From the NCBI GenBank assembly GCA_963677815.1, contig OY782499.1, positions 202,347 to 266,346 on the forward strand: DNA of 64,000 bases. The letters are read 5' to 3'. A model generated the notes under the pieces. The model was not told where the DNA came from and did no database searches. It was given only the letters and a program-made list of their open reading frames with translations. The DNA comes from Candidatus Cloacimonadales bacterium (GTDB lineage: Bacteria; Cloacimonadota; Cloacimonadia; Cloacimonadales; JAFGVF01). A program made the position numbers and the translations under genes. Positions 1 to 64,000 of the stretch are shown piece by piece. Positions within the stretch are counted from its first letter, which is position 1, and each line of letters begins with the position of its first letter.

Positions 1-3000
1 GTCTTGCTCATATAGATTTAAACAATTATGAGAAGGCTGTAGATTATTTTAGAGAATATTTGCATTTATGTAGTAAACACAGCAATCCTGAAGCAGAAAT
101 TATATTCTATCTTGCTTCAGCATTATTCAATTCTAATTCTTCAAATTTTGCCTTAGAGATAATTAAACAGTACTCTCCTGAAAACATTGATGTATTATGG
201 AAGATTAAAATTCTCCTTTTGAAGTCCGATATCTTAATGGAAGGTGAAGATTTTGATGAAGCTGGCCAGATAATAGATCAAGTAATTAGTATTGCTTTCC
301 AAATTGAAGATAAAAAAATTCAATCAAATATTCTTGGAGATACCAAAAAGTTATCTGGTAAATTATATTACTTTAAAAATGACTATGATAAGGCAGCTGA
401 TCTTTTTATGGATGCTGAAACTTATTACAAGAAGGCTGAGAATTTTATAGGTTTAGCAGCAGTTTATAATAACATTGGTGTATTGTATCAATTCAAGGGT
501 GAATATGATAATTCTGAAGAAATGTACAAGAAAAGCATGGAACTAGAGAAAAATAGATATAATTTAAAAGGAATATCAGTTTGTTATAATAACTTAGGTG
601 GTTTAATGGACGATAAGGGTAATCGTTTAGAATCGATCTACTACCTTAAAGAAGCTCTCCAAATTCAAACCTTACTTAATGATCCATATCAAATAACCAA
701 CATCTATAATAATTTAGGTGTTACATATATGGATGAGAAGAATTATAAAAATTCTGAAGATGCTTTTCGGAAGTCTTTAGAGATAGCAATAAATTTTAAT
801 TTCTTTAGAGTATTAATTCCTACATACAACAATCTAGGTACTCTTTTTAATTCTAAAGGCGACTGGGATAAAGCTATCGAATATTATCAAAAAGCTATTG
901 ATAAATGCCTTGAATATGATGATTTTGATGGACTTATTATTTCCTACAGCAATCTTGGTGAAATATATGAAAAGCGTGGTGAATTTAACATTGCCTATGA
1001 CCTATATTTTAAAGGATTAGAGCTTTTACCAAAAGTTAACGATGAGAATATTAAAGCTGATTTATATGGAAATATCGGTTCTGTACTAACTAATTTACAT
1101 AAGTTTAAGGAAGCTTATTCTTATCTGGTAGAAAGTCTAGATTTCTTTAAATCTGTAGATGCAAAACATAAAATAGTTGAAGGCTATCAAAAACAAGCTA
1201 TGTATTTTGTAATGACTCATAATTATGAAAGTGCAGCCTATTATTTAAATCAGGCATTAGCTATCGCAGAGGAATTAAATTTAACCAACGAGCTGGGTAA
1301 ATCATATTATCTGAAAGCAATTTTGGAAAGAGATGATGCTGAATCTGCTAAAGAATATATTCTAAAATCTATAGAACTCTTCTTATCTAATTCCAAGCAA
1401 TATGAATTAGCTCAAGCAAACTATCTTCTAGCAACTATTCTTGCAGAAGCACAAGACTGGGAACAGGCCTTAGAAATTCTCAATAACAATAGAAAATCTA
1501 TTAAAAAATTTGGTGCTATAAAACTTTTAGAAAAGAATGATATTCTTATTGCAAATATCACTAAAGAGCATAAGGCAGAATTAGAAGGTTCAAGAAATCA
1601 AGTAGAACTTACTAATAAATTTTATGAAATTACTAAAGACTTAGGAACTATAACTAATTTTGACACCCTGCTTGAAGAATCTTCAAATAAACTAGTAGAA
1701 TTTTCAGAAGCAGACAGTGCTATTGTATGTCTTTATAACAACCAAGCTATTAAAGATAGTTGGCAATACTTAAAACTTATAAACATTGAAAAAAGTGATA
1801 AATACTTTGATGTGATTATGGATATTGCTAAACAATCATATAGCTCATCCCAAAAAATTGACCATAAACAACCTAGTATAGCCCCAATCTATAATCATAT
1901 TGTGGCTTTTCCCCTATCTTTAAGAAATAAATCTCAAGGTGTAATTATTTTAATGACCAAGCATGGGACTCATTACTTCCCAGAGAAATCAATTAATATG
2001 ATTTCTGCCTTGTGTAATCAAATCATTGTTCTTATTGAAAATATTAGAACATCTGACTTAGAAAAAACTCATGCCCAAATTAGAGGTGAGTTAATCGAGT
2101 CAAATCCATTTAATATTATCGGTAAGAGTAAAAAAATGATGGAAATCTTTGATTTGATAAATAGAATTAAAGATACTCCAACTACGGTACTAGTAGAAGG
2201 ACCTAGTGGTACAGGTAAAGAGCTGATTGCTAGAGCAATTCACTATAGTTCTATCAGAAGAAATAAGCAATTTATAGCCCAATATTGTGGAGCATTACCT
2301 GAAACTCTTTTAGAATCAGAGCTCTTTGGTCATGTTAAAGGGTCCTTTACTGGAGCTGCATATGATAAAAAAGGTCTCTTGGAACTAGCTGATGGAGGTA
2401 CCTTCTTCTTAGATGAAATTGCTGATATTTCTCTTTCTACTCAAGCTAAATTACTCAGATTTTTACAAGAAGGGGAAGTAAAAAGAGTTGGTTCCACTAA
2501 AACTGAAAAAGTGAATGTCAGAGTTGTTTGTGCCACCAATGTTTCCTTGATTGATAAAGTTAAAACAGGTGAGTTCAGACTTGACCTTTATTACCGACTT
2601 AATGTTATCAGAATCCAAGTACCTGCCTTAACTGAGAGAAGAGATGATATTCCTCTTTTAGCAGTACATTTCCTAGATAAATACAATAAGCATATAAATA
2701 AGAAAGTTTCTGGTATTACTGATGAGGCTATGACTATTTTGAAGAATTATGAATGGCCAGGCAATGTTAGGCAGTTAGAAAATGAAATCGAAAGAGCTGT
2801 TACCCTTGCAGATAATAATGCTTTCATTAAGGCTGATGATGTATCTCCTGAGCTTATTCATTTTACGGCGAATAAAACAACTATAAATCTCTTATCAAAA
2901 CCTCAGTCATTAAAAGATGCAGTTGAAGAATTAGAGATTCAAATGATAACCCAAGCGTTAGAAGAAACAGAATGGAATCAAACCCAAGCTGCTAAAGCTA

Positions 3001-3062
3001 TTGGATTGAGCAGACAAGGATTAATCAAAAAAATAAAAAGGTATAATTTAGACAGAGAATAA
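1..3062 (+). CDS. sigma-54-dependent transcriptional activator (TPR array + GAF-like + AAA+ + Fis-type HTH); 5' end cut by window edge
   Basis: The frame stays open back to base 3 (LAHIDLNNYEKAVDYFREYL is itself TPR-like), so the TTG at 60 in the ORF track is probably not the start. About 500 aa of TPR-like repeats (recurrent YNNLG...Y..A) are followed by the sigma54-interaction core: Walker A GPSGTGKE, ESELFGH, GSFTGA (GAFTGA-loop variant) and Walker B FFLDEI. A C-terminal HTH reads QTQAAKAIGLSRQGLIKKI. Confidence 0.9.
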   Translation, partial: LAHIDLNNYEKAVDYFREYLHLCSKHSNPEAEIIFYLASALFNSNSSNFALEIIKQYSPENIDVLWKIKILLLKSDILMEGEDFDEAGQIIDQVISIAFQIEDKKIQSNILGDTKKLSGKLYYFKNDYDKAADLFMDAETYYKKAENFIGLAAVYNNIGVLYQFKGEYDNSEEMYKKSMELEKNRYNLKGISVCYNNLGGLMDDKGNRLESIYYLKEALQIQTLLNDPYQITNIYNNLGVTYMDEKNYKNSEDAFRKSLEIAINFNFFRVLIPTYNNLGTLFNSKGDWDKAIEYYQKAIDKCLEYDDFDGLIISYSNLGEIYEKRGEFNIAYDLYFKGLELLPKVNDENIKADLYGNIGSVLTNLHKFKEAYSYLVESLDFFKSVDAKHKIVEGYQKQAMYFVMTHNYESAAYYLNQALAIAEELNLTNELGKSYYLKAILERDDAESAKEYILKSIELFLSNSKQYELAQANYLLATILAEAQDWEQALEILNNNRKSIKKFGAIKLLEKNDILIANITKEHKAELEGSRNQVELTNKFYEITKDLGTITNFDTLLEESSNKLVEFSEADSAIVCLYNNQAIKDSWQYLKLINIEKSDKYFDVIMDIAKQSYSSSQKIDHKQPSIAPIYNHIVAFPLSLRNKSQGVIILMTKHGTHYFPEKSINMISALCNQIIVLIENIRTSDLEKTHAQIRGELIESNPFNIIGKSKKMMEIFDLINRIKDTPTTVLVEGPSGTGKELIARAIHYSSIRRNKQFIAQYCGALPETLLESELFGHVKGSFTGAAYDKKGLLELADGGTFFLDEIADISLSTQAKLLRFLQEGEVKRVGSTKTEKVNVRVVCATNVSLIDKVKTGEFRLDLYYRLNVIRIQVPALTERRDDIPLLAVHFLDKYNKHINKKVSGITDEAMTILKNYEWPGNVRQLENEIERAVTLADNNAFIKADDVSPELIHFTANKTTINLLSKPQSLKDAVEELEIQMITQALEETEWNQTQAAKAIGLSRQGLIKKIKRYNLDRE

Positions 3063-3069
3063 GGATGGT

Positions 3070-5931
3070 TTGGTGAAAAATGAAATTCTGCAAGCATTCA
3101 GTTTTGTTGCAGTTCAAATAAAAACAACAGGTATTAAACCTGAATCTAATAATATTGTTGAAATTGGGGCTACACTTTTCCAAAAAGGAGAAATTGTAGA
3201 CCAATTTCATTCTTATGTGCAAGCATCTTATGAAATATCTCCTGTTGCCCTTGCTTCTATGAATATTTCTCTTAATACTTTGAATCATTATGGGCAACCC
3301 TTAAAGAATGTTCTGAAAGAACTTGATGAATTTATTAAAGACCAAACTATACTATTCTTTAATGATATGAATCAGTCTTCTTTTTTAACTCATCATATAA
3401 TCCAACAGAACATTACCCCCTTCTTAGATTATCATTATGACCTACACGAGCTGATGAAAATCTATTTTCCCTTTTCACAACATTTTGATATTGAACAATT
3501 ATGTAAAAATTTAGACGATAAAACTGAAATTTCTAGTAATTGCCAAGATACATCTAAACTCCTTGGTCAATTATTCTATGAAATGATAGACTATATAGTA
3601 GATAATATACCCTATCCCAAAAATAGAATTCTTTATCAACTTGCTGCCATAGCTAACCTTGATAGTGATATAAATTCTGTTCTTCTTAAAATAACTGAAT
3701 ACCAGCAAAAAACAGCTTTAGTTAAAAATCAAGAATCTACTATTAGGCATTCCCAAGTTAACTTTCTTCAATCTCAAGTTAAGACTGCAGAATATCCAAC
3801 TATCAATCAAGTTTTAGGAGAAGAAGGACTATTTGCCCAAAAGTTCCCTAATTATGAAGAAAGGCAAGGGCAAATAATGATGGCTCAAGCAGTAGAGAAA
3901 GCTTTTTTACAAGACCAGTTACTGCTAGTTGAAGCTGGAACTGGTGTTGGTAAATCCTTTGCCTATCTTATACCTGCCATTGAATACTCTACTAGAACTA
4001 AAAGCAAAGTTATCATTTCAACTAATACAAAAAATCTACAGGAACAACTATTTTTTAAAGACCTGCCTACTTTAGCTGAAATATTGCCTCTTAGTTTTAA
4101 AGCTTTAATTGTTAAAGGACGAGAAAACTACATTTGTCTAAAGAGATGGCTTGAAACATCTTTGAATATAAATTCTCTAACAAATTATGAAGCTCAGGGT
4201 CTGCTTTATTTAGTAATTTGGCAAAGTCAGACTAAAACTGGAGATATTTCTGAGAACAATGCTTTTGATAAAACTAAATTCCCTGCATCTTGGCGACTAG
4301 TTGTTTCAGAGAGATATTTTTGTGGTGGTATGAATCGCTGTTCTCATAGTTCATCCTGCCATGTTATGTTTATTAAGAAGAAATTAGATGAAGCAGGTCT
4401 TGTAGTAGTTAATCATTCTCTGTTGCTCTCAGATTTAATGAATGAGAAAAAGACACTTGGTGAATATAGTAGAGTAGTTATTGACGAAGCTCATAATCTC
4501 CCAGGAGTAGCTGGTAAACATCTAGGCTTTAGTTTAACTTATTTCGATATTAATCAACTACTAAATCATATAGTTTTTATTAAGCAAAAGAAGAAAATAG
4601 GTCTTTTACCTAATTTCCTGAATATTATTGAGAATACTTTGCAAGATAGTCAAACGTCCAAATCTCATTTCATTTCCCAAACAAACTCCATAATTGATTT
4701 TATAGCTGAGAATAAAAAAATGTTTTCAGACTTGTTTAATAAATTATCGCATATTGTTGAAGAAAAAGGTTCTTTTGGAAAATTCAGATTAAAAAATGCT
4801 CAAGCAATTCCAGATTTCCAAGCCAGCTTTTCTGAACTAAGAACTAGCTGGAATACCCTTTTGCAAAAGTTTTTTAGGCTTACTGAACTTCTACGAATGA
4901 CCTCAAAAGATCTTATTCATCAGTATGATAAATATCTTTCTGATTTTGAAGGAATCTATCAACAGTTAACTGAAATTGATGAATCTCTATTAAAATTATC
5001 CCAGCCTGATTGGGCTGATAATGTAATCTGGTTAGAGCAAATTGCCTCAAGAAATAGTGATTTTCCACTAGTGATAATCAATTATGCACCAATTGAAGTT
5101 AATGAAAAACTACATGGTTTTCTCTATAATGCAGTTGATACCCTAGTTATGACTTCTGCAACCCTTGCTATAAGAGGGGTCTTCAAATTTTTCATGAATC
5201 AATCGGGGTTATCTTTGCTGGAAGACAAGGCAATTGAGCAAATAACTGTTCCTTCTCCCTTCGATTATGATCAGCAGTCAAAACTATTTATTCCAAACTT
5301 CTTACCTTTTCCTAAAGATAGTTTCTATGTCGACCAATCACTTAAAATTCTCAACACTTTGATTTCTAATACTCGGCAAGGTTCTATGGTTCTTTTTACT
5401 TCTTATAAAGACCTAAACTATGCTTATAGAGAACTCCAAGAACCTCTCTTTGAACAAGGAATCAAACTTCTTGCTCAAGGTATTTCTGGTTCTCGTAATT
5501 CTATTTTAAATGAATTCAAAAGAAATAAGAATTCTGTTCTTCTAGGCACTTCTTCTTTCTGGGAAGGAGTTGATGTACAAGGAGATTCCTTATCTCAACT
5601 CATAGTTTTTAAGCTCCCTTTCCAAGTTCCTTCAGAGCCTATGGTAGAAGCTTATATTGAAAAACTAGAATCTCAAAAGAAAAACTCCTTTATGCACTTT
5701 ATGCTTCCAAATGCTCTACTTAAAGTTAGACAAGGTTTTGGAAGATTGATAAGAAGCAAACAAGACAAAGGAGTAGTTGTTATCCTTGATAAAAGAGTAA
5801 TCACAACCAGATATGGAGATTATTTCCGTCAGATTTTGCCTTGCAAATTACAAATTATAAATACTGATTTAGAACTTGTTGAAGTTACCAATAAATTCTT
5901 TAACACTTTAGAGGATAAAAGTAATGTATAA
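3070..5931 (+). CDS. dinG: DinG-family ATP-dependent DNA helicase with N-terminal DnaQ-like (apparently degenerate) exonuclease domain
   Basis: GTG start lies 8 nt after the upstream stop. Helicase motif I is AGTGVGKS and motif II is VIDEAHNL. Four Cys (YICLKR, YFCGG, NRCSH, SSCHV) fit the XPD/DinG Fe-S domain, and the C-terminal FWEGVD and GRLIRS motifs are present. The N-terminal ~170 aa resembles an epsilon-type exonuclease, but Exo I reads VQIKTTG instead of D-x-E. Confidence 0.85.
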   Translation: MVKNEILQAFSFVAVQIKTTGIKPESNNIVEIGATLFQKGEIVDQFHSYVQASYEISPVALASMNISLNTLNHYGQPLKNVLKELDEFIKDQTILFFNDMNQSSFLTHHIIQQNITPFLDYHYDLHELMKIYFPFSQHFDIEQLCKNLDDKTEISSNCQDTSKLLGQLFYEMIDYIVDNIPYPKNRILYQLAAIANLDSDINSVLLKITEYQQKTALVKNQESTIRHSQVNFLQSQVKTAEYPTINQVLGEEGLFAQKFPNYEERQGQIMMAQAVEKAFLQDQLLLVEAGTGVGKSFAYLIPAIEYSTRTKSKVIISTNTKNLQEQLFFKDLPTLAEILPLSFKALIVKGRENYICLKRWLETSLNINSLTNYEAQGLLYLVIWQSQTKTGDISENNAFDKTKFPASWRLVVSERYFCGGMNRCSHSSSCHVMFIKKKLDEAGLVVVNHSLLLSDLMNEKKTLGEYSRVVIDEAHNLPGVAGKHLGFSLTYFDINQLLNHIVFIKQKKKIGLLPNFLNIIENTLQDSQTSKSHFISQTNSIIDFIAENKKMFSDLFNKLSHIVEEKGSFGKFRLKNAQAIPDFQASFSELRTSWNTLLQKFFRLTELLRMTSKDLIHQYDKYLSDFEGIYQQLTEIDESLLKLSQPDWADNVIWLEQIASRNSDFPLVIINYAPIEVNEKLHGFLYNAVDTLVMTSATLAIRGVFKFFMNQSGLSLLEDKAIEQITVPSPFDYDQQSKLFIPNFLPFPKDSFYVDQSLKILNTLISNTRQGSMVLFTSYKDLNYAYRELQEPLFEQGIKLLAQGISGSRNSILNEFKRNKNSVLLGTSSFWEGVDVQGDSLSQLIVFKLPFQVPSEPMVEAYIEKLESQKKNSFMHFMLPNALLKVRQGFGRLIRSKQDKGVVVILDKRVITTRYGDYFRQILPCKLQIINTDLELVEVTNKFFNTLEDKSNV

Positions 5932-6817
5932 TTCCCTTATTACTAAATATTCACCAGATTATCTGCTTGAAGATGAAAAACTATCTAAACATACATCTTT
6001 TAAAATTGGTGGTCCAGCAGACATCTTCTTAATGCCTGATTCTCTTCTACTTCTCCAAGATATGATTAAAGAAGTTAGCCGATTAAATTTAAAATCTATG
6101 GTAATTGGGGGCGGGAATAATCTTCTGTTTGCAGATTCTGGTTTCCGAGGTGTTATCATATCAACTGAAAAGCTTAATAGATTAAGCCTTGAAGGAAATA
6201 CCATCACTGCTCAATGTGGGGTATCACTTAAAGAACTTACAGCTTTTGCTTTGGAAAACTCTTTATCAGGTCTAGAATTTGCTTGTGGTATCCCTGGTTC
6301 TGTTGGCGGTGCTGTCTTTATGAACGCTGGTGCTTACGGAGGAGAAATGAAAGATGTCATTATCTCTGTAGATTATCTTGATCATGATGATGTAATCCGA
6401 AATCATGCCTTAACAGGTCATAACTTTGACTATCGGACAAGTATTTATCAGCAGAGAAACTACCTTGTCCTAGAAACTAGACTCAAATTAACTCCAAGTT
6501 ATAAAGATCAAATCCAAGCTAGAATGGATGACTTGCAAGCAAGAAGACAAGCTAAACAACCTCTGGAGTATCCTAGTGCAGGTTCTGTTTTTCGCCGACC
6601 AGAAGGTCACTTTGTTGGTAAGCTTATTGATGATTGTGGTCTAAGAGGTTATTCCATCGGCGGAGCTCAAATCTCAGAAAAACACTCTGGTTTTATTATC
6701 AACAAGGGAAATGCTACAGCTGATGATGTTATCAAGCTTATAAGTTATATTCAAGAAAGTGTAAAGTGCAAATTCCAAGTTGCACTTCATACTGAAGTTA
6801 GAATTATTGACCCTTGA
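5924..6817 (+). CDS. murB: UDP-N-acetylenolpyruvoylglucosamine reductase
   Basis: MurB motifs are present: KHTSFKIGGPADIF, GGGNNLL, GIPGSVGGAVFMNAGAYGGE, PSAGSVFRRP and SEKHSGFIIN. It overlaps the dinG stop by 8 nt. Confidence 0.95.
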   Translation: MYNSLITKYSPDYLLEDEKLSKHTSFKIGGPADIFLMPDSLLLLQDMIKEVSRLNLKSMVIGGGNNLLFADSGFRGVIISTEKLNRLSLEGNTITAQCGVSLKELTAFALENSLSGLEFACGIPGSVGGAVFMNAGAYGGEMKDVIISVDYLDHDDVIRNHALTGHNFDYRTSIYQQRNYLVLETRLKLTPSYKDQIQARMDDLQARRQAKQPLEYPSAGSVFRRPEGHFVGKLIDDCGLRGYSIGGAQISEKHSGFIINKGNATADDVIKLISYIQESVKCKFQVALHTEVRIIDP

Positions 6818-6870
6818 TTGTTACTCTCTCTATAAATTTCCAATGATTTATCGAGAGAGTAACAATCAAG
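6813..6870 (+). repeat. 58-bp long-stem hairpin element (family 4), copy A; contains the murB stop codon
   Basis: CTTGATTGTTACTCTCTC-N22-GAGAGAGTAACAATCAAG forms a perfect 18-bp stem. The murB TGA (6815-6817) lies inside the left arm. Confidence 0.95.
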
Positions 6871-6950
6871 AGATTATATTAAAATATAAGGCTCTCTCTC
6901 AAGTAAAGTTGGTCTTAGAAAAATAATGAAGAATATTTGATGATGCATCA

Positions 6951-7091
6951 GCTGTGAAAGGGGATTAATACTCTCCCCGGTCTACACGACCACCCCTCTC
7001 AAACGCTCTTTCGAGCTGAAAGGGGATTAATACTCTCCCCGGTCTACACGACCACCCCTCTCAAACGCTCTTTCGAGCTGAAAGGGGATTT
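6951..7091 (+). repeat. 62-bp tandem repeat, ~2.2 copies (family 2)
   Basis: The unit is GCTGAAAGGGGATTAATACTCTCCCCGGTCTACACGACCACCCCTCTCAAACGCTCTTTCGA. GGGATT recurs at 6961, 7023 and 7085, giving a 62-bp period. Confidence 0.95.
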
Positions 7092-7157
7092 ACATGGGTC
7101 GAGGGATTCTAGCCCACGGTTACGCAGATGGCGGAGAAAATCTCCACCGTCCGACAG
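7074..7157 (+). repeat. mosaic repeat modules shared (inverted) with 20477-20709
   Basis: GAGCTGAAAGGGGATTTACATGGGTCGAGGGATTCTAGCCCACGG matches the reverse complement of 20477-20520. GGCGGAGAAAATCTCCACCGTCCGACA (7130-7156) matches the reverse complement of 20683-20709, with a compensatory G:C to T:A stem change. Confidence 0.85.
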
Positions 7158-7159
7158 AT

Positions 7160-7186
7160 GCGGATGTTGTCATCCGCATTCCCAGT
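7160..7186 (-). repeat. single REP (GCGGATGTTGTCATCCGCATTCCCAGTT)
   Basis: Matches the REP consensus with the GCGGATG...CATCCGC stem variant, 15 nt from the stop of the rubrerythrin-like gene. Confidence 0.9.
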
Positions 7187-7200
7187 TAGGAGAAATAAAT

Positions 7201-7656
7201 CTACTCATATTTTTCTAGTCTAGCAGTAATCTTATTCACATGCCCTATTTCCTGTAATCTCAAATCTTCGAACACTTTAAGAGCAAAGTCATCTAAAGCA
7301 GTAAAAGTCTTAAACATTTCATAAGCTTTAGCAGTGTTCTTTTCTCGATTTAATGCAATTTTTAAAACATCAACAGGGGAATAAGAATTTTTTATTTCAT
7401 CAGTATTAATTAACATTTCAAGTAACGCTTTTTCAATATTGATAGTTTTCTCTAGTTCTTGTCTGCTAAGTTTTCCCTCTTCTAGCAACTCTCTTAACCT
7501 GTTATAATGACCAGTTTCTTCTTCAGCTAATTGACTTAATATCTCTTTAACTTGAGAATCTTGAACTATTTCAGTAGCCTTCTTATAAAAAGAAAAACTT
7601 TCTAATTCTATTTTTTCTGCATATTCGATAATTTCTCTTAAATTTAATTCTCTCAT
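7201..7656 (-). CDS. ferritin-like / rubrerythrin-family diiron protein (no rubredoxin domain)
   Basis: 151 aa and predicted all-helical. Two E-x-x-H metal motifs (EEETGH and LQEIGH) are each preceded by a helix with a conserved Glu, as in rubrerythrin-like four-helix bundles. Confidence 0.7.
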   Translation of the reverse strand: MRELNLREIIEYAEKIELESFSFYKKATEIVQDSQVKEILSQLAEEETGHYNRLRELLEEGKLSRQELEKTINIEKALLEMLINTDEIKNSYSPVDVLKIALNREKNTAKAYEMFKTFTALDDFALKVFEDLRLQEIGHVNKITARLEKYE

Positions 7657-7684
7657 GATTACTCCTGTTATTATTTATTTTTTT

Positions 7685-7719
7685 GGAACACCCCCTATCT
7701 TCCCCCTCTCGGAGGGGGA
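7685..7719 (+). repeat. family-3 G5/C5 hairpin element (GGAACACCCCCTATCTTCCCCCTCtcgGAGGGGGA)
   Basis: One of four copies; the others are at 24158-24194 and 24273-24309 (inverted) and 41242-41278. Confidence 0.9.
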
Positions 7720-7736
7720 AATAGGACATCAAAATC

Positions 7737-7886
7737 ATTACGAGCTGAAAGGGGATTGTTTACTCTCCCCGGTCTTCTCGACCACCCCTCTCAAACGCTC
7801 TTACGAGCTGAAAGGGGATTGTTTACTCTCCCCGGTCTTCTCGACCACCCCTCTCAAACGCTCTTACGAGCTGAAAGGGGATTTAG
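7737..7886 (+). repeat. 63-bp tandem repeat, ~2.3 copies (family 2, ~90% identical to the 6951 array, same orientation)
   Basis: The unit is GCTGAAAGGGGATTGTTTACTCTCCCCGGTCTTCTCGACCACCCCTCTCAAACGCTCTTACGA, starting at 7744, 7807 and 7870. The array ends about 5 nt before the stop codon at 7891 of the NuoI-GltD gene. Confidence 0.95.
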
Positions 7887-7890
7887 GGGG

Positions 7891-9696
7891 TTATTTATTC
7901 TTTGTGTTCAAATATTTATCGATAGCCTTGGCAGCGACATGACCGTTAGCTACCCCATTGATTACATCAGGTCCTTTTATGATATCTCCACCAACAAAAA
8001 GCCATTCTAAGGAAGATTGGTATCCTTCATTAACCTGTATTCTTCCTCTAGGACCAAACTTCAAATTTTCTCTTAAACTATCAGAAATATATGATAGATC
8101 CATTCCTTGTCCGATTGATTCAACTATCATATCAGCAGGGAAAAACTTCTTCTTGTCTGTATCGAATTTTGGATTAAAAACTCCAGATTCATCGAATACT
8201 GATAAACATTTAACAAGATGTAAGCCTTTTATCTTATTATCTACTATTTCTATTTCTTGTGGGCCCCAACCTGGTTCAATGATAGCTTTTTCTTCTCTTG
8301 ATTCTACTATTTCTTCCCTATCAGCAGGCATAATATCTTCTGTTTCAAGACTGGTAGTAGTGATATCAACTTTGCCATACTTCTGATTTTGCAGTCTAGC
8401 TAAAGTTCTAGTAATATCCATAGCCACATTACCACCTCCGATTACTACTATCTTCTTACCAACAGGAATATTTTCTCCAAGAGTGAATTGTCTTAGTAAA
8501 TCTGTAGCGAAATAGACTTCAGGATTATCCGAACCGGGTATTTTTGTAGATCTTCCTAAATGAAGACCAGTTGCAGCATATACAGCAGAATAATCTTGAT
8601 GAAGTTCTTCTAAACTTATATCCTGACCAATACGGGTGTTAAACTGAATTTCTACTCCTAAAGATTTTATGTAATCTATATCTTTATTGATTTGATCATA
8701 AGGAAGTCTGTATTCAGGGATACCATAGCGCATCATACCACCAGAATCAGGTAAAGCTTCGAATATTTTTACCTTGTAGCCTAAAATCGCCAAATAATAG
8801 GCTGCTGAGAGTCCAGAAGGACCTGCTCCGATTACAGCAATTTTATGATTTAGTTTTGGATCAGCAAGATGTTCTGAGCCTAGTACTTCCTGGTATTTCT
8901 CTGCAGGAATTTGATCCGCTATATAACGTTTCAACCAACGTATAGCAATGGGATCACCATTATTATGTAAGGCACAAGCTGTCTCACATTTATGGGTACA
9001 AATTCTCCCACATATTTCAGGAAGAGGATTGGTTTCATAGAGAATCCTAAAAGCTTCTTCTATGTTATCTTCTCTAAGTGCTGCTATATAAGCAGGAATA
9101 TCCATGTGAGCAGGACATGTTGCAGTACATAATCCACATTCTAAACATCTGTCAGCTTCAAGCAATGCTTGTTCTTTATTATAGCCTTTGATAATTTCTA
9201 TAAATGATTTATCTCTTGCATCAGGGGCTAATTCGTCCATCTCAATTCTATCAAATTTAATAAGAGCAATATCTTCAGATCTAGCATAACCCTTTTCATC
9301 ATCTTGCCACTTAGTTTTATCAGCTCCAGGAGTGAATCTAAAGACTTCTGGGTCATCATCAATCCAAATGTATTCATTCGACATTGTTAAAGCCCCTGTA
9401 GGGCAAATATCTACACATAAGGCACACCAACAACATCTACCGTAATCTATACGTGGACGTAAGCCACTATTACCATCTGTAACTTCTTGTCCAGCTACTG
9501 CCACTAAATCAATTGCTGCATTCTGACAAATCTCTTCACAAGAACCACAGCCTATACATTTGGTAAAATCATTTTGGTGAAAACCTCGATAATTATCAGC
9601 ACCAGGTCTATCTTTTATAGGGTCTTTAACTGTCCAAGGTTCTTCAGCAATTCTCTTCCAAATAGTTAATGGTTGAATAATATCTTTTAATTTCAT
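7891..9696 (-). CDS. fusion protein: NuoI/MbxN-like 2x[4Fe-4S] ferredoxin + GltD/SudA-like FAD/NAD(P)H oxidoreductase (last gene of Mbx-type operon)
   Basis: The N-terminus has two ferredoxin motifs (CIGCGSCEEICQ, CCWCALCVDICP). Two further Cys clusters follow (CLECGLCTATCP, CGRICTHKCETAC) as in GltD. A Rossmann motif IAVIGAGPSGLSAAYYL and a second motif VVIGGGNVAMD are present. Its start lies 2 nt after the stop of the NuoD-like gene. Confidence 0.85.
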   Translation of the reverse strand: MKLKDIIQPLTIWKRIAEEPWTVKDPIKDRPGADNYRGFHQNDFTKCIGCGSCEEICQNAAIDLVAVAGQEVTDGNSGLRPRIDYGRCCWCALCVDICPTGALTMSNEYIWIDDDPEVFRFTPGADKTKWQDDEKGYARSEDIALIKFDRIEMDELAPDARDKSFIEIIKGYNKEQALLEADRCLECGLCTATCPAHMDIPAYIAALREDNIEEAFRILYETNPLPEICGRICTHKCETACALHNNGDPIAIRWLKRYIADQIPAEKYQEVLGSEHLADPKLNHKIAVIGAGPSGLSAAYYLAILGYKVKIFEALPDSGGMMRYGIPEYRLPYDQINKDIDYIKSLGVEIQFNTRIGQDISLEELHQDYSAVYAATGLHLGRSTKIPGSDNPEVYFATDLLRQFTLGENIPVGKKIVVIGGGNVAMDITRTLARLQNQKYGKVDITTTSLETEDIMPADREEIVESREEKAIIEPGWGPQEIEIVDNKIKGLHLVKCLSVFDESGVFNPKFDTDKKKFFPADMIVESIGQGMDLSYISDSLRENLKFGPRGRIQVNEGYQSSLEWLFVGGDIIKGPDVINGVANGHVAAKAIDKYLNTKNK

Positions 9697-9698
9697 TT

Positions 9699-10901
9699 TT
9701 ACCTCTCAATCTCAGGTGGGCAAGTGTGAAGAGAAACCATCAAGGCTGCTAAATCTGAAATCGTGATATTAACAGCCAACTTTTCTAATACCGATATTGC
9801 GTGGGTATAGCTAGCACCTCTTGCAAAAACTCTTCTAGGATATTTGCTTCCATCAGATACCATATAAAAACCATGTTCACCTCTAGTAGACTCAGCTTTA
9901 ATATAAGTTTGGCCAGCAGGTATTTTCCAATGAAGAACATTTGGTAATTTTGTCTGGATTTCTCCCTTCTCAGGTATTTTATTTATTATTTGTTTTACTA
10001 AACTTAGACTTTGCAAAAGTTCTTGCAAACGAAGTTCTGCTCTGTCATAAGCATCGCCAATATTCGAAGTTAACATTTTAAAAGTTAACTCTGGGTATTT
10101 GAGATAAGGTTGATTTATTCTAATATCATCGGCTATACCAGAAGCTCTAGCTGTAGGTCCAACAATACCATATTCACTTACCATCTCTTTAGTAATGATT
10201 CCTAAACCTTTTAATCTAGCTTTAGTAATTGCATTATTAAAGAAGACTCTTTCAATATCATCAAGTAACTTGTAAGTTCTATCTACTGTTTTGAGCACTC
10301 TTTCTTTAAAGCCTTGAGGAAGGTCTTTTCTCACTCCTCCAGGTATCATATACATGTGGTAAATTCTTCCCCCAGTCATTTCTTCAAACAAATCTAACCA
10401 GTAGTCCCTCATAGCAACTGTCCACTGACCTATGGCCCCCATACCTAATGAACCAGCCTGTCCTCCTAACCACATTAGAAAACCAGCGACTCTAGACATT
10501 TCTAGGTTCAAGGTTCTTAACCAAGAAGCCTTTTCAGGAATTACTATTCCTGCTAAATCTTCCATAGCTGCAGAGACACAATATTCATTAGTATCAGGTT
10601 CTGGTACGCAGATTCTACATACTATAGGAAAACATTGTATGTATCTTCTTCTCTCCATCAATTTTTCAAAACCTCTATGCAGATAGCCAACATGTGTTTT
10701 AGCATCTACTATTTCATCGCCATTGACAAGAATTTCAACAGACATATTTCCTGTTACACCAGGGTGTTGAGGACCTTGCCAAATCTTAGTAAATTTATGA
10801 GATTCTAAATCTATTACAGGCTTCCCATCCTCCATCTGAGGATATTTAGATCTATCTGCAATATAATCTTTGTACTTGCTTTCAGATACTTTACTCATCA
10901 T
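9699..10901 (-). CDS. NuoD / group-4 [NiFe]-hydrogenase large-subunit homologue, Mbx/MBS 'L'-type (incomplete NiFe cysteine set)
   Basis: 400 aa with NuoD/MbhL-like sequence. At the position of R-x-C-G-x-C it reads R-I-C-V-P-E. At the C-terminal D-P-C-x-x-C position it reads H-T-C-P-P-E-I-E-R, so only the first Cys of each pair is kept. Confidence 0.85.
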   Translation of the reverse strand: MMSKVSESKYKDYIADRSKYPQMEDGKPVIDLESHKFTKIWQGPQHPGVTGNMSVEILVNGDEIVDAKTHVGYLHRGFEKLMERRRYIQCFPIVCRICVPEPDTNEYCVSAAMEDLAGIVIPEKASWLRTLNLEMSRVAGFLMWLGGQAGSLGMGAIGQWTVAMRDYWLDLFEEMTGGRIYHMYMIPGGVRKDLPQGFKERVLKTVDRTYKLLDDIERVFFNNAITKARLKGLGIITKEMVSEYGIVGPTARASGIADDIRINQPYLKYPELTFKMLTSNIGDAYDRAELRLQELLQSLSLVKQIINKIPEKGEIQTKLPNVLHWKIPAGQTYIKAESTRGEHGFYMVSDGSKYPRRVFARGASYTHAISVLEKLAVNITISDLAALMVSLHTCPPEIER

Positions 10902-11451
10902 CCCTCCTTATCTTTGGAGCTTGTGGGAAATTAGGATATTTTACTTTCTGCATTTGTTCTTTAGGGTCATTTGTTTCTCGACCTGGACGCTGATAATAAG
11001 TCTTTTGAGAATACTCTAATGTATCAAAATCTCTTCTCATTGGTGGCATTTCGTCCCAGCTTTCCATTATGAATGGTTCTGAAACCCTTGGAGAATTTGG
11101 GAAATCTATACCAAACATTTCATAGAGCTCTCTCTGATATTGCCAAGCATGAGCCCATAAAGTATGAATGGAATGCATAGAAGCTTGCTGTCTATCAATA
11201 AACACATTGATAGCTAAATTAACCTTCAAGTCATAATTATAAACCATGTATGTGAGCATAAATTTATTATCTTCCAGATAATCAACAGCTTGAAGAAAAG
11301 CCAAATGTTTGAAAGCAAGTTGATTTTTTAAATAAGATAAAGCTATTACCAATTGCTCTCTATCTACAGTGATAAAAACAAGATCTGGATGTTTCTCAAC
11401 TATATTTTTCACTTTTACCATTTTACTTAATTCATTAATTATATTTTTCAT
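10891..11451 (-). CDS. NuoC / MbxK-like 30-kDa subunit
   Basis: Size (186 aa) and its position between the NuoB-like and NuoD-like genes fit. NuoC-like core reads YLKNQLAFKHLAFLQAVDY...RELYEMFGIDF. RBS is AGGAG. Confidence 0.8.
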   Translation of the reverse strand: MKNIINELSKMVKVKNIVEKHPDLVFITVDREQLVIALSYLKNQLAFKHLAFLQAVDYLEDNKFMLTYMVYNYDLKVNLAINVFIDRQQASMHSIHTLWAHAWQYQRELYEMFGIDFPNSPRVSEPFIMESWDEMPPMRRDFDTLEYSQKTYYQRPGRETNDPKEQMQKVKYPNFPQAPKIRRDDE

Positions 11452-11459
11452 AGTAACTC

Positions 11460-12101
11460 CTACCAGTTGTAGTCTGGCATATTCCAGTCTTTGATTATCT
11501 TCTTTTGATTAGCCTTGTACCAATCAAAATTATCAGCATACTTATTCATCCCATCACATTCACCTGCTTGAATCTTCTGCTTGAGTCCATTGAAACCAGC
11601 TATCAAGGCTTCAGGTCTAGGCATACAGCCTGTAACATAAATATCTACCGGTATGTAGTAATCTATTCTATTAATCGTGTTATAAGAATCATAATACATA
11701 CCGCCATTGATAGTACATGAGCCCAGGGCAATTACATATTTAGGTCCTTGCATTTGTTCATAAGATCTAATTATTCTCTTGATAGTTTTCAAGGAAGCAT
11801 AGCCTCCAATAATGAAGACATTTGCTTGCCGAGGGGTAGGTCTGCCTGCTATACCATAGCGAAAGGCATCAAATCTTGCTGTCATCAAGGGTCTTAATTC
11901 AATAGCTCCACAACCAGTTCCGTAGGCCAATATCCAGAGAGATCTAGCTCTTGCCCAATTAAGGAATTGTTCTAAGTATTTATTAAGTGGCTCTATCCTA
12001 GAAGGTCTGTCATTAGCAAATAAATCTCTTTCATACTCTGGAAGTCCTTCATTAGCTAATTTCATTTCTTTTTCTATTTCTTTTATATCTTTTTCTTTCA
12101 T
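11460..12101 (-). CDS. NuoB / MbxJ-like [4Fe-4S] small subunit
   Basis: NuoB-type motifs are present: GTGCGAIE, GSCTINGGMYY and GCMPRPE. Confidence 0.85.
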   Translation of the reverse strand: MKEKDIKEIEKEMKLANEGLPEYERDLFANDRPSRIEPLNKYLEQFLNWARARSLWILAYGTGCGAIELRPLMTARFDAFRYGIAGRPTPRQANVFIIGGYASLKTIKRIIRSYEQMQGPKYVIALGSCTINGGMYYDSYNTINRIDYYIPVDIYVTGCMPRPEALIAGFNGLKQKIQAGECDGMNKYADNFDWYKANQKKIIKDWNMPDYNW

Positions 12102-12110
12102 TTCAACTCC

Positions 12111-13022
12111 TTAAAAGTAGGCGATAAATAGGACTGATAAAATTCCTATTAAGGTTGGTATTCTTAAAAAGAACCTAAATGATTGTTCTGGTCTAAATCT
12201 AGGGAAAGCAGCTCCTACAAAAACTGAGAAGAGATAGATACAGAAGGTTTTTAGCATCATCACAGGTAAATTAGTAGCTCCACCAAAGAAGAGGTTCATA
12301 AAGAGAACTAATTTAGCTGAAGCAAAGAGGGCTCTGTTTGTCTGTAGAGTTCCCAAAAAGCTACCATTCATCTCGATTGGAGGACCAATTGGTATCTCTT
12401 GAGGTGCTAAGACTAAAGAAAAAGGTGAATGCATATTCATCCCTAAGAGAGAAATCATAGCAGCTATAACAGCTAGAGGGTTAGTAAAGAGAGTCCAATT
12501 TAAGAAAGAACCTTGTTGAGCTGCAACAATAGTAGTTATATTCAAAGTTTGATACTGAATAGCTATGGATATTACTGCTAAAGAGAAAGGTAGTTCAAAA
12601 GTTGACATCTGAGCTAAACCCCTTGCAATACCAAGAGGTGAATAGGGATGTCCCCCTTCTCCAGCACCTAAAGCCATACCTAATTGTCCAAAGAAAATGA
12701 AATACATAACAAGGAGTAAATCCCCAGCCATGGAATAATTACTAAAGACAACTGAACCAAAGATAACTGGAATAAATAGATAGGTTCCCATCCCCCCAGC
12801 TAATCTAAAAACAGGTCCTAGGAAGTACATATATCCGTGAGAAATAGCAACTTTTCTCCCATGAGTCTGAATTATATCTAATAGTGGTTGCCATACCGGA
12901 GGTCCTATCCTCCTATGCACTCTGGCATATATTTTATGAACAAGACCTACTAAGAATATTCCATAAAGAGTTGCAACTAGTATAGAAATAACAGCATATA
13001 CCATTTTAATAAAAATATCCAT
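12111..13022 (-). CDS. NuoH / MbxM-like integral membrane subunit
   Basis: 303 aa polytopic membrane protein placed between the antiporter-like genes and the NuoB-like gene. The N-terminal RRIGPP...QP motif is typical of NuoH/HycD/MbhM. Confidence 0.8.
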   Translation of the reverse strand: MDIFIKMVYAVISILVATLYGIFLVGLVHKIYARVHRRIGPPVWQPLLDIIQTHGRKVAISHGYMYFLGPVFRLAGGMGTYLFIPVIFGSVVFSNYSMAGDLLLVMYFIFFGQLGMALGAGEGGHPYSPLGIARGLAQMSTFELPFSLAVISIAIQYQTLNITTIVAAQQGSFLNWTLFTNPLAVIAAMISLLGMNMHSPFSLVLAPQEIPIGPPIEMNGSFLGTLQTNRALFASAKLVLFMNLFFGGATNLPVMMLKTFCIYLFSVFVGAAFPRFRPEQSFRFFLRIPTLIGILSVLFIAYF

Positions 13023-13025
13023 AAC

Positions 13026-16000
13026 TTACACTCCTAAGAAAAATACTATTACGAAGAAAAGAATTATATGTAACAAGTAAGTTTGGCCATTACCTGAATA
13101 GATTCTTCTTGTTACATCAGCTAAGGTATGGGCCCACTCAGCTGTTCCATGCCAGAAGTCCCAAATACGAGGTTTTCCCCATGAACCAAGAGCTTTACGA
13201 TAATGAGCAAACATATTATGAGCAACATGAGTTGTTTGAGGAGTATGAGGTCTTTCTCCAGCATAAACAATATTAAATTGTTTCACTTTGGTTATCTTTC
13301 CTATATAGAGTATCAAGAAAAATAATGGAACTATAAAGACACCCATAGTAACTAACATAATCAAATTACCGTTCCAGTGTCCATAAGGACTATATACATT
13401 ATATCCATCTATAACAATATTAGAATTGAAATACTGCTGTGCCATAGCACTTAAAGGTCTTATAAGTAAATTAGGGAAGGTAGAAAGAATCATTATTGCA
13501 CCAATATAGATATATTGTGGAATAATAAACCAAATTGGAGCTTCCTTAACATCTTTGTGTTGGTGTTTGGCTTGTCCAAGAAATACACTATGAATCAACC
13601 TGTATAAATAGAGGAAACTCACTGCAGAGGCAAAGAATAAAACTCCTGCCTGTAAGTACCAACCCCTTTCAATAAAGGAGGAATACATTAGCCACTTAGA
13701 CCCAAAACCTGATAAAGGTGGAACACCTGAAACTGCAATAATCGAAATTAGAACACTTATGAAAGATAAAGGCATTTTCTTAATTAAGCCCCCCATTTCA
13801 TACATATTACGTGTATGTGTTCTGTAGTAAATACCAGCAATAGCTATAAATAGTGCTGATTTAAACATCATGTGATTAAGCGATAGATAAAAGGCAGAAA
13901 CCCAACCTAAATGACTAAGCATGGATGCTGCACCAATTATATATCCAACCTGACTCATACTTGAATAAGCTAATAAGCGTTTAACATCTTCTTGGAAAGC
14001 AGCAAGGAAGGCACCTACAAGAGCTGTAAATACCCCTATCCAACCAATCCAGTAATAGATATCAAATTTAGGGAAACTTGAAACAGCTGATATTGCTACT
14101 AAAATAAATCCCCAGATACCTGCTTTTAAGAGAATAGCAGAAATAAAAGATGAGACATCAGCTTCTGCTTCTGCATGAGCTTCAGGTAACCATACATGGA
14201 GACCTAGCAGACCAGATTTAACCATAAATCCTAGTGATAACATTATTATTGAGATTAGAGGAAGATCTATCTGACTCATACTTGTAATTAGTGGAGAAGT
14301 ACTTATTAATTGAGGTGCAAAAGCAAAACCTGTAATCATTAATAAAGCACCTGCCATTGAGAATAAGAGATACATTAATGAAGCTTTACTAGCCTTCTTT
14401 CCTCTAAGTATTAACAGAAATGATGAAATAGTCATTAACTCCCAAGAAAAGAAAAACTCGAGATAAGAAGTAGCTACCAAGAGATTTCCAAAAGATAAAA
14501 TCATCATTAAAAGCAATCCATAAAATCCTACACTTATATCTTTTCTATTAAGAGTTGAGATTATGTTTATACCTGAGCCAATTATGAAAATTACTCCAAA
14601 TAATATTTGAATAGGATTACTTAAATCAAAATAATTATATAAATAATAAGCAAATCCAGTCACTGCTCCTAAGGAAATAAAGCCCTTAATCTTACTTGGT
14701 AAGAAATCAAGACTTAGCATTATAAATAGAGCCAGTAATGGAAGCTTAATTACAAGATTGCTAGGGAAGTAATATGCAAAGAAAGTTAAAGCTACAGGAA
14801 TAGTAATTATCCCTAACAAGATTAAAACTAAACGCTGATTTCCTGTATATATCTGACTATAACCTAGAGTATTATTTGTATTAGACTTAACTATATTTAT
14901 AAACCATCTAAACAAATAAACAATTTCAAATAATGAGCCAAGCAAAATCATTACTAAGACAAAATAATTATTAGCAGTTACTAAAGCACGAATAAATTCC
15001 CATTTTGCCCAAAATCCTGCAAAAGGAGGTAGTCCTGATAAAGCAAAAATTAGGAGCCCAAAAATAAGTAACAATATTTTATTACTTTTTAGAGCATCCC
15101 AGTCTTTCATTCGTTCATTGTTAACAATTCCACTTAGCCAAAAGAGTCCAGTTTTAGCTAATAGATGATTCAGGAAAAATCCACCCACTATTAACATTCT
15201 TATCTCATTATTTAATCCTTTGGTAAAGATTAAAGAAGCTAGCAGGAGGCCTATTTGACCGATAGAAGAGTAACCAAGTAACCTTTGACTATTCTTTTGC
15301 ATTAAACCCATTAGATTAGATAGTAAGAAAGTCAGGCCAGCTATAATACCAAAAACTTGGAGAAGATTACTAGGTATCAAAGCTAGTATTTTATGGAACA
15401 TAAAGAGAATTCCAGCTGAATTAACCACAGAAATTATTGCGGCCATTCCTGGATGAGTGCTTTCATAAACATCTAAAGCCCAGCCATTAACAGGGAAAGT
15501 TTTTAATTCTATCATTAATCCTATAGCTAATAAGTAAATAGCTATCACCTTGTAACCAGTAAAAGATACTGTTATAAATTCAAGATTTAGAGTTCCTGTA
15601 AAGAAATAAATAAATACAACTCCTAGAAGATAAAATATAGAAGCAATTCCACTAGCTAACATGTACTTGAAAGCAGATGATAATGAATTTTCACCTCTAC
15701 CTAAAGTTACTAAAGCAACAGTAGAAATTGAAATTATTTCTAAAAAGACAAATGAATTAAACAAGTCTCTTGTTAAAACAATACCATTAACCCCCATTAT
15801 CATTATTAAATAGAGAATCATAGAAGAAATTGAATCATTCTCAAATGATTTCCCTAAATAAATTGCAGTAAGAAAAGCGATAAAATTAACAGCTACTAAA
15901 ATTATCGATTCAGTTATGCTAACCCTAAAATTAATTGATAATGGAGCAATAAAACCTGCTGTATCAAAGACAAGTTTATCAATTCCTGAAACAATTATTT

Positions 16001-16148
16001 TTTGAATCCAACTTGCTGAAATTACTAAATTGCTGGCTAACAAGCCCAAGAAAATAGAATAAGATAACTTTCTATTTACTTTATCAAGAAGCGGTAAGAT
16101 AAAAGCAGTCAGTAAAGATAATATGATTATATATAGAGGGTTTACCAT
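13026..16148 (-). CDS. fused double MrpD/NuoM/NuoN-type antiporter-like subunit (MbxH-H' equivalent)
   Basis: 1040 aa and extremely hydrophobic. Two antiporter-like modules are present: the first has GWALDVYESTHPGMAAI and the second has the canonical HVWLPEAHAEA motif. Each is followed by a LLAYSS(I/M)(G/S)Q(I/V)G motif. Confidence 0.8.
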   Translation of the reverse strand: MVNPLYIIILSLLTAFILPLLDKVNRKLSYSIFLGLLASNLVISASWIQKIIVSGIDKLVFDTAGFIAPLSINFRVSITESIILVAVNFIAFLTAIYLGKSFENDSISSMILYLIMIMGVNGIVLTRDLFNSFVFLEIISISTVALVTLGRGENSLSSAFKYMLASGIASIFYLLGVVFIYFFTGTLNLEFITVSFTGYKVIAIYLLAIGLMIELKTFPVNGWALDVYESTHPGMAAIISVVNSAGILFMFHKILALIPSNLLQVFGIIAGLTFLLSNLMGLMQKNSQRLLGYSSIGQIGLLLASLIFTKGLNNEIRMLIVGGFFLNHLLAKTGLFWLSGIVNNERMKDWDALKSNKILLLIFGLLIFALSGLPPFAGFWAKWEFIRALVTANNYFVLVMILLGSLFEIVYLFRWFINIVKSNTNNTLGYSQIYTGNQRLVLILLGIITIPVALTFFAYYFPSNLVIKLPLLALFIMLSLDFLPSKIKGFISLGAVTGFAYYLYNYFDLSNPIQILFGVIFIIGSGINIISTLNRKDISVGFYGLLLMMILSFGNLLVATSYLEFFFSWELMTISSFLLILRGKKASKASLMYLLFSMAGALLMITGFAFAPQLISTSPLITSMSQIDLPLISIIMLSLGFMVKSGLLGLHVWLPEAHAEAEADVSSFISAILLKAGIWGFILVAISAVSSFPKFDIYYWIGWIGVFTALVGAFLAAFQEDVKRLLAYSSMSQVGYIIGAASMLSHLGWVSAFYLSLNHMMFKSALFIAIAGIYYRTHTRNMYEMGGLIKKMPLSFISVLISIIAVSGVPPLSGFGSKWLMYSSFIERGWYLQAGVLFFASAVSFLYLYRLIHSVFLGQAKHQHKDVKEAPIWFIIPQYIYIGAIMILSTFPNLLIRPLSAMAQQYFNSNIVIDGYNVYSPYGHWNGNLIMLVTMGVFIVPLFFLILYIGKITKVKQFNIVYAGERPHTPQTTHVAHNMFAHYRKALGSWGKPRIWDFWHGTAEWAHTLADVTRRIYSGNGQTYLLHIILFFVIVFFLGV

Positions 16149-16495
16149 TTTAACTCCTTGTAGTCATCTATAGAAAAAGATGACTTTTTCTTATACATCT
16201 CTGAAGCAAATACTAGCATCAAAGCTGTTGTTGCTAACCCTATAACTATGGCTGTTAATACCAAAGCAGAAGGAATAGGGTCAATCACTTCTTGGATTGA
16301 TTTAGTGATTTCAACTGAACTATCCAAAATAGGAGCAGTTCTTCCTCTGATATAACCTAGAGATACAATTATTATATGTATGCCTGTATCAGCAATCGAG
16401 AAACCTAATATGATTTTAATTATATTTTTACGGGATAACATGGTGTAAATACCTAAAATTACCAAAATAAAACCTAAGATTAATGTCACAGTCAT
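16142..16495 (-). CDS. MrpC/MnhC/NuoK-like small membrane subunit
   Basis: 117 aa with three predicted TM helices, in an operon position equivalent to MbxG/MrpC. It overlaps neighbours by 4-7 nt. Confidence 0.7.
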   Translation of the reverse strand: MTVTLILGFILVILGIYTMLSRKNIIKIILGFSIADTGIHIIIVSLGYIRGRTAPILDSSVEITKSIQEVIDPIPSALVLTAIVIGLATTALMLVFASEMYKKKSSFSIDDYKELKW

Positions 16496-17202
16496 CTTTC
16501 CCCCTTCTTCAATCTTTCTGAAGATGTCTCACTCCCCATAGTATCAATTATGTTTGTTAACTCAGCACCTACTTTGAAACCTATGAGAGAATATACTAAT
16601 GGAATAGCTCCAGCAGAGAAAATCTTTCCATACTGTCCAAGAGGTAAGAGACTAGGATTAAGGAAACCTAAAGTTAAAACAAGCCCTATTAATCCAATAA
16701 CTACATAGGCAAAACCTGAGATTGATTCTACAATATTTAGTATTATATGACTCAGAGTAAAATCTAAATCGGATAAAATTAAAAGAAGGAAACCTGAAGC
16801 AATTACAACTCCACCTTGGAAACCTCCCCCAGGGCTCAAATGTCCATGAGTAAAGATATAAATCCCCAGTACCATAATTAAACTTACAAGAAATGAAGAA
16901 CTTGTTTTTATGTTCTCAGAAACATCTCTTTTCTTCCCTTTTCTTCTTTTATTTTGTAGCAAATATCCAACTCCTAAAGTAGCAAGAAATAGTACTGTAA
17001 CTTCCCCCAGGGTATCTAAACCACGATATGTAACGACTATGGAAGTAACTACATTTGGGCTATTAAGCTCTACCACTGAACCTTCAACATAACTTGTAGC
17101 CAAAGGATTAAGAGAATCTTGACCTTGAAAGTTCTCAATGAAAGGTATGAATACTATTATAAGGCCTATTATTCCTAGGACAGCTAAAATTTTATTTATC
17201 AT
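16492..17202 (-). CDS. MrpB/MnhB-like membrane subunit
   Basis: MnhB signature V..IVVTYRGLDTLGEVTVL is present, with multiple TM helices. Confidence 0.75.
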   Translation of the reverse strand: MINKILAVLGIIGLIIVFIPFIENFQGQDSLNPLATSYVEGSVVELNSPNVVTSIVVTYRGLDTLGEVTVLFLATLGVGYLLQNKRRKGKKRDVSENIKTSSSFLVSLIMVLGIYIFTHGHLSPGGGFQGGVVIASGFLLLILSDLDFTLSHIILNIVESISGFAYVVIGLIGLVLTLGFLNPSLLPLGQYGKIFSAGAIPLVYSLIGFKVGAELTNIIDTMGSETSSERLKKGER

Positions 17203-17443
17203 CTTCTTCCCCCTTACGCATCCTATTTAAGGCATATAGGAAGACAACTGTAGTCAAAGCAGAACCAATTGAAGCTTCAGTCATAGCTACATCTGGAGAG
17301 CCTAACAGTAGATATATTAAAGAAGCTAACAAGCTTACTACTCCTGCTGAGATAATAGCTGAAACTAAATTTTTCTGAAAAATAGTATATATGGCAGCTA
17401 AAATCATTATGATAGCTAAAGCAATTATTATAAATAAAGTCAT
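17192..17443 (-). CDS. small MrpA-C-terminal/MbhD-like (DUF4040-type) membrane subunit
   Basis: 83 aa and hydrophobic. The motif GSPDVAMTEASIGSALTT resembles the DUF4040/MnhB N-terminal region. Confidence 0.6.
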   Translation of the reverse strand: MTLFIIIALAIIMILAAIYTIFQKNLVSAIISAGVVSLLASLIYLLLGSPDVAMTEASIGSALTTVVFLYALNRMRKGEEDDK

Positions 17444-17784
17444 TGATTACCTCCTGTTAGCTTTTCATCATCATCTTTTAACTCATCTTTAAGTGACATT
17501 TTTGCTAACTTGATTCCAGAATAATGGGCAGCTCTAGCTATTACATTTGAAGAAACAGGATTTGTAGCAATTACAAATAAAATAATTATAGCTATCTTTC
17601 CGCACCAAGCTGAACCAAAATTTGCTAACCCTATACCAATGGAAAACAGGATTGTTCCTAGGGTTGTGGCTTTAGTTCCAGCCTGCATTCTGTTATATAC
17701 ATCTGGCATTCTCAACACACCTAGAGCTCCTAAAAAAAGAAAAAGTGAGCCAAGAAGAGTGATTATTGCAGAAAATAATTCCAT
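17440..17784 (-). CDS. MrpG/MnhG-like antiporter subunit
   Basis: The MnhG-type motif GALGVLRMPDVYNRMQAGTKATTLG is present. Confidence 0.8.
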   Translation of the reverse strand: MELFSAIITLLGSLFLFLGALGVLRMPDVYNRMQAGTKATTLGTILFSIGIGLANFGSAWCGKIAIIILFVIATNPVSSNVIARAAHYSGIKLAKMSLKDELKDDDEKLTGGNQ

Positions 17785-18044
17785 TATAACCCCCTCTCTA
17801 AATATCTGGCAAAAGCAACAACACCAATAAAGCTAACTAATCCATAAACAATGGCAACATCCAGGTAAATGATCCGTTGAGCTAGATGGGAAATAAAGAC
17901 TATCAATGATATTGAGATAATAGTCATAGCATCCAAAGCAACTATTCTATCTGCTAAAGTAGGACCTTTAAATAATCTTATTAGAACCAAAAATAAGCTT
18001 AAAATAATTAATCCTGCAGAAATTTGATATAATAAATTAACCAA
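17784..18044 (-). CDS. MrpF/MnhF-like antiporter subunit
   Basis: 86 aa, with the MnhF-type motif LFKGPTLADRIVALD. Confidence 0.8.
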   Translation of the reverse strand: MVNLLYQISAGLIILSLFLVLIRLFKGPTLADRIVALDAMTIISISLIVFISHLAQRIIYLDVAIVYGLVSFIGVVAFARYLERGL

Positions 18045-18528
18045 AAATCACCTCCAGATATTTTTCAAATTTAACAACTATAGCCTCTGTGGTAGAATTT
18101 ATATCAGAAACAGAAACGTCTATCCAATGGATGTAAAAATATTCTCCCTTCATCTCTACAGTGAGAGTTCCAGGAGTTAAAGTAATTGAATTAGCAAGAA
18201 AAGCCCTTCCTAGAGGTGTTTTAAGTTTTGTTTTAACCTTAACAATACCAGGGTTTATAGGTAATTTTGGTGAGATAACTCTTCTAGCTACATCTAAATT
18301 TGATTTTATCAATTCCCAGCTAAAAACAAAAATATACCTAATAAAATAGATGATTGCTTTTAAACTGAACTTGATATCCCCTAAAATTCTTAGTCTTGGT
18401 AAAAATAATAGCGTAACTAATAAGGCTACCAATCCTCCGAATATAACTTCTTCTGTAGTCATTCCAGCTAACAGAATCCAAGTAATAAACAATAGAAATG
18501 TGGCAATAATAAATGTCTTAGCTCTCAT
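18037..18528 (-). CDS. MrpE/MnhE-like antiporter subunit
   Basis: 163 aa with two N-terminal TM helices, then the MnhE-like core ITLTPGTLTVE. It is the first structural gene after the TetR gene. Confidence 0.75.
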   Translation of the reverse strand: MRAKTFIIATFLLFITWILLAGMTTEEVIFGGLVALLVTLLFLPRLRILGDIKFSLKAIIYFIRYIFVFSWELIKSNLDVARRVISPKLPINPGIVKVKTKLKTPLGRAFLANSITLTPGTLTVEMKGEYFYIHWIDVSVSDINSTTEAIVVKFEKYLEVIFG

Positions 18529-18538
18529 TGTGCTTTCC

Positions 18539-19141
18539 TCACACTTGTTTTATTGAATCTATGATCAAATCAAAAAGGTAATCAAAATTATTTTCACCTT
18601 TTGTCCCTAATTCTGAAATAAAACTCTCATCTTCTCCCCATAAAGCTTTTGCTAATTTATCGACATCAATACTCGATTTAACAGACCTATCTTCGATACC
18701 CTGCAGAAGATATTTCTTAATCGTTTGATTAATGTCTTTATTATAATTTGCATTTTTATCAATTTCCTTATCAATAGCTTGACATTGTTGTTTGTGATAC
18801 TTGAAAGTCTCAAATATTTTACGAAAATCGTCTTTTTTTGAGAATTCACTTAAGAACTTTTCCTTAAAAGTTATCAATTTTTGCAAGCCTGTGTACTTCT
18901 TTTTCGAAATTTCATTTGCTAATTGAGCTATATCCATAAAATAATTATTTACTATACAAAAACAAACTTCATTCTTACTTTTGAAATATGAGTAGATAGA
19001 ACCCTTGCTATAGCCAACCTTCTTAGCTATCTCTAGCATTGTTGTATTTTCAAATCCTTTAGAAAAAAATATTTCCTTCGCAGCAGTTACTATTAAATTC
19101 TTTTTAAACTCGTATTCTTGTTGCTTACGATTAATTATCAA
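18539..19141 (-). CDS. TetR-family transcriptional regulator (first gene of Mbx-type operon)
   Basis: N-terminal TetR HTH reads TTMLEIAKKVGYSKGSIYSYFKSKNEV. TTG start is preceded by AAGGAAG at 6-nt spacing. There are 10 nt between its stop and the MrpE-like start. Confidence 0.85.
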   Translation of the reverse strand: MIINRKQQEYEFKKNLIVTAAKEIFFSKGFENTTMLEIAKKVGYSKGSIYSYFKSKNEVCFCIVNNYFMDIAQLANEISKKKYTGLQKLITFKEKFLSEFSKKDDFRKIFETFKYHKQQCQAIDKEIDKNANYNKDINQTIKKYLLQGIEDRSVKSSIDVDKLAKALWGEDESFISELGTKGENNFDYLFDLIIDSIKQV

Positions 19142-19187
19142 AATACACTTCCTTTTAATAAATTTCTTATTTAATTAAATCATATTC

Positions 19188-19216
19188 ATTTTATTGACTC
19201 TTGGTCAATTTGTCAA
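19188..19216 (-). promoter_or_regulatory. sigma70-type promoter of the TetR/Mbx-type operon
   Basis: On the minus strand: TTGACA (19216-19211), a 17-nt spacer, then TAAAAT (19193-19188), about 45 nt upstream of the TTG start. Confidence 0.6.
19193..19209. promoter_or_regulatory. candidate TetR operator: perfect palindrome ATTGAC-N5-GTCAAT in the promoter spacer
   Basis: ATTGACTCTTGGTCAAT lies exactly between the -35 and -10 hexamers of the operon that begins with a TetR gene. Confidence 0.5.
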
Positions 19217-19457
19217 TATATGTTTTATTTTTTTTAATTTTAGTCATTTACTTCCAGTAACCATCACTGTTTGAGAAAATAATTTGACAATAACTAAGGT
19301 AGATTAATCTTGTCACTTAATAGGTAGATTGATTTGTCTTTCTTGCAACTGCCAACATCTGAAGCAAAGATGTGAAACAAAGTGCTAATTAAGTTGAAAA
19401 TTAGTTATGCAATATCAAACCTAATCCTACCTGTAAAAACAAACAAAGGAGAAGCAA

Positions 19458-20417
19458 ATGTTAAGAACTGCTGAATTTGTAAGTCCAGGACATCCGGACA
19501 AATTATGTGACAGAATTGCTGATAGCATTCTGGATGTTTGTTTAGCACAGGATGAAAATACTCGTGCAGCCATCGAAGTAATGGGTGGCCACAAATTAAT
19601 AAGTGTTACAGGTGAAATTACCACCTCAGCATTTGTTAATGTTCAAGAAACTGTTAGAAAAATTACTGGTGAAAACTGTGGTGTTCAGGTAAATATTGTC
19701 AGACAATCACCTGAAATCGCTAATGGTGTTGATACTGGGGGAGCAGGTGACCAAGGTATAATGATTGGCTACGCCTGTAATGAAAATGAAGAAATGATTC
19801 CTCAAGAAGCCTATCTGGCCCGTTCATTAAATCGTTATTTATACAAAAATCATCCCTACGATGGTAAAACTCAAGTTACACTTAAAGATCAAGAAATAAT
19901 AGCTATAGTTGCTAGTTTCCAGTTAAGCCCAACTTCTGAATTAAAAGAAGAGATTAAAGCATGGGCAAAGGAAATGAACTTAGATATATCTAATACTAAG
20001 GTTCACGTTAATCCTGCTGGAGAATGGAATGTAGGAGGCTTTGACGCTGATACTGGTGTTACTGGTAGAAAACTAGCTGTAGATAACTATGGACCTAGGA
20101 TTCCTATTGGAGGTGGCGCTTTTTCTGGTAAAGACTCTACCAAAGTAGATAGATCAGGAGCTTATATGGCTAGACGTATTGCTGTTGATTACCTTAAAAA
20201 ATACCAAGCTAAAGAAGTATTTGTTGAACTAGCTTATGCAATTGGTGTTGCTGAACCAGTACAAGCTACTGCTGTAGTTGATGGTCAAGAAATGCAGGTG
20301 GAAGGCTATGATTTAACTCCTAGAGGTATCATTAAAGCTTTAGGATTAACAAAAGCTATCTTCGCATCTACTGCAGAATGGGGACATTTTGGTAACAAAT
20401 TCAACTGGGATAAATAA
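19458..20417 (+). CDS. metK: S-adenosylmethionine synthetase, compact (319 aa) form
   Basis: MetK motifs are present: SPGHPDKLCDRIAD, GAGDQGIMIGYA, TGRKLAVDNYG and GGGAFSGKDSTKVDRSGAYMAR. RBS is AAGGAG. It is about 65 aa shorter than the 384-aa E. coli MetK. Confidence 0.9.
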   Translation: MLRTAEFVSPGHPDKLCDRIADSILDVCLAQDENTRAAIEVMGGHKLISVTGEITTSAFVNVQETVRKITGENCGVQVNIVRQSPEIANGVDTGGAGDQGIMIGYACNENEEMIPQEAYLARSLNRYLYKNHPYDGKTQVTLKDQEIIAIVASFQLSPTSELKEEIKAWAKEMNLDISNTKVHVNPAGEWNVGGFDADTGVTGRKLAVDNYGPRIPIGGGAFSGKDSTKVDRSGAYMARRIAVDYLKKYQAKEVFVELAYAIGVAEPVQATAVVDGQEMQVEGYDLTPRGIIKALGLTKAIFASTAEWGHFGNKFNWDK

Positions 20418-20436
20418 ACCCAAATTTTTATAGATA

Positions 20437-20464
20437 AAGGCAGATTTTTTCTGCCTTTTTTTTG
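20437..20464 (+). terminator. rho-independent terminator of metK
   Basis: AAGGCAG-attttttc-CTGCCTT followed by TTTTTTTG, 20 nt after the stop. Confidence 0.85.
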
Positions 20465-20720
20465 CTCAACCAATTACCGCGGGCTGGAATCACGACCCCA
20501 CATTAATCCCCTTTCAGTTCATCAAAACGCACCAAAACTAACTGGGAACGCGGGATTCCAGCCCGCACCACGTACTTCTGTACGTGGATATTCTTGAGAA
20601 GTCCAGCACTAACGTGCTGGACGCGGGCAAGATGCCCGCGTTCCCAGTTAGAGGGGTGGTCGAGTAGACCGGGGAGAGTATTTGTCGGACGGTTGAGATT
20701 TTCTCAGCCAAAACCCTTTT
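20461..20720. repeat. mosaic of repeat modules (families 2 and 5, REP, REPIN A) filling the metK / M23 convergent intergenic region
   Basis: It contains an inverted partial family-2 unit (GAGGGGTGGTCGAGTAGACCGGGGAGAGTA, 20651-20680), REPIN A, a degenerate REP (20479-20500) and the family-5 hairpin. Confidence 0.85.
20540..20649 (+). repeat. 110-bp REPIN-like composite element, copy A
   Basis: It has the same 110-bp architecture and near-identical sequence. It lies between the convergent metK and M23 peptidase genes. Confidence 0.95.
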
Positions 20721-20748
20721 TAGATCATCAGAGCCTTTAGGTTAAATC

Positions 20749-22287
20749 CTATCTAGTTTTACTTTCTTGATTCTGAAGTTGCAAGTTAGTAATATATTCT
20801 TTTTTACTAGTTGCAATTCTTGTTTTTAATCCTTCAACTTGATTTAAGTATCTTTTCTTTCGTTCACCTTCAAGTTTATTAGCCGCCACCATCTTCAAGT
20901 TTGTTTTAGGATTAACCCATTTTCCATTAAGCTTAACACCAAAATGTAAATGAGGACCTGTAGAGCGTCCAGTTGAGCCTACAGTACCAATAATTTGTCC
21001 TTTAGCGACATAGCGTCCTTCTCTTGTTTTTATCTTATGAAGATGAGCATATTGAGTTATCATTCCATTATCATGTCTAATTCTCACATCATTACCATAA
21101 CCATCACCAGAATTTCTTGCCTTGATAACAGAACCAGAGGTTACAGCAAAAACAGGAGTTCCAGTTGAGCCACGCAAATCCATACCTTGGTGTTTGATTC
21201 TTCTACCTAAAATCGGATGAATTCTATAGCCATAAGGAGAGGTAATGTGCATGAGATTAAGAGGAGTACGAATATTACCTTGAACAAGGCCTTTACCATT
21301 TTCGGTATACATACCATTAAAAGCAGAAGCATCATTATCATCTACAAAGCGATAAGCTGATTTCGAGCCTGTTCTTTTACCTGAATACTTTACATACAAC
21401 ACTTTGCCCTGGGGCTCTCTTTCCCCATTTACAACTTTCTCTTGGACAAAGAGTTCGAAAGTATCTCCTACCCGAGCATCAGAAGATAAAGCTAATTGTG
21501 ATTCTATTGCATCATTAGCTTGTTGTCTTACAAAACTACTCAATCCTATTGATGCCATTGCTCTATCCATAGAATTATTATCTTTGCTTACCTGGCCAGT
21601 AAAATAAGTTTCCACTATTTCATAGGGATTAGTAACTAGCTTATATTCAAGTTCTCTTTCCCCCTTAATATAAAATTCATGAAGAGAAATTTTATCATTT
21701 TTATAAGAGAATTTATTAAACCTTTTTACTTTGAGGGAATCTAAATAATAATCTACAAAGAGAGTATCTCCTACATCAATACTTGTTGCATCAATATATT
21801 CACCCAACTTCCAAGCATAATAACCAATATGTTTTGCTTCCATACCTAAATCAGTTAAAACTTGATAAACAGAACCACCTTTAAGAATAGGTTTTCTCAC
21901 TTCAACTAAGTAGGATATAGAATCTTCTTTACATTTTTTTATATCATATTTAGCATTAAACAAATCTACTTTTGCTTCTTTGATTTCTCTAGTATCAATA
22001 GTAGCTTTAAAAAGAATATTGCTCTCGGTTTCAGTTGCTTTCTCACCAATTTTAGAGCCAATTATATCAAGAATATCTCCAGTATTTATGAAGTTCCTTG
22101 AAGTTATCTCCGCAAACAAATCTGCATTTTTACTAATAGTAAACTTGTCTATCAACTCATTACTTTTTCTAACTATTTTTACTCTCTTACCATCAACTAC
22201 TTTATATTCAGGTTCATTGTTACACTTACAACCTGAGAAAACTACAAGTATATATATTATTAACAAGTAAAATAAAGTTCTTTTCAT
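20749..22287 (-). CDS. M23-family (LytM-type) peptidoglycan metalloendopeptidase, probable lipoprotein
   Basis: Signal/lipobox is LVVFSGC. M23 catalytic motifs are HQGMDLRG (HxxxD) and GPHLHFGV (HxH). RBS is GAGGAG. Confidence 0.9.
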   Translation of the reverse strand: MKRTLFYLLIIYILVVFSGCKCNNEPEYKVVDGKRVKIVRKSNELIDKFTISKNADLFAEITSRNFINTGDILDIIGSKIGEKATETESNILFKATIDTREIKEAKVDLFNAKYDIKKCKEDSISYLVEVRKPILKGGSVYQVLTDLGMEAKHIGYYAWKLGEYIDATSIDVGDTLFVDYYLDSLKVKRFNKFSYKNDKISLHEFYIKGERELEYKLVTNPYEIVETYFTGQVSKDNNSMDRAMASIGLSSFVRQQANDAIESQLALSSDARVGDTFELFVQEKVVNGEREPQGKVLYVKYSGKRTGSKSAYRFVDDNDASAFNGMYTENGKGLVQGNIRTPLNLMHITSPYGYRIHPILGRRIKHQGMDLRGSTGTPVFAVTSGSVIKARNSGDGYGNDVRIRHDNGMITQYAHLHKIKTREGRYVAKGQIIGTVGSTGRSTGPHLHFGVKLNGKWVNPKTNLKMVAANKLEGERKKRYLNQVEGLKTRIATSKKEYITNLQLQNQESKTR

Positions 22288-22493
22288 AAATTCTCCTCAT
22301 GTGACAAATAATATATGCTATTTTTTTGGCAATATTTTTTTTATAAGTCACTCATTAGGAACCTATCAAAAAATGCAGATATCTAAATCTTTAGTTTCTC
22401 TTTCAAAATCTAGCCCCATTCAAGGACAACCAAAAATAATCATTAACATTCCCATTCTAAACTTATCTTAACCCAAAATTGTTAGCATAAATC

Positions 22494-22519
22494 TTGACAG
22501 CAATATTTATTAATATAAA
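22494..22519 (+). promoter_or_regulatory. candidate promoter of the olsB/olsA-like pair
   Basis: TTGACA, 14 nt, then TATAAA, about 30 nt upstream of the GTG start. The spacer is unusually short, but the P1 and P3 promoters show the same TTGACA-N14-TATAA(A/T) arrangement. Confidence 0.35.
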
Positions 22520-22550
22520 TTTAGCTTTATCTATAATAGGAGTTTAATTA

Positions 22551-23381
22551 GTGAATCAAAAAAATGTTATAAAAGCTATTTTAAGAGCTCGTTACAAGAA
22601 AAAAATAGAGTCTTTTTCAGCTAAAATTAATATAGAAATTAATAAAAAAAATTACATCATTAAAACAGCATCAAATCAAGATGAGCTTGAACAGGTCTTA
22701 ACTCTTAGACATCAAGTTTTTCTAGAAGAATTACTCCATAAAAAAAGACTTATCGAGGTTGATTTTGATAAATTTGATCTTCTTTGTGATCATCTCATGA
22801 TAATTAACAAGAGTGATGATTCTCTAATTGGTACTTATCGTTTGAATTGTTCCAAATTTAGTGGAGATTTCTATTCTGCAACTGAGTTTAACATTGATGC
22901 TATCATTGAACTTCCAGGGGAAAAAGTTGAATTAGGAAGAGCATGTGTCCATCCTGATTTCAGAAATGGCATGACTATTGCCCTTCTCTGGAAAGGTTTA
23001 TCTGAATACATGGCTGTATCAGGCTCCAGATTCTTTTTTGGTTGCTCAAGTATTAAATCTATGGATTATATGAAAATTTTACATATCTATAATGCTCTTG
23101 TAAGTTCTGGTAATTTAATCCATTTACCTGATGTCAAACCCCATGGTAAGTTTAAATCAAAAAGTCTTAAGAAACTTATCAAAACTCAAGATTTAGATGA
23201 ACAAAAAGATGAAATTAATCTAATGGAAGAACTGCCTCCTCTCTTAAAAAGTTACATCAAAGCTGGAGCAAAAGTAATAGGCCAACCTGCCCTAGATAAA
23301 GATTTTCAATGCTTTGATTTTTTAACTCTTTTGGATTTCCAAAATGCAGATAAGAAATATAAGGATAAGTATAAGAAATGA
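22551..23381 (+). CDS. GNAT-type N-acyltransferase, OlsB/GlsB-like (lyso-aminolipid synthase)
   Basis: Hemolysin-like acyltransferase motifs are LRHQVFLEEL, FDKFDLLCDHL and ELGRACVHPDFR. GTG start is preceded by AGGAG. It is translationally coupled (ATGA overlap) to an acyltransferase gene. Confidence 0.7.
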   Translation: MNQKNVIKAILRARYKKKIESFSAKINIEINKKNYIIKTASNQDELEQVLTLRHQVFLEELLHKKRLIEVDFDKFDLLCDHLMIINKSDDSLIGTYRLNCSKFSGDFYSATEFNIDAIIELPGEKVELGRACVHPDFRNGMTIALLWKGLSEYMAVSGSRFFFGCSSIKSMDYMKILHIYNALVSSGNLIHLPDVKPHGKFKSKSLKKLIKTQDLDEQKDEINLMEELPPLLKSYIKAGAKVIGQPALDKDFQCFDFLTLLDFQNADKKYKDKYKK

Positions 23382-24157
23382 TTATTATTAAATTACTGCT
23401 AACTATCTGGTATTTTTCTTGCTTTTTCGCTAAAGGTGGCTTAATAATGCTCTTTGTTAAGAACAGAATTAAACGTCATCAACTCAATGCAGAAAATACT
23501 TCTAAGGCTTGTAAAAGAATGGTTAAATTATTAGATTTACAAGTGCAGTTAACTAATCCAGACAAATGGGAGCTTTTAAAAAAGAGTAATTATTTAATTG
23601 TCGCAAATCATGTTTCCTATCTCGATATAGCCATTTTAACTTCAATTCGACCTCTATTATTCATTACCTCCAATGAAATGAAAAATACCCCCTTTTTGGG
23701 ACAATTAACCCAACTAGGAGGTAGTCTCTATACAGACAGAAAGAAGTTCACAGGTATTATGGGAGAAATTAAGAACTTTGCCTCTTTTTTAGCTGATGGC
23801 TTTAACGTAGTTCTCTTTCCTGAAGCTACTTCTACTGATGGCAAACAGCTTAGACCTTTTAAAAAATCGCTTCTTCAAGTTGCAATCCAAGCTGAAAAGC
23901 CAATCCTACCTATCTGTATCAAATATGTTACTAGTCAGGGAAATCCCATAACTGACGAGAATAGAGATAATTTCTACTGGTATGGAGATATGGCATTTCT
24001 TCCCCACTTTATGAGACTTATCAAAACTAAGAATACTAAAATTGAAGTAACTATTCTTGATGAAATTGAAGTAGTAAAAGATTCAGATAGAAAAGAGCTT
24101 AGTGATAAAGCCTTTCAACAAATTAGTAATAAATATTATTCCTATAAGTATTTATAA
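23378..24157 (+). CDS. lysophospholipid/lyso-aminolipid O-acyltransferase, PlsC/OlsA-like
   Basis: PlsC-family HX4D motif (NHVSYLD) and FPEATSTDG block are present, with an N-terminal TM helix. Confidence 0.8.
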   Translation: MIIIKLLLTIWYFSCFFAKGGLIMLFVKNRIKRHQLNAENTSKACKRMVKLLDLQVQLTNPDKWELLKKSNYLIVANHVSYLDIAILTSIRPLLFITSNEMKNTPFLGQLTQLGGSLYTDRKKFTGIMGEIKNFASFLADGFNVVLFPEATSTDGKQLRPFKKSLLQVAIQAEKPILPICIKYVTSQGNPITDENRDNFYWYGDMAFLPHFMRLIKTKNTKIEVTILDEIEVVKDSDRKELSDKAFQQISNKYYSYKYL

Positions 24158-24309
24158 ATCCCCTTTTGTGAGGGGGAAGGCAGGGGGTGATTCCTTTCAA
24201 TAACTGGGAACGCGGGCATCCCTGCCCGCCTATGGACCCTCAGATGGATGCAAGATGTATCCACTCCATCATATCCCCCTATGAGAGGGGGAAAACAGGG
24301 GGTGTTTCC
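24158..24309 (-). repeat. two family-3 G5/C5 hairpin elements flanking a REP
   Basis: ATCCCCTTTTGTGAGGGGGAAGGCAGGGGGTGATTCC (24158-24194) and ATCCCCCTATGAGAGGGGGAAAACAGGGGGTGTTTCC (24273-24309). Confidence 0.9.
24202..24229 (+). repeat. single REP (AACTGGGAACGCGGGCATCCCTGCCCGC)
   Basis: Matches the REP consensus and lies between the acyltransferase gene and ispF. Confidence 0.9.
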
Positions 24310-24335
24310 TAAAAAAAACAAAGAGGAGAATAATT

Positions 24336-24809
24336 ATGAGAATTGGCATGGGCTATGATGTTCATCAACTTGCACCCAACAGAAAGCTTATTTTAGGGGG
24401 AGTTGAAATCCCCTATCATCTTGGGTTAATAGGTCATTCAGATGCAGACGTACTCTTACACGCCATAACTGATGCTTTAATAGGTGCATTAGCCTTAGGA
24501 GATATAGGAAAACTATTCCCTGACACTGATAATCAATATGCTGGAATAGATTCTCGCATTCTCTTAAAGAGGGTATGGCAAATCATCAAAGATAAGGGTT
24601 ATCATATTGGAAATATAGACTCCACTATCTGTGCTCAAAAACCAAAACTTCAAGCTTATATCCCACAAATGAGATATAATATCGCTCAGGATTTAGAGTG
24701 TTCTTTAGATGATGTCTCTGTTAAAGCAACTACTGAAGAGAGAATGGGAATTAGCGGTTCTGAAAAGGGCATGACTGCTTATGCTGTGGTTTTGTTAGAA
24801 AAGGCATAG
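24336..24809 (+). CDS. ispF: 2-C-methyl-D-erythritol 2,4-cyclodiphosphate synthase
   Basis: Motifs are MRIGMGYDVHQL, GHSDADVLLHAITDALIGA and GDIGKLFPDTD. RBS is GAGGAG. Confidence 0.95.
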   Translation: MRIGMGYDVHQLAPNRKLILGGVEIPYHLGLIGHSDADVLLHAITDALIGALALGDIGKLFPDTDNQYAGIDSRILLKRVWQIIKDKGYHIGNIDSTICAQKPKLQAYIPQMRYNIAQDLECSLDDVSVKATTEERMGISGSEKGMTAYAVVLLEKA

Positions 24810-24825
24810 ACTGGAAGTGCTGGAT

Positions 24826-24852
24826 GCGGGCTGGAATCCCGCTTTCCCAGTT
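24826..24852 (-). repeat. single REP (GCGGGCTGGAATCCCGCTTTCCCAGTT)
   Basis: Matches the REP consensus and lies between the ispF stop and the bidirectional terminator. Confidence 0.9.
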
Positions 24853-24853
24853 A

Positions 24854-24890
24854 ATAAAAAGCCCCTGCTTTCCAGCAGGGGCTTATCTTT
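24854..24890. terminator. bidirectional terminator (ispF on +, P1 on -)
   Basis: AAGCCCCTGC-tttcca-GCAGGGGCTT is flanked by an A-run upstream and a T-rich run downstream. Confidence 0.8.
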
Positions 24891-24910
24891 ATTTGATTAT
24901 ATTAAGCGTT

Positions 24911-27900
24911 TTATTGTCTTCTAAATCCTTTAGCAGCTAATTCTGGAGCACCACTATTAGATCCTTTTACTCTGAAGAATTTCATTGAATCACTTGCAGT
25001 AATTGTAGTTGTTAAGCCTTCAACATTTTCTACAAATACATATTCACCATCAGGAGTATCGCACGCATATACATTATAAGAAGTAGCATTAGCAGCAGCT
25101 TCCCATGATAATGTTATTGCAGCACCATCATTAGCGATAGCGAAGTTAACAGGAACTTCAGGGTCTGGAAGAGCAGTTTCTGCAGTATTAATTGTTAAAG
25201 TGAAATCACCATTATTACTAGAATATCCAGAAACTACGATGTAATATTCACCAGCAGGAGATACTGTTTCTAACATTTCAGACCAGGTAGCTCTATCTCT
25301 TGATTTAGCTCTATTTCCACCTGTACTTGCACTACTTTGATCATCATTATAATACCATGCGTCACTATTAACAGTAGCTTCATCAATTTGTTGGTAAGAG
25401 TTGAATACCCATAGTTTGGTATCCCAAGATGTACCATCTAAAGAAATACTCATCAACTTGTCAGTTGGAAGGGTCAATTTATAAACAACAGATTGAGATG
25501 TACAGAAATCATAACTTTCGTTATAAGGTGTAGTTGTATTGTTTTCAACTATAGTTTCAGCTAAAGTAAGAGTGATAGGGTCATTATGATCATCACCTTG
25601 AGGTAAAACAAAACCTTCACCACTTAAAGCAACTTCATTAACACCTCTGTTATTACTAGTGTTTTTAGCAGCAGTATTAACTCTAAATGTTCTATTTAGA
25701 TCATCAGTAATTTGAAGAGTAGCTACTCTTGAACCTTCAGCACTTGGAGTAAAATCAAGAGTAATAACTAGTGATTGGTCTTCACCAAGAGCCATAGAAG
25801 CTTCAGGATCTGTAGAATAAGCAAAGTCATCAGCATTATCACCAACGATTTCTATAGTAGAGATATTAAGAGTTCCCACACCAATATTAGAGATAGTAAC
25901 ATTATCTGAAGCAGTCTGACCTACATTTACTATACCGAAATCTATTTCGGAAGCATTTAGAGATGCTACTGGAGTAGATGCTGGTTCTCCAAAGTAGATA
26001 TTATCAATATCGAACCAATAGTCATTTACACTATCATCTAACATTTCAAATCTAAAGATTACTGATTGACCTGCAAAAGCAGAAATATCAGTAGTGAATG
26101 TAGTGAAATCAGCAGTATCAGTGTGGTCAGTACCATTTACAGAAGCAATCGGATTGAAAGTTGCTCCATTATCTGTAGATGCAGTAATAGTAAGGTAATC
26201 ATGTCCATCAACTGAAGTGATACCAACAGTACCTGCTGACCAGTTTGTAAGTCTGTAATCTAGAGTAATCTCAGCTAAAGCATTAATATTATTCATAGAT
26301 TGGAATTGAATATAACCATTACTAGCAGTACTATAAATGTTTTTATACATTACATTACCAACTGTGTTATGCTGATCTGTTCCAATAATGAAATTGTGAT
26401 CAGTTATTGCTTGTGGAATTGAAGTTGAACCTTCAAAATCTACCATAATTGGCATTGGCATTGTAGGGTCAGGAACAGTAGTAAATGACCACACTTCAAT
26501 ACCTTCAGTAGCTTGACCAACAACATTATAAGGAACAACTTTCCAGTAGTAAGTTGTTTCATAATCTAAACCACTATAAGCATAAGAAGTAGCTGTTTGA
26601 TCCACAGGTGTCATACCAGCAAATGTTTGGTCTGTTGAGAAATAAACATAATATCCTGTAGCACCTGTAGCAGTTTGCCATGTTAAGTTACCATTAAGGG
26701 CAATATCACTAGCTTCATTAGCAGGAGCAGTATAAGTAACAGCATCAGGAGCTTGACCAACTGTAGTAAATGTCCAAGTTGCTACTAATGTATCTGTAGT
26801 TTCACCAGTGTAGTTGCGATTTATAACTTTCCAAGCGTATTCTGTGCTTGGATCTAAATTGGTAACAGCATATTCTTCAACAGCAGCTACATCATCAAGA
26901 ACAAGAGCCATTTCTCTTGCACCTGTAGTACCGAAATATAAGTCTATAGTTTCAGTATAATCAGCATTAGTCCATTCTAATGTTAAAGCAGTTGCTTGAT
27001 CAATAGCTTGGTTAGCAGGACTTGGATTTGTTGCAGCTTCTGGAAGAGGTAATGCATCAGCTGTTAAGTTGATTGTATAATCAACACTTTGAGGTGAAGG
27101 ATAGCTAGAAATAATTAAGAAATAAGTTCCAGCTGGAATCATCTCATTTGTATAAGTTAAGGTATTTCCTGAAGAAGACTTAGTTAAAAGAACTTCAGCA
27201 GGAGTATCTACATTAGGTTCATTTTCAAGGATAAAAGCACCCATCCAAGAACCTGTTGTAGTGATAGTACCATTAAGTAACATTGTATTTGCTAAGGTAA
27301 ACTGATAAACTACATCATCACCATTCATATATGATGAAGTTGGAGTAATCCAAGTTGATGAATAATCATCACTATAGTCTGCAGTATTACCAGTAATTTC
27401 TTCAGCAGGGAAGGTTAAAAGAAGAGGATTAGCACAGGTAGAACCTTGTGGAATCGGAATACCTGTTCCAGTAAGAGCAACTTCATGATTAATTGGCACG
27501 AAAGGATTACTTGGATCAGATTCTTTTACAACTAGATTACCTGCATAAATCATTTCAGCTTGTGGGGTAAAAGTTACCTCAACATCAAATGATGAACCCA
27601 CTTCTAAAGTATATGGGGTCACGATTGCTGTATCATAAGAGTATCCAGCAGGAGTTTCAAATTCTGTAATAGTAGCTGCAATTGATCCATTATTTGAAAC
27701 AGTAAATGTTTGACTTGCTTCAGTAGCTAGGAAAACTTCACCAAAATCATGAGAATCAGGAGAAACTTGAACTAAAGTTCCTTGAGGAATCTCTTCTAAA
27801 GTCAAATCATCAATATAAACATATTGATATGTTGAGGAGAAAGATGATTTGAAAGCAATTCTTTCATTAGCTCTAACAGGACTAACCATATCAATACTAT

Positions 27901-29749
27901 ATTCAGCATAAGTAGTGGTCAAATCTAGAGTATCTATGGCAGTAAAATTATCCATAGTTTGATTGTATTTACCAAGTATTAATGTTGGAGTACCTGATCT
28001 TTTTGCCCAGAATCTAAGTCTATAAGCATCCATATCTGGAACAACTACTGGAGATATTAATTCTGCAGTAGCAGAAGTATCATTATAATTATAGACTCTA
28101 TAAGAATATGTACCAGCATGAGCTGAGTAAGATGAAGAATATCTTCCAGCAGTTGCTGAAGAAGATGTTGAGGTTAAGTTACTTGTCCAACCTAAGAATC
28201 CTTCTTCAGTTTCGAAGTCTTGAGTATAAGGAATATTAATTTCATAGATATTAGTATCAATACCATTACCTGAAAGAGCTATTTCATATACTTCTCTTGT
28301 TAAATCATCTGTGATTTGAAGAGTAGCACTTTTCTCGCCAGCACTTGTAGGATTGAAAGTAACTTCAATTAATAAGTCTTCTGTAGCAGCAAGAGCGTAA
28401 TCTTCACTATCTGTATAGCTAAATTGATCAGCATCAGTACCAGTTATTGAAATATCAGTAATATTAAGTGTTCCACCACCAATATTTTGGATTGATACTA
28501 TTTCAGAATCTGAAGCTTCATTTAAAGAAACTGTACCAAAAGCGATTGGGTCTGTGTTGATTTCTACGATTGGTGTAGCAGGAATTTCTTCCACGGTAAC
28601 ATTATCAATATAAACTGAATAACCATCATCGTCGATCATTCTGAAAGCAATAGCTTGATTTCCACTATAACCTTCTAAGCTGATTATTTGTTCTGTCCAT
28701 GCTGAAGGCATATTTGTTCCAGCTACATAAGATGCTATTTCAGTTGAAAAATCACTAGCACCTGTATAAGCATCTGCAATTTGTAATTGTAAATCAGTTC
28801 CTGCAGAAGTAGATCCTTTTAGCCAGAATTTTAGTCTGTATGAAGTTGAGGCATCTAAATCAAAAATTGGAGTGATTAGTAATTGTTCTCCACCTGCTGA
28901 TGCCCAAGGACCTCTTGCACAAGCTAAACCACTTTGTGGAGATGTTGTATATCTTAACCATACATTGCTACCAGAAACAGAGATTTGTCCCCATCCGGCA
29001 GGAGCTGCAGGACTACCTATCCAAGTATCTTCAAATCCTTCATTGTATGGGAATTCTGTAATAGCACCAAATTCTGTAGTAAAAGAACTTACATCACTTG
29101 ACATTTCTATTGCAGTAGGACCTACAGCTACAACTTTCCAGAAGTAGCTAGTGCCATTGTTTAATGAACTTGTGTATGGAGAAGTAGCAGGATTTACGAT
29201 AAGAGCATCAGTAAACTCAGCATTATCAGCAAGATATAATACAGCATAATCTGTAATTTCATCAGTTGTCCATTCTAAATTTGCATTAATAGCAACATTG
29301 ATTGCACCATTTTCAGGTGAGACTAAAAGAGGAGCATCTGGTGTGCCTGCTGGTGGATTGTAGAATACATCTACACTTAGTACTAGTGTGCTTGAATCAC
29401 CATAATTATCCAAATCCTCTGTAGTAGCTGTAACAGTGAGACCATTAGGTCCTAGAGTATTTAAATCAGAATAGCTTTGAGCTGATAACCAGCCAACTGA
29501 AGGATAATCTGTTCCATTTATATTTAAATGAATATCATACCAGTTGCCTATATATGATTCTGTACCAAAAGAAGTTGTAATTTGAATATCTGTAATTTCT
29601 GAGCCTTCAGGAATTCCAGTTGTTGTTATTGTTGAAACTACAGGATCTTCATCTGCCCCATAGTTTGAATCAGAAAAATTAATACTTTCAGCCATAATAA
29701 AGCTGAAACTTAAAACAAATAGCATTAAGGCTAATATCGTTTTTTTCAT
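24911..29749 (-). CDS. giant secreted multidomain surface protein P1 (Fn3-like, MAM/anchor-J-like, Ig-like, PPC-like domains; class-B C-terminal domain)
   Basis: The start is reassigned to ATG at 29749 (MKKTILALMLFVLSFSFIMA signal peptide, RBS AGGGAGA); the ORF-track start at 29860 lacks both. The protein has repeated Fn3-like modules (..YFWKVVAV, ..YYWKVVPYN), Ig-like modules (FG.V..G....V.I.N.G.G.LNI..I...G.DA..F) and PPC-like modules (GEYYIVVSGYSSNNGDFTLTIN). Confidence 0.85.
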   Translation of the reverse strand: MKKTILALMLFVLSFSFIMAESINFSDSNYGADEDPVVSTITTTGIPEGSEITDIQITTSFGTESYIGNWYDIHLNINGTDYPSVGWLSAQSYSDLNTLGPNGLTVTATTEDLDNYGDSSTLVLSVDVFYNPPAGTPDAPLLVSPENGAINVAINANLEWTTDEITDYAVLYLADNAEFTDALIVNPATSPYTSSLNNGTSYFWKVVAVGPTAIEMSSDVSSFTTEFGAITEFPYNEGFEDTWIGSPAAPAGWGQISVSGSNVWLRYTTSPQSGLACARGPWASAGGEQLLITPIFDLDASTSYRLKFWLKGSTSAGTDLQLQIADAYTGASDFSTEIASYVAGTNMPSAWTEQIISLEGYSGNQAIAFRMIDDDGYSVYIDNVTVEEIPATPIVEINTDPIAFGTVSLNEASDSEIVSIQNIGGGTLNITDISITGTDADQFSYTDSEDYALAATEDLLIEVTFNPTSAGEKSATLQITDDLTREVYEIALSGNGIDTNIYEINIPYTQDFETEEGFLGWTSNLTSTSSSATAGRYSSSYSAHAGTYSYRVYNYNDTSATAELISPVVVPDMDAYRLRFWAKRSGTPTLILGKYNQTMDNFTAIDTLDLTTTYAEYSIDMVSPVRANERIAFKSSFSSTYQYVYIDDLTLEEIPQGTLVQVSPDSHDFGEVFLATEASQTFTVSNNGSIAATITEFETPAGYSYDTAIVTPYTLEVGSSFDVEVTFTPQAEMIYAGNLVVKESDPSNPFVPINHEVALTGTGIPIPQGSTCANPLLLTFPAEEITGNTADYSDDYSSTWITPTSSYMNGDDVVYQFTLANTMLLNGTITTTGSWMGAFILENEPNVDTPAEVLLTKSSSGNTLTYTNEMIPAGTYFLIISSYPSPQSVDYTINLTADALPLPEAATNPSPANQAIDQATALTLEWTNADYTETIDLYFGTTGAREMALVLDDVAAVEEYAVTNLDPSTEYAWKVINRNYTGETTDTLVATWTFTTVGQAPDAVTYTAPANEASDIALNGNLTWQTATGATGYYVYFSTDQTFAGMTPVDQTATSYAYSGLDYETTYYWKVVPYNVVGQATEGIEVWSFTTVPDPTMPMPIMVDFEGSTSIPQAITDHNFIIGTDQHNTVGNVMYKNIYSTASNGYIQFQSMNNINALAEITLDYRLTNWSAGTVGITSVDGHDYLTITASTDNGATFNPIASVNGTDHTDTADFTTFTTDISAFAGQSVIFRFEMLDDSVNDYWFDIDNIYFGEPASTPVASLNASEIDFGIVNVGQTASDNVTISNIGVGTLNISTIEIVGDNADDFAYSTDPEASMALGEDQSLVITLDFTPSAEGSRVATLQITDDLNRTFRVNTAAKNTSNNRGVNEVALSGEGFVLPQGDDHNDPITLTLAETIVENNTTTPYNESYDFCTSQSVVYKLTLPTDKLMSISLDGTSWDTKLWVFNSYQQIDEATVNSDAWYYNDDQSSASTGGNRAKSRDRATWSEMLETVSPAGEYYIVVSGYSSNNGDFTLTINTAETALPDPEVPVNFAIANDGAAITLSWEAAANATSYNVYACDTPDGEYVFVENVEGLTTTITASDSMKFFRVKGSNSGAPELAAKGFRRQ

Positions 29750-29927
29750 ATTTTCTCCCTTAATTAATGTGCGTTTTACACTCAAATTTGCATAAAACAC
29801 TGTTGTTTGTAATTTGCTAGTAAATCTGAGGGGGATTGTGTAGTGTGCGTGGTGATGCATTTTAATGGTGCAAGCCCCTACAGCCCTAACTCATTACAAT
29901 GTAATTATTTATAAAATACATGTTATT

Positions 29928-29953
29928 TTTATATATTATGAAATCTTTGTCAA
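29928..29953 (-). promoter_or_regulatory. candidate promoter of P1
   Basis: On the minus strand: TTGACA, 14 nt, then TATAAA, about 180-200 nt upstream of the ATG at 29749. Confidence 0.35.
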
Positions 29954-29979
29954 TCTTTTTTTTATTAATTATTTGTTTT

Positions 29980-30151
29980 AACTGGGAGAGCTGGCATCCC
30001 TGCCGGCTTCTTAACTGGGAAGGCGGGATTCCAGCCCGCCTCCAGCACTAAAAGTGCTGGAATTATTAAGATTACCCAGCACTTAATGCTGGGTGCGGGC
30101 TGGAATCCCGCTTTCCCAGTTAGTGCGGGTAAGATACCCGCCTTCCCAGTT
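29980..30151. repeat. REP cluster (2 forward REPs, 2 internal hairpins, 2 reverse REPs) between P1 and P2
   Basis: Sequence runs AACTGGGAGAGCTGGCATCCCTGCCGGC, AACTGGGAAGGCGGGATTCCAGCCCGC, CCAGCACtaaaaGTGCTGG, CCCAGCACttaaTGCTGGG, GCGGGCTGGAATCCCGCTTTCCCAGTT, GCGGGTAAGATACCCGCCTTCCCAGTT. Confidence 0.95.
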
Positions 30152-30154
30152 ACT

Positions 30155-30185
30155 GAAAAAAGCCCCTGCTTTTCAGCAGGGGCCT
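30155..30185 (-). terminator. terminator of P2
   Basis: On the minus strand: GGCCCCTGC-tgaaaa-GCAGGGGCT followed by TTTTTTC, 25 nt after the stop. Confidence 0.8.
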
Positions 30186-30209
30186 TCATTAATTAAGGGT
30201 TAATTTATA

Positions 30210-33200
30210 TTAGTTTCTTCTACCGAATCTTTTAGCAGGGCTAATAGTATCAGTTGAAGCTTTAACGCTATAGAATTTCATCATATCAGTAGCAGTGAAG
30301 GTATGAGTTAAACCATCAACAGCTTCGATGAATACAAATTCACCATCAGGTGTATCACAACCGTAGATATTATAGGAGTTTGCATTAGCAGCGGCATCCC
30401 AAGTCAAGGTTATAGAAGCACCATCATTAGCGATAGCGAAGTTAACTGGTACATCAGGATCTGTTACTGCAGGTTCGCCGAAGTAGATATTATCAATATC
30501 GAACCAATAGTCATTTACCTCATCATCAGTCATTTCAAATCTGAAGATTACTGATTGACCAGCATAAGCAGAGATATCAGCAGTGAATGTTGCGAATTCA
30601 GCTGAATCTACATGATCAGTACCATTAACTGCATCAACTGGGTCAAATGTAGCTCCATTATCTGTTGAAGCATAAATATTTAAGTATTCATGTCCTTCAA
30701 CTGAAGTGATACCGACAGTACCAGCTGACCAGTTTGTCATTCTGTAATCTAATGAAATTACTGAAGTAGCAGTAATGCCATTCATTGCTTGGAACTGAAT
30801 ATATCCATTTGATGAAGAGCTATAGATATTCTTATACATAACATTACCTACTGTATTATGTACATTAGTTCCTATTGAGAAGTTTTCAGAAGTAATAGCT
30901 GCAGGATTAGCAGTTGTTCCTTCGAAGTCGATTGTTACAGGCATTGGCATTGTTGGGTCAGGAATTGTAGTAAATGACCATACTACAATACCTTCAGTAG
31001 CTTGACCAACAACATTGTAAGGAATAACTTTCCAATAGTAAGTTGTTTCGTAGTCTAAACCACTAAATGCATAGCTAGTTCCAGCTTGATCTTCAGGAGT
31101 TACACCAGCAAATGTTTCATCTGTTGAGAAATAAACATAATAGCCGTTAGCACCTGTTCCAGCTTGCCATGTTAAGTTACCACTAAGAGCAACGTCTGTT
31201 GCAGTGTCAACAGGAGCTGTATATGTTACAGCTTCAGGAGCAGAACCAACAGTTGTGAATGTCCAAGTTACAACAGAATCAGCAATTGTTTCTCCAGTAT
31301 AGTTACGGCAAACAACTTTCCAGCTATACTCTGTATTAGCATCAAGATCAGTAACAGCATATTCTTCAACAGCAGCTACATCATCAAGAACAAGAGCCAT
31401 TTCTCTAGCACCTGTAGTACCGAAATATAAGTCTATAGTTTCAGTATAATCAGCATTAGTCCATTCTAATGTTAAAGCAGTTGCTTGATCAATAGCTTGG
31501 TTAGCAGGACTTGGATTTGTTGCAGCTTCTGGAATAGGTAATGCATCAGCTGTTAAGTTGATTGTATAATCAACACTTTGAGGTGAAGGATAGCTAGAAA
31601 TAATTAAGAAATAAGTTCCAGCTGGAATCATCTCATTTGTATAAGTTAAGGTATTTCCTGAAGAAGACTTAGTTAAAAGAACTTCAGCAGGAGTATCTAC
31701 ATTAGGTTCATTTTCAAGGATAAAAGCACCCATCCAAGAACCTGTTGTAGTAATAGTACCATTAAGTAACATTGTATTTGCTAAGGTAAATTGATAAACA
31801 ACATCATCACCGTTCAAATATGATGAAGATGGACTAATCCAAGTTGATGAATAGTCATCTAAGAAGTCAACAGTATTACCTGTAACATCAACAGCAGGGA
31901 AAGTTAATGGTAAAGGATCACTACAAGTAGAACCTTGTGGTGGTAACCAACCTGTACCTGTAAGAGCTACTTCATTAACAGCTCTTGATGTATTTGCAGC
32001 TTTAGATGAATAAGAAACTCTTACATTTCTAGCTAAATCATCAGTGATTGCTAAAGTAGCTTCTTTTAAACCTAAGGCATCAGGAGTAAAGGTAACTGTA
32101 ATAGCTAATGATTCACCATTTTCCAGAGCCATATCAGGTGTTTCTTCAACATATTCCCAAGCGAAAAGACCAGCATCAGTACCTGTAATTCCAACATTAG
32201 AAATGTTAAGAGTTCCAGGACCAACATTAGTAATTGTAACTTCTTCAGCTACTGATGTAGTTGCAACTTCAATTTCTCCGAAATCAATCGCATTTGTGCT
32301 CAATTCAGCTACAGGAACAAGTGGAGTTGCTTCGAAAGTTATGTTATCTAAATATACATAATCATAAGTAGTAGCAAATACAGGAATGAAAGCAAATCTT
32401 TCATTACCAGTAGTTGTTCCTTCAAATTCGATAGTTGTTTGCTCATAAGTTAATGGAACAGCAAAAGTATCTATTGCTGTTAATATAGTCATATCACTAT
32501 CCCATTTTGCTAGGATAATTTCTGAATCTATTGTACCTTTTGTCCAGAATCTTAATCTGTATCCGTCCATATCAGGAACAAGGTTTGGTGCAATTAATTG
32601 TAGATTTGCAGTAAGGTCTCCTGAGTTATAGAATTGGATAGCTGTTGAACCATCTTGAACATTTGTTGTACTGGTATTCAATGTTATTCCAGCATAATCT
32701 GGTGATGTTGTTTCAATGATTGTTGACCAACCTAAAAGAGAGCCTTCAAAAGATTCATTCCATGGTAGGTCAGTAGCATAGATGTTAGTATCAACTGAGT
32801 TACCAACTAGTTCTACAACATTAACTACACGAGCTTGGTCATCAGTAATTTCTAATTGTGCTGTATGGTCACCTTCATTATTTGGTGAATAAACAACTCC
32901 AACTGAAATGTTTTCTGTGATTTCAAGACTTGCAGGATAAGTATTATTATCTGTTAGAATAAACTGATCAGCATTTGTACCAACAATTTCTATATTAGTA
33001 ATACCTAGTGTTCCTAAACCAAGATTTGAAATAGTCAAAGTTTGAGAATCACTATCAGTGCCCATTATTTGATCTGTAAATGTTAATGTATCAGCACTTA
33101 CGGTGAAAACAGGATCAGCTGAAACTTCTTCGTATGTAAATCCTGAAACAGGTCTGAAAGCTTTAAGAGTACCTGAAGGTACAGAAGTTGGGAATGTAGT

Positions 33201-36134
33201 AACATAATTTGTTCCATCACTTCTAACAGTCAGAGATTTGTTATCAGCTAGAGAATAGTTATAGAATTCATCTGAACTTGAGTGAAAACCAGACTCGGTT
33301 GCAAAGAATAATACTAATAAGTTATCAGTATTGTTATATACGAATGGAGTAGCAAGGTCTATAGTCACAATTGGATTTGTTGTATCAACAGTCATAGTTC
33401 CACTATAAACATGAGTAAAACCATCAAGTTCCCAATCATATGTATCAGCAAAACTATCTTTAGTAGTATGTTTCATATAAACTTCAATAGTTTCTGACCA
33501 TGCTGAGTTGTTATTATAAAGATAAGAGATTGAAGAAATAGCTGAATCATCTATGTCAAGCTCTTCTTGAAGATAGATATTTTGAGTCATTGTGTAACCA
33601 TAATATGGTTCCATTGGCATACCGTGGTTAACACTTCTAACTCCATCAAATACTAAATCAGCATCTGGGAATGGTGAAAGACCAGTTGTAAATGACCAGA
33701 CCACAATACCTTCAGTTGGTTGACCTACTACATTATAAGGCACAACTTTCCAGTAGTATGTAGTATCATAATCACCAGAGTAAGCATAAGTTGTTTCTGC
33801 TTGGTCTACAGGAGTAACACCAGCGAAAGTCTCGTCAGTTGAGAAATATACATAATAACCATCTGCACCTGTGGCAGCATTCCATGTTAAGTTACCATTT
33901 AAAGCTTGATCAGTGGCTTGGTCAGCTGGAGCTGTATAAGTTGTAGCTTCTGGAGCTGTACCTACAGTGTTAAAGGACCAAGTTTCAACTGAATCAGCAG
34001 GAGTTTCACCCATATAGTTACGATTTACTATTTTCCATTCATACTCAGTAAGAGTTAATAAACCTGTAACCTGATATTCATCTACCACTGGAATATCATT
34101 TTCAACCATGACCATTGAACCAGCTTCACCAAAATAAATATCTATTGTTTCAGTGTAATCAACATTGTCCCAAGTCAAAGTAAGAGTAGAAGGTTGATCT
34201 ACTGCATCATCAGCTGGGAATGGGTTTGTTGCACCATCAGTTGGAGCAGGAATAGATTCAGAATTGATAGTCATAATAAATTCACCTGAATTTGTATTGT
34301 AACCAGAAACAACTATATAGTAATCACCAGCTAAAGCAAATGAAGGATTCATTTTTGACCATACTGCTCTATCTCTTGCTTTTTCTCCATCATTGAATCT
34401 ACTTCCACCTGTACCAGCACTTGATTCATCATCATTATAGTACCAAGCATCAGTGTTTTGAGTAGCATTATCAATTTGTTCGAATGAATTGAATACCCAA
34501 AGTTTGGTATCCCAAGTAGTTCCTTCTAAAGAAATATCAAGAATCTTTGCTTGAGGTAAAGTAAGTTGATATACAACTGAAGGACTTGAACAGAAATCAT
34601 AAGTATTGTTATAAGGTGCTGTTGTGTGTTCTTCAATAATTTCATTTGCTAATGTTAGAACAAATGGATTATTGTGATCATCACCTGTAGAATCTAAAAC
34701 TTCAACAGTTAAAGCAACATCATGATTAATTGGCACAAAAGGATTTCCTGGATCAGTTTGTTTGAATCTTAAAGAAGATGTATGTGTACCAATAAGGGTT
34801 GTAAGAGGCTTCACAGCAACAGAAATTGATGCTTGTGGTTCCAAAGTTACAGGATAAGTATTTTCATCAATTAATTGGAAATAACTTGTATTTAAAATTG
34901 AAGTTTCAGTAATTTCAGCAGAAACTCCACCAACATTTGAGATTGTTACAGTAGTAGGAGTAGCTGTTGTGTCTTGATACATCAATCCACCAAAATCAAC
35001 AGTTTCTGGTATAAGATTAATAATAGCTTCAGTAGGTACCTCTTCAATATTAACATCATCTAAATAAATTGATCTGTAAGTTCCACCAAATCCATGCTTG
35101 AAAGAAACATGATCTTCTGCACGGTCACCTGGTAAATCAACTATATATTGAGTGTAAGTAGTTGTTAAGCTTAAAGAATCTAATCTTGTAAAAGTTGCCT
35201 CATCAGTAGCATCAGTCATAGTCCCAACATAAAGAATAGTACCAGCAGTACTTCCCTTAGCTGAGAATCTAACTCTATTACCAGCATTCTCAACTTTTGG
35301 AGTAGAACCGATAATGTCTCCTGTAGAAACTGAACTGTTATATATTTTATAAGAGTTTTCTCCACTTAAAGCATTTGAATTATCTACTTCAGCATAAGTG
35401 TAAGAATTACCTGTATTGTCTAAACTTATCCAACCAGGAGCTTGTTCTCCATCTTCGGAATTATCAAAATTCTCTAAATAAGGAACACTTGCAGTGCCAT
35501 ATTCAGATGTGAAAGACCAAACTGCTGTTTCTGTTTCTAAGGCAGTTGCACTTACAGCAACAACTTTCCAATAGTAAGTTGTATTTAAAGCTAAAGTTGG
35601 ACTATATGGAGATGTAGCAGGATCTACCATTATAGCATCAGTTAATTCAGCATTATCAGCTATATATAAAACTGCGTGATCTGTGTTATCACCAGTTGTC
35701 CATTCTAAAGTTGCATCTATAGCAACGTTGACTGCACCATTTGCAGGACTAGTTAAAACTGGTATGCTTGGAGAACCAGCTTGTGGCACAGTATAAGATA
35801 CATTACCTGGTGTAACTCCACCTTGACCTGATTCAGCAACAACAATACCTAATTCATTCTTAATTTGGTATTCGTTTTCAGTTGACCATGAACCAGCAGT
35901 ATAGACTGTTGATAATTCATGTCCAGGTTCTATAGCAAAGGTATGTGATTCAGGACCGTTTCCATCTTCAATTGTTAAATTCTCTAAAACAGGTGAGCCA
36001 TCAACGTTGACAGTTACTGAACCACCGTTCCAGCCATCACCATAGGAATCTACTAATTCGATTGTATAATCTAAAGCAAATACACTTGTTATCATTAAAA
36101 CACTTAGCAAAAGAGCTAATATAGTTTTTTTCAT
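30210..36134 (-). CDS. giant secreted multidomain surface protein P2 (paralogue of P1/P3; class-B C-terminal domain)
   Basis: Start at ATG 36134 (MKKTILALLLSVLMITSVFA, RBS GGGAGA). The N-terminal YGDGWNGG module is shared with P3. The Fn3-like, Ig-like and PPC-like modules are shared with P1 and P3 in a different order. Confidence 0.85.
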   Translation of the reverse strand: MKKTILALLLSVLMITSVFALDYTIELVDSYGDGWNGGSVTVNVDGSPVLENLTIEDGNGPESHTFAIEPGHELSTVYTAGSWSTENEYQIKNELGIVVAESGQGGVTPGNVSYTVPQAGSPSIPVLTSPANGAVNVAIDATLEWTTGDNTDHAVLYIADNAELTDAIMVDPATSPYSPTLALNTTYYWKVVAVSATALETETAVWSFTSEYGTASVPYLENFDNSEDGEQAPGWISLDNTGNSYTYAEVDNSNALSGENSYKIYNSSVSTGDIIGSTPKVENAGNRVRFSAKGSTAGTILYVGTMTDATDEATFTRLDSLSLTTTYTQYIVDLPGDRAEDHVSFKHGFGGTYRSIYLDDVNIEEVPTEAIINLIPETVDFGGLMYQDTTATPTTVTISNVGGVSAEITETSILNTSYFQLIDENTYPVTLEPQASISVAVKPLTTLIGTHTSSLRFKQTDPGNPFVPINHDVALTVEVLDSTGDDHNNPFVLTLANEIIEEHTTAPYNNTYDFCSSPSVVYQLTLPQAKILDISLEGTTWDTKLWVFNSFEQIDNATQNTDAWYYNDDESSAGTGGSRFNDGEKARDRAVWSKMNPSFALAGDYYIVVSGYNTNSGEFIMTINSESIPAPTDGATNPFPADDAVDQPSTLTLTWDNVDYTETIDIYFGEAGSMVMVENDIPVVDEYQVTGLLTLTEYEWKIVNRNYMGETPADSVETWSFNTVGTAPEATTYTAPADQATDQALNGNLTWNAATGADGYYVYFSTDETFAGVTPVDQAETTYAYSGDYDTTYYWKVVPYNVVGQPTEGIVVWSFTTGLSPFPDADLVFDGVRSVNHGMPMEPYYGYTMTQNIYLQEELDIDDSAISSISYLYNNNSAWSETIEVYMKHTTKDSFADTYDWELDGFTHVYSGTMTVDTTNPIVTIDLATPFVYNNTDNLLVLFFATESGFHSSSDEFYNYSLADNKSLTVRSDGTNYVTTFPTSVPSGTLKAFRPVSGFTYEEVSADPVFTVSADTLTFTDQIMGTDSDSQTLTISNLGLGTLGITNIEIVGTNADQFILTDNNTYPASLEITENISVGVVYSPNNEGDHTAQLEITDDQARVVNVVELVGNSVDTNIYATDLPWNESFEGSLLGWSTIIETTSPDYAGITLNTSTTNVQDGSTAIQFYNSGDLTANLQLIAPNLVPDMDGYRLRFWTKGTIDSEIILAKWDSDMTILTAIDTFAVPLTYEQTTIEFEGTTTGNERFAFIPVFATTYDYVYLDNITFEATPLVPVAELSTNAIDFGEIEVATTSVAEEVTITNVGPGTLNISNVGITGTDAGLFAWEYVEETPDMALENGESLAITVTFTPDALGLKEATLAITDDLARNVRVSYSSKAANTSRAVNEVALTGTGWLPPQGSTCSDPLPLTFPAVDVTGNTVDFLDDYSSTWISPSSSYLNGDDVVYQFTLANTMLLNGTITTTGSWMGAFILENEPNVDTPAEVLLTKSSSGNTLTYTNEMIPAGTYFLIISSYPSPQSVDYTINLTADALPIPEAATNPSPANQAIDQATALTLEWTNADYTETIDLYFGTTGAREMALVLDDVAAVEEYAVTDLDANTEYSWKVVCRNYTGETIADSVVTWTFTTVGSAPEAVTYTAPVDTATDVALSGNLTWQAGTGANGYYVYFSTDETFAGVTPEDQAGTSYAFSGLDYETTYYWKVIPYNVVGQATEGIVVWSFTTIPDPTMPMPVTIDFEGTTANPAAITSENFSIGTNVHNTVGNVMYKNIYSSSSNGYIQFQAMNGITATSVISLDYRMTNWSAGTVGITSVEGHEYLNIYASTDNGATFDPVDAVNGTDHVDSAEFATFTADISAYAGQSVIFRFEMTDDEVNDYWFDIDNIYFGEPAVTDPDVPVNFAIANDGASITLTWDAAANANSYNIYGCDTPDGEFVFIEAVDGLTHTFTATDMMKFYSVKASTDTISPAKRFGRRN

Positions 36135-36538
36135 AATGTTTTTCTCCCATAACATTCTTAGTGTTATATCGTTTTTTTGGGTGTAACATATAATAGGAAG
36201 TGTTGAAAAATATCTACAAGTCGGACGCTTATGATTACTGTGGTGATGTAATCAAAAGCGTACCAGACATTGTCTTACGAATATTCTTAAAACTTCTCAA
36301 TGTGCTGTTACAAATTTAATTTTACTTACATAGGTGCTCTAGTTAATTGTTTGTTTGTTATGAGAATTACAGTGGTGAAGTAATTTCTCATCAACAATTT
36401 TCTTTGCACCATAGTCTCTTAATCTTCAGTTTCAATCAGTGTTTGGCTACTTTCTTATATAGTAGTGTGGTGGCATCTCATATTAGTGTAGCCCAACGTG
36501 ACCAAAGTAAAGATCTATTTCTCATTAATTCTAAGTAC

Positions 36539-36568
36539 ATTTTATGTTAATTTGTTTTTATCTGTCAA
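36539..36568 (-). promoter_or_regulatory. candidate promoter of P2 (implies ~400-nt leader)
   Basis: On the minus strand: TTGACA, 18 nt, then TAAAAT. A weaker alternative (TTGTAG-N18-TATTAT) lies about 60 nt upstream of the ATG. Confidence 0.35.
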
Positions 36569-36694
36569 TATCTTTTTTTTAGATTTTACTTTTTTTCTCA
36601 ATTTTGCCACAATTACTGAATTATCATTAGTTAAAGATGAAATGCAAATATGTGGATATGACTTGCATTTTAACATGTAACTCGGGATTGCTCT

Positions 36695-36974
36695 AACTGG
36701 GAACGCGGGATTCCAGCCCGCTAACTGGGAACGCGGGATTCCAGCCCGCTAACTGGGAACGCGGGATTCCAGCCCGCTAACTGGGAACGCGGGATTCCAG
36801 CCCGCTAACTGGGAACGCGGGATTCCAGCCCGCTAACTGGGAACGCGGGATTCCAGCCCGCTAACTGGGAACGCGGGATTCCAGCCCGCTAACTGGGAAC
36901 GCGGGATTCCAGCCCGCTAACTGGGAACGCGGGATTCCAGCCCGCTAACTGGGAACGCGGGATTCCAGCCCGCA
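36695..36974 (+). repeat. perfect head-to-tail tandem array of a 28-bp REP unit (AACTGGGAACGCGGGATTCCAGCCCGCT), 10 units, no spacers
   Basis: Units start at 36695, 36723, 36751, 36779, 36807, 36835, 36863, 36891, 36919 and 36947. Nine are identical 28-mers, and the tenth runs into the REPIN at 36947. Confidence 0.98.
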
Positions 36975-37056
36975 CCACGTACTTCTGTACGTGGTTATTC
37001 TTGAGAAGTCCAGCACTAACGTGCTGGACGCGGGCAGGATGCCCGCATTCCCAGTT
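36947..37056 (+). repeat. 110-bp REPIN-like composite element, copy B
   Basis: Structure is AACTGGGAACGCGGGattccagCCCGC, then hairpin CCACGTACttctGTACGTGG, a spacer, hairpin CCAGCACtaacGTGCTGG, then GCGGGCaggatGCCCGCATTCCCAGTT. The termini are inverted REPs. Confidence 0.95.
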
Positions 37057-37078
37057 AGGAGGATGCCTATTCCCCCAG

Positions 37079-37639
37079 TTATCTTTCTCTTTTCTTACCA
37101 TTATTCTTAATATAATTAATTACTTTAAAGTAGTGGTCCTCATTTCTTATATAGCGATCAAAATAATCATCCATCCAAAATTTACCTTTTCGCTTTAGCA
37201 ATTGATTTGCTTTCTTTGCAGTAAAGGATTTCCAACTTTGAATTATTTCGTGGAGATGTTGACTTTCATAAGGTCCAATCAAAACATGCACATGATTTGG
37301 CATAATTATCATTTCAATTAAGTCATATCTTACTTTATCAAAATATTTAAGAGCATTTTCAACAATTTCATACACTTTCGGATTTTTTAGATAGCATTGA
37401 CCATATCCATTATCTTCATATCTATGTAGAAATTGTTGTAATCTTTCATATTCACAGCTATTTTTATCTATTGATTTTTTCATAATAGCTAATTCACTTT
37501 TTTTGTATTCAATTACCTGTTGCGGAATAGAATCATGTAATCTAAATGTTATGAATTGATACACTTTATCATTATCATAGTGAGGAATACCACTTCTCTT
37601 ATAATAACCTTTTAGTTCTTCTTCAAATAAGAAACACAC
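37079..37639 (-). CDS. REP-associated tyrosine transposase (RAYT; IS200/IS605-type Y1 HUH transposase family)
   Basis: 186 aa with HUH motif PNHVHVLIG and the C-terminal Tyr motif FWMDDYFDRYIRNEDHYFKVINYIKNNG. RBS is AGGAGG. No IS ends or tnpB are present; the gene is flanked on both sides by REP arrays. Confidence 0.8.
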   Translation of the reverse strand: MCFLFEEELKGYYKRSGIPHYDNDKVYQFITFRLHDSIPQQVIEYKKSELAIMKKSIDKNSCEYERLQQFLHRYEDNGYGQCYLKNPKVYEIVENALKYFDKVRYDLIEMIIMPNHVHVLIGPYESQHLHEIIQSWKSFTAKKANQLLKRKGKFWMDDYFDRYIRNEDHYFKVINYIKNNGKKRER

Positions 37640-37735
37640 ATTAACCTCCTACCTTGTTATTTTATCTAAGTAAAAATATATGTAAATAGTTATAATCCTG
37701 TCAACTGTAATTCTTTTTGGATTTTAGCTGGAAAT

Positions 37736-37933
37736 AACTGGGAACACGGGCATCTTGCTCGTTAACTGGGAACGCGGGATTCCAGCCCGCACCACGTACT
37801 TCTGTACGTGGTTATTCTTGAGAAGTCTAGCACTAACGTGCTGGACGCGGGCAAGATGCCCGCATTCCCAGTTATTTCGGGCAAGATGCCCGCATTCCCA
37901 GTTAAGCGGGCTGGAATCCCGCGTTCCCAGTTA
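37736..37933. repeat. REP cluster 5' of RAYT
   Basis: It contains a forward variant REP (AACTGGGAACACGGGCATCTTGCTCGT), REPIN C, then two REPs ending ..GCCCGCATTCCCAGTT and ..CCCGCGTTCCCAGTT in reverse orientation. Confidence 0.9.
37764..37873 (+). repeat. 110-bp REPIN-like composite element, copy C
   Basis: Near-identical to copy B and in the same orientation, on the other side of the RAYT gene. Confidence 0.95.
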
Positions 37934-37960
37934 AAAAAAAGCCCCGCGTTAGCGAGGCTT
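37933..37960 (-). terminator. terminator of P5
   Basis: On the minus strand: AAGCCTCGC-taac-GCGGGGCTT (one mismatch) followed by TTTTTTTT. Confidence 0.75.
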
Positions 37961-37986
37961 TTATTAGTTTATTTTCTAAGTATTAA

Positions 37987-40050
37987 TTACTTAATTTTTA
38001 CAATCTTGAAGTTCTTAGTTTGTGTAGGAGAAGTCATTCTTACAAAGTAGATACCATTAGCAACTTTCTTGTTGTTAAGGTCTCTGCCGTTGAATTCAAA
38101 GTTATGTTCACCAGCATTAAATGATTCTCTTCTTACAACTTGACCTAAAAGGTTGTAGATAGTTACAGTTGCAGTTTCGCCTTCTTTAACTCTTACAGTT
38201 GTAGAAGTAGATTCTGTGAAAGGTGAAGGACCGAAGTTACGGAAAGTAGTTTCTGTGATACCAGGAACTACAGGTTCATCTTCAACTGTTACAACGATAG
38301 GACCATGGAAAGAGTTTTCGTTACCTAATTCAGCAACTTCTAACCAGTAGTAGTAAGTTGTAGATTCAACTTCGCTATCTGTATAAGTGTAAGTTTGTGT
38401 TTGAGTTTGGTTAGCAGGAGCAACCATTGTAGGGTTGATTCTGATAGCTTGATCTTGGTTATCAGTTTCTGCTCTATATACATTATAACCTTGTAAGTTA
38501 CTTTCTGATTCAGTTACCCATTTTAATGTAACATATTCATTAGCATGTGCTTGAGCTGTGAATGATGAAAGTTCTACAGGAAGGCTAGGCTCTGTGATAA
38601 TAATATCAACAGGATCTTTAGCACCATCATAATTGATAGTAACAGTTACAACGCCACCAGGGAAAGCTGCATCATATTGATATACACCATCAATATATAG
38701 AGCACCCTGTAAGATGTTTGTTACAAATGTAAATACATATGTACCATTTACAGTTGGATTAACAGTTGCACCAAAGTTGAATGCACCAGCAAGTGGGAAA
38801 TTCTCGGAGAAATTTCCTGGTTCAGCAAATGGTGCTGGGACTGGAGGAGTAAATCCTGCAGGTGTTCCACCAGTAAATGTAACCTGTACTTGTACTTCTA
38901 CATTGTTAGGATTGTTATCGCCAGGAACTACCACAGGTGCTTCATCTTCATAGACAGCAGTAGTAGTGAAAGTACTAGTGTTCATTGTACCTTCGTTTGG
39001 ATATCTCTTAGGAGTAATTCTTTGAGCTTTTGAAGATTTCTTTCCAGCAGGAACGATATAAGGTTTTACACCCCATGTATATTCTGTGTTATAATCTAAC
39101 TCATAATCAAGAGTATATGTCATAACAGCTACATCTGCAACCATGTTCATATCTTCTCCAACAACACCAATATATAATTCATAACCAGTAGCAGCAGGAC
39201 CATCATAAGTCCATGTGAATTCTGGCATAAGAGCTACATCAGTTGCTTCATTTTCAGGAGTAGCATTAGTTGCCCAAGTTGGGTAAACTATTGGAGCTGC
39301 TTCAGTTGTAAATGACCATACAGGTGCATCACCTTCAGGATAAGTTTTGTCGCCACCTGGCATGTCATCCCATACAAATGGTTCAATTTTCCATTCATAT
39401 TCAGTTGAGTAAGCTAAATTAGGAACTTCAATTGAAAGTTCATTCCAATCACTTGCAGGGTTCATCCAATCAACAGCACCAACTGTACGATAATAGAAAT
39501 CATATAAGTCTGGTGTTGAACCTTCTGGATTTGCCCAGGTTAAAGTAACTGTAGTAGCTACACCAGTTGCATCATCTAATGGTGAAACAACAGTACACCA
39601 TTCTGGAGCTACGGGACCTGCAGGTCCGCCCCATGCGATTACGTCTGCATGAGTATGTTGGTCAGCACCTAATTTTGCTACATCTACAGGACCATATTCG
39701 TTACCATCTGCATCTATAAACCAAAATCTAGCGAGTGTACCAAAAACACCCCAGTTTGATAAAGGAGACATCTGAATATTCAATTTACCATCAATTTCAG
39801 AGTAAACAGTATTGTTTGTATTCTGATCCGCTTCTTCAGGCCAGTTCCAGTAAAGAACAGGGTTAGGAGCCCACATTTCTCCACCAAAACCTGCATTATA
39901 TTGGCAAGCTTTGAAACCAATAGTACCATTAGCGTGAAAATCTCCACCCTCTGTTGTAGTGTTAAAAATCAATAGATAAGGTGGTGCAATTTGAGCTAAT
40001 AATCCAAATACACTCAGTAATAATAAAGATACAATTAATAATTTTTTCAT
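37987..40050 (-). CDS. secreted Fn3-repeat protein P5 with T9SS type-A C-terminal sorting domain
   Basis: Signal peptide is MKKLLIVSLLLLSVFGLLAQ. There are three Fn3-like modules (..EYEWKIEPF, ..EYTWGVKPY). An LPVELSSFTA...YYYWLEV module is followed by the CTD ..TVTIYNLLGQVVRR...NGIYFVRMTS...KIVKIK. Confidence 0.85.
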   Translation of the reverse strand: MKKLLIVSLLLLSVFGLLAQIAPPYLLIFNTTTEGGDFHANGTIGFKACQYNAGFGGEMWAPNPVLYWNWPEEADQNTNNTVYSEIDGKLNIQMSPLSNWGVFGTLARFWFIDADGNEYGPVDVAKLGADQHTHADVIAWGGPAGPVAPEWCTVVSPLDDATGVATTVTLTWANPEGSTPDLYDFYYRTVGAVDWMNPASDWNELSIEVPNLAYSTEYEWKIEPFVWDDMPGGDKTYPEGDAPVWSFTTEAAPIVYPTWATNATPENEATDVALMPEFTWTYDGPAATGYELYIGVVGEDMNMVADVAVMTYTLDYELDYNTEYTWGVKPYIVPAGKKSSKAQRITPKRYPNEGTMNTSTFTTTAVYEDEAPVVVPGDNNPNNVEVQVQVTFTGGTPAGFTPPVPAPFAEPGNFSENFPLAGAFNFGATVNPTVNGTYVFTFVTNILQGALYIDGVYQYDAAFPGGVVTVTINYDGAKDPVDIIITEPSLPVELSSFTAQAHANEYVTLKWVTESESNLQGYNVYRAETDNQDQAIRINPTMVAPANQTQTQTYTYTDSEVESTTYYYWLEVAELGNENSFHGPIVVTVEDEPVVPGITETTFRNFGPSPFTESTSTTVRVKEGETATVTIYNLLGQVVRRESFNAGEHNFEFNGRDLNNKKVANGIYFVRMTSPTQTKNFKIVKIK

Positions 40051-40065
40051 TTTTTCTCCCCGATA

Positions 40066-40701
40066 TTATTTACGTGCGTTAGCGCGTTTACTTGTTATGT
40101 TTCTACCAGCTGGAGCATTCCAACCAGTATAAGCTTCGTTAGTGTAGATTAAGAATCCGTCGCCTATGTTGATATCAAAAGATGTTGCTGGTGAAGAAGT
40201 TGAATATTGAACCCAACCACCATTATTCCATGTAGTAATAGAAGTTACACCAGCACCTATTGAAGTAGCTAGTTCAGCTGCAGTAGTAATGTCACTTCTA
40301 TTTAATGGCAACATAATTTGATTAAAATCACTACCTGCAAAATCATAATTAGCTTGAGTTGGTAAAGTACCAGCACAGTAAAAATCAACATCGGTTGTGC
40401 CACCAAGATAAACTAAAAATGATTCTCCCTCTGAAATATCAAAGCTAGTAGCTGGTGATGATGTTGAGTATTGTGCCCAACCTCCATCCCATTTAGTTAT
40501 TGATGTAACATCTGGACTAATTGCAGCAGCTAATTCAGCTGTTGTAGTAATACCTGCATCCATTGGCAAGGCGATCATATTAAAATCGTTTGCATATAAT
40601 TCATATTTCACATATCCGACAACGTCACTGAAGTCTGATTCAACAGCGAACATAAAAGTTACGGACGCAATTAAAAGCGCTAAGACAAGCAACTTTTTCA
40701 T
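40066..40701 (-). CDS. small secreted protein with internal tandem duplication (unknown function), co-transcribed with P5
   Basis: Signal peptide is MKKLLVLALLIASVTFMFA and RBS is GGAGG. The two halves share ..TTAAELA..I...VTSIT.W..GGW.QYSTSSPATSFDI..G..FL.Y. A 15-nt gap separates it from the P5 start. Confidence 0.75.
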   Translation of the reverse strand: MKKLLVLALLIASVTFMFAVESDFSDVVGYVKYELYANDFNMIALPMDAGITTTAELAAAISPDVTSITKWDGGWAQYSTSSPATSFDISEGESFLVYLGGTTDVDFYCAGTLPTQANYDFAGSDFNQIMLPLNRSDITTAAELATSIGAGVTSITTWNNGGWVQYSTSSPATSFDINIGDGFLIYTNEAYTGWNAPAGRNITSKRANARK

Positions 40702-40755
40702 ATACGAACCTCCATAAGTTCATTTTTGTTTTGGTCACCACACCACTACAATGTC

Positions 40756-40784
40756 ATAATATGCAGATAAATAATAGCTGTCAA
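40756..40784 (-). promoter_or_regulatory. candidate promoter of the 211-aa gene / P5 operon
   Basis: On the minus strand: TTGACA, 17 nt, then TATTAT, about 55 nt upstream of the ATG at 40701. Confidence 0.45.
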
Positions 40785-40906
40785 ATATTTTTTTCCTTTT
40801 TAAGTTTTTTTCTCTTATCAAAGTATTTTTTAATGCCTTTGTAAAGGGGATTGAGGATAAAGGGAAATTATTCTTAACAATGCTAGCAGATGATTTTTTT
40901 TGTTAT

Positions 40907-41234
40907 AACTGGGATGGCGGATGACTACATCCGCCTTTGGCTTTTCTCAAAGCCAAAGTATAGCAGGGTAATTTTTTTAAACTACCTTGCTAATATTTAT
41001 CTTTTTCTTGAGAAAAAGATGCGGATGTGGACATCCGCATTCCCAGTTATTTAAGAGAAGAGCGGGCTGGAATCCCGCATTCCCAGTTAAGAAGCCTTTG
41101 CGGATGTGGACATCCGCATTCCCACTTATTTAAGAGAAGAGCGGGCTGGAATCCCGCATTCCCAGTTATTGAGTGGACATCCGCATTCCCACTTATTTAA
41201 GAGAAGAGCGGGCTGGAATCCCGCATTCCCAGTT
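40907..41234. repeat. REP cluster with three tandem REP doublets
   Basis: The doublet GCGGATGTGGACATCCGCATTCCCA(G/C)TT-ATTTAAGAGAAGA-GCGGGCTGGAATCCCGCATTCCCAGTT occurs at 41021-41089 and 41100-41168, with a truncated copy at 41173-41234. A forward REP at 40907 and three unrelated hairpins (40929-41018) are also present. Confidence 0.95.
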
Positions 41235-41241
41235 ATTGAGT

Positions 41242-41278
41242 GGAAACACCCCCTATTTTCCCCCTCAAAGAGGGGGAT
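41242..41278 (+). repeat. family-3 G5/C5 hairpin element
   Basis: Sequence is GGAAACACCCCCTATTTTCCCCCTCaaagAGGGGGAT. Confidence 0.9.
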
Positions 41279-41312
41279 TTTGTAAGGATCAACAACTTGT
41301 GTTTCAGGGGGA

Positions 41313-41606
41313 TTAGTCTAATGTCCTGTAGTATTCACGCATAAAATGAATCCAATTATTATTTGTTGTGCCTTCTGCAATTCTTCTCTGGTTTAATTCT
41401 TCTTTTTCCTGGGGAGTTAAGGCTTTATATGCCTTACTCAACATAGTTTTGATTTCGCCAAAGTGTTGATTATTTTCCACAAGCCTTGGATTTGATTTTT
41501 TTCTTAAACGATATTTAGCTTCCTTCTTATATTTTACCAGAGTTAAACCATTTTTCTTTACCTTTGTTTTAAAACCCCAAGGTATTTTTAATCCGATTTT
41601 AATCAT
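41313..41606 (-). CDS. small basic hypothetical protein (97 aa)
   Basis: A strong RBS (AGGAGG, 4-nt spacing) precedes the ATG. The N-terminal half is Lys/Arg-rich. I recognise no family. Confidence 0.55.
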   Translation of the reverse strand: MIKIGLKIPWGFKTKVKKNGLTLVKYKKEAKYRLRKKSNPRLVENNQHFGEIKTMLSKAYKALTPQEKEELNQRRIAEGTTNNNWIHFMREYYRTLD

Positions 41607-41728
41607 GTGACCTCCTATTAATAATTATTTTGTTGTTACACTAACTTATGGGGTCCGTTTTTTGGAAAATGGTGCGTTTTTACTGAAAATAATTGATTTG
41701 ATTCTAGTATTTTGGAGTTCATACTTGG

Positions 41729-41786
41729 CTTAATTGTTAGTATCTCAATAGTTCATTGGAATTTTCTAGAGAGAGTAACAATCAAG
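41729..41786 (-). repeat. 58-bp long-stem hairpin element (family 4), copy C (left arm degenerate)
   Basis: Sequence is CTTAATTGTTAGTATCTC-N22-GAGAGAGTAACAATCAAG. The loop is the reverse complement of the copy A loop (shared TTCCAATGA). Confidence 0.85.
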
Positions 41787-41819
41787 CTACAGGGAGGATG
41801 GATGACTACTTCTGCTTAT

Positions 41820-42001
41820 AACTGGGAAGGGGGATTCCCAGTTATTTAAGAGAAGAGCGGGCTGGAATCCCGCATTCCCAGTTAGCATAGCAAAAGCCCC
41901 GCTTTCGCAGGGCTTTTTAATTTATTTGAGTGTGCCGGCAAGGATGCCGGCGCTCCCAGTTATTTAAGAGAAGAGCGGGCTGGAATCCCGCATTCCCAGT
42001 T
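41820..42001. repeat. REP cluster abutting the P4 stop codon
   Basis: It contains a collapsed palindrome AACTGGGAAGGGGGATTCCCAGTT and three reverse REPs, including the stem variant GCCGGCAAGGATGCCGGC. The last REP ends in ..CCCAGTT, and its final TT plus the next A form the P4 TAA stop on the minus strand. Confidence 0.95.
41893..41916 (-). terminator. probable terminator of P4 (after two REPs)
   Basis: GC hairpin AAAGCCCCGC-tttc-GCAGGGCTTT. The T-run is short on the minus strand (TTTTG) and longer on the plus strand. Confidence 0.5.
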
Positions 42002-45000
42002 ATTTAGCAGGAGTGAAGGCATCAGTAGATGCTTCAATCTTGAAGAATTTCATATTATCAGCTCCGTCATTAGTATATGAGTTAGTACCTACAGTTTGGA
42101 TTAATTCAAATCCACTATCAGGGTTCATAGAACCGTATACTTTATAGGAGTTAGCATTGGTAACTTCTTCCCAAGTAATTACGATACCTGTAGCTTCTTT
42201 AACAATAGAAGTAATTACAGGTGTAGCAAGTTCAGTCACACCACCACCAGCTATGATATCATCTGCATCACGTGGGTTAAGACCATATTGGTTATAAGAA
42301 TAATCCACGACACCTGTGATAGAAGTAAATGTGTCGTTTACTGAAGCTGCAGGAATAAGTTCAAAGATACCATTATCAATTTGAGCATCACCTGAGCCAT
42401 CAGTAACAAACCATTCATCATTACTATTAGCAGCGGTTGTAACAGTTAAGTTTTCAATCTTCACTAAAACACCTTCATAGGCTTCGTTAGAAGCTAAATC
42501 TGCAGTAGTAACTACAAGCGGTTCAGGAAGAGTGTTTCCTTGAGAGACAACTTGGAAGTCTGTTACAGTCTTTAGTTCAGTCCAACCATAGTATTCATCT
42601 ACAGTAGCACGGAATGAAACAATGTCACCTAGACTAGGGCTGTTTGTAGAATCATAAACATAAATACCATTCCAAGCACCACCTTGAGGAGCCGAGATAA
42701 AGTATCTTGAACCTGCATAATTAGTAGCAGTTACGATACCTTCTACAAGAACATCTTGTCCGTCATAAGGAGAAGGATAAGTTCCATCGCCAGCTTCAGT
42801 AGTATATTGAATATCATAGATAGGTGTAGGAAGAACTTCATTAGCAATACCTGTTAAGTCAATAATTACATCATCGAAACCATCAGCAGAATGAGTAATC
42901 TGACCATAAACAGTTCCAGCATTAGTAGCATTGAATTTAACGTTGATAGTAACTTCTTCTTCTTGTAATTCGAAGAAGAAATCAGAACCCCAAGCACCAT
43001 CTGGGTCTTGGATTTGGAAATCGCCAGTTACTTCTACAAGTCCTAAATCAACGCCTTGCATATAAAGGACGTAAGATTGACTAGCAGATTCTACACCAAC
43101 TTCTGTTTCAAAGGTCATAGCAGTTTTTGATATGTTAAGACCGTCTTCATAACCAGTCACTTCTTGGATTTCAGAAGCGAAGCGAGAAGTTAGTTGAGAT
43201 GTACCTTGATATTCAATAGCCAGACCAGTCACATTAAGGTTATTAGCAGAAATGTCTGAACCAATATAATCAGCTTCAGAGAAATTAGTTCTGAAGACAA
43301 GGTTATTAGTTCCATCTGTTAAGGTGTAGTTTTGGCCAGAAGCGAAAGTACCAGTTTCAACAAATGTAACACCTTGGACTGTTACCACTTGTGATTCATA
43401 AGCGTTGAAGTTAGTATTTAAGTCTGCAATAGTAACTACAATAGGAGTAACAGTATTTCCTGTTGAAGTAGCAGGGTCGCTATTTACAGAAGGTACAAAT
43501 TGAAGAGTTCCGTTATATTCAGTAAGAGAACCTTCAAGATTAGTGATACCATCATAGAGGTTATAAGTAGTAGTTATAACTCCAGAGTTATCATCAATTA
43601 GAATACCTGCAGTAGCATCTTGGATATATTTTTGATTACGAGAAGTTCTTTGGTAAGTTAAGATAGCTTCCCCAGTTAATCTATAGATAGTACCATCAGT
43701 GAGCCCTGCTCTTAAGTCAGCAATAGTAGCAACTTCAGTAACAGCTGAGAAAGTGAAGTCTGCAGAAACTACAGGACTATTTAGATAACCTTCTTTCATA
43801 GCAATAGCTTGGATAGTAGCATCAGCACTTAAGCTAAATGGAGCTGAATAAAGTGTTGAAGCATCAGTAGGTGTATCACCATTAGTAGTGTAATAGATTG
43901 AGGCACCAGCAGTTTCACAGGTAAGTGTAACATCTATTGGATTTTCGAAATTTCCACCATTAGGAGAGATTACAGGACTAGCAACTACTTCCATTGGTTC
44001 AGTGTGAGAACCAAGATATGAGAAGGTATCACTTGGATAAACAATCCACTGTGAATCTTCAGGAGAAGTTCCAGCAGAAGCTGTCCAATCAGTAGTACCC
44101 TGAGTAACAGTCATCTTTCTAACAAGAGTATGGTTAGCAGTAGCTCCAGTATCTCCAGCTACTTCCCAAGTAGAACCAGGGTCAACAGTTGGAGTACCAA
44201 AGACATCAATAAGGATACCATTATAGAAGAGACCAACTGCATCATCACCATTAAAATAAGTAACGTTACTTGTTTCATCTGCTATGGCAAGAATTGAAGC
44301 ATCGGCTGAAGCATTAGCTATAACATAAACATCACCGGATGCAAGTGTACCTTGCATATCAGAAGTATTACCCCAGTCACCACCATTAGAAGCTAATCTT
44401 ACAGTATAAGGAGTTAAATCAACATCCGCTCCAGTACCATTATAGATTTCAACAGCTTTATTATTAGAAGAACCTTCAATATATTCAGAAATAATCATAC
44501 CTGTAGGGACAATAATCTCTTCGATAGTGATTACAGATTCAGCAATAGAGCTATCAAGCCAGTCAGTTTTAACAGCCATAGCTTTAACAGTAGTAGTAGC
44601 ATCAACAGTGAAAGGTGTAGTATATTCACTTGATCCAGTAGTTGGGTCATTACCATCTATAGTATAATAGATAGTTGCACCATCGGTTGCACAAGTGATA
44701 GTAACTTCTTGGCTTTCATAGTAAGTTCCTGTTGCTGGAGCGATTTCAGGAGTAGCAACTGTTGAAGGACCAGCTAATTCTGTAAAATCAGCAAGGTTTC
44801 TAGCAACAATTTGAGGACTTCCATTATATTCAGCAACATAAGCGACCACATCTAAACCACTAGTAAAGATAGCCTGTCCAATATAATCAGCTTCAGAGAA
44901 AGAAGTTCTGAAGGTTAAGTTATCAGTACCATCAGTGAGTGTATAGTTTGTATTTGCTGCAAAAGTACCTGCTGAAGAGAAGTTTACACTTTCTAGTTTA

Positions 45001-48000
45001 ACTAATCTTGATTCATAAGTATCAATTGCAGAAGTAATATCAGTAATTGATACTACTAAAGGAGTGACAGTATTTCCTGTTGAAGTAGCAGAACCTGGGT
45101 CTGCAGTTGGAACAAATTGAAGGATTCCATTATATTCATTAAGAGTACCTTCAATATTTGTAATACCGTCATATTGATTATAAGTTGTTGTGATAAGACC
45201 AGAGTTATCATCGATTAAGATACCAGCAGTGGCATCTTGGATATATTTTTGATTACGAGAATCTCTTTGATAAGTTAAGATAGCTTGACCAGTTAATCTA
45301 TAAATAGTACCATCAGTAGCACCAGCTCTTAAGCTTGCGATATCAGCAACCTCAGTAGCAGTAATTGAAGTGATGGTATATTCAGCAGTAGCAATAGCTG
45401 AATCATCATAATCAACTAAAGTAGCAAAGGCTTTCACAGTAGTATCTTCGGTGATAGTTAAATCACTAGAATATACAAGTGAGCCTGTAGTTGGATCACT
45501 ACCATCTAAGGTATAATAGATAGTAGCACCATCAGTTGCACAAGTAATAGTAACTACAACTTGGTCATTATAAGAACCAGCAGCAGGGGTAAATTCAGGA
45601 GTTGCAACTGTAGGAGTTGGTTCGACTCCATAGCTTCCTAGATAAGCAAATGTATCTTGTGGGTAGATATTCCATTGAGAAGAAGCTTCATCTGTACCAG
45701 CTGAAAGAGCCCAGTCAGTAGTTCCTTCAGTAACTGTTAACTTTCTAACAAGAGTATAATCTGCAGTAGTACCAGCACCACCAGCTACATCCCAAGATGA
45801 ACCTGGATCAGAACCGAAAACACCAATCATATCAATTGCGATATCATTATAACATAGAGCTACGGTATCATCACCGTTAAAGTTACAAACACCACTTGTT
45901 GCATCTGCAAGAGCGAGAACAGCTGCCTCAGCACCAGAGTTTGCAATAACGAAAACTGCTTCAGCTGCTAGTGTACCATTGAAATCGTAAGTAGTACCCC
46001 AATCTCCACCATTGAAAGCAGTTTTTATAGTATAAGGTGTTAAATCGACTTCAGCACCAGTTCCGTTATAAATTTCGATAACTTTGTTGCTACCAGAACC
46101 TTCTATATATTCAGAAATAATCATACCAACTGGCATTTCATTTAGATCAACAATAGTATAATCAGCACTTGCAATAGCAGAATCATCATAATCAACTAAG
46201 CTAGCAAAAGCTTTGACTGTTGCATCAGCAGTTAAAGTAAATGGAGCTGAATAAACGTCAGAAGCTGTTGTTGGGTCATTTCCATCTATAGTATAATAGA
46301 TAGTAGCACCTTCTGTAGCACAAGTGATAGTAACTTCAACTTGGTTATCATAGCTACCAGCTACAGGACTTATTTCAGGTGTTGCAACTATTTGAGCTGG
46401 ATCAACACCATGACTTCCTAAATAGGTAAAGGTATCTTGAGGATAAACATTCCATTGCGAAGAAGTTTCATCTGTACCAGCTGAAACAGCCCAGTCAGTT
46501 GTACCTTGAGTAACTTCAACTTTTCTTACAAGAGTGTAATTTACAGTTGTACCAACTCCACCAGCTACATCCCATGAAGAACCTGGGTCCACTCCAGGAA
46601 CACCAATTACATCAATAAGAGTAGTATTGTAGAAGAGACCAATTGCATCATCACCGTTGAAGTAACAAACATTACTTGTAGCATCTGTTACGGCAAGAAT
46701 AGCTGCAACTGAACCTGAGTTTGAGATAACAAAGACATCCCCAGCAGTAAGTGTACCAGTCATATCATAATTATTACCCCAATCTCCACCATTAGAGCCT
46801 AGTTTAACACTATAAGGTGTTAAATCAACATCTGCACCTGTACCATTGTAGATTTCAATTGTTTTATTATTTGAACCACCTTCAATGTATTCAGAGATAA
46901 TCATACCTGTTGGTATATCACCTGCTTCTGGACTTACTGTATAAGAAGCTTCTTGGCTGGTAGATGTTGCATTATCATCATCAGTTGCTTCAATTACATA
47001 ATATACAGTAGTTTCTGCTAATTGAGCTGGAATATCAGCTGTATAAGAAGCACGGGCAGGAGTCATTGCAGTAGTTGTAGTATAGACGCCTGTTTCAGTT
47101 CCCCATTTTAAATTGATAGTAGCAATAGTGCCATCATTATCAACTGCATTAGCTGTAACTGTTACAGCATCAGTAGGATAAATTGTAAGAGGAGCATGAG
47201 TTACATCTGATATTACAGGAAGTTGGTTAGCAGTTACATCAAGAATAACATCATCTGCATCTCTTGGGCTAATACCAAATGAACCATATTTGTAGTCAAC
47301 AATACCTGTAATTGAAGAATAAACCTGTCCAACACTTGGAGCTGGGTCTGGAATATAGCCATATTCATCATCAATTTGAGCATTTCCAGAACCATCTGTT
47401 ACATACCATTCATTATAGGTAGAAGGTTCTTGAGTAACTGATACATTTTCAACAGTAACTAATACGCCTTCATAAGCTTCTGTAGATGCCTGAGCAGTAG
47501 TAATTACAGCAGGAGTTACAGAGTTTCCTTGTGAAAGAGTTTGGAAACCATTGATATTACTTAGTTCTGTTAAAGTATTATATTCAACAACTTGTCCATT
47601 AAAAGTAACTTCATCACCTATTGTAGGATTAGCTGTGTTGTTATAAACAAGGATTCCATTCCAAGCGCCACCTGCAGGAGCAGAGATATTGAAACCTGAA
47701 CTATTAACTGCAGTTACGATACCTGTAACATTAACAGTCTGTCCTTGATAAGCAGAAGCGTCTGAAGTTGTAGGATCAGCTACATACTGGATATCATAAA
47801 TTGAAACAGTAGGAATGATATTGATAACATAAGACTCTGAAGCCATTTGAGAATCATTCCAGCCTGCTTTAACAGCAATAGCCTTGATTGTCATATCAGC
47901 AGCAACTTCGATAGCTCCACTATAAAGAGTAGAAGCAGAAGTTGGAGTATCTCCGTTAGTAGTATAATAGATGTCTGCATCTGCAGTAGTTGTTGCTAAA

Positions 48001-50372
48001 GTAACATTTTGAACTGCATCAAAGGTTCCACCAGCTGGATTCATAGTAGGAGTAGCACAAGTAAATACAGGTTCTCCACCATAAATTGCATTAACCCATT
48101 CAGGATAATCTACGAATGGATTTCTGTTACCTTGATAATCTTCAATTTCATTATTACGAGTTATTTCAGCAGCATCAACAGGATCTTGACCATGCCATTC
48201 TAAAAGAATAGGAAGCATATTTACATTGATTGGTCCATTATTAGGAACAGGAGGGGCAAGAGGAAGGTCATAACGTACATTCATATAAAGTAATGCACGA
48301 GCTAAATCACCCTTGTGTTGATCTGTTGGTTCAAAGACAGTAACAAATTCATCATTATCACCACGATATGAAACATATCCAGTTGCATAAGAATATGAAT
48401 ATTCAACTGAATTTACAACATCAAATGATAAATTACCACGTGAAGAGTTTACACCTGAATCAGTTGGGAAAAGATGATGTACATCAGCTTTAGCTCTTAA
48501 TTCTTCATTTTGAGTATCATAATCTTCAATCCAGCTTTGAGCATAAGAGTGTTCACAATTAATGTCAGTTGGTGCAGAAGTATCACCATAAGAATGAGAA
48601 ACTTCTAAACCAGTATAAACACATGTTACTGTGTTATTTATATTATCTATATTGCTATACATGGCAGCACGAGCACCATCATAGCTTGTATTTGTGTTTG
48701 TTGAAATAAGTGTTTTTAATTGACTCTTTAAAGCAGCACCTTCTGTAGCAGTAATACCACTATAGTAAGAAGAACCACCTGAAGTAGTTACAGTAATATA
48801 AGCTGACTTATATTCTGTTCCATCACTTGTTCCTGAATCCATAACATAAAGTTTCACAGGATAAGTACCTACAGCGTAATAAGTGAAGCTTGGATTAGCA
48901 GCATCTGAATCTTCATTATTATCACCATCGAAATCCCAGCTATATAAATAAGGACTTGTCCCACCAGTAACTAAATTAGTAAAGTTAACTGTAAGAGGAA
49001 CTTGACCAGTAAGCACATCAGCTTCGAAATCAACAGTTAGAATTTCAGGAGAAGTTCCACCAGCACCCATAACTGAGAAATCATCATAATATATTACTCC
49101 GCCACCTGAGTTATCATTATAAGTTCTAACTTCAAAATAAAAGTTATCTGCAGTAGCAGGAGCAGTAAGAGTATGAGAAACTTGTTGCCAATCTGCACTG
49201 TCTGTTGAATATCCACTTGGTCTTAATTCTAAAGCATTATCAGATAATGTGCTTGTACCTTCACGCCAATAAGAATAAATTCTTCCTTTTGCATTAGCAT
49301 CATTATCTAAGAACCAATAAGAGATAGTATAAGTTTCTCCACCAACAATACCTTCAACATATTGACCTAAGTCTTTGGTGCCTGCAGTTTGCTTAGCAGA
49401 ATAAGAACCAGAATGAACAATAGTTGCTTCTTGCTCAATACTTTCTTTCTTATCCCAACCTGTTGGGCTTGTAGCAGTATCCCAAGCTTCAAGACTTCCA
49501 TTAGTCATTAATTCATCACCACTTCCACTTGTTTCTTCAGTAACAGTGATGTAATTAATTTTTTCTTCAATATCTGTGCCTAAAACTGCATCAGTAACTG
49601 TTAATTTTACAGAATAAGTTCCTGCTGAAGTATAATCATAAGCAGGATTTTCTTCAGTGGAATCAACACTTCCGTTGTTATCAAAATCCCATGCATAACC
49701 ATAAGGTGAAGTACCACCAGTTACTGCAGGAGTGAAGTTAACAGTGAGAGGGGCAAGACCGGTTACATAATCAGCTGAGAAATCAGCTGAGAGAGCTGTA
49801 GGGGTTGTGCCACCAGAATAATCTGTTACAGAAAAATCATCTATACTCAAATGAGCATTTTGGGCATCACTTAGAACTCTAATATAGATTTCGGTAGCAG
49901 AATCATTGATGTCATAAGAATAATCTACATAATTTTGATTAGCACTGGCCCCTAAAGTATGAGTATCTAAATCTATGAAATTTTCATTATCATAAGATTT
50001 TTGTAAAACAAATACATTAGTATCAGAACCATTAATATAAGCATATTTGAAACTAACTGTTTCAATTGTGTTAAGAGCAGGTGTAGTTATATGAGCTCCG
50101 GCAGAATCATCATTAATAACAAAGCCATAAGACCCTGCAATTGTATTTCCATAAGAGAAATTACCAGCTTGAACTTTTGTCCAAACTCTTCCGCTTATAG
50201 TAACAGAAGCATCTCCATAAGAAGTACTTGGATTGCTTTCAAAATCTTCAGTCCATGTATCAGCCATCAGCGAACCGATGCTTAACATCATCATTAGTAC
50301 GATAAAAATATTCAGATATCTTTTCACATATCCTCCAAATTTTTTGGTTTGTGTTAAATAATTTTCTTCCAT
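42000..50372 (-). CDS. giant secreted nuclease P4: endonuclease I domain + 3 lamin-tail domains + PKD, CBM-like, OB-like and Fn3-associated repeats; class-B C-terminal domain
   Basis: Endonuclease-I motifs lie at aa ~535-765 (NCEHSYAQSW, ADVHHLFPTDSGVNSSRGN, HKGDLARALLYM, QGNRNPFVDYPEW). Three LTD-like modules are present (GMIISEYIEG..NK.IEIYNGTGA.VDL..Y......NGGDWG...FNGDD). Two PKD modules are present (PLTVNFT...GGTSPY.Y.WDFD). The true start may be GTG at 50327 (GGAGGA 4 nt upstream, then KRYLNIFIVLMMMLSIGSLMA) rather than ATG 50372, which has no RBS. Confidence 0.85.
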   Translation of the reverse strand: MEENYLTQTKKFGGYVKRYLNIFIVLMMMLSIGSLMADTWTEDFESNPSTSYGDASVTISGRVWTKVQAGNFSYGNTIAGSYGFVINDDSAGAHITTPALNTIETVSFKYAYINGSDTNVFVLQKSYDNENFIDLDTHTLGASANQNYVDYSYDINDSATEIYIRVLSDAQNAHLSIDDFSVTDYSGGTTPTALSADFSADYVTGLAPLTVNFTPAVTGGTSPYGYAWDFDNNGSVDSTEENPAYDYTSAGTYSVKLTVTDAVLGTDIEEKINYITVTEETSGSGDELMTNGSLEAWDTATSPTGWDKKESIEQEATIVHSGSYSAKQTAGTKDLGQYVEGIVGGETYTISYWFLDNDANAKGRIYSYWREGTSTLSDNALELRPSGYSTDSADWQQVSHTLTAPATADNFYFEVRTYNDNSGGGVIYYDDFSVMGAGGTSPEILTVDFEADVLTGQVPLTVNFTNLVTGGTSPYLYSWDFDGDNNEDSDAANPSFTYYAVGTYPVKLYVMDSGTSDGTEYKSAYITVTTSGGSSYYSGITATEGAALKSQLKTLISTNTNTSYDGARAAMYSNIDNINNTVTCVYTGLEVSHSYGDTSAPTDINCEHSYAQSWIEDYDTQNEELRAKADVHHLFPTDSGVNSSRGNLSFDVVNSVEYSYSYATGYVSYRGDNDEFVTVFEPTDQHKGDLARALLYMNVRYDLPLAPPVPNNGPINVNMLPILLEWHGQDPVDAAEITRNNEIEDYQGNRNPFVDYPEWVNAIYGGEPVFTCATPTMNPAGGTFDAVQNVTLATTTADADIYYTTNGDTPTSASTLYSGAIEVAADMTIKAIAVKAGWNDSQMASESYVINIIPTVSIYDIQYVADPTTSDASAYQGQTVNVTGIVTAVNSSGFNISAPAGGAWNGILVYNNTANPTIGDEVTFNGQVVEYNTLTELSNINGFQTLSQGNSVTPAVITTAQASTEAYEGVLVTVENVSVTQEPSTYNEWYVTDGSGNAQIDDEYGYIPDPAPSVGQVYSSITGIVDYKYGSFGISPRDADDVILDVTANQLPVISDVTHAPLTIYPTDAVTVTANAVDNDGTIATINLKWGTETGVYTTTTAMTPARASYTADIPAQLAETTVYYVIEATDDDNATSTSQEASYTVSPEAGDIPTGMIISEYIEGGSNNKTIEIYNGTGADVDLTPYSVKLGSNGGDWGNNYDMTGTLTAGDVFVISNSGSVAAILAVTDATSNVCYFNGDDAIGLFYNTTLIDVIGVPGVDPGSSWDVAGGVGTTVNYTLVRKVEVTQGTTDWAVSAGTDETSSQWNVYPQDTFTYLGSHGVDPAQIVATPEISPVAGSYDNQVEVTITCATEGATIYYTIDGNDPTTASDVYSAPFTLTADATVKAFASLVDYDDSAIASADYTIVDLNEMPVGMIISEYIEGSGSNKVIEIYNGTGAEVDLTPYTIKTAFNGGDWGTTYDFNGTLAAEAVFVIANSGAEAAVLALADATSGVCNFNGDDTVALCYNDIAIDMIGVFGSDPGSSWDVAGGAGTTADYTLVRKLTVTEGTTDWALSAGTDEASSQWNIYPQDTFAYLGSYGVEPTPTVATPEFTPAAGSYNDQVVVTITCATDGATIYYTLDGSDPTTGSLVYSSDLTITEDTTVKAFATLVDYDDSAIATAEYTITSITATEVADIASLRAGATDGTIYRLTGQAILTYQRDSRNQKYIQDATAGILIDDNSGLITTTYNQYDGITNIEGTLNEYNGILQFVPTADPGSATSTGNTVTPLVVSITDITSAIDTYESRLVKLESVNFSSAGTFAANTNYTLTDGTDNLTFRTSFSEADYIGQAIFTSGLDVVAYVAEYNGSPQIVARNLADFTELAGPSTVATPEIAPATGTYYESQEVTITCATDGATIYYTIDGNDPTTGSSEYTTPFTVDATTTVKAMAVKTDWLDSSIAESVITIEEIIVPTGMIISEYIEGSSNNKAVEIYNGTGADVDLTPYTVRLASNGGDWGNTSDMQGTLASGDVYVIANASADASILAIADETSNVTYFNGDDAVGLFYNGILIDVFGTPTVDPGSTWEVAGDTGATANHTLVRKMTVTQGTTDWTASAGTSPEDSQWIVYPSDTFSYLGSHTEPMEVVASPVISPNGGNFENPIDVTLTCETAGASIYYTTNGDTPTDASTLYSAPFSLSADATIQAIAMKEGYLNSPVVSADFTFSAVTEVATIADLRAGLTDGTIYRLTGEAILTYQRTSRNQKYIQDATAGILIDDNSGVITTTYNLYDGITNLEGSLTEYNGTLQFVPSVNSDPATSTGNTVTPIVVTIADLNTNFNAYESQVVTVQGVTFVETGTFASGQNYTLTDGTNNLVFRTNFSEADYIGSDISANNLNVTGLAIEYQGTSQLTSRFASEIQEVTGYEDGLNISKTAMTFETEVGVESASQSYVLYMQGVDLGLVEVTGDFQIQDPDGAWGSDFFFELQEEEVTINVKFNATNAGTVYGQITHSADGFDDVIIDLTGIANEVLPTPIYDIQYTTEAGDGTYPSPYDGQDVLVEGIVTATNYAGSRYFISAPQGGAWNGIYVYDSTNSPSLGDIVSFRATVDEYYGWTELKTVTDFQVVSQGNTLPEPLVVTTADLASNEAYEGVLVKIENLTVTTAANSNDEWFVTDGSGDAQIDNGIFELIPAASVNDTFTSITGVVDYSYNQYGLNPRDADDIIAGGGVTELATPVITSIVKEATGIVITWEEVTNANSYKVYGSMNPDSGFELIQTVGTNSYTNDGADNMKFFKIEASTDAFTPAK

Positions 50373-50575
50373 AACTAATAAATTACTTAACTTAAATTAA
50401 TAGATAGTTGAAGCCATATCTGAGACAAAACAGTCCCCTTTTACTAAACAAAATATTTTTTAACTATAGAACTCAAATAGACTTATCTATCTTCCTAAAA
50501 GATCAGTGTAGAAGGTGTGGTATTGTTTTCTACTTATAATACGCCAAAGGCATATTTAACTTCTTTTACATACTA

Positions 50576-50603
50576 AATTTAGAATTGTTAAGATACTTGT
50601 CAA
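50576..50603 (-). promoter_or_regulatory. candidate promoter of P4
   Basis: On the minus strand: TTGACA, 16 nt, then TAAATT, about 200-250 nt upstream of the start. Confidence 0.4.
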
Positions 50604-50654
50604 GTAATAATCAGTAAGTTTTAATTAACAATTGTTTGTGAGAGGCTTGTATTG

Positions 50655-50890
50655 AATTGTCGTCCTTGCAGGACTAAGCTCTTTTTATATTTCGTAGGTA
50701 AACAGGGTCTTCGACCCCTGCCTATTATATCTTCATCTCTCCGAGATTGTTTTTGGATTAATAAACATTCTATTGATTAACTACGTGTCGTCCCGTAACT
50801 TAATCCCGTGAGGGATGCTAATATAATAGGCAGTGTTCGAAGACACTGCTAAATCGACAAAACATACCCTGAGCCCTGGAGGGGCGGAAA
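50655..50890. other. hairpin-dense GC island: candidate structured ncRNA or MITE (unclassified)
   Basis: Five short GC hairpins are present, plus an 11-bp long-range complement GCCTATTATAT (50721-50731) / ATATAATAGGC (50822-50832), in otherwise AT-rich intergenic DNA. Details are in the findings. Confidence 0.4.
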
Positions 50891-50895
50891 TCAGA

Positions 50896-52572
50896 CTAAT
50901 CCATTAGTTCAAATTTAATATCCAGTTTAATCCCTTCCTCTTTTACCAAAATATCATTATATATTGGGAATTTGAGCTTATCAATAATCTTATCAAGTGA
51001 ATCTAGTTTAACATCAGAGAGAATAAGTACTAGCGCATCATCACCCCAAAAACCAACTTCATCATTATTTCTGGTATAAAACATGACAAGTTTAGAAATA
51101 TCTTTAAGTACCTGATTAACTGTCTCTTGAGGTATAATTTCATTACTAGTCAACATTATTTTCACAACTGCAACATCAGTACCCTTTTGAAGGTGCATAT
51201 CTTTATTCTTCTTGATGGCTGCTTTAATCTTATCTTTAGGAATAACCCCAAAGAAATATTCAATTTCTTGATAGTCATGAACTTTTTCGGATAATTGACT
51301 TACTTTTTCTTTTAACTCTTCCACCTCTTTATTAGCTTTCTTAAGCATAATTTCCTCTCTGACTTTTTGCTGACTTTCATATTTTGCTTGAATTTCAAAA
51401 AGGGTTTTCTCTTGTCTCTCTTGAATTAATAAATTAACATAGTCATGAGATTTTACCAGAGTTCGATAAGCTTCAGAATATTTATCCTCTTCATTATAGA
51501 TTTTTGAAATTAATTGCAATATTTTAAATTTTAGTGAATTTGTAGTATCTTCAGCTTCTATATCCTTAAAAGCTGAGTCAAGTACTTGCAAAGCTAGTTT
51601 ATACTTATTCTGTATTTCTAATGTTTCCCCTTGTAAGAATTTGATTTTTGCTGAGATAATTGGATACTCTTCAGACTTTAATAAGTTAAGAGCTCGATTT
51701 GATACTTCAATTACTTTGTCATAATTTTTCATCTTGAAATAAGTCAAAGCCATTTGATATTTTGTTCTTACCCTATGGTAAAGATATTTGTGATTAGATT
51801 GGTCAAGGTATCTTAGGGCTTCTTCGTAGAAAGGTATTGCTTGAGAATATTTATCATTCTTAAAATAAACTTTAGCTATCAAGGCATGTGTTTGTGACTT
51901 AAGAGGAATATCATTAAGCAGGACAGAAATTTCTAATGCTTTATTGAAATATCTCAAAGCTCGTTCAAAATTCCCTATATCAACAAACATTTTACCAATA
52001 TTGAGATTTGTTGTTGCTATCTTAGCTTTCAAATCATGCTTCTCTTGTAAATCCAATGCTTTAAAATATGTACTCATACTAAGGGCATAAGACTTGCATT
52101 TCCTGTAAGCTGTTCCTAAAGAATTATTTATATCAGCACATAATTCATCAATCTTTGTTTTATCATGACCTTTTATTTTATTGACAAATCCTAACGATAA
52201 TTTTAAGAAAGAGATAGCATTATTATAGTCACCAATCCTTGTATAGGTTTCTCCAACATTATGGGTAGCAACTACTAAATCATATTCATTATTACTTTGT
52301 TTAAAAATACCACAAGATAGACGAAACATATTAAGAGCACTTTTATAATCTATTTGTCCCCAATAATGAACTCCAAGTTCAATTAGAAGAGTCCCTTCTT
52401 CTCTAGGTAACTGCAAATCACTAGCAAGTTTTATGGCTTTGTTAAGATATATTTCAACATCTTTATGCCGGTCTTCTTGAATTAAATAAGCAATATATGT
52501 TTTTAAATTGTTTAGAGTAGTTACATTCTGTTGACCTTGATTTATTTTCTCTTCTAATTCTTTTATATTCAT
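50896..52572 (-). CDS. TPR-repeat protein with coiled coil and C-terminal degenerate GGDEF-like domain
   Basis: About 380 aa of TPR-like repeats are followed by a charged coiled-coil segment. The C-terminal ~130 aa carries GFWGDDALVLIL at the position of R-x-GGDEF-x-x-L; the GGDEF assignment is tentative. Confidence 0.6.
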   Translation of the reverse strand: MNIKELEEKINQGQQNVTTLNNLKTYIAYLIQEDRHKDVEIYLNKAIKLASDLQLPREEGTLLIELGVHYWGQIDYKSALNMFRLSCGIFKQSNNEYDLVVATHNVGETYTRIGDYNNAISFLKLSLGFVNKIKGHDKTKIDELCADINNSLGTAYRKCKSYALSMSTYFKALDLQEKHDLKAKIATTNLNIGKMFVDIGNFERALRYFNKALEISVLLNDIPLKSQTHALIAKVYFKNDKYSQAIPFYEEALRYLDQSNHKYLYHRVRTKYQMALTYFKMKNYDKVIEVSNRALNLLKSEEYPIISAKIKFLQGETLEIQNKYKLALQVLDSAFKDIEAEDTTNSLKFKILQLISKIYNEEDKYSEAYRTLVKSHDYVNLLIQERQEKTLFEIQAKYESQQKVREEIMLKKANKEVEELKEKVSQLSEKVHDYQEIEYFFGVIPKDKIKAAIKKNKDMHLQKGTDVAVVKIMLTSNEIIPQETVNQVLKDISKLVMFYTRNNDEVGFWGDDALVLILSDVKLDSLDKIIDKLKFPIYNDILVKEEGIKLDIKFELMD

Positions 52573-53228
52573 TATTTCACCATTCTTTTAATTTCTTTTA
52601 CTAATTTATTAATCCCTTGATAGACTTTAGCTAAGGAGGCATCATTCATAAAAGCAGGAGTTGAAACTATTAAATTTTTTCTATCTATAATAATTTCATC
52701 TGAGTCTATTGGATGAAGCTCTGCTTGAGTAAAATCAATTAATTTTTGAGATTCAGCTTTCAAACCAGTTGTAACTTCTATCTTTTTATCTTTAAATAAG
52801 ATTGCTAATATTGAAGGGAAAATACAAATTGCTCCAATAGGTTTAAAGGACTTGTGAAAGGCTAAAATCATATTTTTGACATCTTCCTTAACTTGCCAAT
52901 TACCATCCGCAGCTGGGAAATTAGTAAAATTCTTTAAAGCACCATAACCACCTGGGAGAATTAAAGCTTCATATTCAGAAACATTAAAATCTGCTAAAGC
53001 TTTAATATCACCTCTTGCTATACGAGCAGCTTCTTGTAAAATATTACGTTTTGTTTCAAATTCTTGACCGGTAATATGATCTATAGTATCATACTGTAGA
53101 CGATCTGGGGCAAATATATCGTATTCTATACCCTCTTGTGATAATGATAGAAGGCTATAAACTGCTTCAAATATCTCAGAGCCATCTCTATGCCCACACC
53201 CTGCTAACAATACACAATACTTTTTCAT
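52572..53228 (-). CDS. elbB: DJ-1/PfpI-family ElbB-like glyoxalase
   Basis: The N-terminus MKKYCVLLAGCGHRDGSEIFEAV, the ALILPGGYGALKNF block and the nucleophile elbow GAICIFP match the ElbB pattern. Confidence 0.8.
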   Translation of the reverse strand: MKKYCVLLAGCGHRDGSEIFEAVYSLLSLSQEGIEYDIFAPDRLQYDTIDHITGQEFETKRNILQEAARIARGDIKALADFNVSEYEALILPGGYGALKNFTNFPAADGNWQVKEDVKNMILAFHKSFKPIGAICIFPSILAILFKDKKIEVTTGLKAESQKLIDFTQAELHPIDSDEIIIDRKNLIVSTPAFMNDASLAKVYQGINKLVKEIKRMVK

Positions 53229-53374
53229 CTTATCCTCTCCTATAATCCCAAATAATTACTCGCATTATCAAAATTATTATTACTTAGCTTACTTGTCAAT
53301 AAAGAATTTTGGAGTCAGACTGAGAAAGAAAAAGAAACTGTTCAACTATCAATTTTTATAAAACAAAAAATAGT

Positions 53375-53402
53375 TTGACAGACTAATTTCTAAATATAAT
53401 AT
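53375..53402 (+). promoter_or_regulatory. candidate promoter of P3
   Basis: TTGACA (53375-53380) is followed by TATAAT after 14 nt or TAATAT after 16 nt, about 125 nt upstream of the ATG. Confidence 0.4.
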
Positions 53403-53526
53403 TGAATACATATAATTAGTATTGCTTTTATTGATGTGAGATTATTAATATCACCACTACAAAAATAATCTTACCCAATATCAATACAGGAGATTATAAC
53501 ACTAAGTGAAATAAAGGAGAAAATTT

Positions 53527-56500
53527 ATGAATAAAAAACTTGTTTTTTTGTTATTGTTTTTAGTAGCAACAATGAGTATTTTTTCATTAGACTACACAAT
53601 TGAACTAACAGACACTTATGGAGATGGTTGGAATGGTGGTTCTGTCACAGTTAATGTAAACGGTTCACCAGTACTTGAAGACTTAACAATAGGAGGTGGT
53701 TCCAGTGCTTCTTATTCTTTTACTGTAGTCAGTAATGACCTCATTGAGACCAGCTATACAGCTGGTAGTTGGTCTACTGAAAATGAATATCAAATTTTAA
53801 ATGAAAATAATGAAGTAGTTGCTGAATCAGGGCAAGGAGGAGCTACACCTGGAAATGTAAGTTACACTGTACCTCAAGTTATTGAAGGAACTCCTGATGC
53901 GCCTACTTTAACTTCACCAGTTGATGGAAGCAACAATATAGCAGTTGCAAGTAATTTGGAATGGACAATTGGTGAGAACACTAACACAGTAACATTATAT
54001 CTTGCTGATAATGCAGAATTTACTAATGCTATAATTATGGAGGAAAATGCAACATCCCCATACAGTTATAGTGGACTTGAAACAGGTACCTTATATTATT
54101 GGAAAGTAGTTGCTATTAACACTACAAATAGTCTTGAGACAGCTACTCAGGCTTCTTTCACAACGACATTATTTAGTGGAGACCAAGTAGTTTTTTCAGG
54201 TGATTATGTTGTAAATCAGGGGTTACCTATTGAACCATATTATGGCTATTCTGTTTCTCAATCTATCTACCCTGCAGATGAATTAAATATTGTGGATCAT
54301 ACTATTACAGAAATAACTTATCTTTTTAATCAGAACAGTGTGTTTACTGATAACATTATCATTTATATGGCTCATACTGAACTAACTACATTTGATAATT
54401 CTACAAGTTGGATCGATGAAGGATTGATAGAAGTATATAATGGAACATTAACAACTTCAACTGAAGACCCAAAAATTACAATTGAACTAGACTCACCTTT
54501 TGTATATAATAATGTAGATAACCTTTTAGTATGTGTTTTTGAAACCACTAGTGGTTATCATTCAGGTTCAGATGAGTTCTTAACATTCTCAGTTGCTGAA
54601 AATAGATCAATCCACTATAAAAGTGATTCAACTAATCCTAGCATAGTTGATTGGACTTCTTTAAGTGGAACTGCAAAAGCATATCTACCAGTTACAGCTT
54701 TTACTTTAGGTGAAATCCCTCAAAATCCAATCGCAACTCTTTCTGATACAGAATTAGACTTTGGTACTGTAGTTTTATATGAAACAGCTAATGATATAGT
54801 ATCTATTACTAATACAGGAGCAGGTACACTAAATATCACAGATATTACTATTACTGGTACAAATTCTGAAGACTTTGATTTTGACACAGACACAGAAGGT
54901 CCTTGGGCTCTTACAACTGGACAAGAGTTAGTAATACAAGTAGATTTCACACCACAAGCTGATGGTCCTAGATCTGCTAGTTTAGAAATAACAGATGACT
55001 TAGCTAGACAAGTTCATGAAATTGCTCTTTCAGGTACTGGTAATGATACTAATATCTATGAAATCACTATTCCTTATTCTCAAACATTTGAAAATGAGGA
55101 AGAAATCATGGGTTGGACAAGTGTTCTTAATTCAACTTCTTCCTCTGCAACTGCTGGAAGATATAATGGTAGTGCTAATAATGGTTCTTACTCTTATAGA
55201 GTCTATAATTCTAATGATACAAATACTACAGCTGAATTAATTTCGCCACTTGTTATTCCTGATATTAATGCTTACAGAATAAGATTCTGGGCAAAAAAAT
55301 CAAGTACAAACAACACTCAACCTCTTGTTGTAGGAAAATATAATCAAGATATGAATTCTTTTACTGCTATTAGTAGTGTTGAATTAACAACAACTTATCA
55401 AGAGTTTACTATTAATATGGTAAATTCTGCAAAAGCAAATGAAAGATTTGCCTTCCAGTTTTCATTCACTGGCACATATCAATCTATCTACATTGATGAT
55501 ATTATTTTAGAAGAAATCCCTCAAAATCCAATCGCAACTCTTTCTGACACAGAATTAGACTTTGGAACAGTTGATGTAGGTGAAACAGGGAGTGATTTAG
55601 TATCTATTTCGAACTCAGGGGCAGGAACTCTGAATATCACCAGTATTGATTTTTCAGGATCAGAAGCTGGAGATTTTGCTTACCAAACAGATACTGAAGG
55701 TCCTTGGGCTCTTACAACTGGACAAGAGCTCGTAATCCAAGTAGATTTCACACCTTCAGCTGATGGCCCTAGAAGTGGAAGTTTAGATATAACGGATGAC
55801 TTAGGAAGTAAGAGTAGACAGGTTAGTTCTGTAACTCTTACAGGTAACGGTTTTGTAATGCCTGTTGGAAATCATCACAATGACCCAATAATATTAACCT
55901 TAGCAGACGAAATTATCGAAAATGGTTCTACTACAATTTATGATACTTATTATGATTTTTGTTCATCTCAAACAGTTGTCTATAAGTTATCCCTTCCTAC
56001 AGAAAAACTAATGTCAGTATCTTTGGAAGGTACAGCTTGGGATACCAAACTCTATATATTTAACTCTTATGATCAAATCGATCAAGCAACATCAGCAAAC
56101 GATGCTTGGTATTATAATGATGATGAAAGTAATGCCGGACAAGGAGGTGCTAAATCTAAATCAAGAGATAGAGCTACTTGGTCAGAAATGCTTGAAACTC
56201 TTTCTCCAGCTGGTGATTATTACATCATTGTGACAGGTTATAACACTAACAACGGTGATTATACCATGACTATTAATACATCAGACTTACCAGTTCCTGG
56301 ACCTGCAACATCTCCTTCTCCTGCAAATGATGCTATTGATCAAGCTATTGATTTAACCCTTTCCTGGACTAACCCAGATTATACAGATTCAATTGATTTA
56401 TATTTTGGAACTCCAGGCAGCAAGTCATTAGCAAAAGTTCTTGATAATGTCCCAGCCGTTGAAGAGCATGAAGTTACAGGTTTAGCTCCAAGTACAGAAT

Positions 56501-58401
56501 ACAACTGGTATGTTGTATGTAGAAACACTTCAGGTGACACACCTGCTGAAAACATTGTAACATGGTCATTTACTACTATCGGATCAACCCCTGAAGCTGT
56601 GACCTATACAAGTCCTACTGATGCTGCTACTGACATTGAACTCAATAGTAGTTTAACCTGGCAAAGTTCAGCTAATGCAAGTGGCTATAAAGTATATCTT
56701 TCTGAAGATAATACTTTCACAGGTATCACTCCTGTAGAACATGCAACTACTTCTTATGCTCTCTCAGGTTTAGACTACGAAACTACCTACTACTGGAAAG
56801 TTGTTCCTTATAATATAGTGGGAGATGCAACTGATGGTATCTTAGTTTGGTCATTTACTACTATTCCTGATCCAACTATTCCAATGCCTGTAACAATCGA
56901 CTTCGAAGGTTCTACTGCTAATCCTGCAGCTATCACCTTAGAAAACTTCTTAATAGGAACAAATCAACATAATACTACTGGTAATGTTATGTATAAGAAT
57001 ATCTATAGCTCTTCATCAAATGGATATATCCAGTTCCAATCTATGAATAATATTACAGCTACTTCTGTGATTGCTTTAGATTATAGATTAACATTATGGT
57101 CTGCTGGTACTGTCGGTATCACTTCTGTTGACGGACATGACTACTTAACTATCTATGCTTCTACTGATGGAGGAGCAACATTTAATGTAGTTGATACAAT
57201 CAATGGCACAGATCATGTTGATACTGCTGATTTCACAACCTTTACAGCTGATATCTCTGCTTATGCTGGTCAATCAGTTATCTTCAGATTTGAAATGACA
57301 GATGATGAAGTTCATGATTCCTGGTTTGATATTGATAACATTCACTTCGGAAATGCTCCTCAAGTAACTATCAATCCTGGTGATGGTTCACCATCAGATC
57401 CTATAGTTTTAGAGGATGAAAATGTTGAGCTAGAATTCACTTCTCCAAATCCTGCAGGATTTTCTCTTCAGATCATAATGATTCCTTCTATCCCATCTAA
57501 TAATAGTGGATTACCTGCAAGTATGGAATCATTCCTATCAAGGACTTGGAGAGTAATATCTTCTGTAGAAAACCCAGGAACCTATAATATTACTTTTGAT
57601 TTAGCTGGATTAGGAATCACTAACTATGGTTTAGTCAGATTCTTTAAGAGAGCTGATAGTTCTCAAGCATGGGAAGATGTAATTAACTTAGGTGCTAGCT
57701 TGGCTTGGAACGGAAGTAAAGTAACTATTTCAGGTTTAGATTCTTTCTCAGAATTTGTCCCTGGTATAGATGAAACACTTCCTGTAACCTTGGCTTCATT
57801 TAATGCTGTTCAGACTACTAATAAATTTGCTCAGATAAACTGGGTAACAGCATCTGAATCAGAAGTTAATGGTTATAATCTCTTTAGAGGAGAAAATGAT
57901 AATCAAGACCAAGCCTTAAGAGTTACTGCAACTATGATTGAAGCAAGTAATTCACCTACAGGTGCAAGTTATTCATTTATTGATGATGAAGTTGAGATGA
58001 ATTCAAGCTATTACTATTGGTTACAAACTATTGATTTTGATGGAACTTCTGAAATGTTTGGTCCAATAACAATTAAAATATCTGAAGATAATAACCATGA
58101 TATTGAAGAAATACTTCTTGGAACTCAGCTTTTAGGAAACTATCCAAATCCATTTAACCCTTCTACTACTATATCTTTCTCAGTTGCTCAACCACAAGTA
58201 GTAACAATTGATGTTTATAACATTAAAGGACAGTTAGTAAGGAGAGTATTTAACGGCAAAATCGAAACACCTAATATCAAACAAAGTGTTGTTTGGAATG
58301 GTAAGGATAGCGATAATAAAGATGTTGCATCTGGAATTTATTTCACTGTTATGAAAACAGGAAACAAGAGCTTTACTAATAAGGCAATTCTTATGAAATA
58401 A
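53527..58401 (+). CDS. giant secreted multidomain surface protein P3 (paralogue of P1/P2) with T9SS type-A C-terminal sorting domain
   Basis: It has a signal peptide. The N-terminal YGDGWNGG module is ~75% identical to that of P2, and it carries the same Fn3-like, Ig-like and PPC-like modules. The C-terminus reads LPVTLASFNA...YYYWLQT followed by YPNPFNPSTTISFSV...VYNIKGQLVRRV...GIYFTVMK...KAILMK. Confidence 0.9.
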   Translation: MNKKLVFLLLFLVATMSIFSLDYTIELTDTYGDGWNGGSVTVNVNGSPVLEDLTIGGGSSASYSFTVVSNDLIETSYTAGSWSTENEYQILNENNEVVAESGQGGATPGNVSYTVPQVIEGTPDAPTLTSPVDGSNNIAVASNLEWTIGENTNTVTLYLADNAEFTNAIIMEENATSPYSYSGLETGTLYYWKVVAINTTNSLETATQASFTTTLFSGDQVVFSGDYVVNQGLPIEPYYGYSVSQSIYPADELNIVDHTITEITYLFNQNSVFTDNIIIYMAHTELTTFDNSTSWIDEGLIEVYNGTLTTSTEDPKITIELDSPFVYNNVDNLLVCVFETTSGYHSGSDEFLTFSVAENRSIHYKSDSTNPSIVDWTSLSGTAKAYLPVTAFTLGEIPQNPIATLSDTELDFGTVVLYETANDIVSITNTGAGTLNITDITITGTNSEDFDFDTDTEGPWALTTGQELVIQVDFTPQADGPRSASLEITDDLARQVHEIALSGTGNDTNIYEITIPYSQTFENEEEIMGWTSVLNSTSSSATAGRYNGSANNGSYSYRVYNSNDTNTTAELISPLVIPDINAYRIRFWAKKSSTNNTQPLVVGKYNQDMNSFTAISSVELTTTYQEFTINMVNSAKANERFAFQFSFTGTYQSIYIDDIILEEIPQNPIATLSDTELDFGTVDVGETGSDLVSISNSGAGTLNITSIDFSGSEAGDFAYQTDTEGPWALTTGQELVIQVDFTPSADGPRSGSLDITDDLGSKSRQVSSVTLTGNGFVMPVGNHHNDPIILTLADEIIENGSTTIYDTYYDFCSSQTVVYKLSLPTEKLMSVSLEGTAWDTKLYIFNSYDQIDQATSANDAWYYNDDESNAGQGGAKSKSRDRATWSEMLETLSPAGDYYIIVTGYNTNNGDYTMTINTSDLPVPGPATSPSPANDAIDQAIDLTLSWTNPDYTDSIDLYFGTPGSKSLAKVLDNVPAVEEHEVTGLAPSTEYNWYVVCRNTSGDTPAENIVTWSFTTIGSTPEAVTYTSPTDAATDIELNSSLTWQSSANASGYKVYLSEDNTFTGITPVEHATTSYALSGLDYETTYYWKVVPYNIVGDATDGILVWSFTTIPDPTIPMPVTIDFEGSTANPAAITLENFLIGTNQHNTTGNVMYKNIYSSSSNGYIQFQSMNNITATSVIALDYRLTLWSAGTVGITSVDGHDYLTIYASTDGGATFNVVDTINGTDHVDTADFTTFTADISAYAGQSVIFRFEMTDDEVHDSWFDIDNIHFGNAPQVTINPGDGSPSDPIVLEDENVELEFTSPNPAGFSLQIIMIPSIPSNNSGLPASMESFLSRTWRVISSVENPGTYNITFDLAGLGITNYGLVRFFKRADSSQAWEDVINLGASLAWNGSKVTISGLDSFSEFVPGIDETLPVTLASFNAVQTTNKFAQINWVTASESEVNGYNLFRGENDNQDQALRVTATMIEASNSPTGASYSFIDDEVEMNSSYYYWLQTIDFDGTSEMFGPITIKISEDNNHDIEEILLGTQLLGNYPNPFNPSTTISFSVAQPQVVTIDVYNIKGQLVRRVFNGKIETPNIKQSVVWNGKDSDNKDVASGIYFTVMKTGNKSFTNKAILMK

Positions 58402-58590
58402 TTGAACTTAACCCAGATGGTGCAGTAGAGCTTTAGAGAAGAGTGCAGATTCTTTTAGCAAAATAGCTTACAGAATTCGGACGCATATAATATATATATT
58501 CGGAGAAATTATGGAAGTTACTTTTGCAGAATAATATTGTGCTATTCACAAAGGTCTACTGCATTATTTGGTTAAACTTAACATAAAAGT

Positions 58591-58620
58591 AAGCCCTGCG
58601 ATTGCAGGGCTTTTTTTCTT
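58591..58620. terminator. bidirectional terminator (P3 on +, guaA on -)
   Basis: AGCCCTGC-gatt-GCAGGGCT followed by TTTTTTTC on the plus strand. Confidence 0.8.
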
Positions 58621-58644
58621 AAACTATATTATATTATTAATTTT

Positions 58645-60180
58645 CTATTCCCATTCTATTGTTGCAGGTGGTTTTGAGCTTATATCATAAACAACTCGAT
58701 TAACTCCTCTCACCTCATTAATGATTCTATTTGAAACTCTTTTTAAGAATTCATAAGGAAGTTCAGTCCAATCAGCAGTCATACCATCAGAAGAATTTAC
58801 TGCTCTTAATGCACAGACATTTTCATAAGTTCTTTCATCACCCATAACACCAACAGATTGTATTGGTAACAAGACAGCAAATGCCTGCCAAGTCTTATTA
58901 TATAAATCTTTATCTCTAAGTTCTGAGATAAATATGTGGTCTATATTCTGTAATAATTGAACCTTCTCAGGAGTAATATCACTGATAATTCTAACAGCTA
59001 AACCAGGTCCTGGGAAAGGATGTCTATCAACTAGAGTATTACCTAAACCAAGCTCTCTTCCCACATTACGAACTTCATCTTTGAAGAGTTCTCTAAGAGG
59101 TTCTACTAATTCCATATTCATTTTTTCGGGTAAACCACCCACATTATGATGTGATTTAATAGTAGCTGATGGACCTTTAAAAGAAACACTTTCAATTACA
59201 TCTGGATAAAGAGTACCCTGTGCTAGGAATTTTGCTTTTGGGAATTTTTTTGCTTCTCTATCGAATATTTCAATAAAAGTATTACCAATTATCTTCCTCT
59301 TTTGTTCAGGGTCAACTACTCCAGCTAGTTTTGACAAGAAAATATCTCCTGCTCTGACTGTATTGAGTTTAATACCGAAACCTTCACCAAAGATTCTTTC
59401 TACCTCTTCAACTTCATTTTTCCTAAGAAGTCCATTATCAACAAAAATTGGTATTAAATTATCTCCAATAGCTTTATAAAGAAGGGCACAAGCCACAGAA
59501 GAATCTACTCCGCCTGATAAACCTAAAATTACCTGATTATCTCCTACTTGTTCTTTAATTTGGGCAATAGCACCTTCAATGTAAGAAATTGATGTCCAAT
59601 CTTTCTTAAAACCTACTAAATCAATAAAATTATTAAGCATCTTATAGCCATTTTCTGTATGAACAACCTCTGGGTGGAATTGCAAGCAATATAGAGATTT
59701 ATTCTTATGTTTAATAGCTCCATATTCACAATTATCTGAATAAGCTAATCTTTCGAATTCTTCGCTAATATTATGGACTTTATCTCCATGACTCATCCAA
59801 ACAATCTCTTCCTCAGCTAATCCTTTAAAGATGTTATCATGATTGATTATCTTAAGTTTTGCATAACCAAATTCACGCTCGTTTGACTTATCAACTTTAT
59901 AACCTGATAAATGAGCTATCAATTGCATTCCATAACATACAGCAAACATTGGAAGATCTAATTCTAAAATTCTTTTGTCCGGAATAGGAGCATCCTCTGC
60001 ATATACACTGTAAGGGCTTCCTGAAAGAATTATCGCCTTGGGCTTCTTTTCTAAAACTTCTTGATAGGATATATTGAAAGGAACTATCTCACAATATACT
60101 TTCATTTTTCTGATTTGTTTAGCTATCAATTGGGTGTATTGAGACCCAAAATCTAATATCAAAAGCAACTCATGATTCAT
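58645..60180 (-). CDS. guaA: GMP synthase (glutamine-hydrolysing)
   Basis: Class-I amidotransferase Cys elbow is AVCYGMQ. PP-loop is GLSGGVDSSV. The conserved C-terminus is KPPATIEWE. Confidence 0.95.
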   Translation of the reverse strand: MNHELLLILDFGSQYTQLIAKQIRKMKVYCEIVPFNISYQEVLEKKPKAIILSGSPYSVYAEDAPIPDKRILELDLPMFAVCYGMQLIAHLSGYKVDKSNEREFGYAKLKIINHDNIFKGLAEEEIVWMSHGDKVHNISEEFERLAYSDNCEYGAIKHKNKSLYCLQFHPEVVHTENGYKMLNNFIDLVGFKKDWTSISYIEGAIAQIKEQVGDNQVILGLSGGVDSSVACALLYKAIGDNLIPIFVDNGLLRKNEVEEVERIFGEGFGIKLNTVRAGDIFLSKLAGVVDPEQKRKIIGNTFIEIFDREAKKFPKAKFLAQGTLYPDVIESVSFKGPSATIKSHHNVGGLPEKMNMELVEPLRELFKDEVRNVGRELGLGNTLVDRHPFPGPGLAVRIISDITPEKVQLLQNIDHIFISELRDKDLYNKTWQAFAVLLPIQSVGVMGDERTYENVCALRAVNSSDGMTADWTELPYEFLKRVSNRIINEVRGVNRVVYDISSKPPATIEWE

Positions 60181-60205
60181 CTATATTCTCCTGTTAATTA
60201 AATTA

Positions 60206-60844
60206 CTATATTCTTGAAGCCAAGCCTATAAAAGGATTTTCTAACTTTTCTCTATCTATTGAAGTGAAACCACCATGTCCTGGAATAACAATTGTCTCAT
60301 CTGGGAGGACAAAAAGCTTATCCTTGATAGAATTTTCTAGTTTTTCAAAAGAACCACCTGGGAAATCAGTTCTTCCTACACTTAACTGAAAAAGAGTATC
60401 TCCACTTATTAAAATACCTTGTCCATATAAGGAAATTCCACCCTCTGTATGACCTGGTGTATGAATTACTTTTAAATCTATCTTACCTAGTTTTACAATA
60501 TCTCCCTCTTGCAAAATGACATCTGCAGCAGGAGATACTATATCTTGCCCCATAAAAGCACTTAAATTCTTCTTACTATCAATAAGTTTATCTTTATCAG
60601 CTTGATGAATCAGGATAGGACAAGCAAATTTACTCTTAAAATATTCATTGCCACCAATGTGATCAGCATGTCCATGAGTATTAAGAATAGCTGTTACTTT
60701 TAAATTCATTTTAACTATTTCTTTGTAAAGGACATCAGAGGGGCTACCTGGATCTATCAAAATAGCTTCTTTACTTTCCTCATCCCATACTAATATGGTA
60801 TTAGTTCCATATTCTGGTAAAATATTATAAACTTTATATTTCAT
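60206..60844 (-). CDS. MBL-fold metallo-hydrolase (GloB-like)
   Basis: Motif NTHGHADHIGG (HxHxDH) is present, with downstream HTPGHTEG and D..F residues. Confidence 0.85.
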   Translation of the reverse strand: MKYKVYNILPEYGTNTILVWDEESKEAILIDPGSPSDVLYKEIVKMNLKVTAILNTHGHADHIGGNEYFKSKFACPILIHQADKDKLIDSKKNLSAFMGQDIVSPAADVILQEGDIVKLGKIDLKVIHTPGHTEGGISLYGQGILISGDTLFQLSVGRTDFPGGSFEKLENSIKDKLFVLPDETIVIPGHGGFTSIDREKLENPFIGLASRI

Positions 60845-60853
60845 TATTTCCCT

Positions 60854-61843
60854 CTATCTATTAATTAACATTTTATCCAACTCTTCCCTAGGAAGAGGTG
60901 AAACTTCAAAACTTGTGTTTAAATTAAACTTTCTGCCGTATTCTACCTTTGCAGTAGGACTTTTCAATTTATTGATATAAGTAAGTATGACTCTTCCTGC
61001 TATCTTTAACTCAGCGTCGGAAACATCCTCGCCTAAGATAACTCCTAATGGACCTGCTATATCAGAAGCTTTAATGACTATTTCATCAGCAAGTTTTGGG
61101 GTAATATAATCGCTTTCAAATCTTGTTCGAGTAACTATTAGAAGAAGCTTTTCAGATATTCTAACCCTTCTTCCTTGTTGAAGAAAACGAAGATAGTAAG
61201 GAGTTAATTGGTCATGTTTAAGTAAATCTGCAACCTTCTGTGACACCTGTTTATCTGTAAGTAAACATCCCCCACCTGGCATTTCGAAATCCTTAAGTCC
61301 ATACTCTTCAGCCAAGGCTAACTGACGATATCTTCCTCTTCCATGAATATCCAGTAATTCATCCTTATCAACCCAACCTTCTGTTATTGGCTTGGTATCT
61401 GTTAAGTATTTCTGACAAAGAGGTCTCACTAATAGCTCCTTAACTCCACTCAATTTAGCTACTGCATTCATAGAGTCTGGTCTTTGAGACATAGGTCTCT
61501 GCCCCATAACTTCTCCTGATATTATGAAATCTGCTTGAAATTTCTCTAACATTTCTGCAGCCTTACGAAACATTAATCCGTGACAATCAATACATGGATT
61601 CATGTGTTTACCAAAACCATATCTTGGATTCTTCAAAACTTCAATCAAATCTGAAGTAATATCAATAACTTCTATCTTTATTCCTGCAACTTTTGCTGCA
61701 TGTTTTGCTTTATTAGCTGGATAAAAAGGACTCTCGAAAAATATAGGCACGACTTCATATCCTAATTTTTGCATGTGCAATACAGCTAAAATGCTATCTA
61801 ATCCCCCTGAAAAAAGGGCTATTGCTTTGTGTTTCCTAATCAT
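60854..61843 (-). CDS. PP-loop ATP pyrophosphatase, ThiI/MnmA-like tRNA sulfurtransferase family (no THUMP domain)
   Basis: PP-loop is ALFSGGLDS. NPCIDCH and ISGEVMGQRPMSQ blocks resemble the ThiI/MnmA adenylation domains. The exact function is not resolved. Confidence 0.6.
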   Translation of the reverse strand: MIRKHKAIALFSGGLDSILAVLHMQKLGYEVVPIFFESPFYPANKAKHAAKVAGIKIEVIDITSDLIEVLKNPRYGFGKHMNPCIDCHGLMFRKAAEMLEKFQADFIISGEVMGQRPMSQRPDSMNAVAKLSGVKELLVRPLCQKYLTDTKPITEGWVDKDELLDIHGRGRYRQLALAEEYGLKDFEMPGGGCLLTDKQVSQKVADLLKHDQLTPYYLRFLQQGRRVRISEKLLLIVTRTRFESDYITPKLADEIVIKASDIAGPLGVILGEDVSDAELKIAGRVILTYINKLKSPTAKVEYGRKFNLNTSFEVSPLPREELDKMLINR

Positions 61844-61910
61844 TAAGTCTCCTATATAAGGTTCATAGTTTTTATCTATTATTAACTGACAACTTTTATC
61901 TTATGAAATT

Positions 61911-61943
61911 TTGTCAAGAACATAAACGAATTTTTCTTGACAG
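61911..61943. promoter_or_regulatory. inverted repeat TTGTCAAGAA-N13-TTCTTGACA between divergent operons (candidate operator / back-to-back -35 boxes)
   Basis: A 9/10-bp inverted repeat. Each arm supplies a TTGACA hexamer, one facing the TetR gene (62051, +) and one facing the PP-loop/MBL/guaA operon (-). Confidence 0.4.
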
Positions 61944-62050
61944 TTCCATACCTTTTAAAATATTTTAAACTATGGGTTTATTAATCAAGTCAACCCGTGA
62001 ATTTATATGATAAGTAATGAATATTAAGCTAATATAAAAAGGAAGTAACA

Positions 62051-62710
62051 ATGGCAAAAGGAATGTCAGAAAGAAAACAAAGAGAATTTGAATTAAGACG
62101 AAATTTTATTATAGATAATGCAGAAAAGCTCTTTTATGAATTTGGTTATGAAACTGTAACACTTAATCAACTAGCAGATGCTGTGCATTATACCAAGGCA
62201 ACACTATATACTTATTTATCTTGTAAAGACGAAATTTACTTAGAAGTTTATTGCCGTGGTTTCGAAAAAAGAACTGAATACCTATATCAAAATATGAAAC
62301 ACTGTGATACTGGATTTGAAGAAATTAAAAACTTCGGTATCGCCTATTTCAACTTTTATAAAGAAAACCCTGAAATCCTTTTCCATCAACAATACTTAGA
62401 CTTTCGTCCTCTAGAATTTGATAAACTTCCTCAACATCTAGTTGACCGATTCATGAAGCTTAATGATAAATCATCTAAACTCATCATAGATGCCTTACAA
62501 AAAGGGATTGATGACGGTTCAATTAAGTCAGATTTAAAAATAGATTATTTCCTAGGCCAACTAGTTCTTACCCTCAGAGCCTGTGCCTCTGCAGTTGTTA
62601 ACCACAAACGAACTGTTCTGAATCAACCATTTTCAGATGAAACAAATACTAATTGGTATCACAGCTACCTAAATCTCATTTTGGAAGCTATCAAGGGTAA
62701 CATCAAGTAA
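62051..62710 (+). CDS. TetR-family transcriptional regulator
   Basis: HTH reads TVTLNQLADAVHYTKATLYTYLSCKDEIY. RBS is AAGGAAG. Confidence 0.85.
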   Translation: MAKGMSERKQREFELRRNFIIDNAEKLFYEFGYETVTLNQLADAVHYTKATLYTYLSCKDEIYLEVYCRGFEKRTEYLYQNMKHCDTGFEEIKNFGIAYFNFYKENPEILFHQQYLDFRPLEFDKLPQHLVDRFMKLNDKSSKLIIDALQKGIDDGSIKSDLKIDYFLGQLVLTLRACASAVVNHKRTVLNQPFSDETNTNWYHSYLNLILEAIKGNIK

Positions 62711-62728
62711 TTTCACTCTTTGATATTC

Positions 62729-62786
62729 CTTGATTGTTAGTCACTCTATTAATTCTCAATTACTTATAGAGAGACTAACAATCAAG
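62729..62786 (+). repeat. 58-bp long-stem hairpin element (family 4), copy B
   Basis: Sequence is CTTGATTGTTAGTCACTCT-N-AGAGAGACTAACAATCAAG, 19 nt after the TetR stop. The C-to-G change in the left arm is compensated by a G-to-C change in the right arm. Confidence 0.9.
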
Positions 62787-62820
62787 CATATATATTAATA
62801 GCCTAACTAGAATATATATA

Positions 62821-62857
62821 AAAAAAACCTTGTCTGACAGACAAGGTTTAATATTTT
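62821..62857. terminator. bidirectional terminator (TetR on +, FKBP on -)
   Basis: ACCTTGTC-tgaca-GACAAGGT is flanked by A7 upstream and a T-rich run downstream. Confidence 0.8.
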
Positions 62858-63292
62858 TTACATTACTTTAATTAATTCAACTTCAAATTTTAAAGTTGCA
62901 TTTGGAGGGATAACATTTCCAGCACCTCTTGCACCATAACCTAAGTCTGCTGGAATAATAAGAGTTCTAACTTCACCTGGTTTCATACCTAAAACACCTT
63001 GATCCCATCCTTTAATAACTCTACCAGCACCCAACTGGAAGGTAAAAGGTTGATCTCTATCTTTTGAAGAATCAAATTTTGTTCCATCCATTAACCAACC
63101 AGTATAATGTACTAGAACCTTATCACCATTCTTAGCCTCAATACCTTGTCCTTGAACATCAATAGTATACTTTAAACCGTTTTCCATGATTATTAGTCCT
63201 TTTTCATCCTTATTGTTGTCGTTTCCCTTAGCACTACAAGCCATAAGACCAAATGCTAAAATAATTACTATTAGATAAGATATCTTTTTCAT
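62858..63292 (-). CDS. FKBP-type peptidyl-prolyl cis-trans isomerase, lipoprotein
   Basis: The start is reassigned to ATG 63292 (MKKISYLIVIILAFGLMAC lipobox, RBS GGAAAGGA). FKBP core reads VHYTGWLMDGTKFDSS...GAGRVIKGWDQG..GMK.GE.R.L.IP..LGYG. Confidence 0.9.
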   Translation of the reverse strand: MKKISYLIVIILAFGLMACSAKGNDNNKDEKGLIIMENGLKYTIDVQGQGIEAKNGDKVLVHYTGWLMDGTKFDSSKDRDQPFTFQLGAGRVIKGWDQGVLGMKPGEVRTLIIPADLGYGARGAGNVIPPNATLKFEVELIKVM

Positions 63293-63394
63293 AAAATTAT
63301 CCTTTCCCGTATTTTTTACCAAATTATTTTACTCTTGCTTTTGTGTAAACATAATTCTTGACTAAATAAATATGATTTTAATTAATAATTTCTT

Positions 63395-64000
63395 ATGAGA
63401 AAATATATAGATAGGCCTAAAATAGATTATGTTATTTACCATTTGAAGTTAAGATGTAGCTTAACAGAAGAGATTCTGGATAAGTTCACATTCTTGCAAG
63501 ATGGCGATTTAAGCGAAATAGATCATGCTGCGATAGTATTCCCCCTTTCTAAAGATTCATACTCTACTAGTAGGCAAATTAATGATATTCCTATCCTCTA
63601 CCCAGTCTTTCTTAATAAGAATGAACATTTCTTTGTTCAAGACTCTTCAGTAATATTTTCTCATGATATTCTTAAAGAAATCTTCTGTCTGCAAACCCTC
63701 TACTATGAACAAGAAATTAAAGAAAGAGACAAATTAGGAAGAATAATACCTGAAAAAACATTAAATTACAAGTTGAATTTTATAGATAAACCCCTTGTAG
63801 ATTACTTATTTGATATTATCATCCAAGGTATTTCTGATTTTTGCAAGATACATAATATAGCTTTCACAAAAAAGAATTTACTTGATAGACATACATTTCT
63901 CTTAAGTCATGATGTAGATAGAATTGATTCATACTCCTTCTATAATACCTTAAATTCCATTAAGTTATTTTGCAAAAAACCTTCTTTAAATAGCTATCAT
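63395..64000 (+). CDS. hypothetical protein, 3'-truncated by window edge (possibly polysaccharide-deacetylase-like)
   Basis: This frame is not in the ORF track. It stays open from ATG 63395 (first start after an in-frame TAA) to the window end, 202 codons in AT-rich DNA. No clear RBS is present. DILKEIFCLQTLYYEQE...RDKLGRI and FLLSHDVD recall deacetylase-like proteins, from memory only. Confidence 0.45.
   Translation, partial: MRKYIDRPKIDYVIYHLKLRCSLTEEILDKFTFLQDGDLSEIDHAAIVFPLSKDSYSTSRQINDIPILYPVFLNKNEHFFVQDSSVIFSHDILKEIFCLQTLYYEQEIKERDKLGRIIPEKTLNYKLNFIDKPLVDYLFDIIIQGISDFCKIHNIAFTKKNLLDRHTFLLSHDVDRIDSYSFYNTLNSIKLFCKKPSLNSYH

Follow-up and report, generated by a model that had tools for sequence, protein, structure and literature searches.

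A twelve-gene operon related to archaeal MBS, with two fused subunits, in a Cloacimonadales bacterium

Organization of the locus

The window analyzed is a 64,000-nucleotide stretch of contig OY782499.1 from a Candidatus Cloacimonadales bacterium. Thirteen ORFs were found on its minus strand between positions 19141 and 7891, with overlapping or nearly abutting ends (Table 1). The original prediction had read the order as TetR, MrpE/F/G, DUF4040, MrpB/C, a double MrpD, NuoH/B/C/D and NuoI-GltD; ORF and Pfam analysis confirmed this gene for gene, with every ORF at its predicted position. The genes form a genuine operon of 12 genes, the product of which would be an ion pump in the membrane, akin to the sulfur-reducing MBS complex of archaea. 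The MrpE/MnhE-like gene, which starts 10 bp after the TetR stop codon, is kept in every complete locus compared. A rubrerythrin-like gene lies on the same strand, 234 bp downstream of the operon. Its homologues were found downstream in 11 loci from Cloacimonadota, Marinimicrobia and Spirochaetes, and rubrerythrin is often the last gene of mbx-like operons (PMC4758237).

Table 1. Features of the operon and its flanks (positions in the window)
Feature	Position	Strand	Basis
Candidate operon promoter, TTGACA-17 nt-TAAAAT	19179..19216	(-)	Promoter scan, 11 of 12
Palindrome TTGACCAAGAGTCAA, candidate TetR operator	19194-19208		Between promoter hexamers
TetR-family regulator, first operon gene	18539..19141	(-)	Pfam TetR_N 2.6e-15
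MrpE/MnhE-like membrane subunit (MbsA position)	18037..18528	(-)	Pfam MNHE 1e-41
MrpF-like subunit (MbsB position)	17784..18044	(-)	Pfam MrpF_PhaF 1.5e-17
MrpG/MnhG-like subunit (MbsC position)	17440..17784	(-)	Pfam PhaG_MnhG_YufB 7.8e-25
MbhD-like subunit (MbsD position)	17192..17443	(-)	Pfam MbhD (former DUF4040) 7.1e-22
MbhE + MnhB fused subunit, MbsE equivalent	16492..17202	(-)	Pfam MnhB + MbhE
MrpC/NuoK-like subunit (MbsG position)	16142..16495	(-)	Pfam Oxidored_q2 1.5e-20
Fused MbsH-MbsH' double antiporter-like subunit, 1040 aa	13026..16148	(-)	Two Proton_antipo_M stretches
NuoH-like membrane anchor, MbsM equivalent	12111..13022	(-)	Pfam NADHdh
NuoB-like subunit, MbsJ equivalent	11460..12101	(-)	Pfam Oxidored_q6
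NuoC-like subunit (MbsK position)	10891..11451	(-)	Pfam Complex1_30kDa 3.7e-25
NuoD-like subunit, MbsL equivalent	9699..10901	(-)	Pfam Complex1_49kDa
MbsN (NuoI-like) + NfnB/GltD-like fusion, 601 aa	7891..9696	(-)	Pfam, NCBIfam
Rubrerythrin-like gene, accessory/trailing	7201..7656	(-)	Pfam Rubrerythrin 8.6e-10

The window holds a single copy of the palindrome within the candidate promoter, where chance would predict 0.04 copies. The arrangement of TTGACA with TGACyNNNNrGTCA upstream of TetR is kept in all Cloacimonadota loci (five to six loci), and the flanks have diverged. Among the loci compared, only five have TetR at the head of the operon (L001, L002, L004, L009 and L010), all of them from Cloacimonadota. 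The conservation of promoter and palindrome is a new detail. In this lineage the TetR repressor probably controls the operon by binding the promoter-internal palindrome.

Affinity to MBS and the catalytic chamber

The subunits were compared by bit score with PDB chains, with the MBS of P. furiosus (PDB 6U8Y) as the reference for MBS chains. For all six subunit types tested, the MBS chains were closest, 30-150 bits ahead of MBH or complex I. The NuoD-like subunit scored 322 bits with MbsL (6u8y_L), 204 with Nqo4 and 153 with MbhL; the NuoB-like subunit scored 214 bits with MbsJ (6u8y_J) versus 87 with MbhJ, and the NuoH-like subunit 167 bits with MbsM (6u8y_M) versus 55 with each of MbhM and NdhA. 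MbsE (6u8y_E) matched the MrpB-like subunit over its full length (154 bits), the MBH matches being split between MbhF (48) and MbhE (39). The best PDB match of the NuoI domain was MbsN (79 bits, residues 7-123), and the halves of the 1040-aa protein matched MbsH and then MbsH', in that order. The proposed Mbx/MBS type, as opposed to Mbh, holds for every tested subunit, and by these scores the NuoD- and NuoB-like subunits side with MbsL and MbsJ instead of falling inside Mbh/Ech or Nuo.

The gene order is also collinear with that of P. furiosus MBS, where MbsE is likewise a fusion of MbhE and MbhF. The archaeal complex differs in having 13 structural genes, whereas here there are 12, with H and H' in one polypeptide. 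It is fed by free ferredoxin, whereas MbsN carries here a 450-aa NfnB/GltD-like FAD/NAD(H) module. The regulator is SurR there and TetR here, and the host of the present system is a mesophile-type Cloacimonadales bacterium.

The NuoD-like subunit contains the motifs RICVPEPD and CPPEIER, shared with MbsL (MbsL-type consensus of the latter, CPP[DE]I[DE]R). Of the four NiFe cysteines, the equivalents of MbsL C85 and C385 remain, and the other two positions are occupied by Glu; all 73 sequences compared have Glu in place of the second Cys of the L2 motif. The Nqo4 quinone ligands H38 and Y87 correspond to T50 and V99, with Thr and Val invariant (73/73). Judging by these residues, the subunit has neither a NiFe site nor quinone ligands, as in P. 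furiosus MBS. The two vestigial Cys of MbsL, which are dispensable in MBS (PMC7684303), are lost in about 40% of the relatives.

These substitutions bear on the idea that the operon encodes an Mrp-linked, H2-evolving [NiFe] hydrogenase of group 4 (Mbh-type, "group 4g"). Its subunits share homology with those of group-4 hydrogenases, and related Cloacimonadota genera have been assigned a group 4g NiFe hydrogenase with a link to Mrp (PMC8542988). With just two NiFe ligands left, the invariant Glu in L2, the preference for MbsL over MbhL and no hyp maturation genes seen among the window ORFs scanned, such a function is very improbable.

Exactly three Cys (C64, C129 and C159) are invariant in the NuoB-like subunit (66/66 sequences), and the position of MbsJ C25 is Gly in all 66, a difference from the P. 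furiosus protein. The tandem-Cys motif of complex I NuoB is absent from these sequences. The pattern indicates that no more than three conserved Cys ligate the proximal [4Fe-4S] cluster, again as in P. furiosus MBS. The open Fe site of this cluster is the catalytic centre of MBS (PMC7684303), and the match therefore argues for the MBS-type reading.

The complex shares with complex I (NDH-1) homologous NuoB, C, D, H, I and K, antiporter-like subunits and an overall logic in which a peripheral wire of Fe-S clusters leads to a chamber at the membrane interface. One could accordingly imagine an alternative NADH:quinone oxidoreductase, with the NfnB/GltD-like module in place of NuoEFG and menaquinone reduced in the NuoB/D/H chamber, the opening of which in MBS is as wide as in complex I (PMC7684303). 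Many carriers are Bacteroidota, and electron transfer from NADH to menaquinone would yield ample energy. Bacteroidota have menaquinone. However, both head-group ligands are replaced in all 73 relatives, the tandem Cys of N2 are missing, and the sequence affinity is to MBS and not to Nuo or NDH. In addition, NuoA, NuoJ and NuoEFG are absent here, and complex I has three antiporter-like subunits, in contrast to the two accompanied by MrpE/F/G/B in this operon. We consider quinone reduction improbable.

The two fused subunits

The N-terminal half of the 1040-aa protein (about residues 1-450) resembles MrpD/MbsH. The C-terminal half resembles MrpA/MbsH' and has the C-terminal helices by which the second antiporter-like subunit of P. 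furiosus MBS touches the peripheral arm. Residues 7-306 match 6u8y_H, and residues 526-1040 match 6u8y_X up to its last residue, 618. Among 51 sequences, E137, K216, K332 and K382 of the N half and E570, K644, K675, H759, K763 and K818 of the C half are invariant; E214 and H328, which also belong to the N half, are conserved in 50 of 51. Where MbsH has K250, the N half carries Ser/Ala, and the TM8 Lys is missing from it.

The 601-aa protein consists of an MbsN/NuoI-like part with 2x[4Fe-4S] (residues 1 to about 125) and an NfnB/GltD-like part with 2x[4Fe-4S], FAD and NAD(H) sites (about 150-601). The domain search gave Fer4_7 (46-102), Fer4_20 (162-265) and Pyr_redox_2 (285-577). The NCBIfam model NF010590/PRK13984 was matched end to end (residues 2-600 to model positions 7-610) with 858 bits; since this is below the equivalog cut-off of 946, the protein was placed in a sister clade. 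Against PDB chains, residues 150-599 scored 245-272 bits with StnC, NfnA of NfnABC and NfnB, and 170 bits with GltD. The AlphaFold2 model (pLDDT 82.8, pTM 0.81) predicts that the protein folds as one confident unit, and in Foldseek it resembled NfnI-L and NfnB at TM 0.85-0.86 (5jfc_L, 4ylf_B).

Could either fusion be a frameshift or a mis-join of the assembly? Nearly all of the 120 best relatives of the 1040-aa ORF have 1033-1078 aa, shorter ones being mostly partial records, and of 51 complete loci 50 have H and H' in one polypeptide; the best 120 database relatives of the 601-aa ORF have 593-611 aa. Hundreds of assemblies and isolates, independent of one another, show the same lengths. Both proteins are on record at 100% identity, the 601-aa one on a 2.88-Mb contig. 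A curated full-length HMM exists, and the junction regions are conserved, with invariant residues in linker 110-170 across 117 sequences. The chance of an artefact is negligible, and this explanation was rejected on the lengths of the relatives of both ORFs and on the locus survey.

All 16 cluster Cys, the GxGxxG (FAD) and the GGGxxA (NAD) motifs are invariant in 80 of 80 fusion proteins, which backs the predicted link to NAD(P)(H). At the end of the beta2 strand of the NAD site, Leu-Glu is invariant, where two NADPH enzymes, StnC and the Caldicellulosiruptor Nfn-ABC GltD-like subunit (9bov_A), have Arg-Arg. By the Rossmann-fold rule this predicts NADH over NADPH, a new detail. Fold and cofactor motifs of residues ~150-601 are shared with NfnB/NfnI-L, StnC, the Nfn-ABC GltD-like subunit, GltD and the DPD N-terminal module, and identity to the Nfn-type members is 34-36%. 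Unlike in those, the operon has no gene for a partner of the NfnA/NfnS type, and the module is joined to a NuoI-type domain and thereby attached to a membrane complex.

Proposed function and distribution

Building on the gene content, the MBS affinity of the tested subunits, the cofactor-binding residues and their conservation, we tentatively suggest, at a little under an even chance, a bacterial MBS/Mbx-type oxidoreductase that would couple sulfane sulfur reduction by NADH and/or ferredoxin to ion export. The complex would be a complex I relative descended from group-4 hydrogenases with loss of the NiFe site. Its membrane arm would combine a complete Mrp-type module with two antiporter-like pumps in one polypeptide, and its peripheral arm would place MbsJ-K-L on the MbsM anchor. 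Because MbsN is fused to the flavoprotein, a single electron wire can be written: NADH <-> FAD <-> 2x[4Fe-4S] (Fer4_20) <-> 2x[4Fe-4S] (NuoI domain) <-> three-Cys [4Fe-4S] of MbsJ, in a presumed geometry. The latter cluster would face a chamber made by MbsJ, MbsL and MbsM and reduce a hydrophobic substrate, for which the homology to P. furiosus MBS makes sulfane sulfur (polysulfide) the likeliest candidate; this reaction may drive H+/Na+ export. The near-complete invariance of the key charged residues in both antiporter-like halves (50-51/51) counts for this reading. NADH would be the built-in reductant, and reduced ferredoxin may dock on the NuoI domain and add driving force.

From NADH (-320 mV) to polysulfide (about -260 mV), textbook potentials give about 12 kJ per electron pair under standard conditions, which is too little for a two-pump machine unless ferredoxin contributes or the acceptor potential is higher. 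Elemental sulfur induces the bacterial MBS/MBX operons of T. maritima (PMC9431562) and strain 3DAC (PMC10356935). Carriers such as Prolixibacter and Draconibacterium are not known as sulfur reducers, which counts against a sulfur role. Further points against the main reading are the frequent loss of the vestigial MbsL Cys, the missing TM8 Lys of the N half and the lack of sulfur-metabolism genes near the operon among the ORFs scanned in the window.

The last point also fits an ion-translocating, Rnf-like ferredoxin:NAD(P)+ oxidoreductase, in which ferredoxin on the NuoI domain would pass electrons through the flavoprotein to NAD+ and drive the Mrp pumps with no chamber substrate. Given the fused NAD(H) module, it is the simplest reading of the domain content, and textbook potentials provide an adequate 100-180 mV or so. 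It is also the function given in the literature for the Thermotogae-type Mbx (PMC4758237; bioRxiv 10.1101/322537). Nevertheless, we regard it as less likely than the main reading: wherever the structural basis of coupling is understood among the relatives, it depends on chemistry in the NuoB/D/H chamber, which electron transfer just between two sites at the tip of the peripheral arm would bypass, and here the chamber keeps the MBS-specific three-Cys cluster. The original ferredoxin:NADP+ assignment of P. furiosus Mbx was superseded by sulfane reduction (PMC7684303). Furthermore, Cloacimonadota and T. maritima already encode Rnf, so this function would be redundant.

Survey of a one-genome-per-species collection gave at least 590 loci in Cloacimonadota, Bacteroidota, Marinimicrobia, Fermentibacterota, Spirochaetes and others, a count to be read as a lower bound. 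In most Bacteroidota versions a gene for a DHOD-like FMN protein is added. This new detail is a hint that the substrate may be cytoplasmic in these groups and counts against sulfane sulfur reduction as the main reading.

The statement in the original prediction that Thermotogae mbx-like clusters include a GltD-like component is correct. For "mbx-like" operons of Thermotoga and proteobacteria, Degli Esposti (2015; PMC4758237) described a gltD-related flavoprotein that stands in for NuoI and a trailing rubrerythrin. They share with our locus the Mrp module, NuoH/B/C/D, the linkage of the terminal Fe-S subunit to a flavoprotein of the GltD type (here with the full-length PRK13984 match) and the rubrerythrin gene after the operon; the leading TetR distinguishes ours. 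T. maritima MBX is reported to consist of 13 subunits (PMC9431562), so that H and H' should be separate proteins there, in contrast to the fusion here. Both fusions singled out in the original prediction are genuine, but their unusualness was overrated: a very large clade of bacteria has them as its normal architecture, and the GltD link was already published. As many anaerobic bacteria share this design and its outline was published in 2015, the operon is a well-preserved example of it and not a new kind of system.

Content and Surroundings of the Operon

The operon was composed of 13 closely packed ORFs. Based on Pfam and NCBIfam annotations, these encode, in the order of transcription, TetR, MrpE (MNHE), MrpF, MrpG, MbhD (formerly DUF4040), MbhE fused to MnhB, MrpC/NuoK, a 1040-aa protein containing two Proton_antipo_M modules, NuoH, NuoB, NuoC, a NuoD-like subunit and a 601-aa protein. 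Every item of the gene list in the original prediction, made from the sequence alone, was correct. In the MBS, the membrane-bound complex of P. furiosus, the reference order is MrpE,F,G-MbhD-MrpB-MrpC-H-H'-NuoH-NuoB-NuoC-NuoD-NuoI. This order agrees with PMC10356935. The window operon matched the MBS in gene content and order, with NuoH preceding NuoB, NuoC and NuoD, and the order was kept in all complete related loci. ORFs for NuoA, NuoJ and NuoEFG were absent from the operon, which encodes two antiporter-like modules where complex I has three such subunits.

Positions of the operon, its promoter elements and other features in the window
Feature	Position (strand)	Size	Annotation
Sigma-54 activator gene	60-3062 (+)	1000 aa	Long TPR N-terminal region
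Rubrerythrin ORF	7201-7656 (-)		Pfam Rubrerythrin; 234 bp downstream of the operon
Operon	7891-19141 (-)	13 ORFs	TetR to 601-aa protein
601-aa protein	7891-9696 (-)	601 aa	NuoI-type 2x[4Fe-4S] 46-102; Fer4_20 162-265; Pyr_redox_2 285-577 (Pfam/NCBIfam)
1040-aa protein	13026-16148 (-)	1040 aa	Fused MbsH-MbsH'
Promoter region	19179-19216 (-)		TTGACA-17 nt-TAAAAT
Palindrome	19194-19208		Between the promoter hexamers
S-adenosylmethionine synthetase gene	19458-20417 (+)	319 aa	N-terminal and central domains partial in Pfam
Large-ORF cluster	24911-29860 (-)		
Large-ORF cluster	30210-36155 (-)		
IS200-like ORF	37079-37639 (-)	186 aa	Y1 transposase domain
Large-ORF cluster	37987-40050 (-)		
Large-ORF cluster	42000-50372 (-)		
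Large-ORF cluster	53527-58401 (+)		
Second TetR-family gene	62051-62710 (+)		Near the opposite end to the sigma-54 activator gene

A candidate promoter close to consensus was located 40-75 bp ahead of the start codon of TetR. The palindrome TTGACCAAGAGTCAA, which lies between its hexamers, occurs once in the window against 0.04 occurrences expected by chance, and five Cloacimonadota loci with diverged flanks have kept this layout of promoter and palindrome ahead of TetR. The presence of TetR at the operon was specific to Cloacimonadota among the loci compared. Its place was taken in 20 Bacteroidota loci by a divergent upstream regulator of the Crp/Fnr type with an N-terminal Cys cluster, CLLCQNKSAC (e.g., related loci L014-L022, L030, L035-L036, L041, L054, L060, L069 and L073-L076). 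Thus, the regulator of the operon varies by lineage. Intrinsic terminators were not predicted at either end of the operon, and neither Rfam families nor tRNAs were detected in the window.

Homologues of the downstream rubrerythrin were present in 11 related loci. In addition, 24 related loci contained a downstream gene for a 154-aa CBS-pair protein, of which no homologue was found anywhere in the window. Divergent from the operon lies a gene for S-adenosylmethionine synthetase whose product, judging by its length and partial Pfam matches, is shorter than the usual MetK of ~385-400 aa. The sigma-54 activator and the second TetR-family gene are not linked to the operon. The large-ORF cluster includes giants of 1624-2790 aa; three of the four giant ORFs (all except the 2790-aa one) were scanned and carried Ig-like domains of the HYDIN/ASH/Cep192 type and fn3 domains. 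The 1624-aa ORF and a smaller one of 687 aa also have a C-terminal T9SS sorting domain, and the cluster probably encodes proteins that are secreted or located at the surface. The IS200-like ORF is located between the giant surface-protein genes.

Family Assignment and the Membrane Arm

The family was assigned by bit-score ranking and signature residues against PDB chains. For all the subunits compared, the closest PDB match was the P. furiosus MBS (6U8Y). The NuoD-like subunit scored 322 bits with MbsL (Nqo4 204, MbhL 153, HycE 94), the NuoB-like subunit 214 bits with MbsJ (NdhK 142, Nqo6 113, MbhJ 87), and the NuoH-like subunit 167 bits with MbsM (MbhM 55). The MrpB-like subunit matched MbsE over its full length (154 bits, against 48 and 39 for the separate chains MbhF and MbhE), and the NuoI domain matched MbsN with 79 bits (NuoI 47, MbhN 39).

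The NuoD-like subunit shares the motifs RICVPEPD and CPPEIER with MbsL, and therefore retains both vestigial Cys residues (C85 and C385 of MbsL). They correspond to C98 and C394, while the other two NiFe ligand positions are occupied by E101 and E397. Consequently, the four-Cys NiFe site (L1 RxCGxC, L2 DPCxxC) is absent, L1 reading R-I-C-V-P-E and L2 T-C-P-P-E. Given these missing ligands, a hydrogenase role for the complex is extremely improbable. A reading of C95-x-x-C98 as an intact L1 CxxC was rejected by the R-x-C register, in which C98 is the first motif Cys and E101 the second position; C95 is an additional, non-conserved Cys.

The complex could also be imagined as a quinone reductase. 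However, the quinone head-group ligands H38 and Y87 of Nqo4 aligned with T50 and V99 of the NuoD-like subunit. This Thr and Val, together with the Glu at the second L2 position, were invariant in 73 of 73 NuoD-like relatives, so that both ligands are invariantly lost and quinone reduction appears highly doubtful. The two vestigial MbsL Cys residues were retained in about 60% of the same relatives. The conserved Tyr of RRRYIQ was considered as a counterpart of Nqo4 Y87, implying a retained quinone Tyr, and was rejected on the numbered alignment, which places Y87 at V99.

In the NuoB-like subunit, only C64, C129 and C159 were invariant (66/66 sequences), with Gly at the position of the non-ligating C25 of MbsJ. 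The tandem Cys of complex I was also absent from this subunit, which has a single Cys in GTGCG. On these alignments, its proximal [4Fe-4S] cluster has only three predicted Cys ligands, as in the MBS. In the MBS, the three-Cys proximal cluster with one open Fe is the polysulfide-reducing catalytic site, whereas C85, C385 and C25 are dispensable (PMC7684303).

Since the MBS bit scores and the signature residues agree, the complex is classed as MBS/Mbx-type, neither hydrogenase nor quinone reductase. The placement originally proposed from gene order was thereby borne out: both the L and J subunits scored higher with MBS than with Mbh or complex I chains, and neither grouped with Mbh/Ech or Nuo in the ranking or by its signatures.

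The membrane arm also follows the MBS. MbsH and MbsH' are separate chains in the MBS, whereas in the window both are found in one chain: residues 7-306 of the 1040-aa protein matched MbsH, and residues 526-1040 matched MbsH' 88-618, up to its C-terminus. The C-terminal HL/TMH15-16 extension, which replaces MbhI in MbsH', is thus kept; in the MBS, the C-terminal helices of MbsH' bridge to the peripheral arm. All the canonical charged residues of the MbsH'-like half (E570, K644, K675, H759, K763 and K818) were kept in 51/51 relatives. In the MbsH-like half, E137, K216, K332 and K382 were invariant, and E214 and H328 were found in 50 of the 51. The TM8 lysine of MbsH, K250, is however replaced by Ser at residue 244, a position occupied by Ala, Ser, Gly or Thr among the 51 relatives. 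Because the key charged residues are conserved, both antiporter-like halves look functional, with the N-terminal half deviating from MbsH at one position.

The Fused Subunits and Their Distribution

The domain search suggested in the original prediction found NuoI-type 2x[4Fe-4S], Fer4_20 and Pyr_redox_2 domains in the 601-aa protein. The full-length curated model NF010590/PRK13984 matched it end to end; as the score of 858 bits falls short of the equivalog cut-off (946), the protein is a homologue beyond the curated equivalog threshold. The best 120 database relatives were 593-611 aa long and 65-90% identical, the interdomain linker contained invariant residues in a 117-sequence alignment, and an identical sequence is on record in a 2.88-Mb contig. 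For the 1040-aa ORF, a record with 100% identity also exists, and nearly all of its best 120 relatives were 1033-1078 aa long, the shorter ones being mostly partial records. A frameshift or mis-join as the origin of either fusion is excluded, including the frameshift or assembly artifact raised earlier for the 601-aa ORF.

Using two motifs of the NuoI domain, at least 590 NuoI-GltD loci were confirmed in a one-genome-per-species collection, and the fusion recurs across many phyla. Eighty of these loci were fetched, and the window proteins were compared with their ORFs by BLASTP. They came from Cloacimonadota, Fermentibacterota, Delongbacteria, Aminicenantes, Bacteroidota (Prolixibacter, Draconibacterium, Salinivirga, Lentimicrobiaceae), Neomarinimicrobiota, Spirochaetia, Chlorobiota and one Thiohalospira MAG. 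The same 12 structural genes occurred in the same order in all fetched loci with a long enough contig, and H-H' was fused in 50/51 complete loci, the exception being L061, where it is split (679+410). Among the matches listed, the nearest were Candidatus Cloacimonadales MAG chromosomes, with the 601-aa protein 89-90% identical.

Some MAGs carried two separate NuoI-GltD copies with upstream operon genes: L006/L008 (Fermentibacteraceae), L031/L058 (Spirochaetia), L040/L071 and L068/L077. This suggests paralogous complexes or strain mixtures in the bins.

A GltD-type flavoprotein at the place of NuoI has been taken as the NAD(P)+ site of bacterial mbx-like operons, which are often terminated by rubrerythrin (PMC4758237). 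The window fits this description exactly, since a rubrerythrin ORF follows the operon. The T. maritima MBX is a 13-subunit MBS homologue induced by S0 (PMC9431562), and bacterium 3DAC has a 13-gene, S0-induced MBS (PMC10356935). For Cloacimonadota, a 'group 4g NiFe hydrogenase linked to Mrp' or an 'incomplete complex I (nuoBCDH...)' has been reported (PMC8542988; bioRxiv 10.1101/2021.10.08.463351), and the NuoI-GltD protein is listed in public records under the names 'glutamate synthase small chain' or 'FAD-dependent oxidoreductase'. Such literature and database labels probably hide the MBS-type complex. In the literature searched, which covered some of the key Mbx papers, we found neither a description of the H-H' fusion nor one of the complex in Cloacimonadota, Bacteroidota, Marinimicrobia or Fermentibacteria. 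Both fusions are typical of a large family already outlined in print. They are genuine, as first noticed, but are the standard architecture and not features that set this operon apart.

Proposed Electron Pathway and Possible Acceptors

The AlphaFold2 model of the 601-aa protein, built with the 117-sequence alignment, was a confident single body (pLDDT 82.8, pTM 0.81). Its C-terminal 450 residues superposed on NfnI-L, Xfn, NfnB and GltD with a TM of 0.85-0.86. By bit score, the flavoprotein module was closer to bifurcating-type members (StnC 272, NfnA of NfnABC 264-270, NfnB 257, NfnI-L 245) than to GltD (170) or DPD (125). It has the same fold and sites as Nfn-type NfnB/NfnI-L, namely FAD, a nicotinamide site and two [4Fe-4S] clusters; the 16 cluster Cys residues and both dinucleotide motifs were invariant in 80/80 sequences of the family. 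An NfnA/NfnS-type partner ([2Fe-2S] + FAD) was not encoded in the operon, the scanned window ORFs or the conserved flanking genes of the 80 loci, so nothing supports a second electron exit or, with it, bifurcation.

In StnC (8oh5_C) and 9bov_A, the second Rossmann beta-strand is followed by Tyr-Arg-Arg, whose basic residues serve the 2'-phosphate of NADPH, whereas the 601-aa family has an invariant L450-E451. By the standard Rossmann-fold rule, this replacement of Arg-Arg by Leu-Glu predicts NADH rather than NADPH as the coenzyme. In the MBS, stand-alone MbsN takes electrons from free ferredoxin; in the window, the MbsN domain is fused to the 450-aa flavoprotein module. Electrons would travel along a single wire linking the nicotinamide site with the chamber, by way of NADH, FAD, four [4Fe-4S] clusters and the proximal three-Cys cluster.

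We favour, with somewhat less than even confidence, a reduction of sulfane sulfur driven by NADH and/or ferredoxin and coupled to ion export, because similarity to the MBS is greatest in the chamber module and because bacterial MBS/MBX operons are responsive to S0. The main weakness of this reading is its energetics. Textbook potentials give only ~12 kJ per electron pair for NADH to polysulfide, which would imply that ferredoxin contributes or that the potential of the acceptor is higher. The classical alternative, an Rnf-like Fd:NAD+ pump, poses no energetic problem, but its electrons would not pass through the conserved chamber, and it would be redundant with the Rnf that these organisms encode. 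We consider it possible but on the unlikely side.

Besides sulfane sulfur, a cytoplasmic substrate may come into play in some lineages. In 41 of the 68 loci with enough downstream DNA, the fused subunit was directly followed, at a median gap of 16 bp, by the gene of a ~328-aa 'dihydroorotate dehydrogenase-like protein' (L014-L030, L032, L034-L036, L041, L043-L044, L048-L051, L055-L063, L066, L068-L069, L072-L074 and others). Its product scored 385 bits with NF005741/PRK07565, above the cut-off. These loci were mostly from Bacteroidota; neither the window nor the loci of Cloacimonadota, Fermentibacterota, Spirochaetes and Marinimicrobia contained the gene. The DHOD-like protein and the NuoI-GltD subunit together reproduce the cofactor set of dihydropyrimidine dehydrogenase, and the gene may indicate a cytoplasmic substrate in those lineages.

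Our broadest proposal, which we hold to be rather unlikely, is that the GltD-fused MBS-type complex would represent, next to complex I and Nqr, a third major class of respiratory complexes that oxidise NADH and pump ions, used by many anaerobic FCB-group bacteria, Spirochaetes and Thermotogota. Its acceptor would be sulfane sulfur or another hydrophobic compound, reduced at the catalytic three-Cys [4Fe-4S] cluster, and in Bacteroidota the DHOD-like FMN protein would make the peripheral arm a membrane-coupled, dihydropyrimidine-dehydrogenase-like enzyme for some cytoplasmic substrate. Cultivable carriers exist (Prolixibacter, Draconibacterium, Thermotoga).

The window operon is a cleanly preserved Cloacimonadales example of a known family. 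Read as an intact pump of the MBS type that carries its own predicted NADH module, the operon alters the models of energy conservation in Cloacimonadota, which are abundant fermenters of digesters and sediments, as well as in many Bacteroidota and Marinimicrobia, and its acceptor and coupling mechanism bear on the evolution of complex I from hydrogenase-like ancestors.

What the first reader, a model, noticed from the sequence alone, without database searches (positions are those of the whole stretch)
24911..25168. Two mutually exclusive C-terminal domain classes among paralogous giant proteins: canonical T9SS CTD versus a conserved Fn3-like 'class B' terminus
P3 (58129-58401) and P5 (37987-38244) end in a canonical T9SS type-A sorting domain (YPNPFNPSTTISF...VYNIKGQLVRRV...GIYF...K).

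P1, P2 and P4 instead end in a different conserved ~75-85-aa domain at 24911-25168, 30210-30467 and 42000-42233. P1 reads ..AITLSWEAAANATSYNVYACDTPDGEYVFVENV...MKFFRVKGS. P2 reads ..SITLTWDAAANANSYNIYGCDTPDGEFVFIEAV...MKFYSVKAS. P4 reads ..VITWEEVTNANSYKVYGSMNPDSGFELIQTV...MKFFKIEAS. Each is followed by a short tail containing P/A-A-K (..AAKGFRRQ, ..PAKRFGRRN, ..TPAK).

P2 and P3 share N-terminal and internal modules, so the CTD has been swapped between paralogues. The class-B terminus could be an unrecognised sorting or anchoring signal, either a variant T9SS CTD or a signal for a different attachment system.
Basis: partly seen in the sequence, partly recalled or inferred. Interest (0 to 1): 0.6.

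Follow-up and report, generated by a model that had tools for sequence, protein, structure and literature searches.

The report
Truncated Fn3 end-domain replacing T9SS tail
Three giant secreted proteins of this Cloacimonadales bacterium end in an unannotated, lineage-specific, shortened fibronectin-III domain that always sits at the very C-terminus, in the position where sister proteins carry the type IX secretion tail, so it is a good but untested candidate for a new surface-sorting signal.

Summary
P1, P2 and P4 end in a related ~70-aa domain plus a short tail. P3 and P5 end in a canonical T9SS type A CTD (TIGR04183/PF18962).

The class-B domain is not a diverged T9SS CTD. hhalign gives 0.8% probability against type A CTDs, and Pfam and NCBIfam give no A/B-type hit at E<=10. 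It is a bacterial Fn3 (hhalign 99.1%; PDB 3MPC E 2e-7; Foldseek top hits are Fn3). It stops after strand F, so the FG loop and G strand are missing. Two AlphaFold models show six strands and a disordered tail.

Generic relatives are internal tandem Fn3 repeats in many phyla. The class-B subfamily behaves differently. It comprises about 60 loci, mostly Cloacimonadota in the genome scan, plus 17 database proteins. At >=60 bits it is always at the extreme C-terminus. It occurs on at least 15 unrelated passenger clusters that carry Sec signal peptides. It never shares a protein with a T9SS CTD, and it repeatedly alternates with one between paralogues. One carrier is a gingipain-like C25 peptidase, where class B sits where RgpB has its CTD.

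The tail is variable (2-46 aa), basic and disordered. The 'PAK' motif is restricted to a few clades.

A sorting or anchoring role, most likely T9SS-linked, is the best reading but is unproven.

The parts
24962..25168 (-). P1 class-B core: Fn3-like strands A-F, '..PDPEVPVNFAIANDGAAITLSWEAAANATSYNVYACDTPDGEYVFVENVEGLTTTITASDSMKFFRVKG'
   Evidence: Sequence. a3.hmm scores 98.7 bits. hhalign to bacterial Fn3 gives 99.1%.
24914..24961 (-). P1 tail 'SNSGAPELAAKGFRRQ' (16 aa, basic); stop codon at 24911-24913
   Evidence: The equivalent tails are disordered in the AF2 models.
24911..29860 (-). P1, 1649-aa ORF. The likely true start is at 29749 (signal peptide MKKTILALMLFVLSFSFIMA). Contains choice-of-anchor D / Ig-like / Fn3 modules.
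30258..30467 (-). P2 class-B core (Fn3-like strands A-F)
   Evidence: 101.8 bits. AF2 model mb6d8c759c88c has pLDDT 84 and six strands.
30213..30257 (-). P2 tail 'STDTISPAKRFGRRN' (15 aa, basic, predicted disordered); stop codon at 30210-30212
30210..36155 (-). P2, 1981-aa ORF. The signal peptide starts at about nt 36134. Paralogue of P1 and P3.
42030..42233 (-). P4 class-B core (Fn3-like strands A-F)
   Evidence: 92.4 bits.
42003..42029 (-). P4 tail 'STDAFTPAK' (9 aa); stop codon at 42000-42002
42000..50372 (-). P4, 2790-aa ExeM/NucH-type extracellular nuclease. Domains: Endonuclease_1, lamin-tail, CHB_HEX_C_1, DUF5689, PKD.
58141..58398 (+). P3 canonical T9SS type A CTD (aa 1539-1624), the alternative terminus
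   Evidence: TIGR04183 E 7.6e-8 and PF18962 E 3.6e-7.
37990..38229 (-). P5 canonical T9SS type A CTD (aa 608-687)
   Evidence: TIGR04183 E 1.1e-10 and PF18962 E 4.5e-7.

Best explanation
The class-B terminus is a C-terminal module found mainly in Cloacimonadota. It derives from an ordinary bacterial Fn3 domain that has lost its FG loop and G strand, leaving an acidic six-strand sandwich. It is usually followed by a disordered, K/R-rich tail of 2-46 residues.

I read it as a C-terminal targeting or retention module for Sec-exported surface proteins, used as an alternative to the type A T9SS CTD. The most likely route has three steps. The protein crosses the inner membrane via its signal peptide. 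The compact C-terminal beta-sandwich is then recognised by the T9SS or one of its shuttle/attachment proteins, as are the mutually unrelated type A, B and C CTDs. The protein ends up on the cell surface.

Shown: the fold and its ancestry, the truncation, the strict terminal position, the signal peptides, the diversity of passengers, the alternation with type A CTDs, and conservation at least as strong as that of the passengers.

Inferred: that the module is a signal at all, that the T9SS reads it, and what the basic tail does.
For: 1. Position. All 23 class-B loci among the 45 GTDB-genome hits end 0-70 aa after the match (22 labelled Cloacimonadota or 'uncultured bacterium', one Delongbacteria). 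The other 22 hits, almost all from other phyla, are generic Fn3 repeats, internal wherever the ORF end is visible. In metagenome contigs, 38 of 44 hits found with the neutral pattern [GN]ANSYK[IV]Y are class B and C-terminal. One more is class B but cut by the contig end. The five internal hits are generic Fn3. All 17 database proteins carry it at the end. With the family HMM over all loci, 48 of 49 hits at >=60 bits are terminal. The exception, L072, is a terminal domain split by a loop insertion.

2. Cargo. There are at least 15 unrelated passenger clusters. Nearly all complete ORFs have a Sec signal peptide. Passengers are typical surface cargo: choice-of-anchor D/J proteins, an ExeM/NucH nuclease, a Cleaved_Adhesin protein and a C25 peptidase.

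3. Substitution for the T9SS CTD. No ORF has both (66 with class B, 31 with a type A CTD). Both kinds of gene sit side by side in 13 loci. Paralogue pairs differ in their terminus in several families: P1/P2 vs P3, L015/L019/L065, L071, and L016 vs P4. L083 has Propeptide_C25, Peptidase_C25 and the C25 Ig domain followed by class B, the position of the CTD in gingipain RgpB. A Cloacimonadota C25 peptidase with Por_Secre_tail also exists.

4. Constraint. Termini are 78-90% identical between orthologues, against 44-88% for passenger segments. P1 and L002/L003 keep 84-88% identity in the terminus next to a 30-35% identical adjacent module.

5. Precedent. The T9SS already accepts three sequence-unrelated CTD families, types A, B and C (PMC10202324). 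Fibrobacter's lineage-specific basic terminal domain has been proposed to be a T9SS signal (PMC6851124).
Against: - No homology to type A CTDs (hhalign 0.8%). No hit to PF18962, PF13585, TIGR04183, TIGR04131 or any NCBIfam model at E<=10.
- The predicted fold has 3+3 strands, not the 3+4 sandwich reported for CTDs, whose last strand is essential (PMC11285876).
- No T9SS CTD structure appears among the top 50 Foldseek hits.
- No conserved partner gene, such as a PorP/SprF-like neighbour, is found beside class-B genes.
- T9SS core genes were not examined in these genomes. Their presence is only inferred from type A CTD proteins.
- A domain that lacks its last strand can only sit at a chain end, so terminal position alone is weaker evidence than it looks.
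- No experimental data exist.
Confidence: 0.45

Rival explanations
1. The module is a non-covalent surface-retention module that does not depend on T9SS recognition. The basic disordered tail, possibly with the exposed edge of the truncated Fn3, sticks the exported protein to anionic envelope material (LPS, capsule, eDNA) or to a surface receptor. Outer-membrane passage uses another route.
For: - The tail is K/R-rich (18.8% vs 5.1% in the core). Its net charge is positive in 40 of 59 cases, and it is disordered.
- An unrelated 211-aa secreted protein in the window (40066-40701) ends in a similar basic tail without the domain.
- There is no similarity to any CTD class.
Against: - Seven of 59 members have tails of only 2-3 residues, and 19 have neutral or negative tails. 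The tail therefore cannot be the essential part.
- No alternative outer-membrane route is evident for 1600-2800-aa proteins.
- The domain occupies exactly the CTD slot in C25 peptidase and choice-of-anchor paralogues.
Confidence: 0.18
2. The domain has no sorting role. It is just the last structural module (a cap or spacer) of modular surface proteins. It spread by domain shuffling and is terminal only because a G-strand-less Fn3 cannot be followed by another domain. These proteins would then be exported by some other signal or stay periplasmic.
For: - It is homologous to ordinary Fn3 spacers, which are internal repeats in thousands of proteins.
- The closest solved relative, the CtXyl5A Fn3 (3MPC/5G56), is a structural module.
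- No partner gene was found.
Against: - A neutral cap would not be expected to stay 78-90% identical while adjacent modules are replaced.
- It would not be expected on >=15 unrelated passengers with complete avoidance of CTD-bearing proteins.
- In other phyla, ordinary full Fn3 modules do share proteins with T9SS CTDs (four ORFs).
- Giant signal-peptide proteins of surface-protein families with no other sorting signal would be left unexplained.
Confidence: 0.27
3. The truncated Fn3 is an acceptor for donor-strand complementation. A surface or outer-membrane partner supplies the missing G strand, as in chaperone-usher pilins, and locks the cargo onto the cell.
For: The G strand is missing across the family, and members end 2-3 residues after strand F. 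This leaves strand F as an open edge.
Against: - AF2 models the six-strand core confidently on its own (pLDDT ~90-95).
- No candidate donor protein or conserved neighbour was identified.
- This rests purely on structural analogy.
Confidence: 0.08

Closest known systems
T9SS type A C-terminal sorting domain (TIGR04183 / PF18962), e.g. RgpB CTD
   Same: - An extreme C-terminal, ~70-80-aa beta-sandwich.
- Found on Sec-signal-bearing, often giant, surface proteins of an FCB-group bacterium.
- The same passenger families carry it: C25 peptidase, choice-of-anchor D/J, nuclease.
- The two are interchangeable between paralogues.
   Different: - No sequence or profile similarity.
- Fn3 ancestry.
- Six strands instead of the 3+4 seven-strand CTD fold.
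- No A/B/D/E motifs.
- Followed by a variable disordered basic tail rather than ending in the last strand.
T9SS type B (TIGR04131 / PF13585) and type C (ChiA-type, cl41395) CTDs
   Same: They set a precedent: the T9SS reads several sequence-unrelated C-terminal domains (PMC10202324, PMC9143113).
   Different: - No profile hit.
- Type B genes are typically followed by a porP/sprF-like gene. No conserved neighbour is seen here.
Bacterial fibronectin type III modules, e.g. the Fn3 of Clostridium thermocellum CtXyl5A (PDB 3MPC, 5G56)
   Same: Clear homology. hhalign gives 99.1%, the PDB profile search gives E 2e-7, and Foldseek top hits are all Fn3. They share the 'W..V.gA.sY.vY' and 'Y.V.A' motifs.
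   Different: - Class B ends after strand F, with no FG loop or G strand.
- It is never internal or tandem.
- It has its own signature: Y-x-[IV]-Y-[AGS]-[CS]-D-x-P-x-G ... K-F-Y-R-V-x-A-[ST].
- It falls below PF00041 detection.
Fibrobacter succinogenes basic terminal domain (BTD / Fpm-1)
   Same: A lineage-specific, basic C-terminal module on many secreted enzymes of an FCB-group bacterium. It was long discussed as a cell-surface anchor and later proposed to be a T9SS signal (PMC3079729, PMC6851124).
   Different: Some BTDs overlap TIGR04183 annotations (PMC6851124), whereas class B does not. In class B the folded core is acidic and only the tail is basic. The two were not compared at sequence level here.

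Membership tests
Fibronectin type III superfamily | Significant profile/sequence similarity to established Fn3 domains | tested here: met
   hhalign vs bacterial Fn3 repeats gives 99.1%, E 6e-19. PDB 3MPC scores E 2.2e-7. The profile finds 14,130 Fn3-repeat proteins.
Fibronectin type III superfamily | Seven-strand (A,B,C,C',E,F,G) beta-sandwich | tested here: not met
   AF2 models show strands A-F only, with the tail disordered. The alignment covers template columns 5-78 of 106. Some members end 2-3 aa after strand F.
Fibronectin type III superfamily | Passes the Pfam PF00041 gathering threshold | tested here: not met
   No PF00041 hit for the three termini, even at E<=10.
T9SS type A CTD (TIGR04183/PF18962) | Match to the family profile / motifs A-E | tested here: not met
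   No hit at E<=10. hhalign vs 31 type A CTDs from the same loci gives 0.8%.
T9SS type A CTD (TIGR04183/PF18962) | Located at the extreme C-terminus of proteins with an N-terminal Sec signal peptide | tested here: met
T9SS type A CTD (TIGR04183/PF18962) | Occurs in organisms that encode a T9SS | tested here: inconclusive
   Type A CTD proteins are encoded next to class-B genes in 13 loci, including the window. CTD proteins are reported to track T9SS core genes (PMC10202324). The core genes themselves were not examined.
T9SS type A CTD (TIGR04183/PF18962) | Required for T9SS-dependent export and removed by the PorU sortase | not testable with these tools
   Needs genetics or proteomics.
T9SS type B CTD (TIGR04131/PF13585) | Match to the family profile | tested here: not met
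   No hit at E<=10. PF13585 is in the library, since it weakly hits P5.
T9SS type B CTD (TIGR04131/PF13585) | Cognate porP/sprF-like gene adjacent | tested here: not met
   Window neighbours are ispF, acyltransferases, a RayT-like gene and unknowns. No conserved small neighbour family is found across 60 loci.
T9SS type C CTD (ChiA-type) | Match to the family profile | tested here: inconclusive
   There were no NCBIfam hits of any kind for P1 and P2, and only an irrelevant one for P4. I could not confirm that the type C model is in the library copy.
Sortase-type tripartite C-terminal signals (LPXTG, PEP-CTERM, GlyGly-CTERM) | Short motif + hydrophobic transmembrane stretch + basic cluster | tested here: not met
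   Tails are polar and basic with no hydrophobic helix, and many are only 2-9 aa.
Fibrobacter BTD/Fpm-1 | Sequence similarity to the Fpm-1 module | not tested
The comparison is by description only (PMC3079729, PMC6851124).

The most novel reading that the evidence does not exclude
Class B is a fourth, Fn3-derived class of T9SS cargo signal, or the signal of a separate attachment system, specific to Cloacimonadota and near relatives. In the most novel version, the missing G strand is supplied by a surface partner, so giant enzymes and adhesins are docked to the cell by donor-strand complementation.
Probability: 0.4. Interest if true: 0.75.

Novelty: new variant of a known kind. Interest (0 to 1): 0.6.

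Why it matters
Cloacimonadota are abundant, essentially uncultured fermenters in anaerobic digesters and sediments. How they display their very large hydrolases, nucleases and adhesins is unknown.

If this is a sorting domain, it would let secretome predictions capture proteins that current CTD models miss. In this window that is 3 of 5 giant proteins. It would add a fourth recognition class to the open question of how the T9SS reads unrelated CTDs. It would also show a sorting signal evolving from a common structural domain by losing one strand.

Even if it is not a signal, the family deserves its own profile. Neither Pfam-A nor NCBIfam detects it.

Tried and rejected
- Variant type A/B CTD: rejected. 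There were no profile hits, and hhalign gave 0.8%.
The first representative search seemed to support it, because the top 150 hits are internal tandem repeats. Those score 35 bits per repeat on average (52 at most). True class-B domains mostly score 60-107 bits and are always terminal.
- PAK/basic tail as a conserved motif: rejected as a family feature.
- Sortase-type tripartite signal: rejected, since the tail has no hydrophobic segment.
- Conserved partner gene: none found by clustering neighbours within 5 kb.
- The word-indexed protein search returned only short proteins or fragments (<=196 aa). It was of little use for architecture statistics.
- The exact-match lookup of the window's GuaA found nothing. 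The organism was instead identified through related loci.
It was redone with 8 sequences.
- Literature searches found no description of this domain.
Full report
**What is in the window.** The window has 34.7% G+C. Its closest relatives are complete Candidatus Cloacimonadales chromosomes, OY759729.1 and OY829950.1, which carry the same gene cluster.

Five large ORFs with Sec-type signal peptides lie between 24.9 and 58.4 kb:

| Name | Coordinates | Strand | Length |
|---|---|---|---|
| P1 | 24911-29860 | - | 1649 aa |
| P2 | 30210-36155 | - | 1981 aa |
| P5 | 37987-40050 | - | 687 aa |
| P4 | 42000-50372 | - | 2790 aa |
| P3 | 53527-58401 | + | 1624 aa |

P1, P2 and P3 are mosaics of choice-of-anchor D/J, Ig-like, Fn3 and MAM-like modules. 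P4 is an ExeM/NucH-type extracellular nuclease with Endonuclease_1, lamin-tail, CHB_HEX_C_1 and PKD modules. The surrounding genes are housekeeping: an Mrp/complex-I-like hydrogenase module, metK, ispF, guaA and regulators.

**Checking the observation.** P3 and P5 end in a canonical T9SS type A CTD (TIGR04183 E 7.6e-8 and 1.1e-10; PF18962). P1, P2 and P4 do not.

- The last 77-85 residues of P1, P2 and P4 align with each other. P1/P2 are 65% identical and P1/P4 31%. BLASTP gives E 2.7e-13 for P2/P4 and 7.6e-8 for P1/P4.
- A profile of the three finds only these three copies in the six-frame translation of the window, all terminal. Internal Fn3 modules of the same proteins score <=7.6 bits.
- P2 and P3 share their N-terminal module (62% over 199 aa) and a 1231-aa body (46%). 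They part right after the shared '...FDIDNIYFG' module. The terminus really has been exchanged between paralogues.

**What the domain is.** Scanned alone at E<=10, the three termini hit no T9SS model and not even PF00041. A profile of them searched against 1.84 billion representative proteins finds 14,130 proteins. The top 150 are giant proteins with 5-43 internal tandem matches. Inspection shows these are ordinary bacterial Fn3 repeats of the form 'LTW.AV.GATSY.VYRS...TYYY.V.A'.

Several results agree on the classification:
- Profile-profile comparison gives 99.1% probability (E 6e-19) against such repeats.
- The same comparison gives 0.8% against 31 type A CTDs collected from the same loci.
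- A PDB sequence search hits the Fn3 module of C. thermocellum CtXyl5A (3MPC E 2.2e-7; 5G56).
- Foldseek with the AF2 model returns only Fn3-type or related Ig-like domains in the top 50, and no T9SS CTD.

So class B is an Fn3 by descent, not a diverged CTD.

**It is a truncated Fn3.** The family alignment covers columns 5-78 of a 106-column Fn3 template. The FG loop and G strand have no counterpart. Two AF2 models were made: the P2 terminus (pLDDT 84) and database protein P0152 (core pLDDT ~95). Both show six strands (A, B, C, C', E, F), followed by a tail with pLDDT about 40-67 and no regular secondary structure beyond one short helical turn.

Across 59 non-redundant members:
- The tail after 'KFYRV.A' is 2-46 residues long, median 15.
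- It has 18.8% K+R, against 5.1% in the core.
- Its net charge is positive in 40 members, zero in 10 and negative in 9.
- The core is acidic, with mean net charge -5.1.
- Seven members end only 2-3 residues after strand F.
- The P/A-A-K motif is confined to the P1, P2 and P4 orthologue clades and one other locus (L055).

**Positional bias and distribution.**
- GTDB genome scan: 45 loci. The 23 class-B loci (20 labelled Cloacimonadota/Cloacimonadales/Cloacimonetes, two 'uncultured bacterium', one Delongbacteria) all have the domain at the very end of the ORF. Of the other 22 loci, 21 come from other phyla (Bacillota, Bacteroidota, Pseudomonadota and others). They are generic Fn3 repeats, internal wherever the ORF end lies inside the locus.
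- Metagenome scan with the neutral pattern [GN]ANSYK[IV]Y: 44 loci. Thirty-eight are class B and terminal. One (L080) is class B but cut by the contig end. Five are generic internal Fn3.
- All 17 database proteins carry it terminally.
- Family HMM over all 90 loci plus the window: 48 of 49 hits at >=60 bits lie within 45 aa of the stop codon. The exception, L072, is a terminal domain split by a loop insertion. At 40-60 bits, 15 of 17 are terminal. Below 40 bits, the hits are mostly internal generic Fn3.

Two caveats apply. The search patterns were derived from known members. And a domain lacking its last strand may be structurally restricted to chain ends.

**Cargo and relation to the T9SS.**
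- Passengers fall into at least 15 unrelated clusters. Nearly all complete ORFs start with a classical signal peptide.
- No ORF combines class B with a type A CTD: 66 have class B, 31 have a CTD, and none have both. By contrast, ordinary full Fn3 modules do share proteins with CTDs in four ORFs, three of them in Bacteroidota genomes.
- In 13 loci, including the window, class-B genes and type A CTD genes are neighbours.
- Alternation of the two termini between paralogues recurs in several families: P1/P2 vs P3, L015/L018/L019/L065, L071, and L016 vs P4 modules.
- The most telling case is L083/L084. The architecture is Propeptide_C25, Peptidase_C25, the C25 Ig-like domain and then class B. This matches gingipain RgpB with class B in the place of the CTD (the RgpB architecture is from established knowledge). 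A Cloacimonadota C25 peptidase with Por_Secre_tail also exists.
- P4 belongs to the ExeM/NucH family. The best-matching NCBIfam model is the GlyGly-CTERM-type 'ExeM-GG', a family whose members carry different C-terminal anchors in different lineages (my knowledge of the NCBIfam naming).
- The terminus is conserved at least as well as the passengers: 78-90% vs 44-88% in orthologue pairs. It is kept at 84-88% next to a replaced adjacent module in P1 vs L002/L003.
- No conserved small neighbour gene, such as a PorP/SprF-type partner of type B CTDs, was found.

**Mechanism.** The best-supported reading (confidence 0.45) is that class B is a C-terminal targeting or retention module used instead of the type A CTD, most likely read by the T9SS or its shuttle/attachment proteins. 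The T9SS already accepts three sequence-unrelated CTD families (PMC10202324). Fibrobacter's lineage-specific basic terminal domain was likewise reinterpreted as a T9SS signal (PMC6851124).

| Reading | Confidence |
|---|---|
| Targeting/retention module, most likely T9SS-linked | 0.45 |
| No sorting role (structural cap or spacer) | 0.27 |
| T9SS-independent electrostatic or receptor-mediated retention via the basic tail | 0.18 |
| Docking by donor-strand complementation of the missing G strand | 0.08 |

None of these can be settled with sequence tools alone. The decisive steps are genome-wide profiling against T9SS components, (meta)proteomics for cleavage and localisation, multimer modelling and reporter fusions.

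**Novelty.** Pfam-A (2025) and NCBIfam release 20 do not detect the domain. Full-text searches found no description of it. I rate it a new variant of a known kind: a C-terminal sorting-type domain of FCB-group surface proteins. Its origin is unusual, being an Fn3 that has lost its last strand. Interest is moderate to high for T9SS and protein-sorting specialists and for secretome annotation of Cloacimonadota. It is tempered by the absence of any functional evidence.

Noticed in passing
window 36637-37065 and 37731-37938, flanking 37079-37639 (-): A tandem array of at least 10 copies of a 28-nt GC-rich unit (TAACTGGGAACGCGGGATTCCAGCCCGC). Inverted copies lie on the other side of a Y1/IS200-like (RayT-like) transposase gene. 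This is a REP/RAYT-type arrangement between P2 and P5.
   Followed up: partly
window 40066-40701 (-): A 211-aa signal-peptide protein with two internal ~90-aa repeats and no Pfam hit. It ends in a basic tail (GRNITSKRANARK) resembling class-B tails but has no class-B domain. Basic C-terminal tails may be a wider feature of secreted proteins in this organism.
   Followed up: no
L083 7829-10207 and L084 (metagenome contigs Ga0075123_10000036 / Ga0208771_1001153): A gingipain-like C25 peptidase (propeptide, catalytic domain, C25 Ig domain) ends in a class-B domain instead of a T9SS CTD. L093 carries a C25 peptidase with Por_Secre_tail.
   Followed up: partly
window 29749-29860 and 36134-36155: The mechanically listed ORF starts of P1 and P2 are probably too far upstream. 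The signal peptides (MKKTILAL...) begin at residue 38 of P1 and residue 8 of P2.
   Followed up: no
window 22551-24157 (+); L093 12343-13926: An Acetyltransf_5 (N-acyl amino acid synthase-like) plus acyltransferase gene pair lies next to class-B genes in both the window and the related contig L093. This looks like conserved synteny rather than a functional link.
   Followed up: no
L050-L053, L057, L058 (metagenome loci), last 41 codons of the class-B ORFs: One sub-clade of class-B proteins has a well-conserved 41-aa tail (...SPLLQNYLLNQNKTLNVMNSKVKP). L016 and L052 have a looser version. In this clade the tail itself seems to be under constraint.
   Followed up: no
L091 4630-10576: A small (191-aa) secreted protein with YD/RHS repeats and a class-B terminus sits directly after a 1784-aa RHS/YD-shell protein. 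Several Por_Secre_tail proteins follow it.
   Followed up: no
window 19458-20417 (+): The S-adenosylmethionine synthetase ORF is only 319 aa, and its N-terminal domain match is partial (profile positions 3-70 of 99). It may be a compact variant or a mis-set start.
   Followed up: no

Follow-up and report, generated by a model that had tools for sequence, protein, structure and literature searches.

The window analysed here, a 64-kb stretch of DNA (64,000 nucleotides) from a Cloacimonadales genome, very probably holds a REPtron, that is, a chromosomal, single-copy and vertically inherited RAYT gene lying among its cognate REPs. The system is of a known kind and the lineage new: cognate REPs lie directly on both sides of the gene, and the RAYT is bracketed by its own REPs and by REPIN-like pairs, as an earlier note on this DNA had proposed (Table 1). 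The gene behaves like a housekeeping gene, being single-copy (at 90% identity it clusters with no other protein and is on one contig), immobile and vertically inherited. The earlier note was aware of no description of the REP/RAYT arrangement in a Cloacimonadota-like lineage; a literature search found no paper connecting RAYTs with this phylum, but relatives of the window RAYT already carry the automatic annotation 'RayT', so that the novelty is modest. REP/RAYT systems are extended to an AT-rich, uncultured phylum (the host genome has 35% GC), with a hint at a conserved non-GTAG tag common to several phyla; in other respects the locus is what one would expect of this widespread family.

Identification of the 186-residue protein as a RAYT is supported by Pfam, profile alignment, Foldseek searches with the predicted model and the absence of tnpB. 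It scored 39.6 bits against the Pfam profile Y1_Tnp (PF01797; cut-off 23), and so passed the check proposed for it. A single-sequence phmmer search of the PDB gave only weak matches to ISDra2 (E = 0.12) and did not reach the E. coli TnpA-REP structure 4er8, for which a profile of 41 homologues was required (E = 2e-3). In the resulting alignment His116 and His118 fall on His59 and His61 (H59-M-H61) of 4er8, and Tyr176 and Asn180 on Tyr115 and Asn119, such that the HUH motif and the Tyr-containing C-terminal motif claimed for this ORF both align with the active site. The motif PNH116-V-H118VL is unchanged in the 41 homologues, across which H116, H118, W155, D161, R162, R165, Y176 and N180 are invariant. 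The AF2 model has a pLDDT of 83.9, with a helix predicted at residues 167-180, and all 30 of its Foldseek matches at E<1e-3 were to IS200/IS605 TnpA or 4er8. The best NCBIfam match was the equivalog REP_Tyr_transpos (NF047646) at 57.3 bits, followed by transpos_IS200 at 29 bits; since the former is the best match yet falls under its 80-bit cut-off, the protein appears to belong to a divergent clade. The ORF begins with GTG, with AGGAGG 5 nt before it, and no tnpB is present near the gene, whose neighbours encode T9SS-secreted and housekeeping proteins.

Table 1. Features of the RAYT locus and of outlying REP elements (window coordinates)
Feature	Position	Strand	Remarks
REPIN-like composite, copy 3 (112 nt)	20539-20650	+	17 kb off; metK on one side, a peptidase M23 gene on the other
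Variant REPIN: two A-type REPs, different inner hairpins, one further head-to-tail REP	30012-30152	none	dG -51.4 kcal/mol, z -13.1
Perfect head-to-tail array of ten 28-bp REP units, no spacers	36693-36973	+	3' of RAYT stop; found by TRF
REPIN-like composite, copy 1	36946-37057	+	dG -45.3 kcal/mol, z -11.2
Degenerate REP TAACTGGGGGAATAGGCATCCTCC	37056-37081	minus	Abuts next REP head-to-tail; its TAA is the RAYT stop codon
RAYT (TnpA-REP-like Y1 HUH) gene, 186 aa	37079-37639	minus	HUH, H116-V-H118; catalytic Tyr, Y176 in YIKNN
Predicted RAYT expression signals	37645-37704	minus	RBS AGGAGG, 37645-37650; sigma-70-like TTGACA-18-TATATT, 37675-37704
Degenerate B-type REP	37735-37762	+	Gap 0 to composite copy 2; head-to-tail junction of two REP subtypes
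REPIN-like composite, copy 2	37763-37874	+	Direct repeat of copy 1 on the opposite side of the RAYT
Three head-to-tail REPs (subtypes A, B', B)	37847-37933	minus	Gaps of 1 and 3 nt; last REP is the right end of composite copy 2
Intrinsic terminator of upstream T9SS gene (37987-40050)	37937-37962	minus	Outer edge of REP nest; kept at orthologous loci
Dispersed REP cluster	40906-42002	none	C-type and A-type REPs alternating head-to-tail, constant 12-nt linker; includes a perfect 67-bp x 2.1 duplication

The REP consists of an 11-nt conserved 5' tail, TAACTGGGAA followed by N, then a GC stem of 5-8 bp with a loop of 3-7 nt. The tail is present in all units, with GGAAN at the hairpin foot, where the canonical GT[AG]G (or CGTC) tag is absent. 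At up to 2 mismatches, AACTGGGAAYGCGGG occurs at 33 sites in the window against 0.08 expected from shuffled controls, a comparison that the earlier note had called for and that was run within the 64 kb. Sites matching AACTGGGA number 36, of which 34 are intergenic and one overlaps a gene stop codon; the remaining match lies within a gene and lacks a hairpin, and no REP lies in a gene body. REPs are present in eight of the 20 intergenic gaps of the window and all fall between -30 kb and +5 kb of the RAYT, that is, in 35 kb of the window, the six gaps between genes at 50-64 kb having none. Within 400 bp of the RAYT there are 14 REPs on the 3' side and five on the 5' side. None was found in 8.5 kb around a RAYT paralogue of a related genome, and a search of the window for the repeats of the paralogous RAYT loci L002 and L003 found none of these.

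These REPs are found alone, strung head-to-tail, or in inverted pairs whose fold is a REPIN-like hairpin of 112 nt. At five places REPs of different subtypes meet head-to-tail with gaps of 0-3 nt, and the string at 37847-37933 was scored by TRF as 3.0 copies of period 30 with 84% matches. The earlier description of the 5' side of the RAYT as carrying REPs in the opposite orientation holds for the three minus-strand REPs of this string, but two plus-strand REPs lie on the same side, at 37735-37790.

The array was recovered by TRF with a period of 28, 10.0 copies and 100% matches (unit CTAACTGGGAACGCGGGATTCCAGCCCG), in agreement with the nine identical 28-mers and a junction copy, all without spacers, first described for it; the left REP of composite 1 serves as unit ten. 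Each unit is made up of TAACTGGGAAC and GCGGG-ATTCCAG-CCCGC, with a unit-to-unit gap of 0, and on the RAYT coding strand the hairpin precedes the tail. A CRISPR-like reading of the array was ruled out because it has no spacers.

The RAYT occupies the identical syntenic site in three related Cloacimonadales assemblies, four genomes in all. One syntenic orthologue is on OY759729.1 ('Candidatus Cloacimonadales bacterium'), which bears out the guess of the earlier note at a Cloacimonadota-like source; among the matches listed, a contig scan gave a single Cloacimonadales locus. At the orthologous loci (L001, L204 and L205) the position of the gene, its promoter-like site TTGACA-18-TATATT, its AGGAGG and its stop-in-REP are all as in the window. 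Across the four genomes dN/dS is 0.15-0.25, with dS up to 0.5, indicating purifying selection; the flanks vary among genomes while the gene itself is conserved. Comparison of array copy number among related genomes, another of the checks proposed, showed that it differs: an array of its own stands at this 3' position in each of the three relatives, of 7 x 29, 6 x 29 and 5 x 58 bp against 10 x 28 bp in the window, which indicates that the array is genuine and that its turnover is very fast. The units amplified at this one site differ from lineage to lineage, and all have CCCAGTTA at the end. Between L204 and L205, whose RAYT genes are 99.1% identical, the arrays differ by one unit, and a 54-nt block bounded exactly at TAAC is present in one and absent from the other. 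This unit-precise difference comprises two REPs.

TnpA-REP of E. coli cuts at a CT dinucleotide on the 5' or the 3' side of a REP and recombines REPs in vitro (PMC8266576); the unit junction of the window array is C|T. By analogy, the RAYT, as a Y1 HUH ssDNA nuclease/ligase related to IS200/IS605 TnpA, would bind the folded REP on ssDNA with the 5' tail serving as guide, would cut at the C|TAAC boundary between units or close to it, and would rejoin the ends via a 5'-phosphotyrosine link on Tyr176. New REP units would be inserted preferentially next to existing REPs, near the RAYT. Where like units came to abut, copy number could change fast, through replication slippage promoted by the hairpins and/or strand transfer by the RAYT from one unit to its neighbour, and perfect, lineage-specific arrays would be the outcome.

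Homologous loci were surveyed across many phyla. Tandem arrays lie within 600 bp of the gene at 24 of 82 loci, so that a head-to-tail array beside a RAYT, which the earlier note had considered unusual, is not rare; such arrays have also been published for Pseudomonas (PMC3116915, PMC3733652). Within that distance the 82 loci have 0.33 arrays per kb, compared with 0.023/kb outside it, an approximately 15-fold difference that is confounded by REP density. Repeats common to the upstream and downstream flanks were found at 68 of 75 homologous loci and in 11 of 118 control pairs, and a CYGGGA-tagged hairpin also accompanies RAYT homologues in many phyla.

The explanation that competes most seriously with involvement of the RAYT is that the array is an ordinary VNTR, formed by slippage or unequal recombination between adjacent REP hairpins and lying beside the RAYT because REP density is highest there. 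We lean against it while giving it considerable weight. Plain slippage likewise yields perfect arrays and differences of one unit more or less, as in the 100% identity within the arrays and the one-unit difference between strains with nearly identical RAYT genes, and TRF found perfect 2.1-2.3-copy duplications of unrelated 62-67-bp repeat units 4-30 kb from the RAYT. Slippage could not, however, create the 0-3-nt junctions between different REP subtypes or the 54-nt two-subtype block indel, and the amplification of different units with terminal CCCAGTTA at one site in different lineages also argues against it, as does the array enrichment beside RAYT genes across phyla, subject to the same confounding by REP density.

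Two further proposals, taken together, form a speculative reading that we consider rather unlikely. The first is that the arrays, having arisen separately in each of four Cloacimonadales lineages, always at the 3' flank of the RAYT, may be footprints of the RAYT acting in cis, through unit-length cleavage at C|TAAC followed by strand transfer or insertion beside an existing REP. The second is that the CYGGGA(R)C-tagged GC hairpin may be a third REP superfamily alongside the GTAG- and CGTC-tagged REPs, tied to one RAYT clade that would span Acidobacteriota, Verrucomicrobiota, Planctomycetota, Chloroflexota, Binatia, Lentisphaeria, Gammaproteobacteria and Cloacimonadota, among others, the REP sequence being much better conserved than the RAYT protein. 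If the arrays are such footprints, these loci would be a natural record of REP dissemination. Fast-changing arrays could help to show how REPs spread, as strains with 99%-identical RAYTs already differ by whole units with exact boundaries. The predictions offered are cleavage at C|TAAC, insertion beside existing REPs and action in cis, with a minimal substrate of 28 nt.

It is very unlikely that the perfect array is an assembly artefact, in which a repeat loop was resolved to an arbitrary copy number. A perfect repeat of 281 bp does exceed short-read length, but three assemblies made independently from other samples also have perfect arrays there, and the relatives are Mb-scale single contigs, two of them circular by name, which suggests long reads, judging from the naming only. 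A metagenome scan for the spacer-less junction CCCGCTAACTGGGAAYGCGGG gave 0 matches, while one for TAACTGGGAAYGCGGG returned more than 120 contigs, nearly all with one match and high GC, as fits chance in a very large database.

The two direct composites flanking the RAYT and the third copy were also present as first noted, at 112 nt each rather than 110 bp. They are approximately 97% identical, with four mismatched columns in the alignment. Composite 1 reads, in order, A-type REP, hairpin ACCACGTAC-TTCT-GTACGTGGT, spacer, hairpin TCCAGCAC-TAAC-GTGCTGGA and inverted B-type REP. Folding of each copy gives a single long hairpin that contains two inner ones (dG from -45 to -48 kcal/mol, z from -11 to -13), and in the MFE structures the two terminal REPs pair with each other. 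The composites are thus inverted REP pairs, each forming one long hairpin, in several near-identical copies, as REPINs are. Rfam found no family at gathering score in the entire window, and the composites are no known RNA. With terminal inverted repeats of 16-28 nt and TA or TAA at both ends, they could also be taken for MITEs mobilized by some unrelated DDE transposase, such as one of the TA-targeting IS630/mariner type, the Y1 gene being a bystander. This is extremely unlikely, given that inverted pairs make up a minority of the units, the others being single REPs or head-to-tail strings, that homologous Y1 genes are bracketed by their own repeats at 68 of 75 loci, and that in many phyla the homologues come with the same CYGGGA-tagged hairpin.

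The protein resembles the IS200/IS605 transposases (TnpA of IS608 and ISDra2) in its fold and in its best Foldseek and profile matches, and the two systems would share recognition of ssDNA hairpins, a guide 5' of the hairpin and flanking structures in direct orientation. That the RAYT and its flanking hairpins form an autonomous, still-mobile IS of this type is barely credible: Y1 transposases do have this fold and these motifs, and the hairpin-bearing units flank the gene directly, like LE and RE, but no LE/RE can be defined and there is no tnpB (both as the earlier note had stated), and a single-copy gene occupies one fixed chromosomal site in four genomes (dS up to 0.5, dN/dS approximately 0.2) between flanks that vary.

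Like the REPtron of E. coli K-12 (TnpA-REP/YafM, REP/BIME, 4ER8), the window has a single-copy Y1 HUH gene amid cognate hairpin repeats, which are intergenic and comprise a conserved 5' tail and a hairpin, and the HUH, Tyr and Asn active-site residues align. The sequence link is at profile level only (E = 2e-3), and the window protein has approximately 60 extra residues, modelled as added helices before the Pfam core, which starts near residue 97. The W-Q guide-contact pair of E. coli TnpA-REP is W-M here (PMC6006769). The repeat tail is TAACTGGGAAN instead of GTAG, the stems are short, perfect and without a bulge, and long spacer-less arrays of one orientation are found here in place of alternating BIMEs.

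In P. fluorescens SBW25 inverted REP pairs fold as one hairpin, the REPIN (Bertels & Rainey 2011, PMC3116915), RAYT genes are flanked by REPIN clusters, each RAYT having its own REP family, and tandem REP arrays reach 12 units (PMC3116915). The window shares the REPINs, the clusters flanking the RAYT, the tandem arrays and a REP family belonging to its RAYT, but in a different host phylum with an AT-rich genome (35% GC) and with a RAYT of another clade, below the NCBIfam equivalog cut-off. Pseudomonas arrays have spacings of 72-112 bp and include flanking DNA, whereas here the bare 28-bp REP is the unit.

NHVH and YIxNN(P) resemble TnpA-Y1 subclass 2.4, equivalent to Bertels group 4 (PMC6006769), an assignment by signature motifs only and ambiguous. 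That subclass has NH[IFV]H and YIxNNP, a mean length of 194 aa, and members in Cyanobacteria, Bacteroidetes and various phyla (Quentin et al. 2018, PMC6006769); the window RAYT differs in having WM and not WQ as its W-motif, and CYGGGARC instead of GT[AG]G as the REP tag. Repeats in subclass 2.6 and class 3 are non-GTAG 'atypical' ones (PMC6006769), as are those of the window. Neither Cloacimonadota nor the CYGGGARC tag appears in that paper or its supplements (PMC6006769).

Finally, the RAYT stop codon is the TAA of the degenerate REP TAACTGGGGGAATAGG, as had been pointed out earlier, and this is conserved at all three orthologous loci (L001, L204 and L205). At the far cluster the last REP likewise adjoins the TAA stop of a gene, the ORF at 42000-50372.

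The product of the RAYT gene (REP-associated Y1 HUH transposase) scores 39.6 bits against Pfam Y1_Tnp (cut-off 23). Its best NCBIfam match is the REP-associated tyrosine transposase model at 57 bits, under the 80-bit equivalog cut-off, and the protein is therefore a divergent member of the clade. Residues H116, H118, W155, D161, R162, R165, Y176 and N180 are invariant among 41 aligned homologues. A profile built from these matches ISDra2 TnpA (E 1.5e-4) and E. coli TnpA-REP (structure 4er8, E 2e-3); in the resulting alignment H116/H118 fall on the HMH motif of 4er8 and Y176/N180 on DYIYIN, the active site of 4er8 being H59, H61, Y115 and N119 (PMC3479197). An AlphaFold model (pLDDT 83.9) gave 30 significant PDB matches, exclusively IS200/IS605 transposases and 4er8, which had the top query TM-score. 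The Y1/RAYT identity proposed in the earlier note is thus upheld by both the Y1_Tnp match and the alignment of the HUH and Tyr residues on the 4er8 active site.

A promoter-like site, TTGACA-18-TATATT, serves as candidate promoter of the gene. Its TAA stop is supplied by a degenerate REP, as had been claimed; the sequence and our REP catalogue agree on this. ORF 42000-50372 (2790 aa) likewise ends in a TAA that belongs to a REP (41994-42002), and REPs may insert at TAA or directly after it. Around the RAYT gene lie genes for giant T9SS-secreted proteins together with housekeeping genes (metK, ispF, peptidase M23, rubrerythrin), with no tnpB among the neighbourhood genes in the window. The identical protein is found on a contig of 2.88 Mb, and the relatives that bear names are Cloacimonadota.

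TRF detected one array at 36693-36973. The unit-by-unit catalogue resolves it into ten units of TAACTGGGAAC + GCGGG-ATTCCAG-CCCGC with zero gap between neighbours, matching the perfect 28-bp REP array described earlier. Unit ten also forms the left terminus of a 112-nt composite, and the expected near-identical composites, two flanking the RAYT gene and a third elsewhere, were recovered in the catalogue and the three-copy alignment, with four mismatched columns in the whole element. As single-stranded DNA each composite folds into one long hairpin enclosing two inner hairpins (dG -45 to -48 kcal/mol, z -11 to -13); this fold and the inverted REPs at the termini fit the definition of a REPIN.

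Positions of features and properties of arrays (window numbering unless a locus is named)
Feature	Position	Strand	Details
RAYT ORF	37079-37639	minus	186 aa; GTG start 5 nt after AGGAGG
Window array	36693-36973		10.0 x 28 bp, 100% matches; unit A-type REP
L204 array			7.0 x 29 bp, 100% matches; unit A-type REP + one G
L205 array			6.0 x 29 bp, 100% matches; unit A-type REP + one G
L001 array			5.1 x 58 bp, 94% matches; unit a different hairpin, also ending in TTCCCAGTTA
Composite, three copies	36946-37057, 37763-37874, 20539-20650		112 nt; copy alignment
L002 array, upstream part	L002 2595-2928		1.9 copies
L002 array, downstream part	L002 3636-5497		10.5 copies
Second repeat family, GAGGGGTGGTCGnGnAGACCGGGGAGAG...ATCCCCTTTCAGCTCG	6955-7090		62 bp x 2.2, perfect tandem duplication
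Second repeat family, GAGGGGTGGTCGnGnAGACCGGGGAGAG...ATCCCCTTTCAGCTCG	7738-7883		63 bp x 2.3, perfect tandem duplication
GGCGGAGAnAATCTCCACCGTCCGAC, two copies	7125-7155, 20684-20705
Third hairpin family, ACACCCCCT..CCCCCTC-nnn-GAGGGGGA	7686-7725, 41245-41283
Unannotated ORF	41313-41606	minus	97 aa, lysine-rich, strong RBS

The motif AACTGGGAAYGCGGG, with up to 2 mismatches, occurs 33 times in the window versus 0.08 expected. Nearly all AACTGGGA sites (34/36) are intergenic; of the other two, one lies across the stop codon of ORF 42000-50372, the other, with no hairpin, within a gene. REPs do lie on the 5' side of the RAYT gene, as claimed, but in both orientations rather than the opposite one alone. 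REP tails are confined to 7.2 kb-42.0 kb of the window (-30 kb to +5 kb of RAYT), and all six intergenic gaps at 50-64 kb lack them; distance decay from the RAYT gene or a small-sample effect may account for this distribution.

A RAYT gene 82-85% identical to that of the window occupies the same site in three other assemblies (loci L001, L204 and L205; L001 is the syntenic orthologue on OY759729.1, 'Candidatus Cloacimonadales bacterium'), and the upstream terminator, promoter, RBS and stop-in-REP are common to all of them. The orthologues show dN/dS of 0.15-0.25 at dS 0.3-0.5. Conserved site and purifying selection together constitute the housekeeping-like behaviour that defines RAYTs, and on the same two grounds an active IS was rejected. 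Besides the RAYT of the window, its genome encodes another, P0013 (62% identical). In L204 the orthologue is called as 251 aa (3001-3756), an annotation artefact due to REPs, through which the ORF extends upstream of the conserved GTG/RBS start at 3196. P0126, a 100-aa fragment in the 90% cluster of the orthologous RAYT (3.12-Mb genome ctg13228c), is possibly a decayed remnant in a genome retaining two paralogues.

Past the first conserved REPs, the array found at the same 3' position differs from one related genome to the next, so that the comparison of copy number suggested in the earlier note reveals polymorphism. The RAYT genes of L204 and L205 are 99.1% identical (dS 0.010), yet the L204 array is one unit longer; upstream, L204 also has a 54-nt stretch, made up of two dissimilar REP units and with edges exactly at TAAC, that L205 lacks. 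Judged from these sequences, the window array is real, with fast turnover. The main value of the locus is as a natural system showing REP turnover at strain level.

In E. coli, TnpA-REP identifies the folded single-stranded REP by its 5' tetranucleotide; the enzyme cuts at a CT dinucleotide on the 5' or the 3' side of the REP and recombines REPs in vitro (PMC8266576). By analogy with this enzyme we infer the whole mechanism proposed here. RAYT would bind the TAACTGGGAAN-hairpin and make its cut at, or not far from, the junction between units, a C-to-T step in 28-bp and 29-bp arrays alike. Units would be inserted preferentially next to existing REPs and close to the RAYT gene, and the copy number of like units would then shift via hairpin-promoted slippage and/or RAYT strand transfer. 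We give this two-step model roughly an even chance. That the array arose by pure slippage is plausible though less probable, since slippage is unable to produce the head-to-tail joints between REPs of different subtypes, with 0-3-nt gaps, found at five places in the window; these imply that units were added beside existing ones.

The family survey covered 82 homologous loci among the matches listed (35-85% identity), from lineages including Planctomycetota, Chloroflexota, Verrucomicrobiota, Acidobacteriota, Bacteroidales, Chlorobi and Proteobacteria. Repeats common to both RAYT flanks occurred at 68 of 75 testable loci versus 11 of 118 control pairs. Tandem arrays (period at least 20, at least 2 copies, at least 85% matches) lay within 600 bp of the gene at 24 of the 82 loci, with a density there of 0.33/kb versus 0.023/kb elsewhere; examples are Viridilinea (33 bp x 5.9) and Ca. 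Foliamicus (29 bp x 2.6). With arrays near so many surveyed RAYTs, the head-to-tail array is recurrent in this clade, and the earlier view that it is unusual needs tempering. For short REP-sized units, ten perfect copies are the extreme in this sample. Copy number is equalled solely at L002 (= L004; OY759729.1), where a paralogous RAYT lies inside a 177-bp multi-hairpin tandem array of ~1.9 kb, in one orientation throughout. L002 and L003 hold paralogous Cloacimonadales RAYTs; the units flanking each are its own and unrelated, and at L003 they form arrays of 116 bp x 4.4 and 75 bp x 3.1; L206-L208, further RAYT loci, have repeats in their flanks and no long array.

The 12 nt 5' of repeated GC hairpins in RAYT flanks were analysed with no prior motif. 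The top 6-mer, CTGGGA, was found at 23 of 88 loci versus 6 in control regions; at least two occurrences of C[CT]GGGA with a perfect hairpin no more than 5 nt after it were present near the gene at 26/88 loci, and far away at 6/88. Stem sequences co-vary, and the tag and TCY loop are retained, as in a Pyrinomonadaceae REP, CCGGGAGCGCGGGCATCCCTGCCCGC, and the window unit at 24201, CTGGGAACGCGGGCATCCCTGCCCGC. In distant phyla, RAYTs of 40-47% identity have beside them REPs with the CYGGGA(R)C tag, a GC stem of 7 bp and a TCY loop (flanks of L008, L020, L025, L029, L032, L038, L039, L042, L048 and L068). The published REP super-families are GTAG-tagged and CGTC-tagged (PMC3733652), and no mention of a CYGGGA tag was found in the REP papers and supplements searched.

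Protein profile and structure, REP excess, REPIN folds and conserved site together support the classical REP/RAYT arrangement originally claimed, that is, a REPtron as Ton-Hoang and Chandler use the term, containing REPINs as defined by Bertels and Rainey. In Pseudomonas, REPs and REPINs are already known to form tandem clusters, some adjoining RAYT genes (PMC3116915), and head-tail dimers and reiterated REPs are known more widely (PMC3733652). The window differs from known REP/RAYT systems in its lineage, Cloacimonadota, from GTAG-tagged REPs in its non-GTAG tag, from known RAYTs in having W-M for the W-Q guide-contact pair, and from known tandem REP arrays in its unit, a bare REP without spacer. 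Our literature search found no report tying RAYTs to Cloacimonadota, in line with the earlier note, whose author was not aware of such a system being described for this lineage.

Other repeats were also noted. The second-family duplications flank the rubrerythrin gene (7201-7656) on both sides in the same orientation, and a partial copy adjoins a composite at 20651. The GGCGGAGAnAATCTCCACCGTCCGAC repeat brackets the paralogous RAYTs P0020 and P0018 in other Cloacimonadales genomes (L206 and L208 flanks). The unannotated 97-aa ORF lies between two REP clusters. Third-family hairpins are single-copy units in the window and L204/L205; at L001 (3602-3897), such a hairpin fused to the TTCCCAGTTA tail forms the unit amplified 5 times in the RAYT 3' flank.
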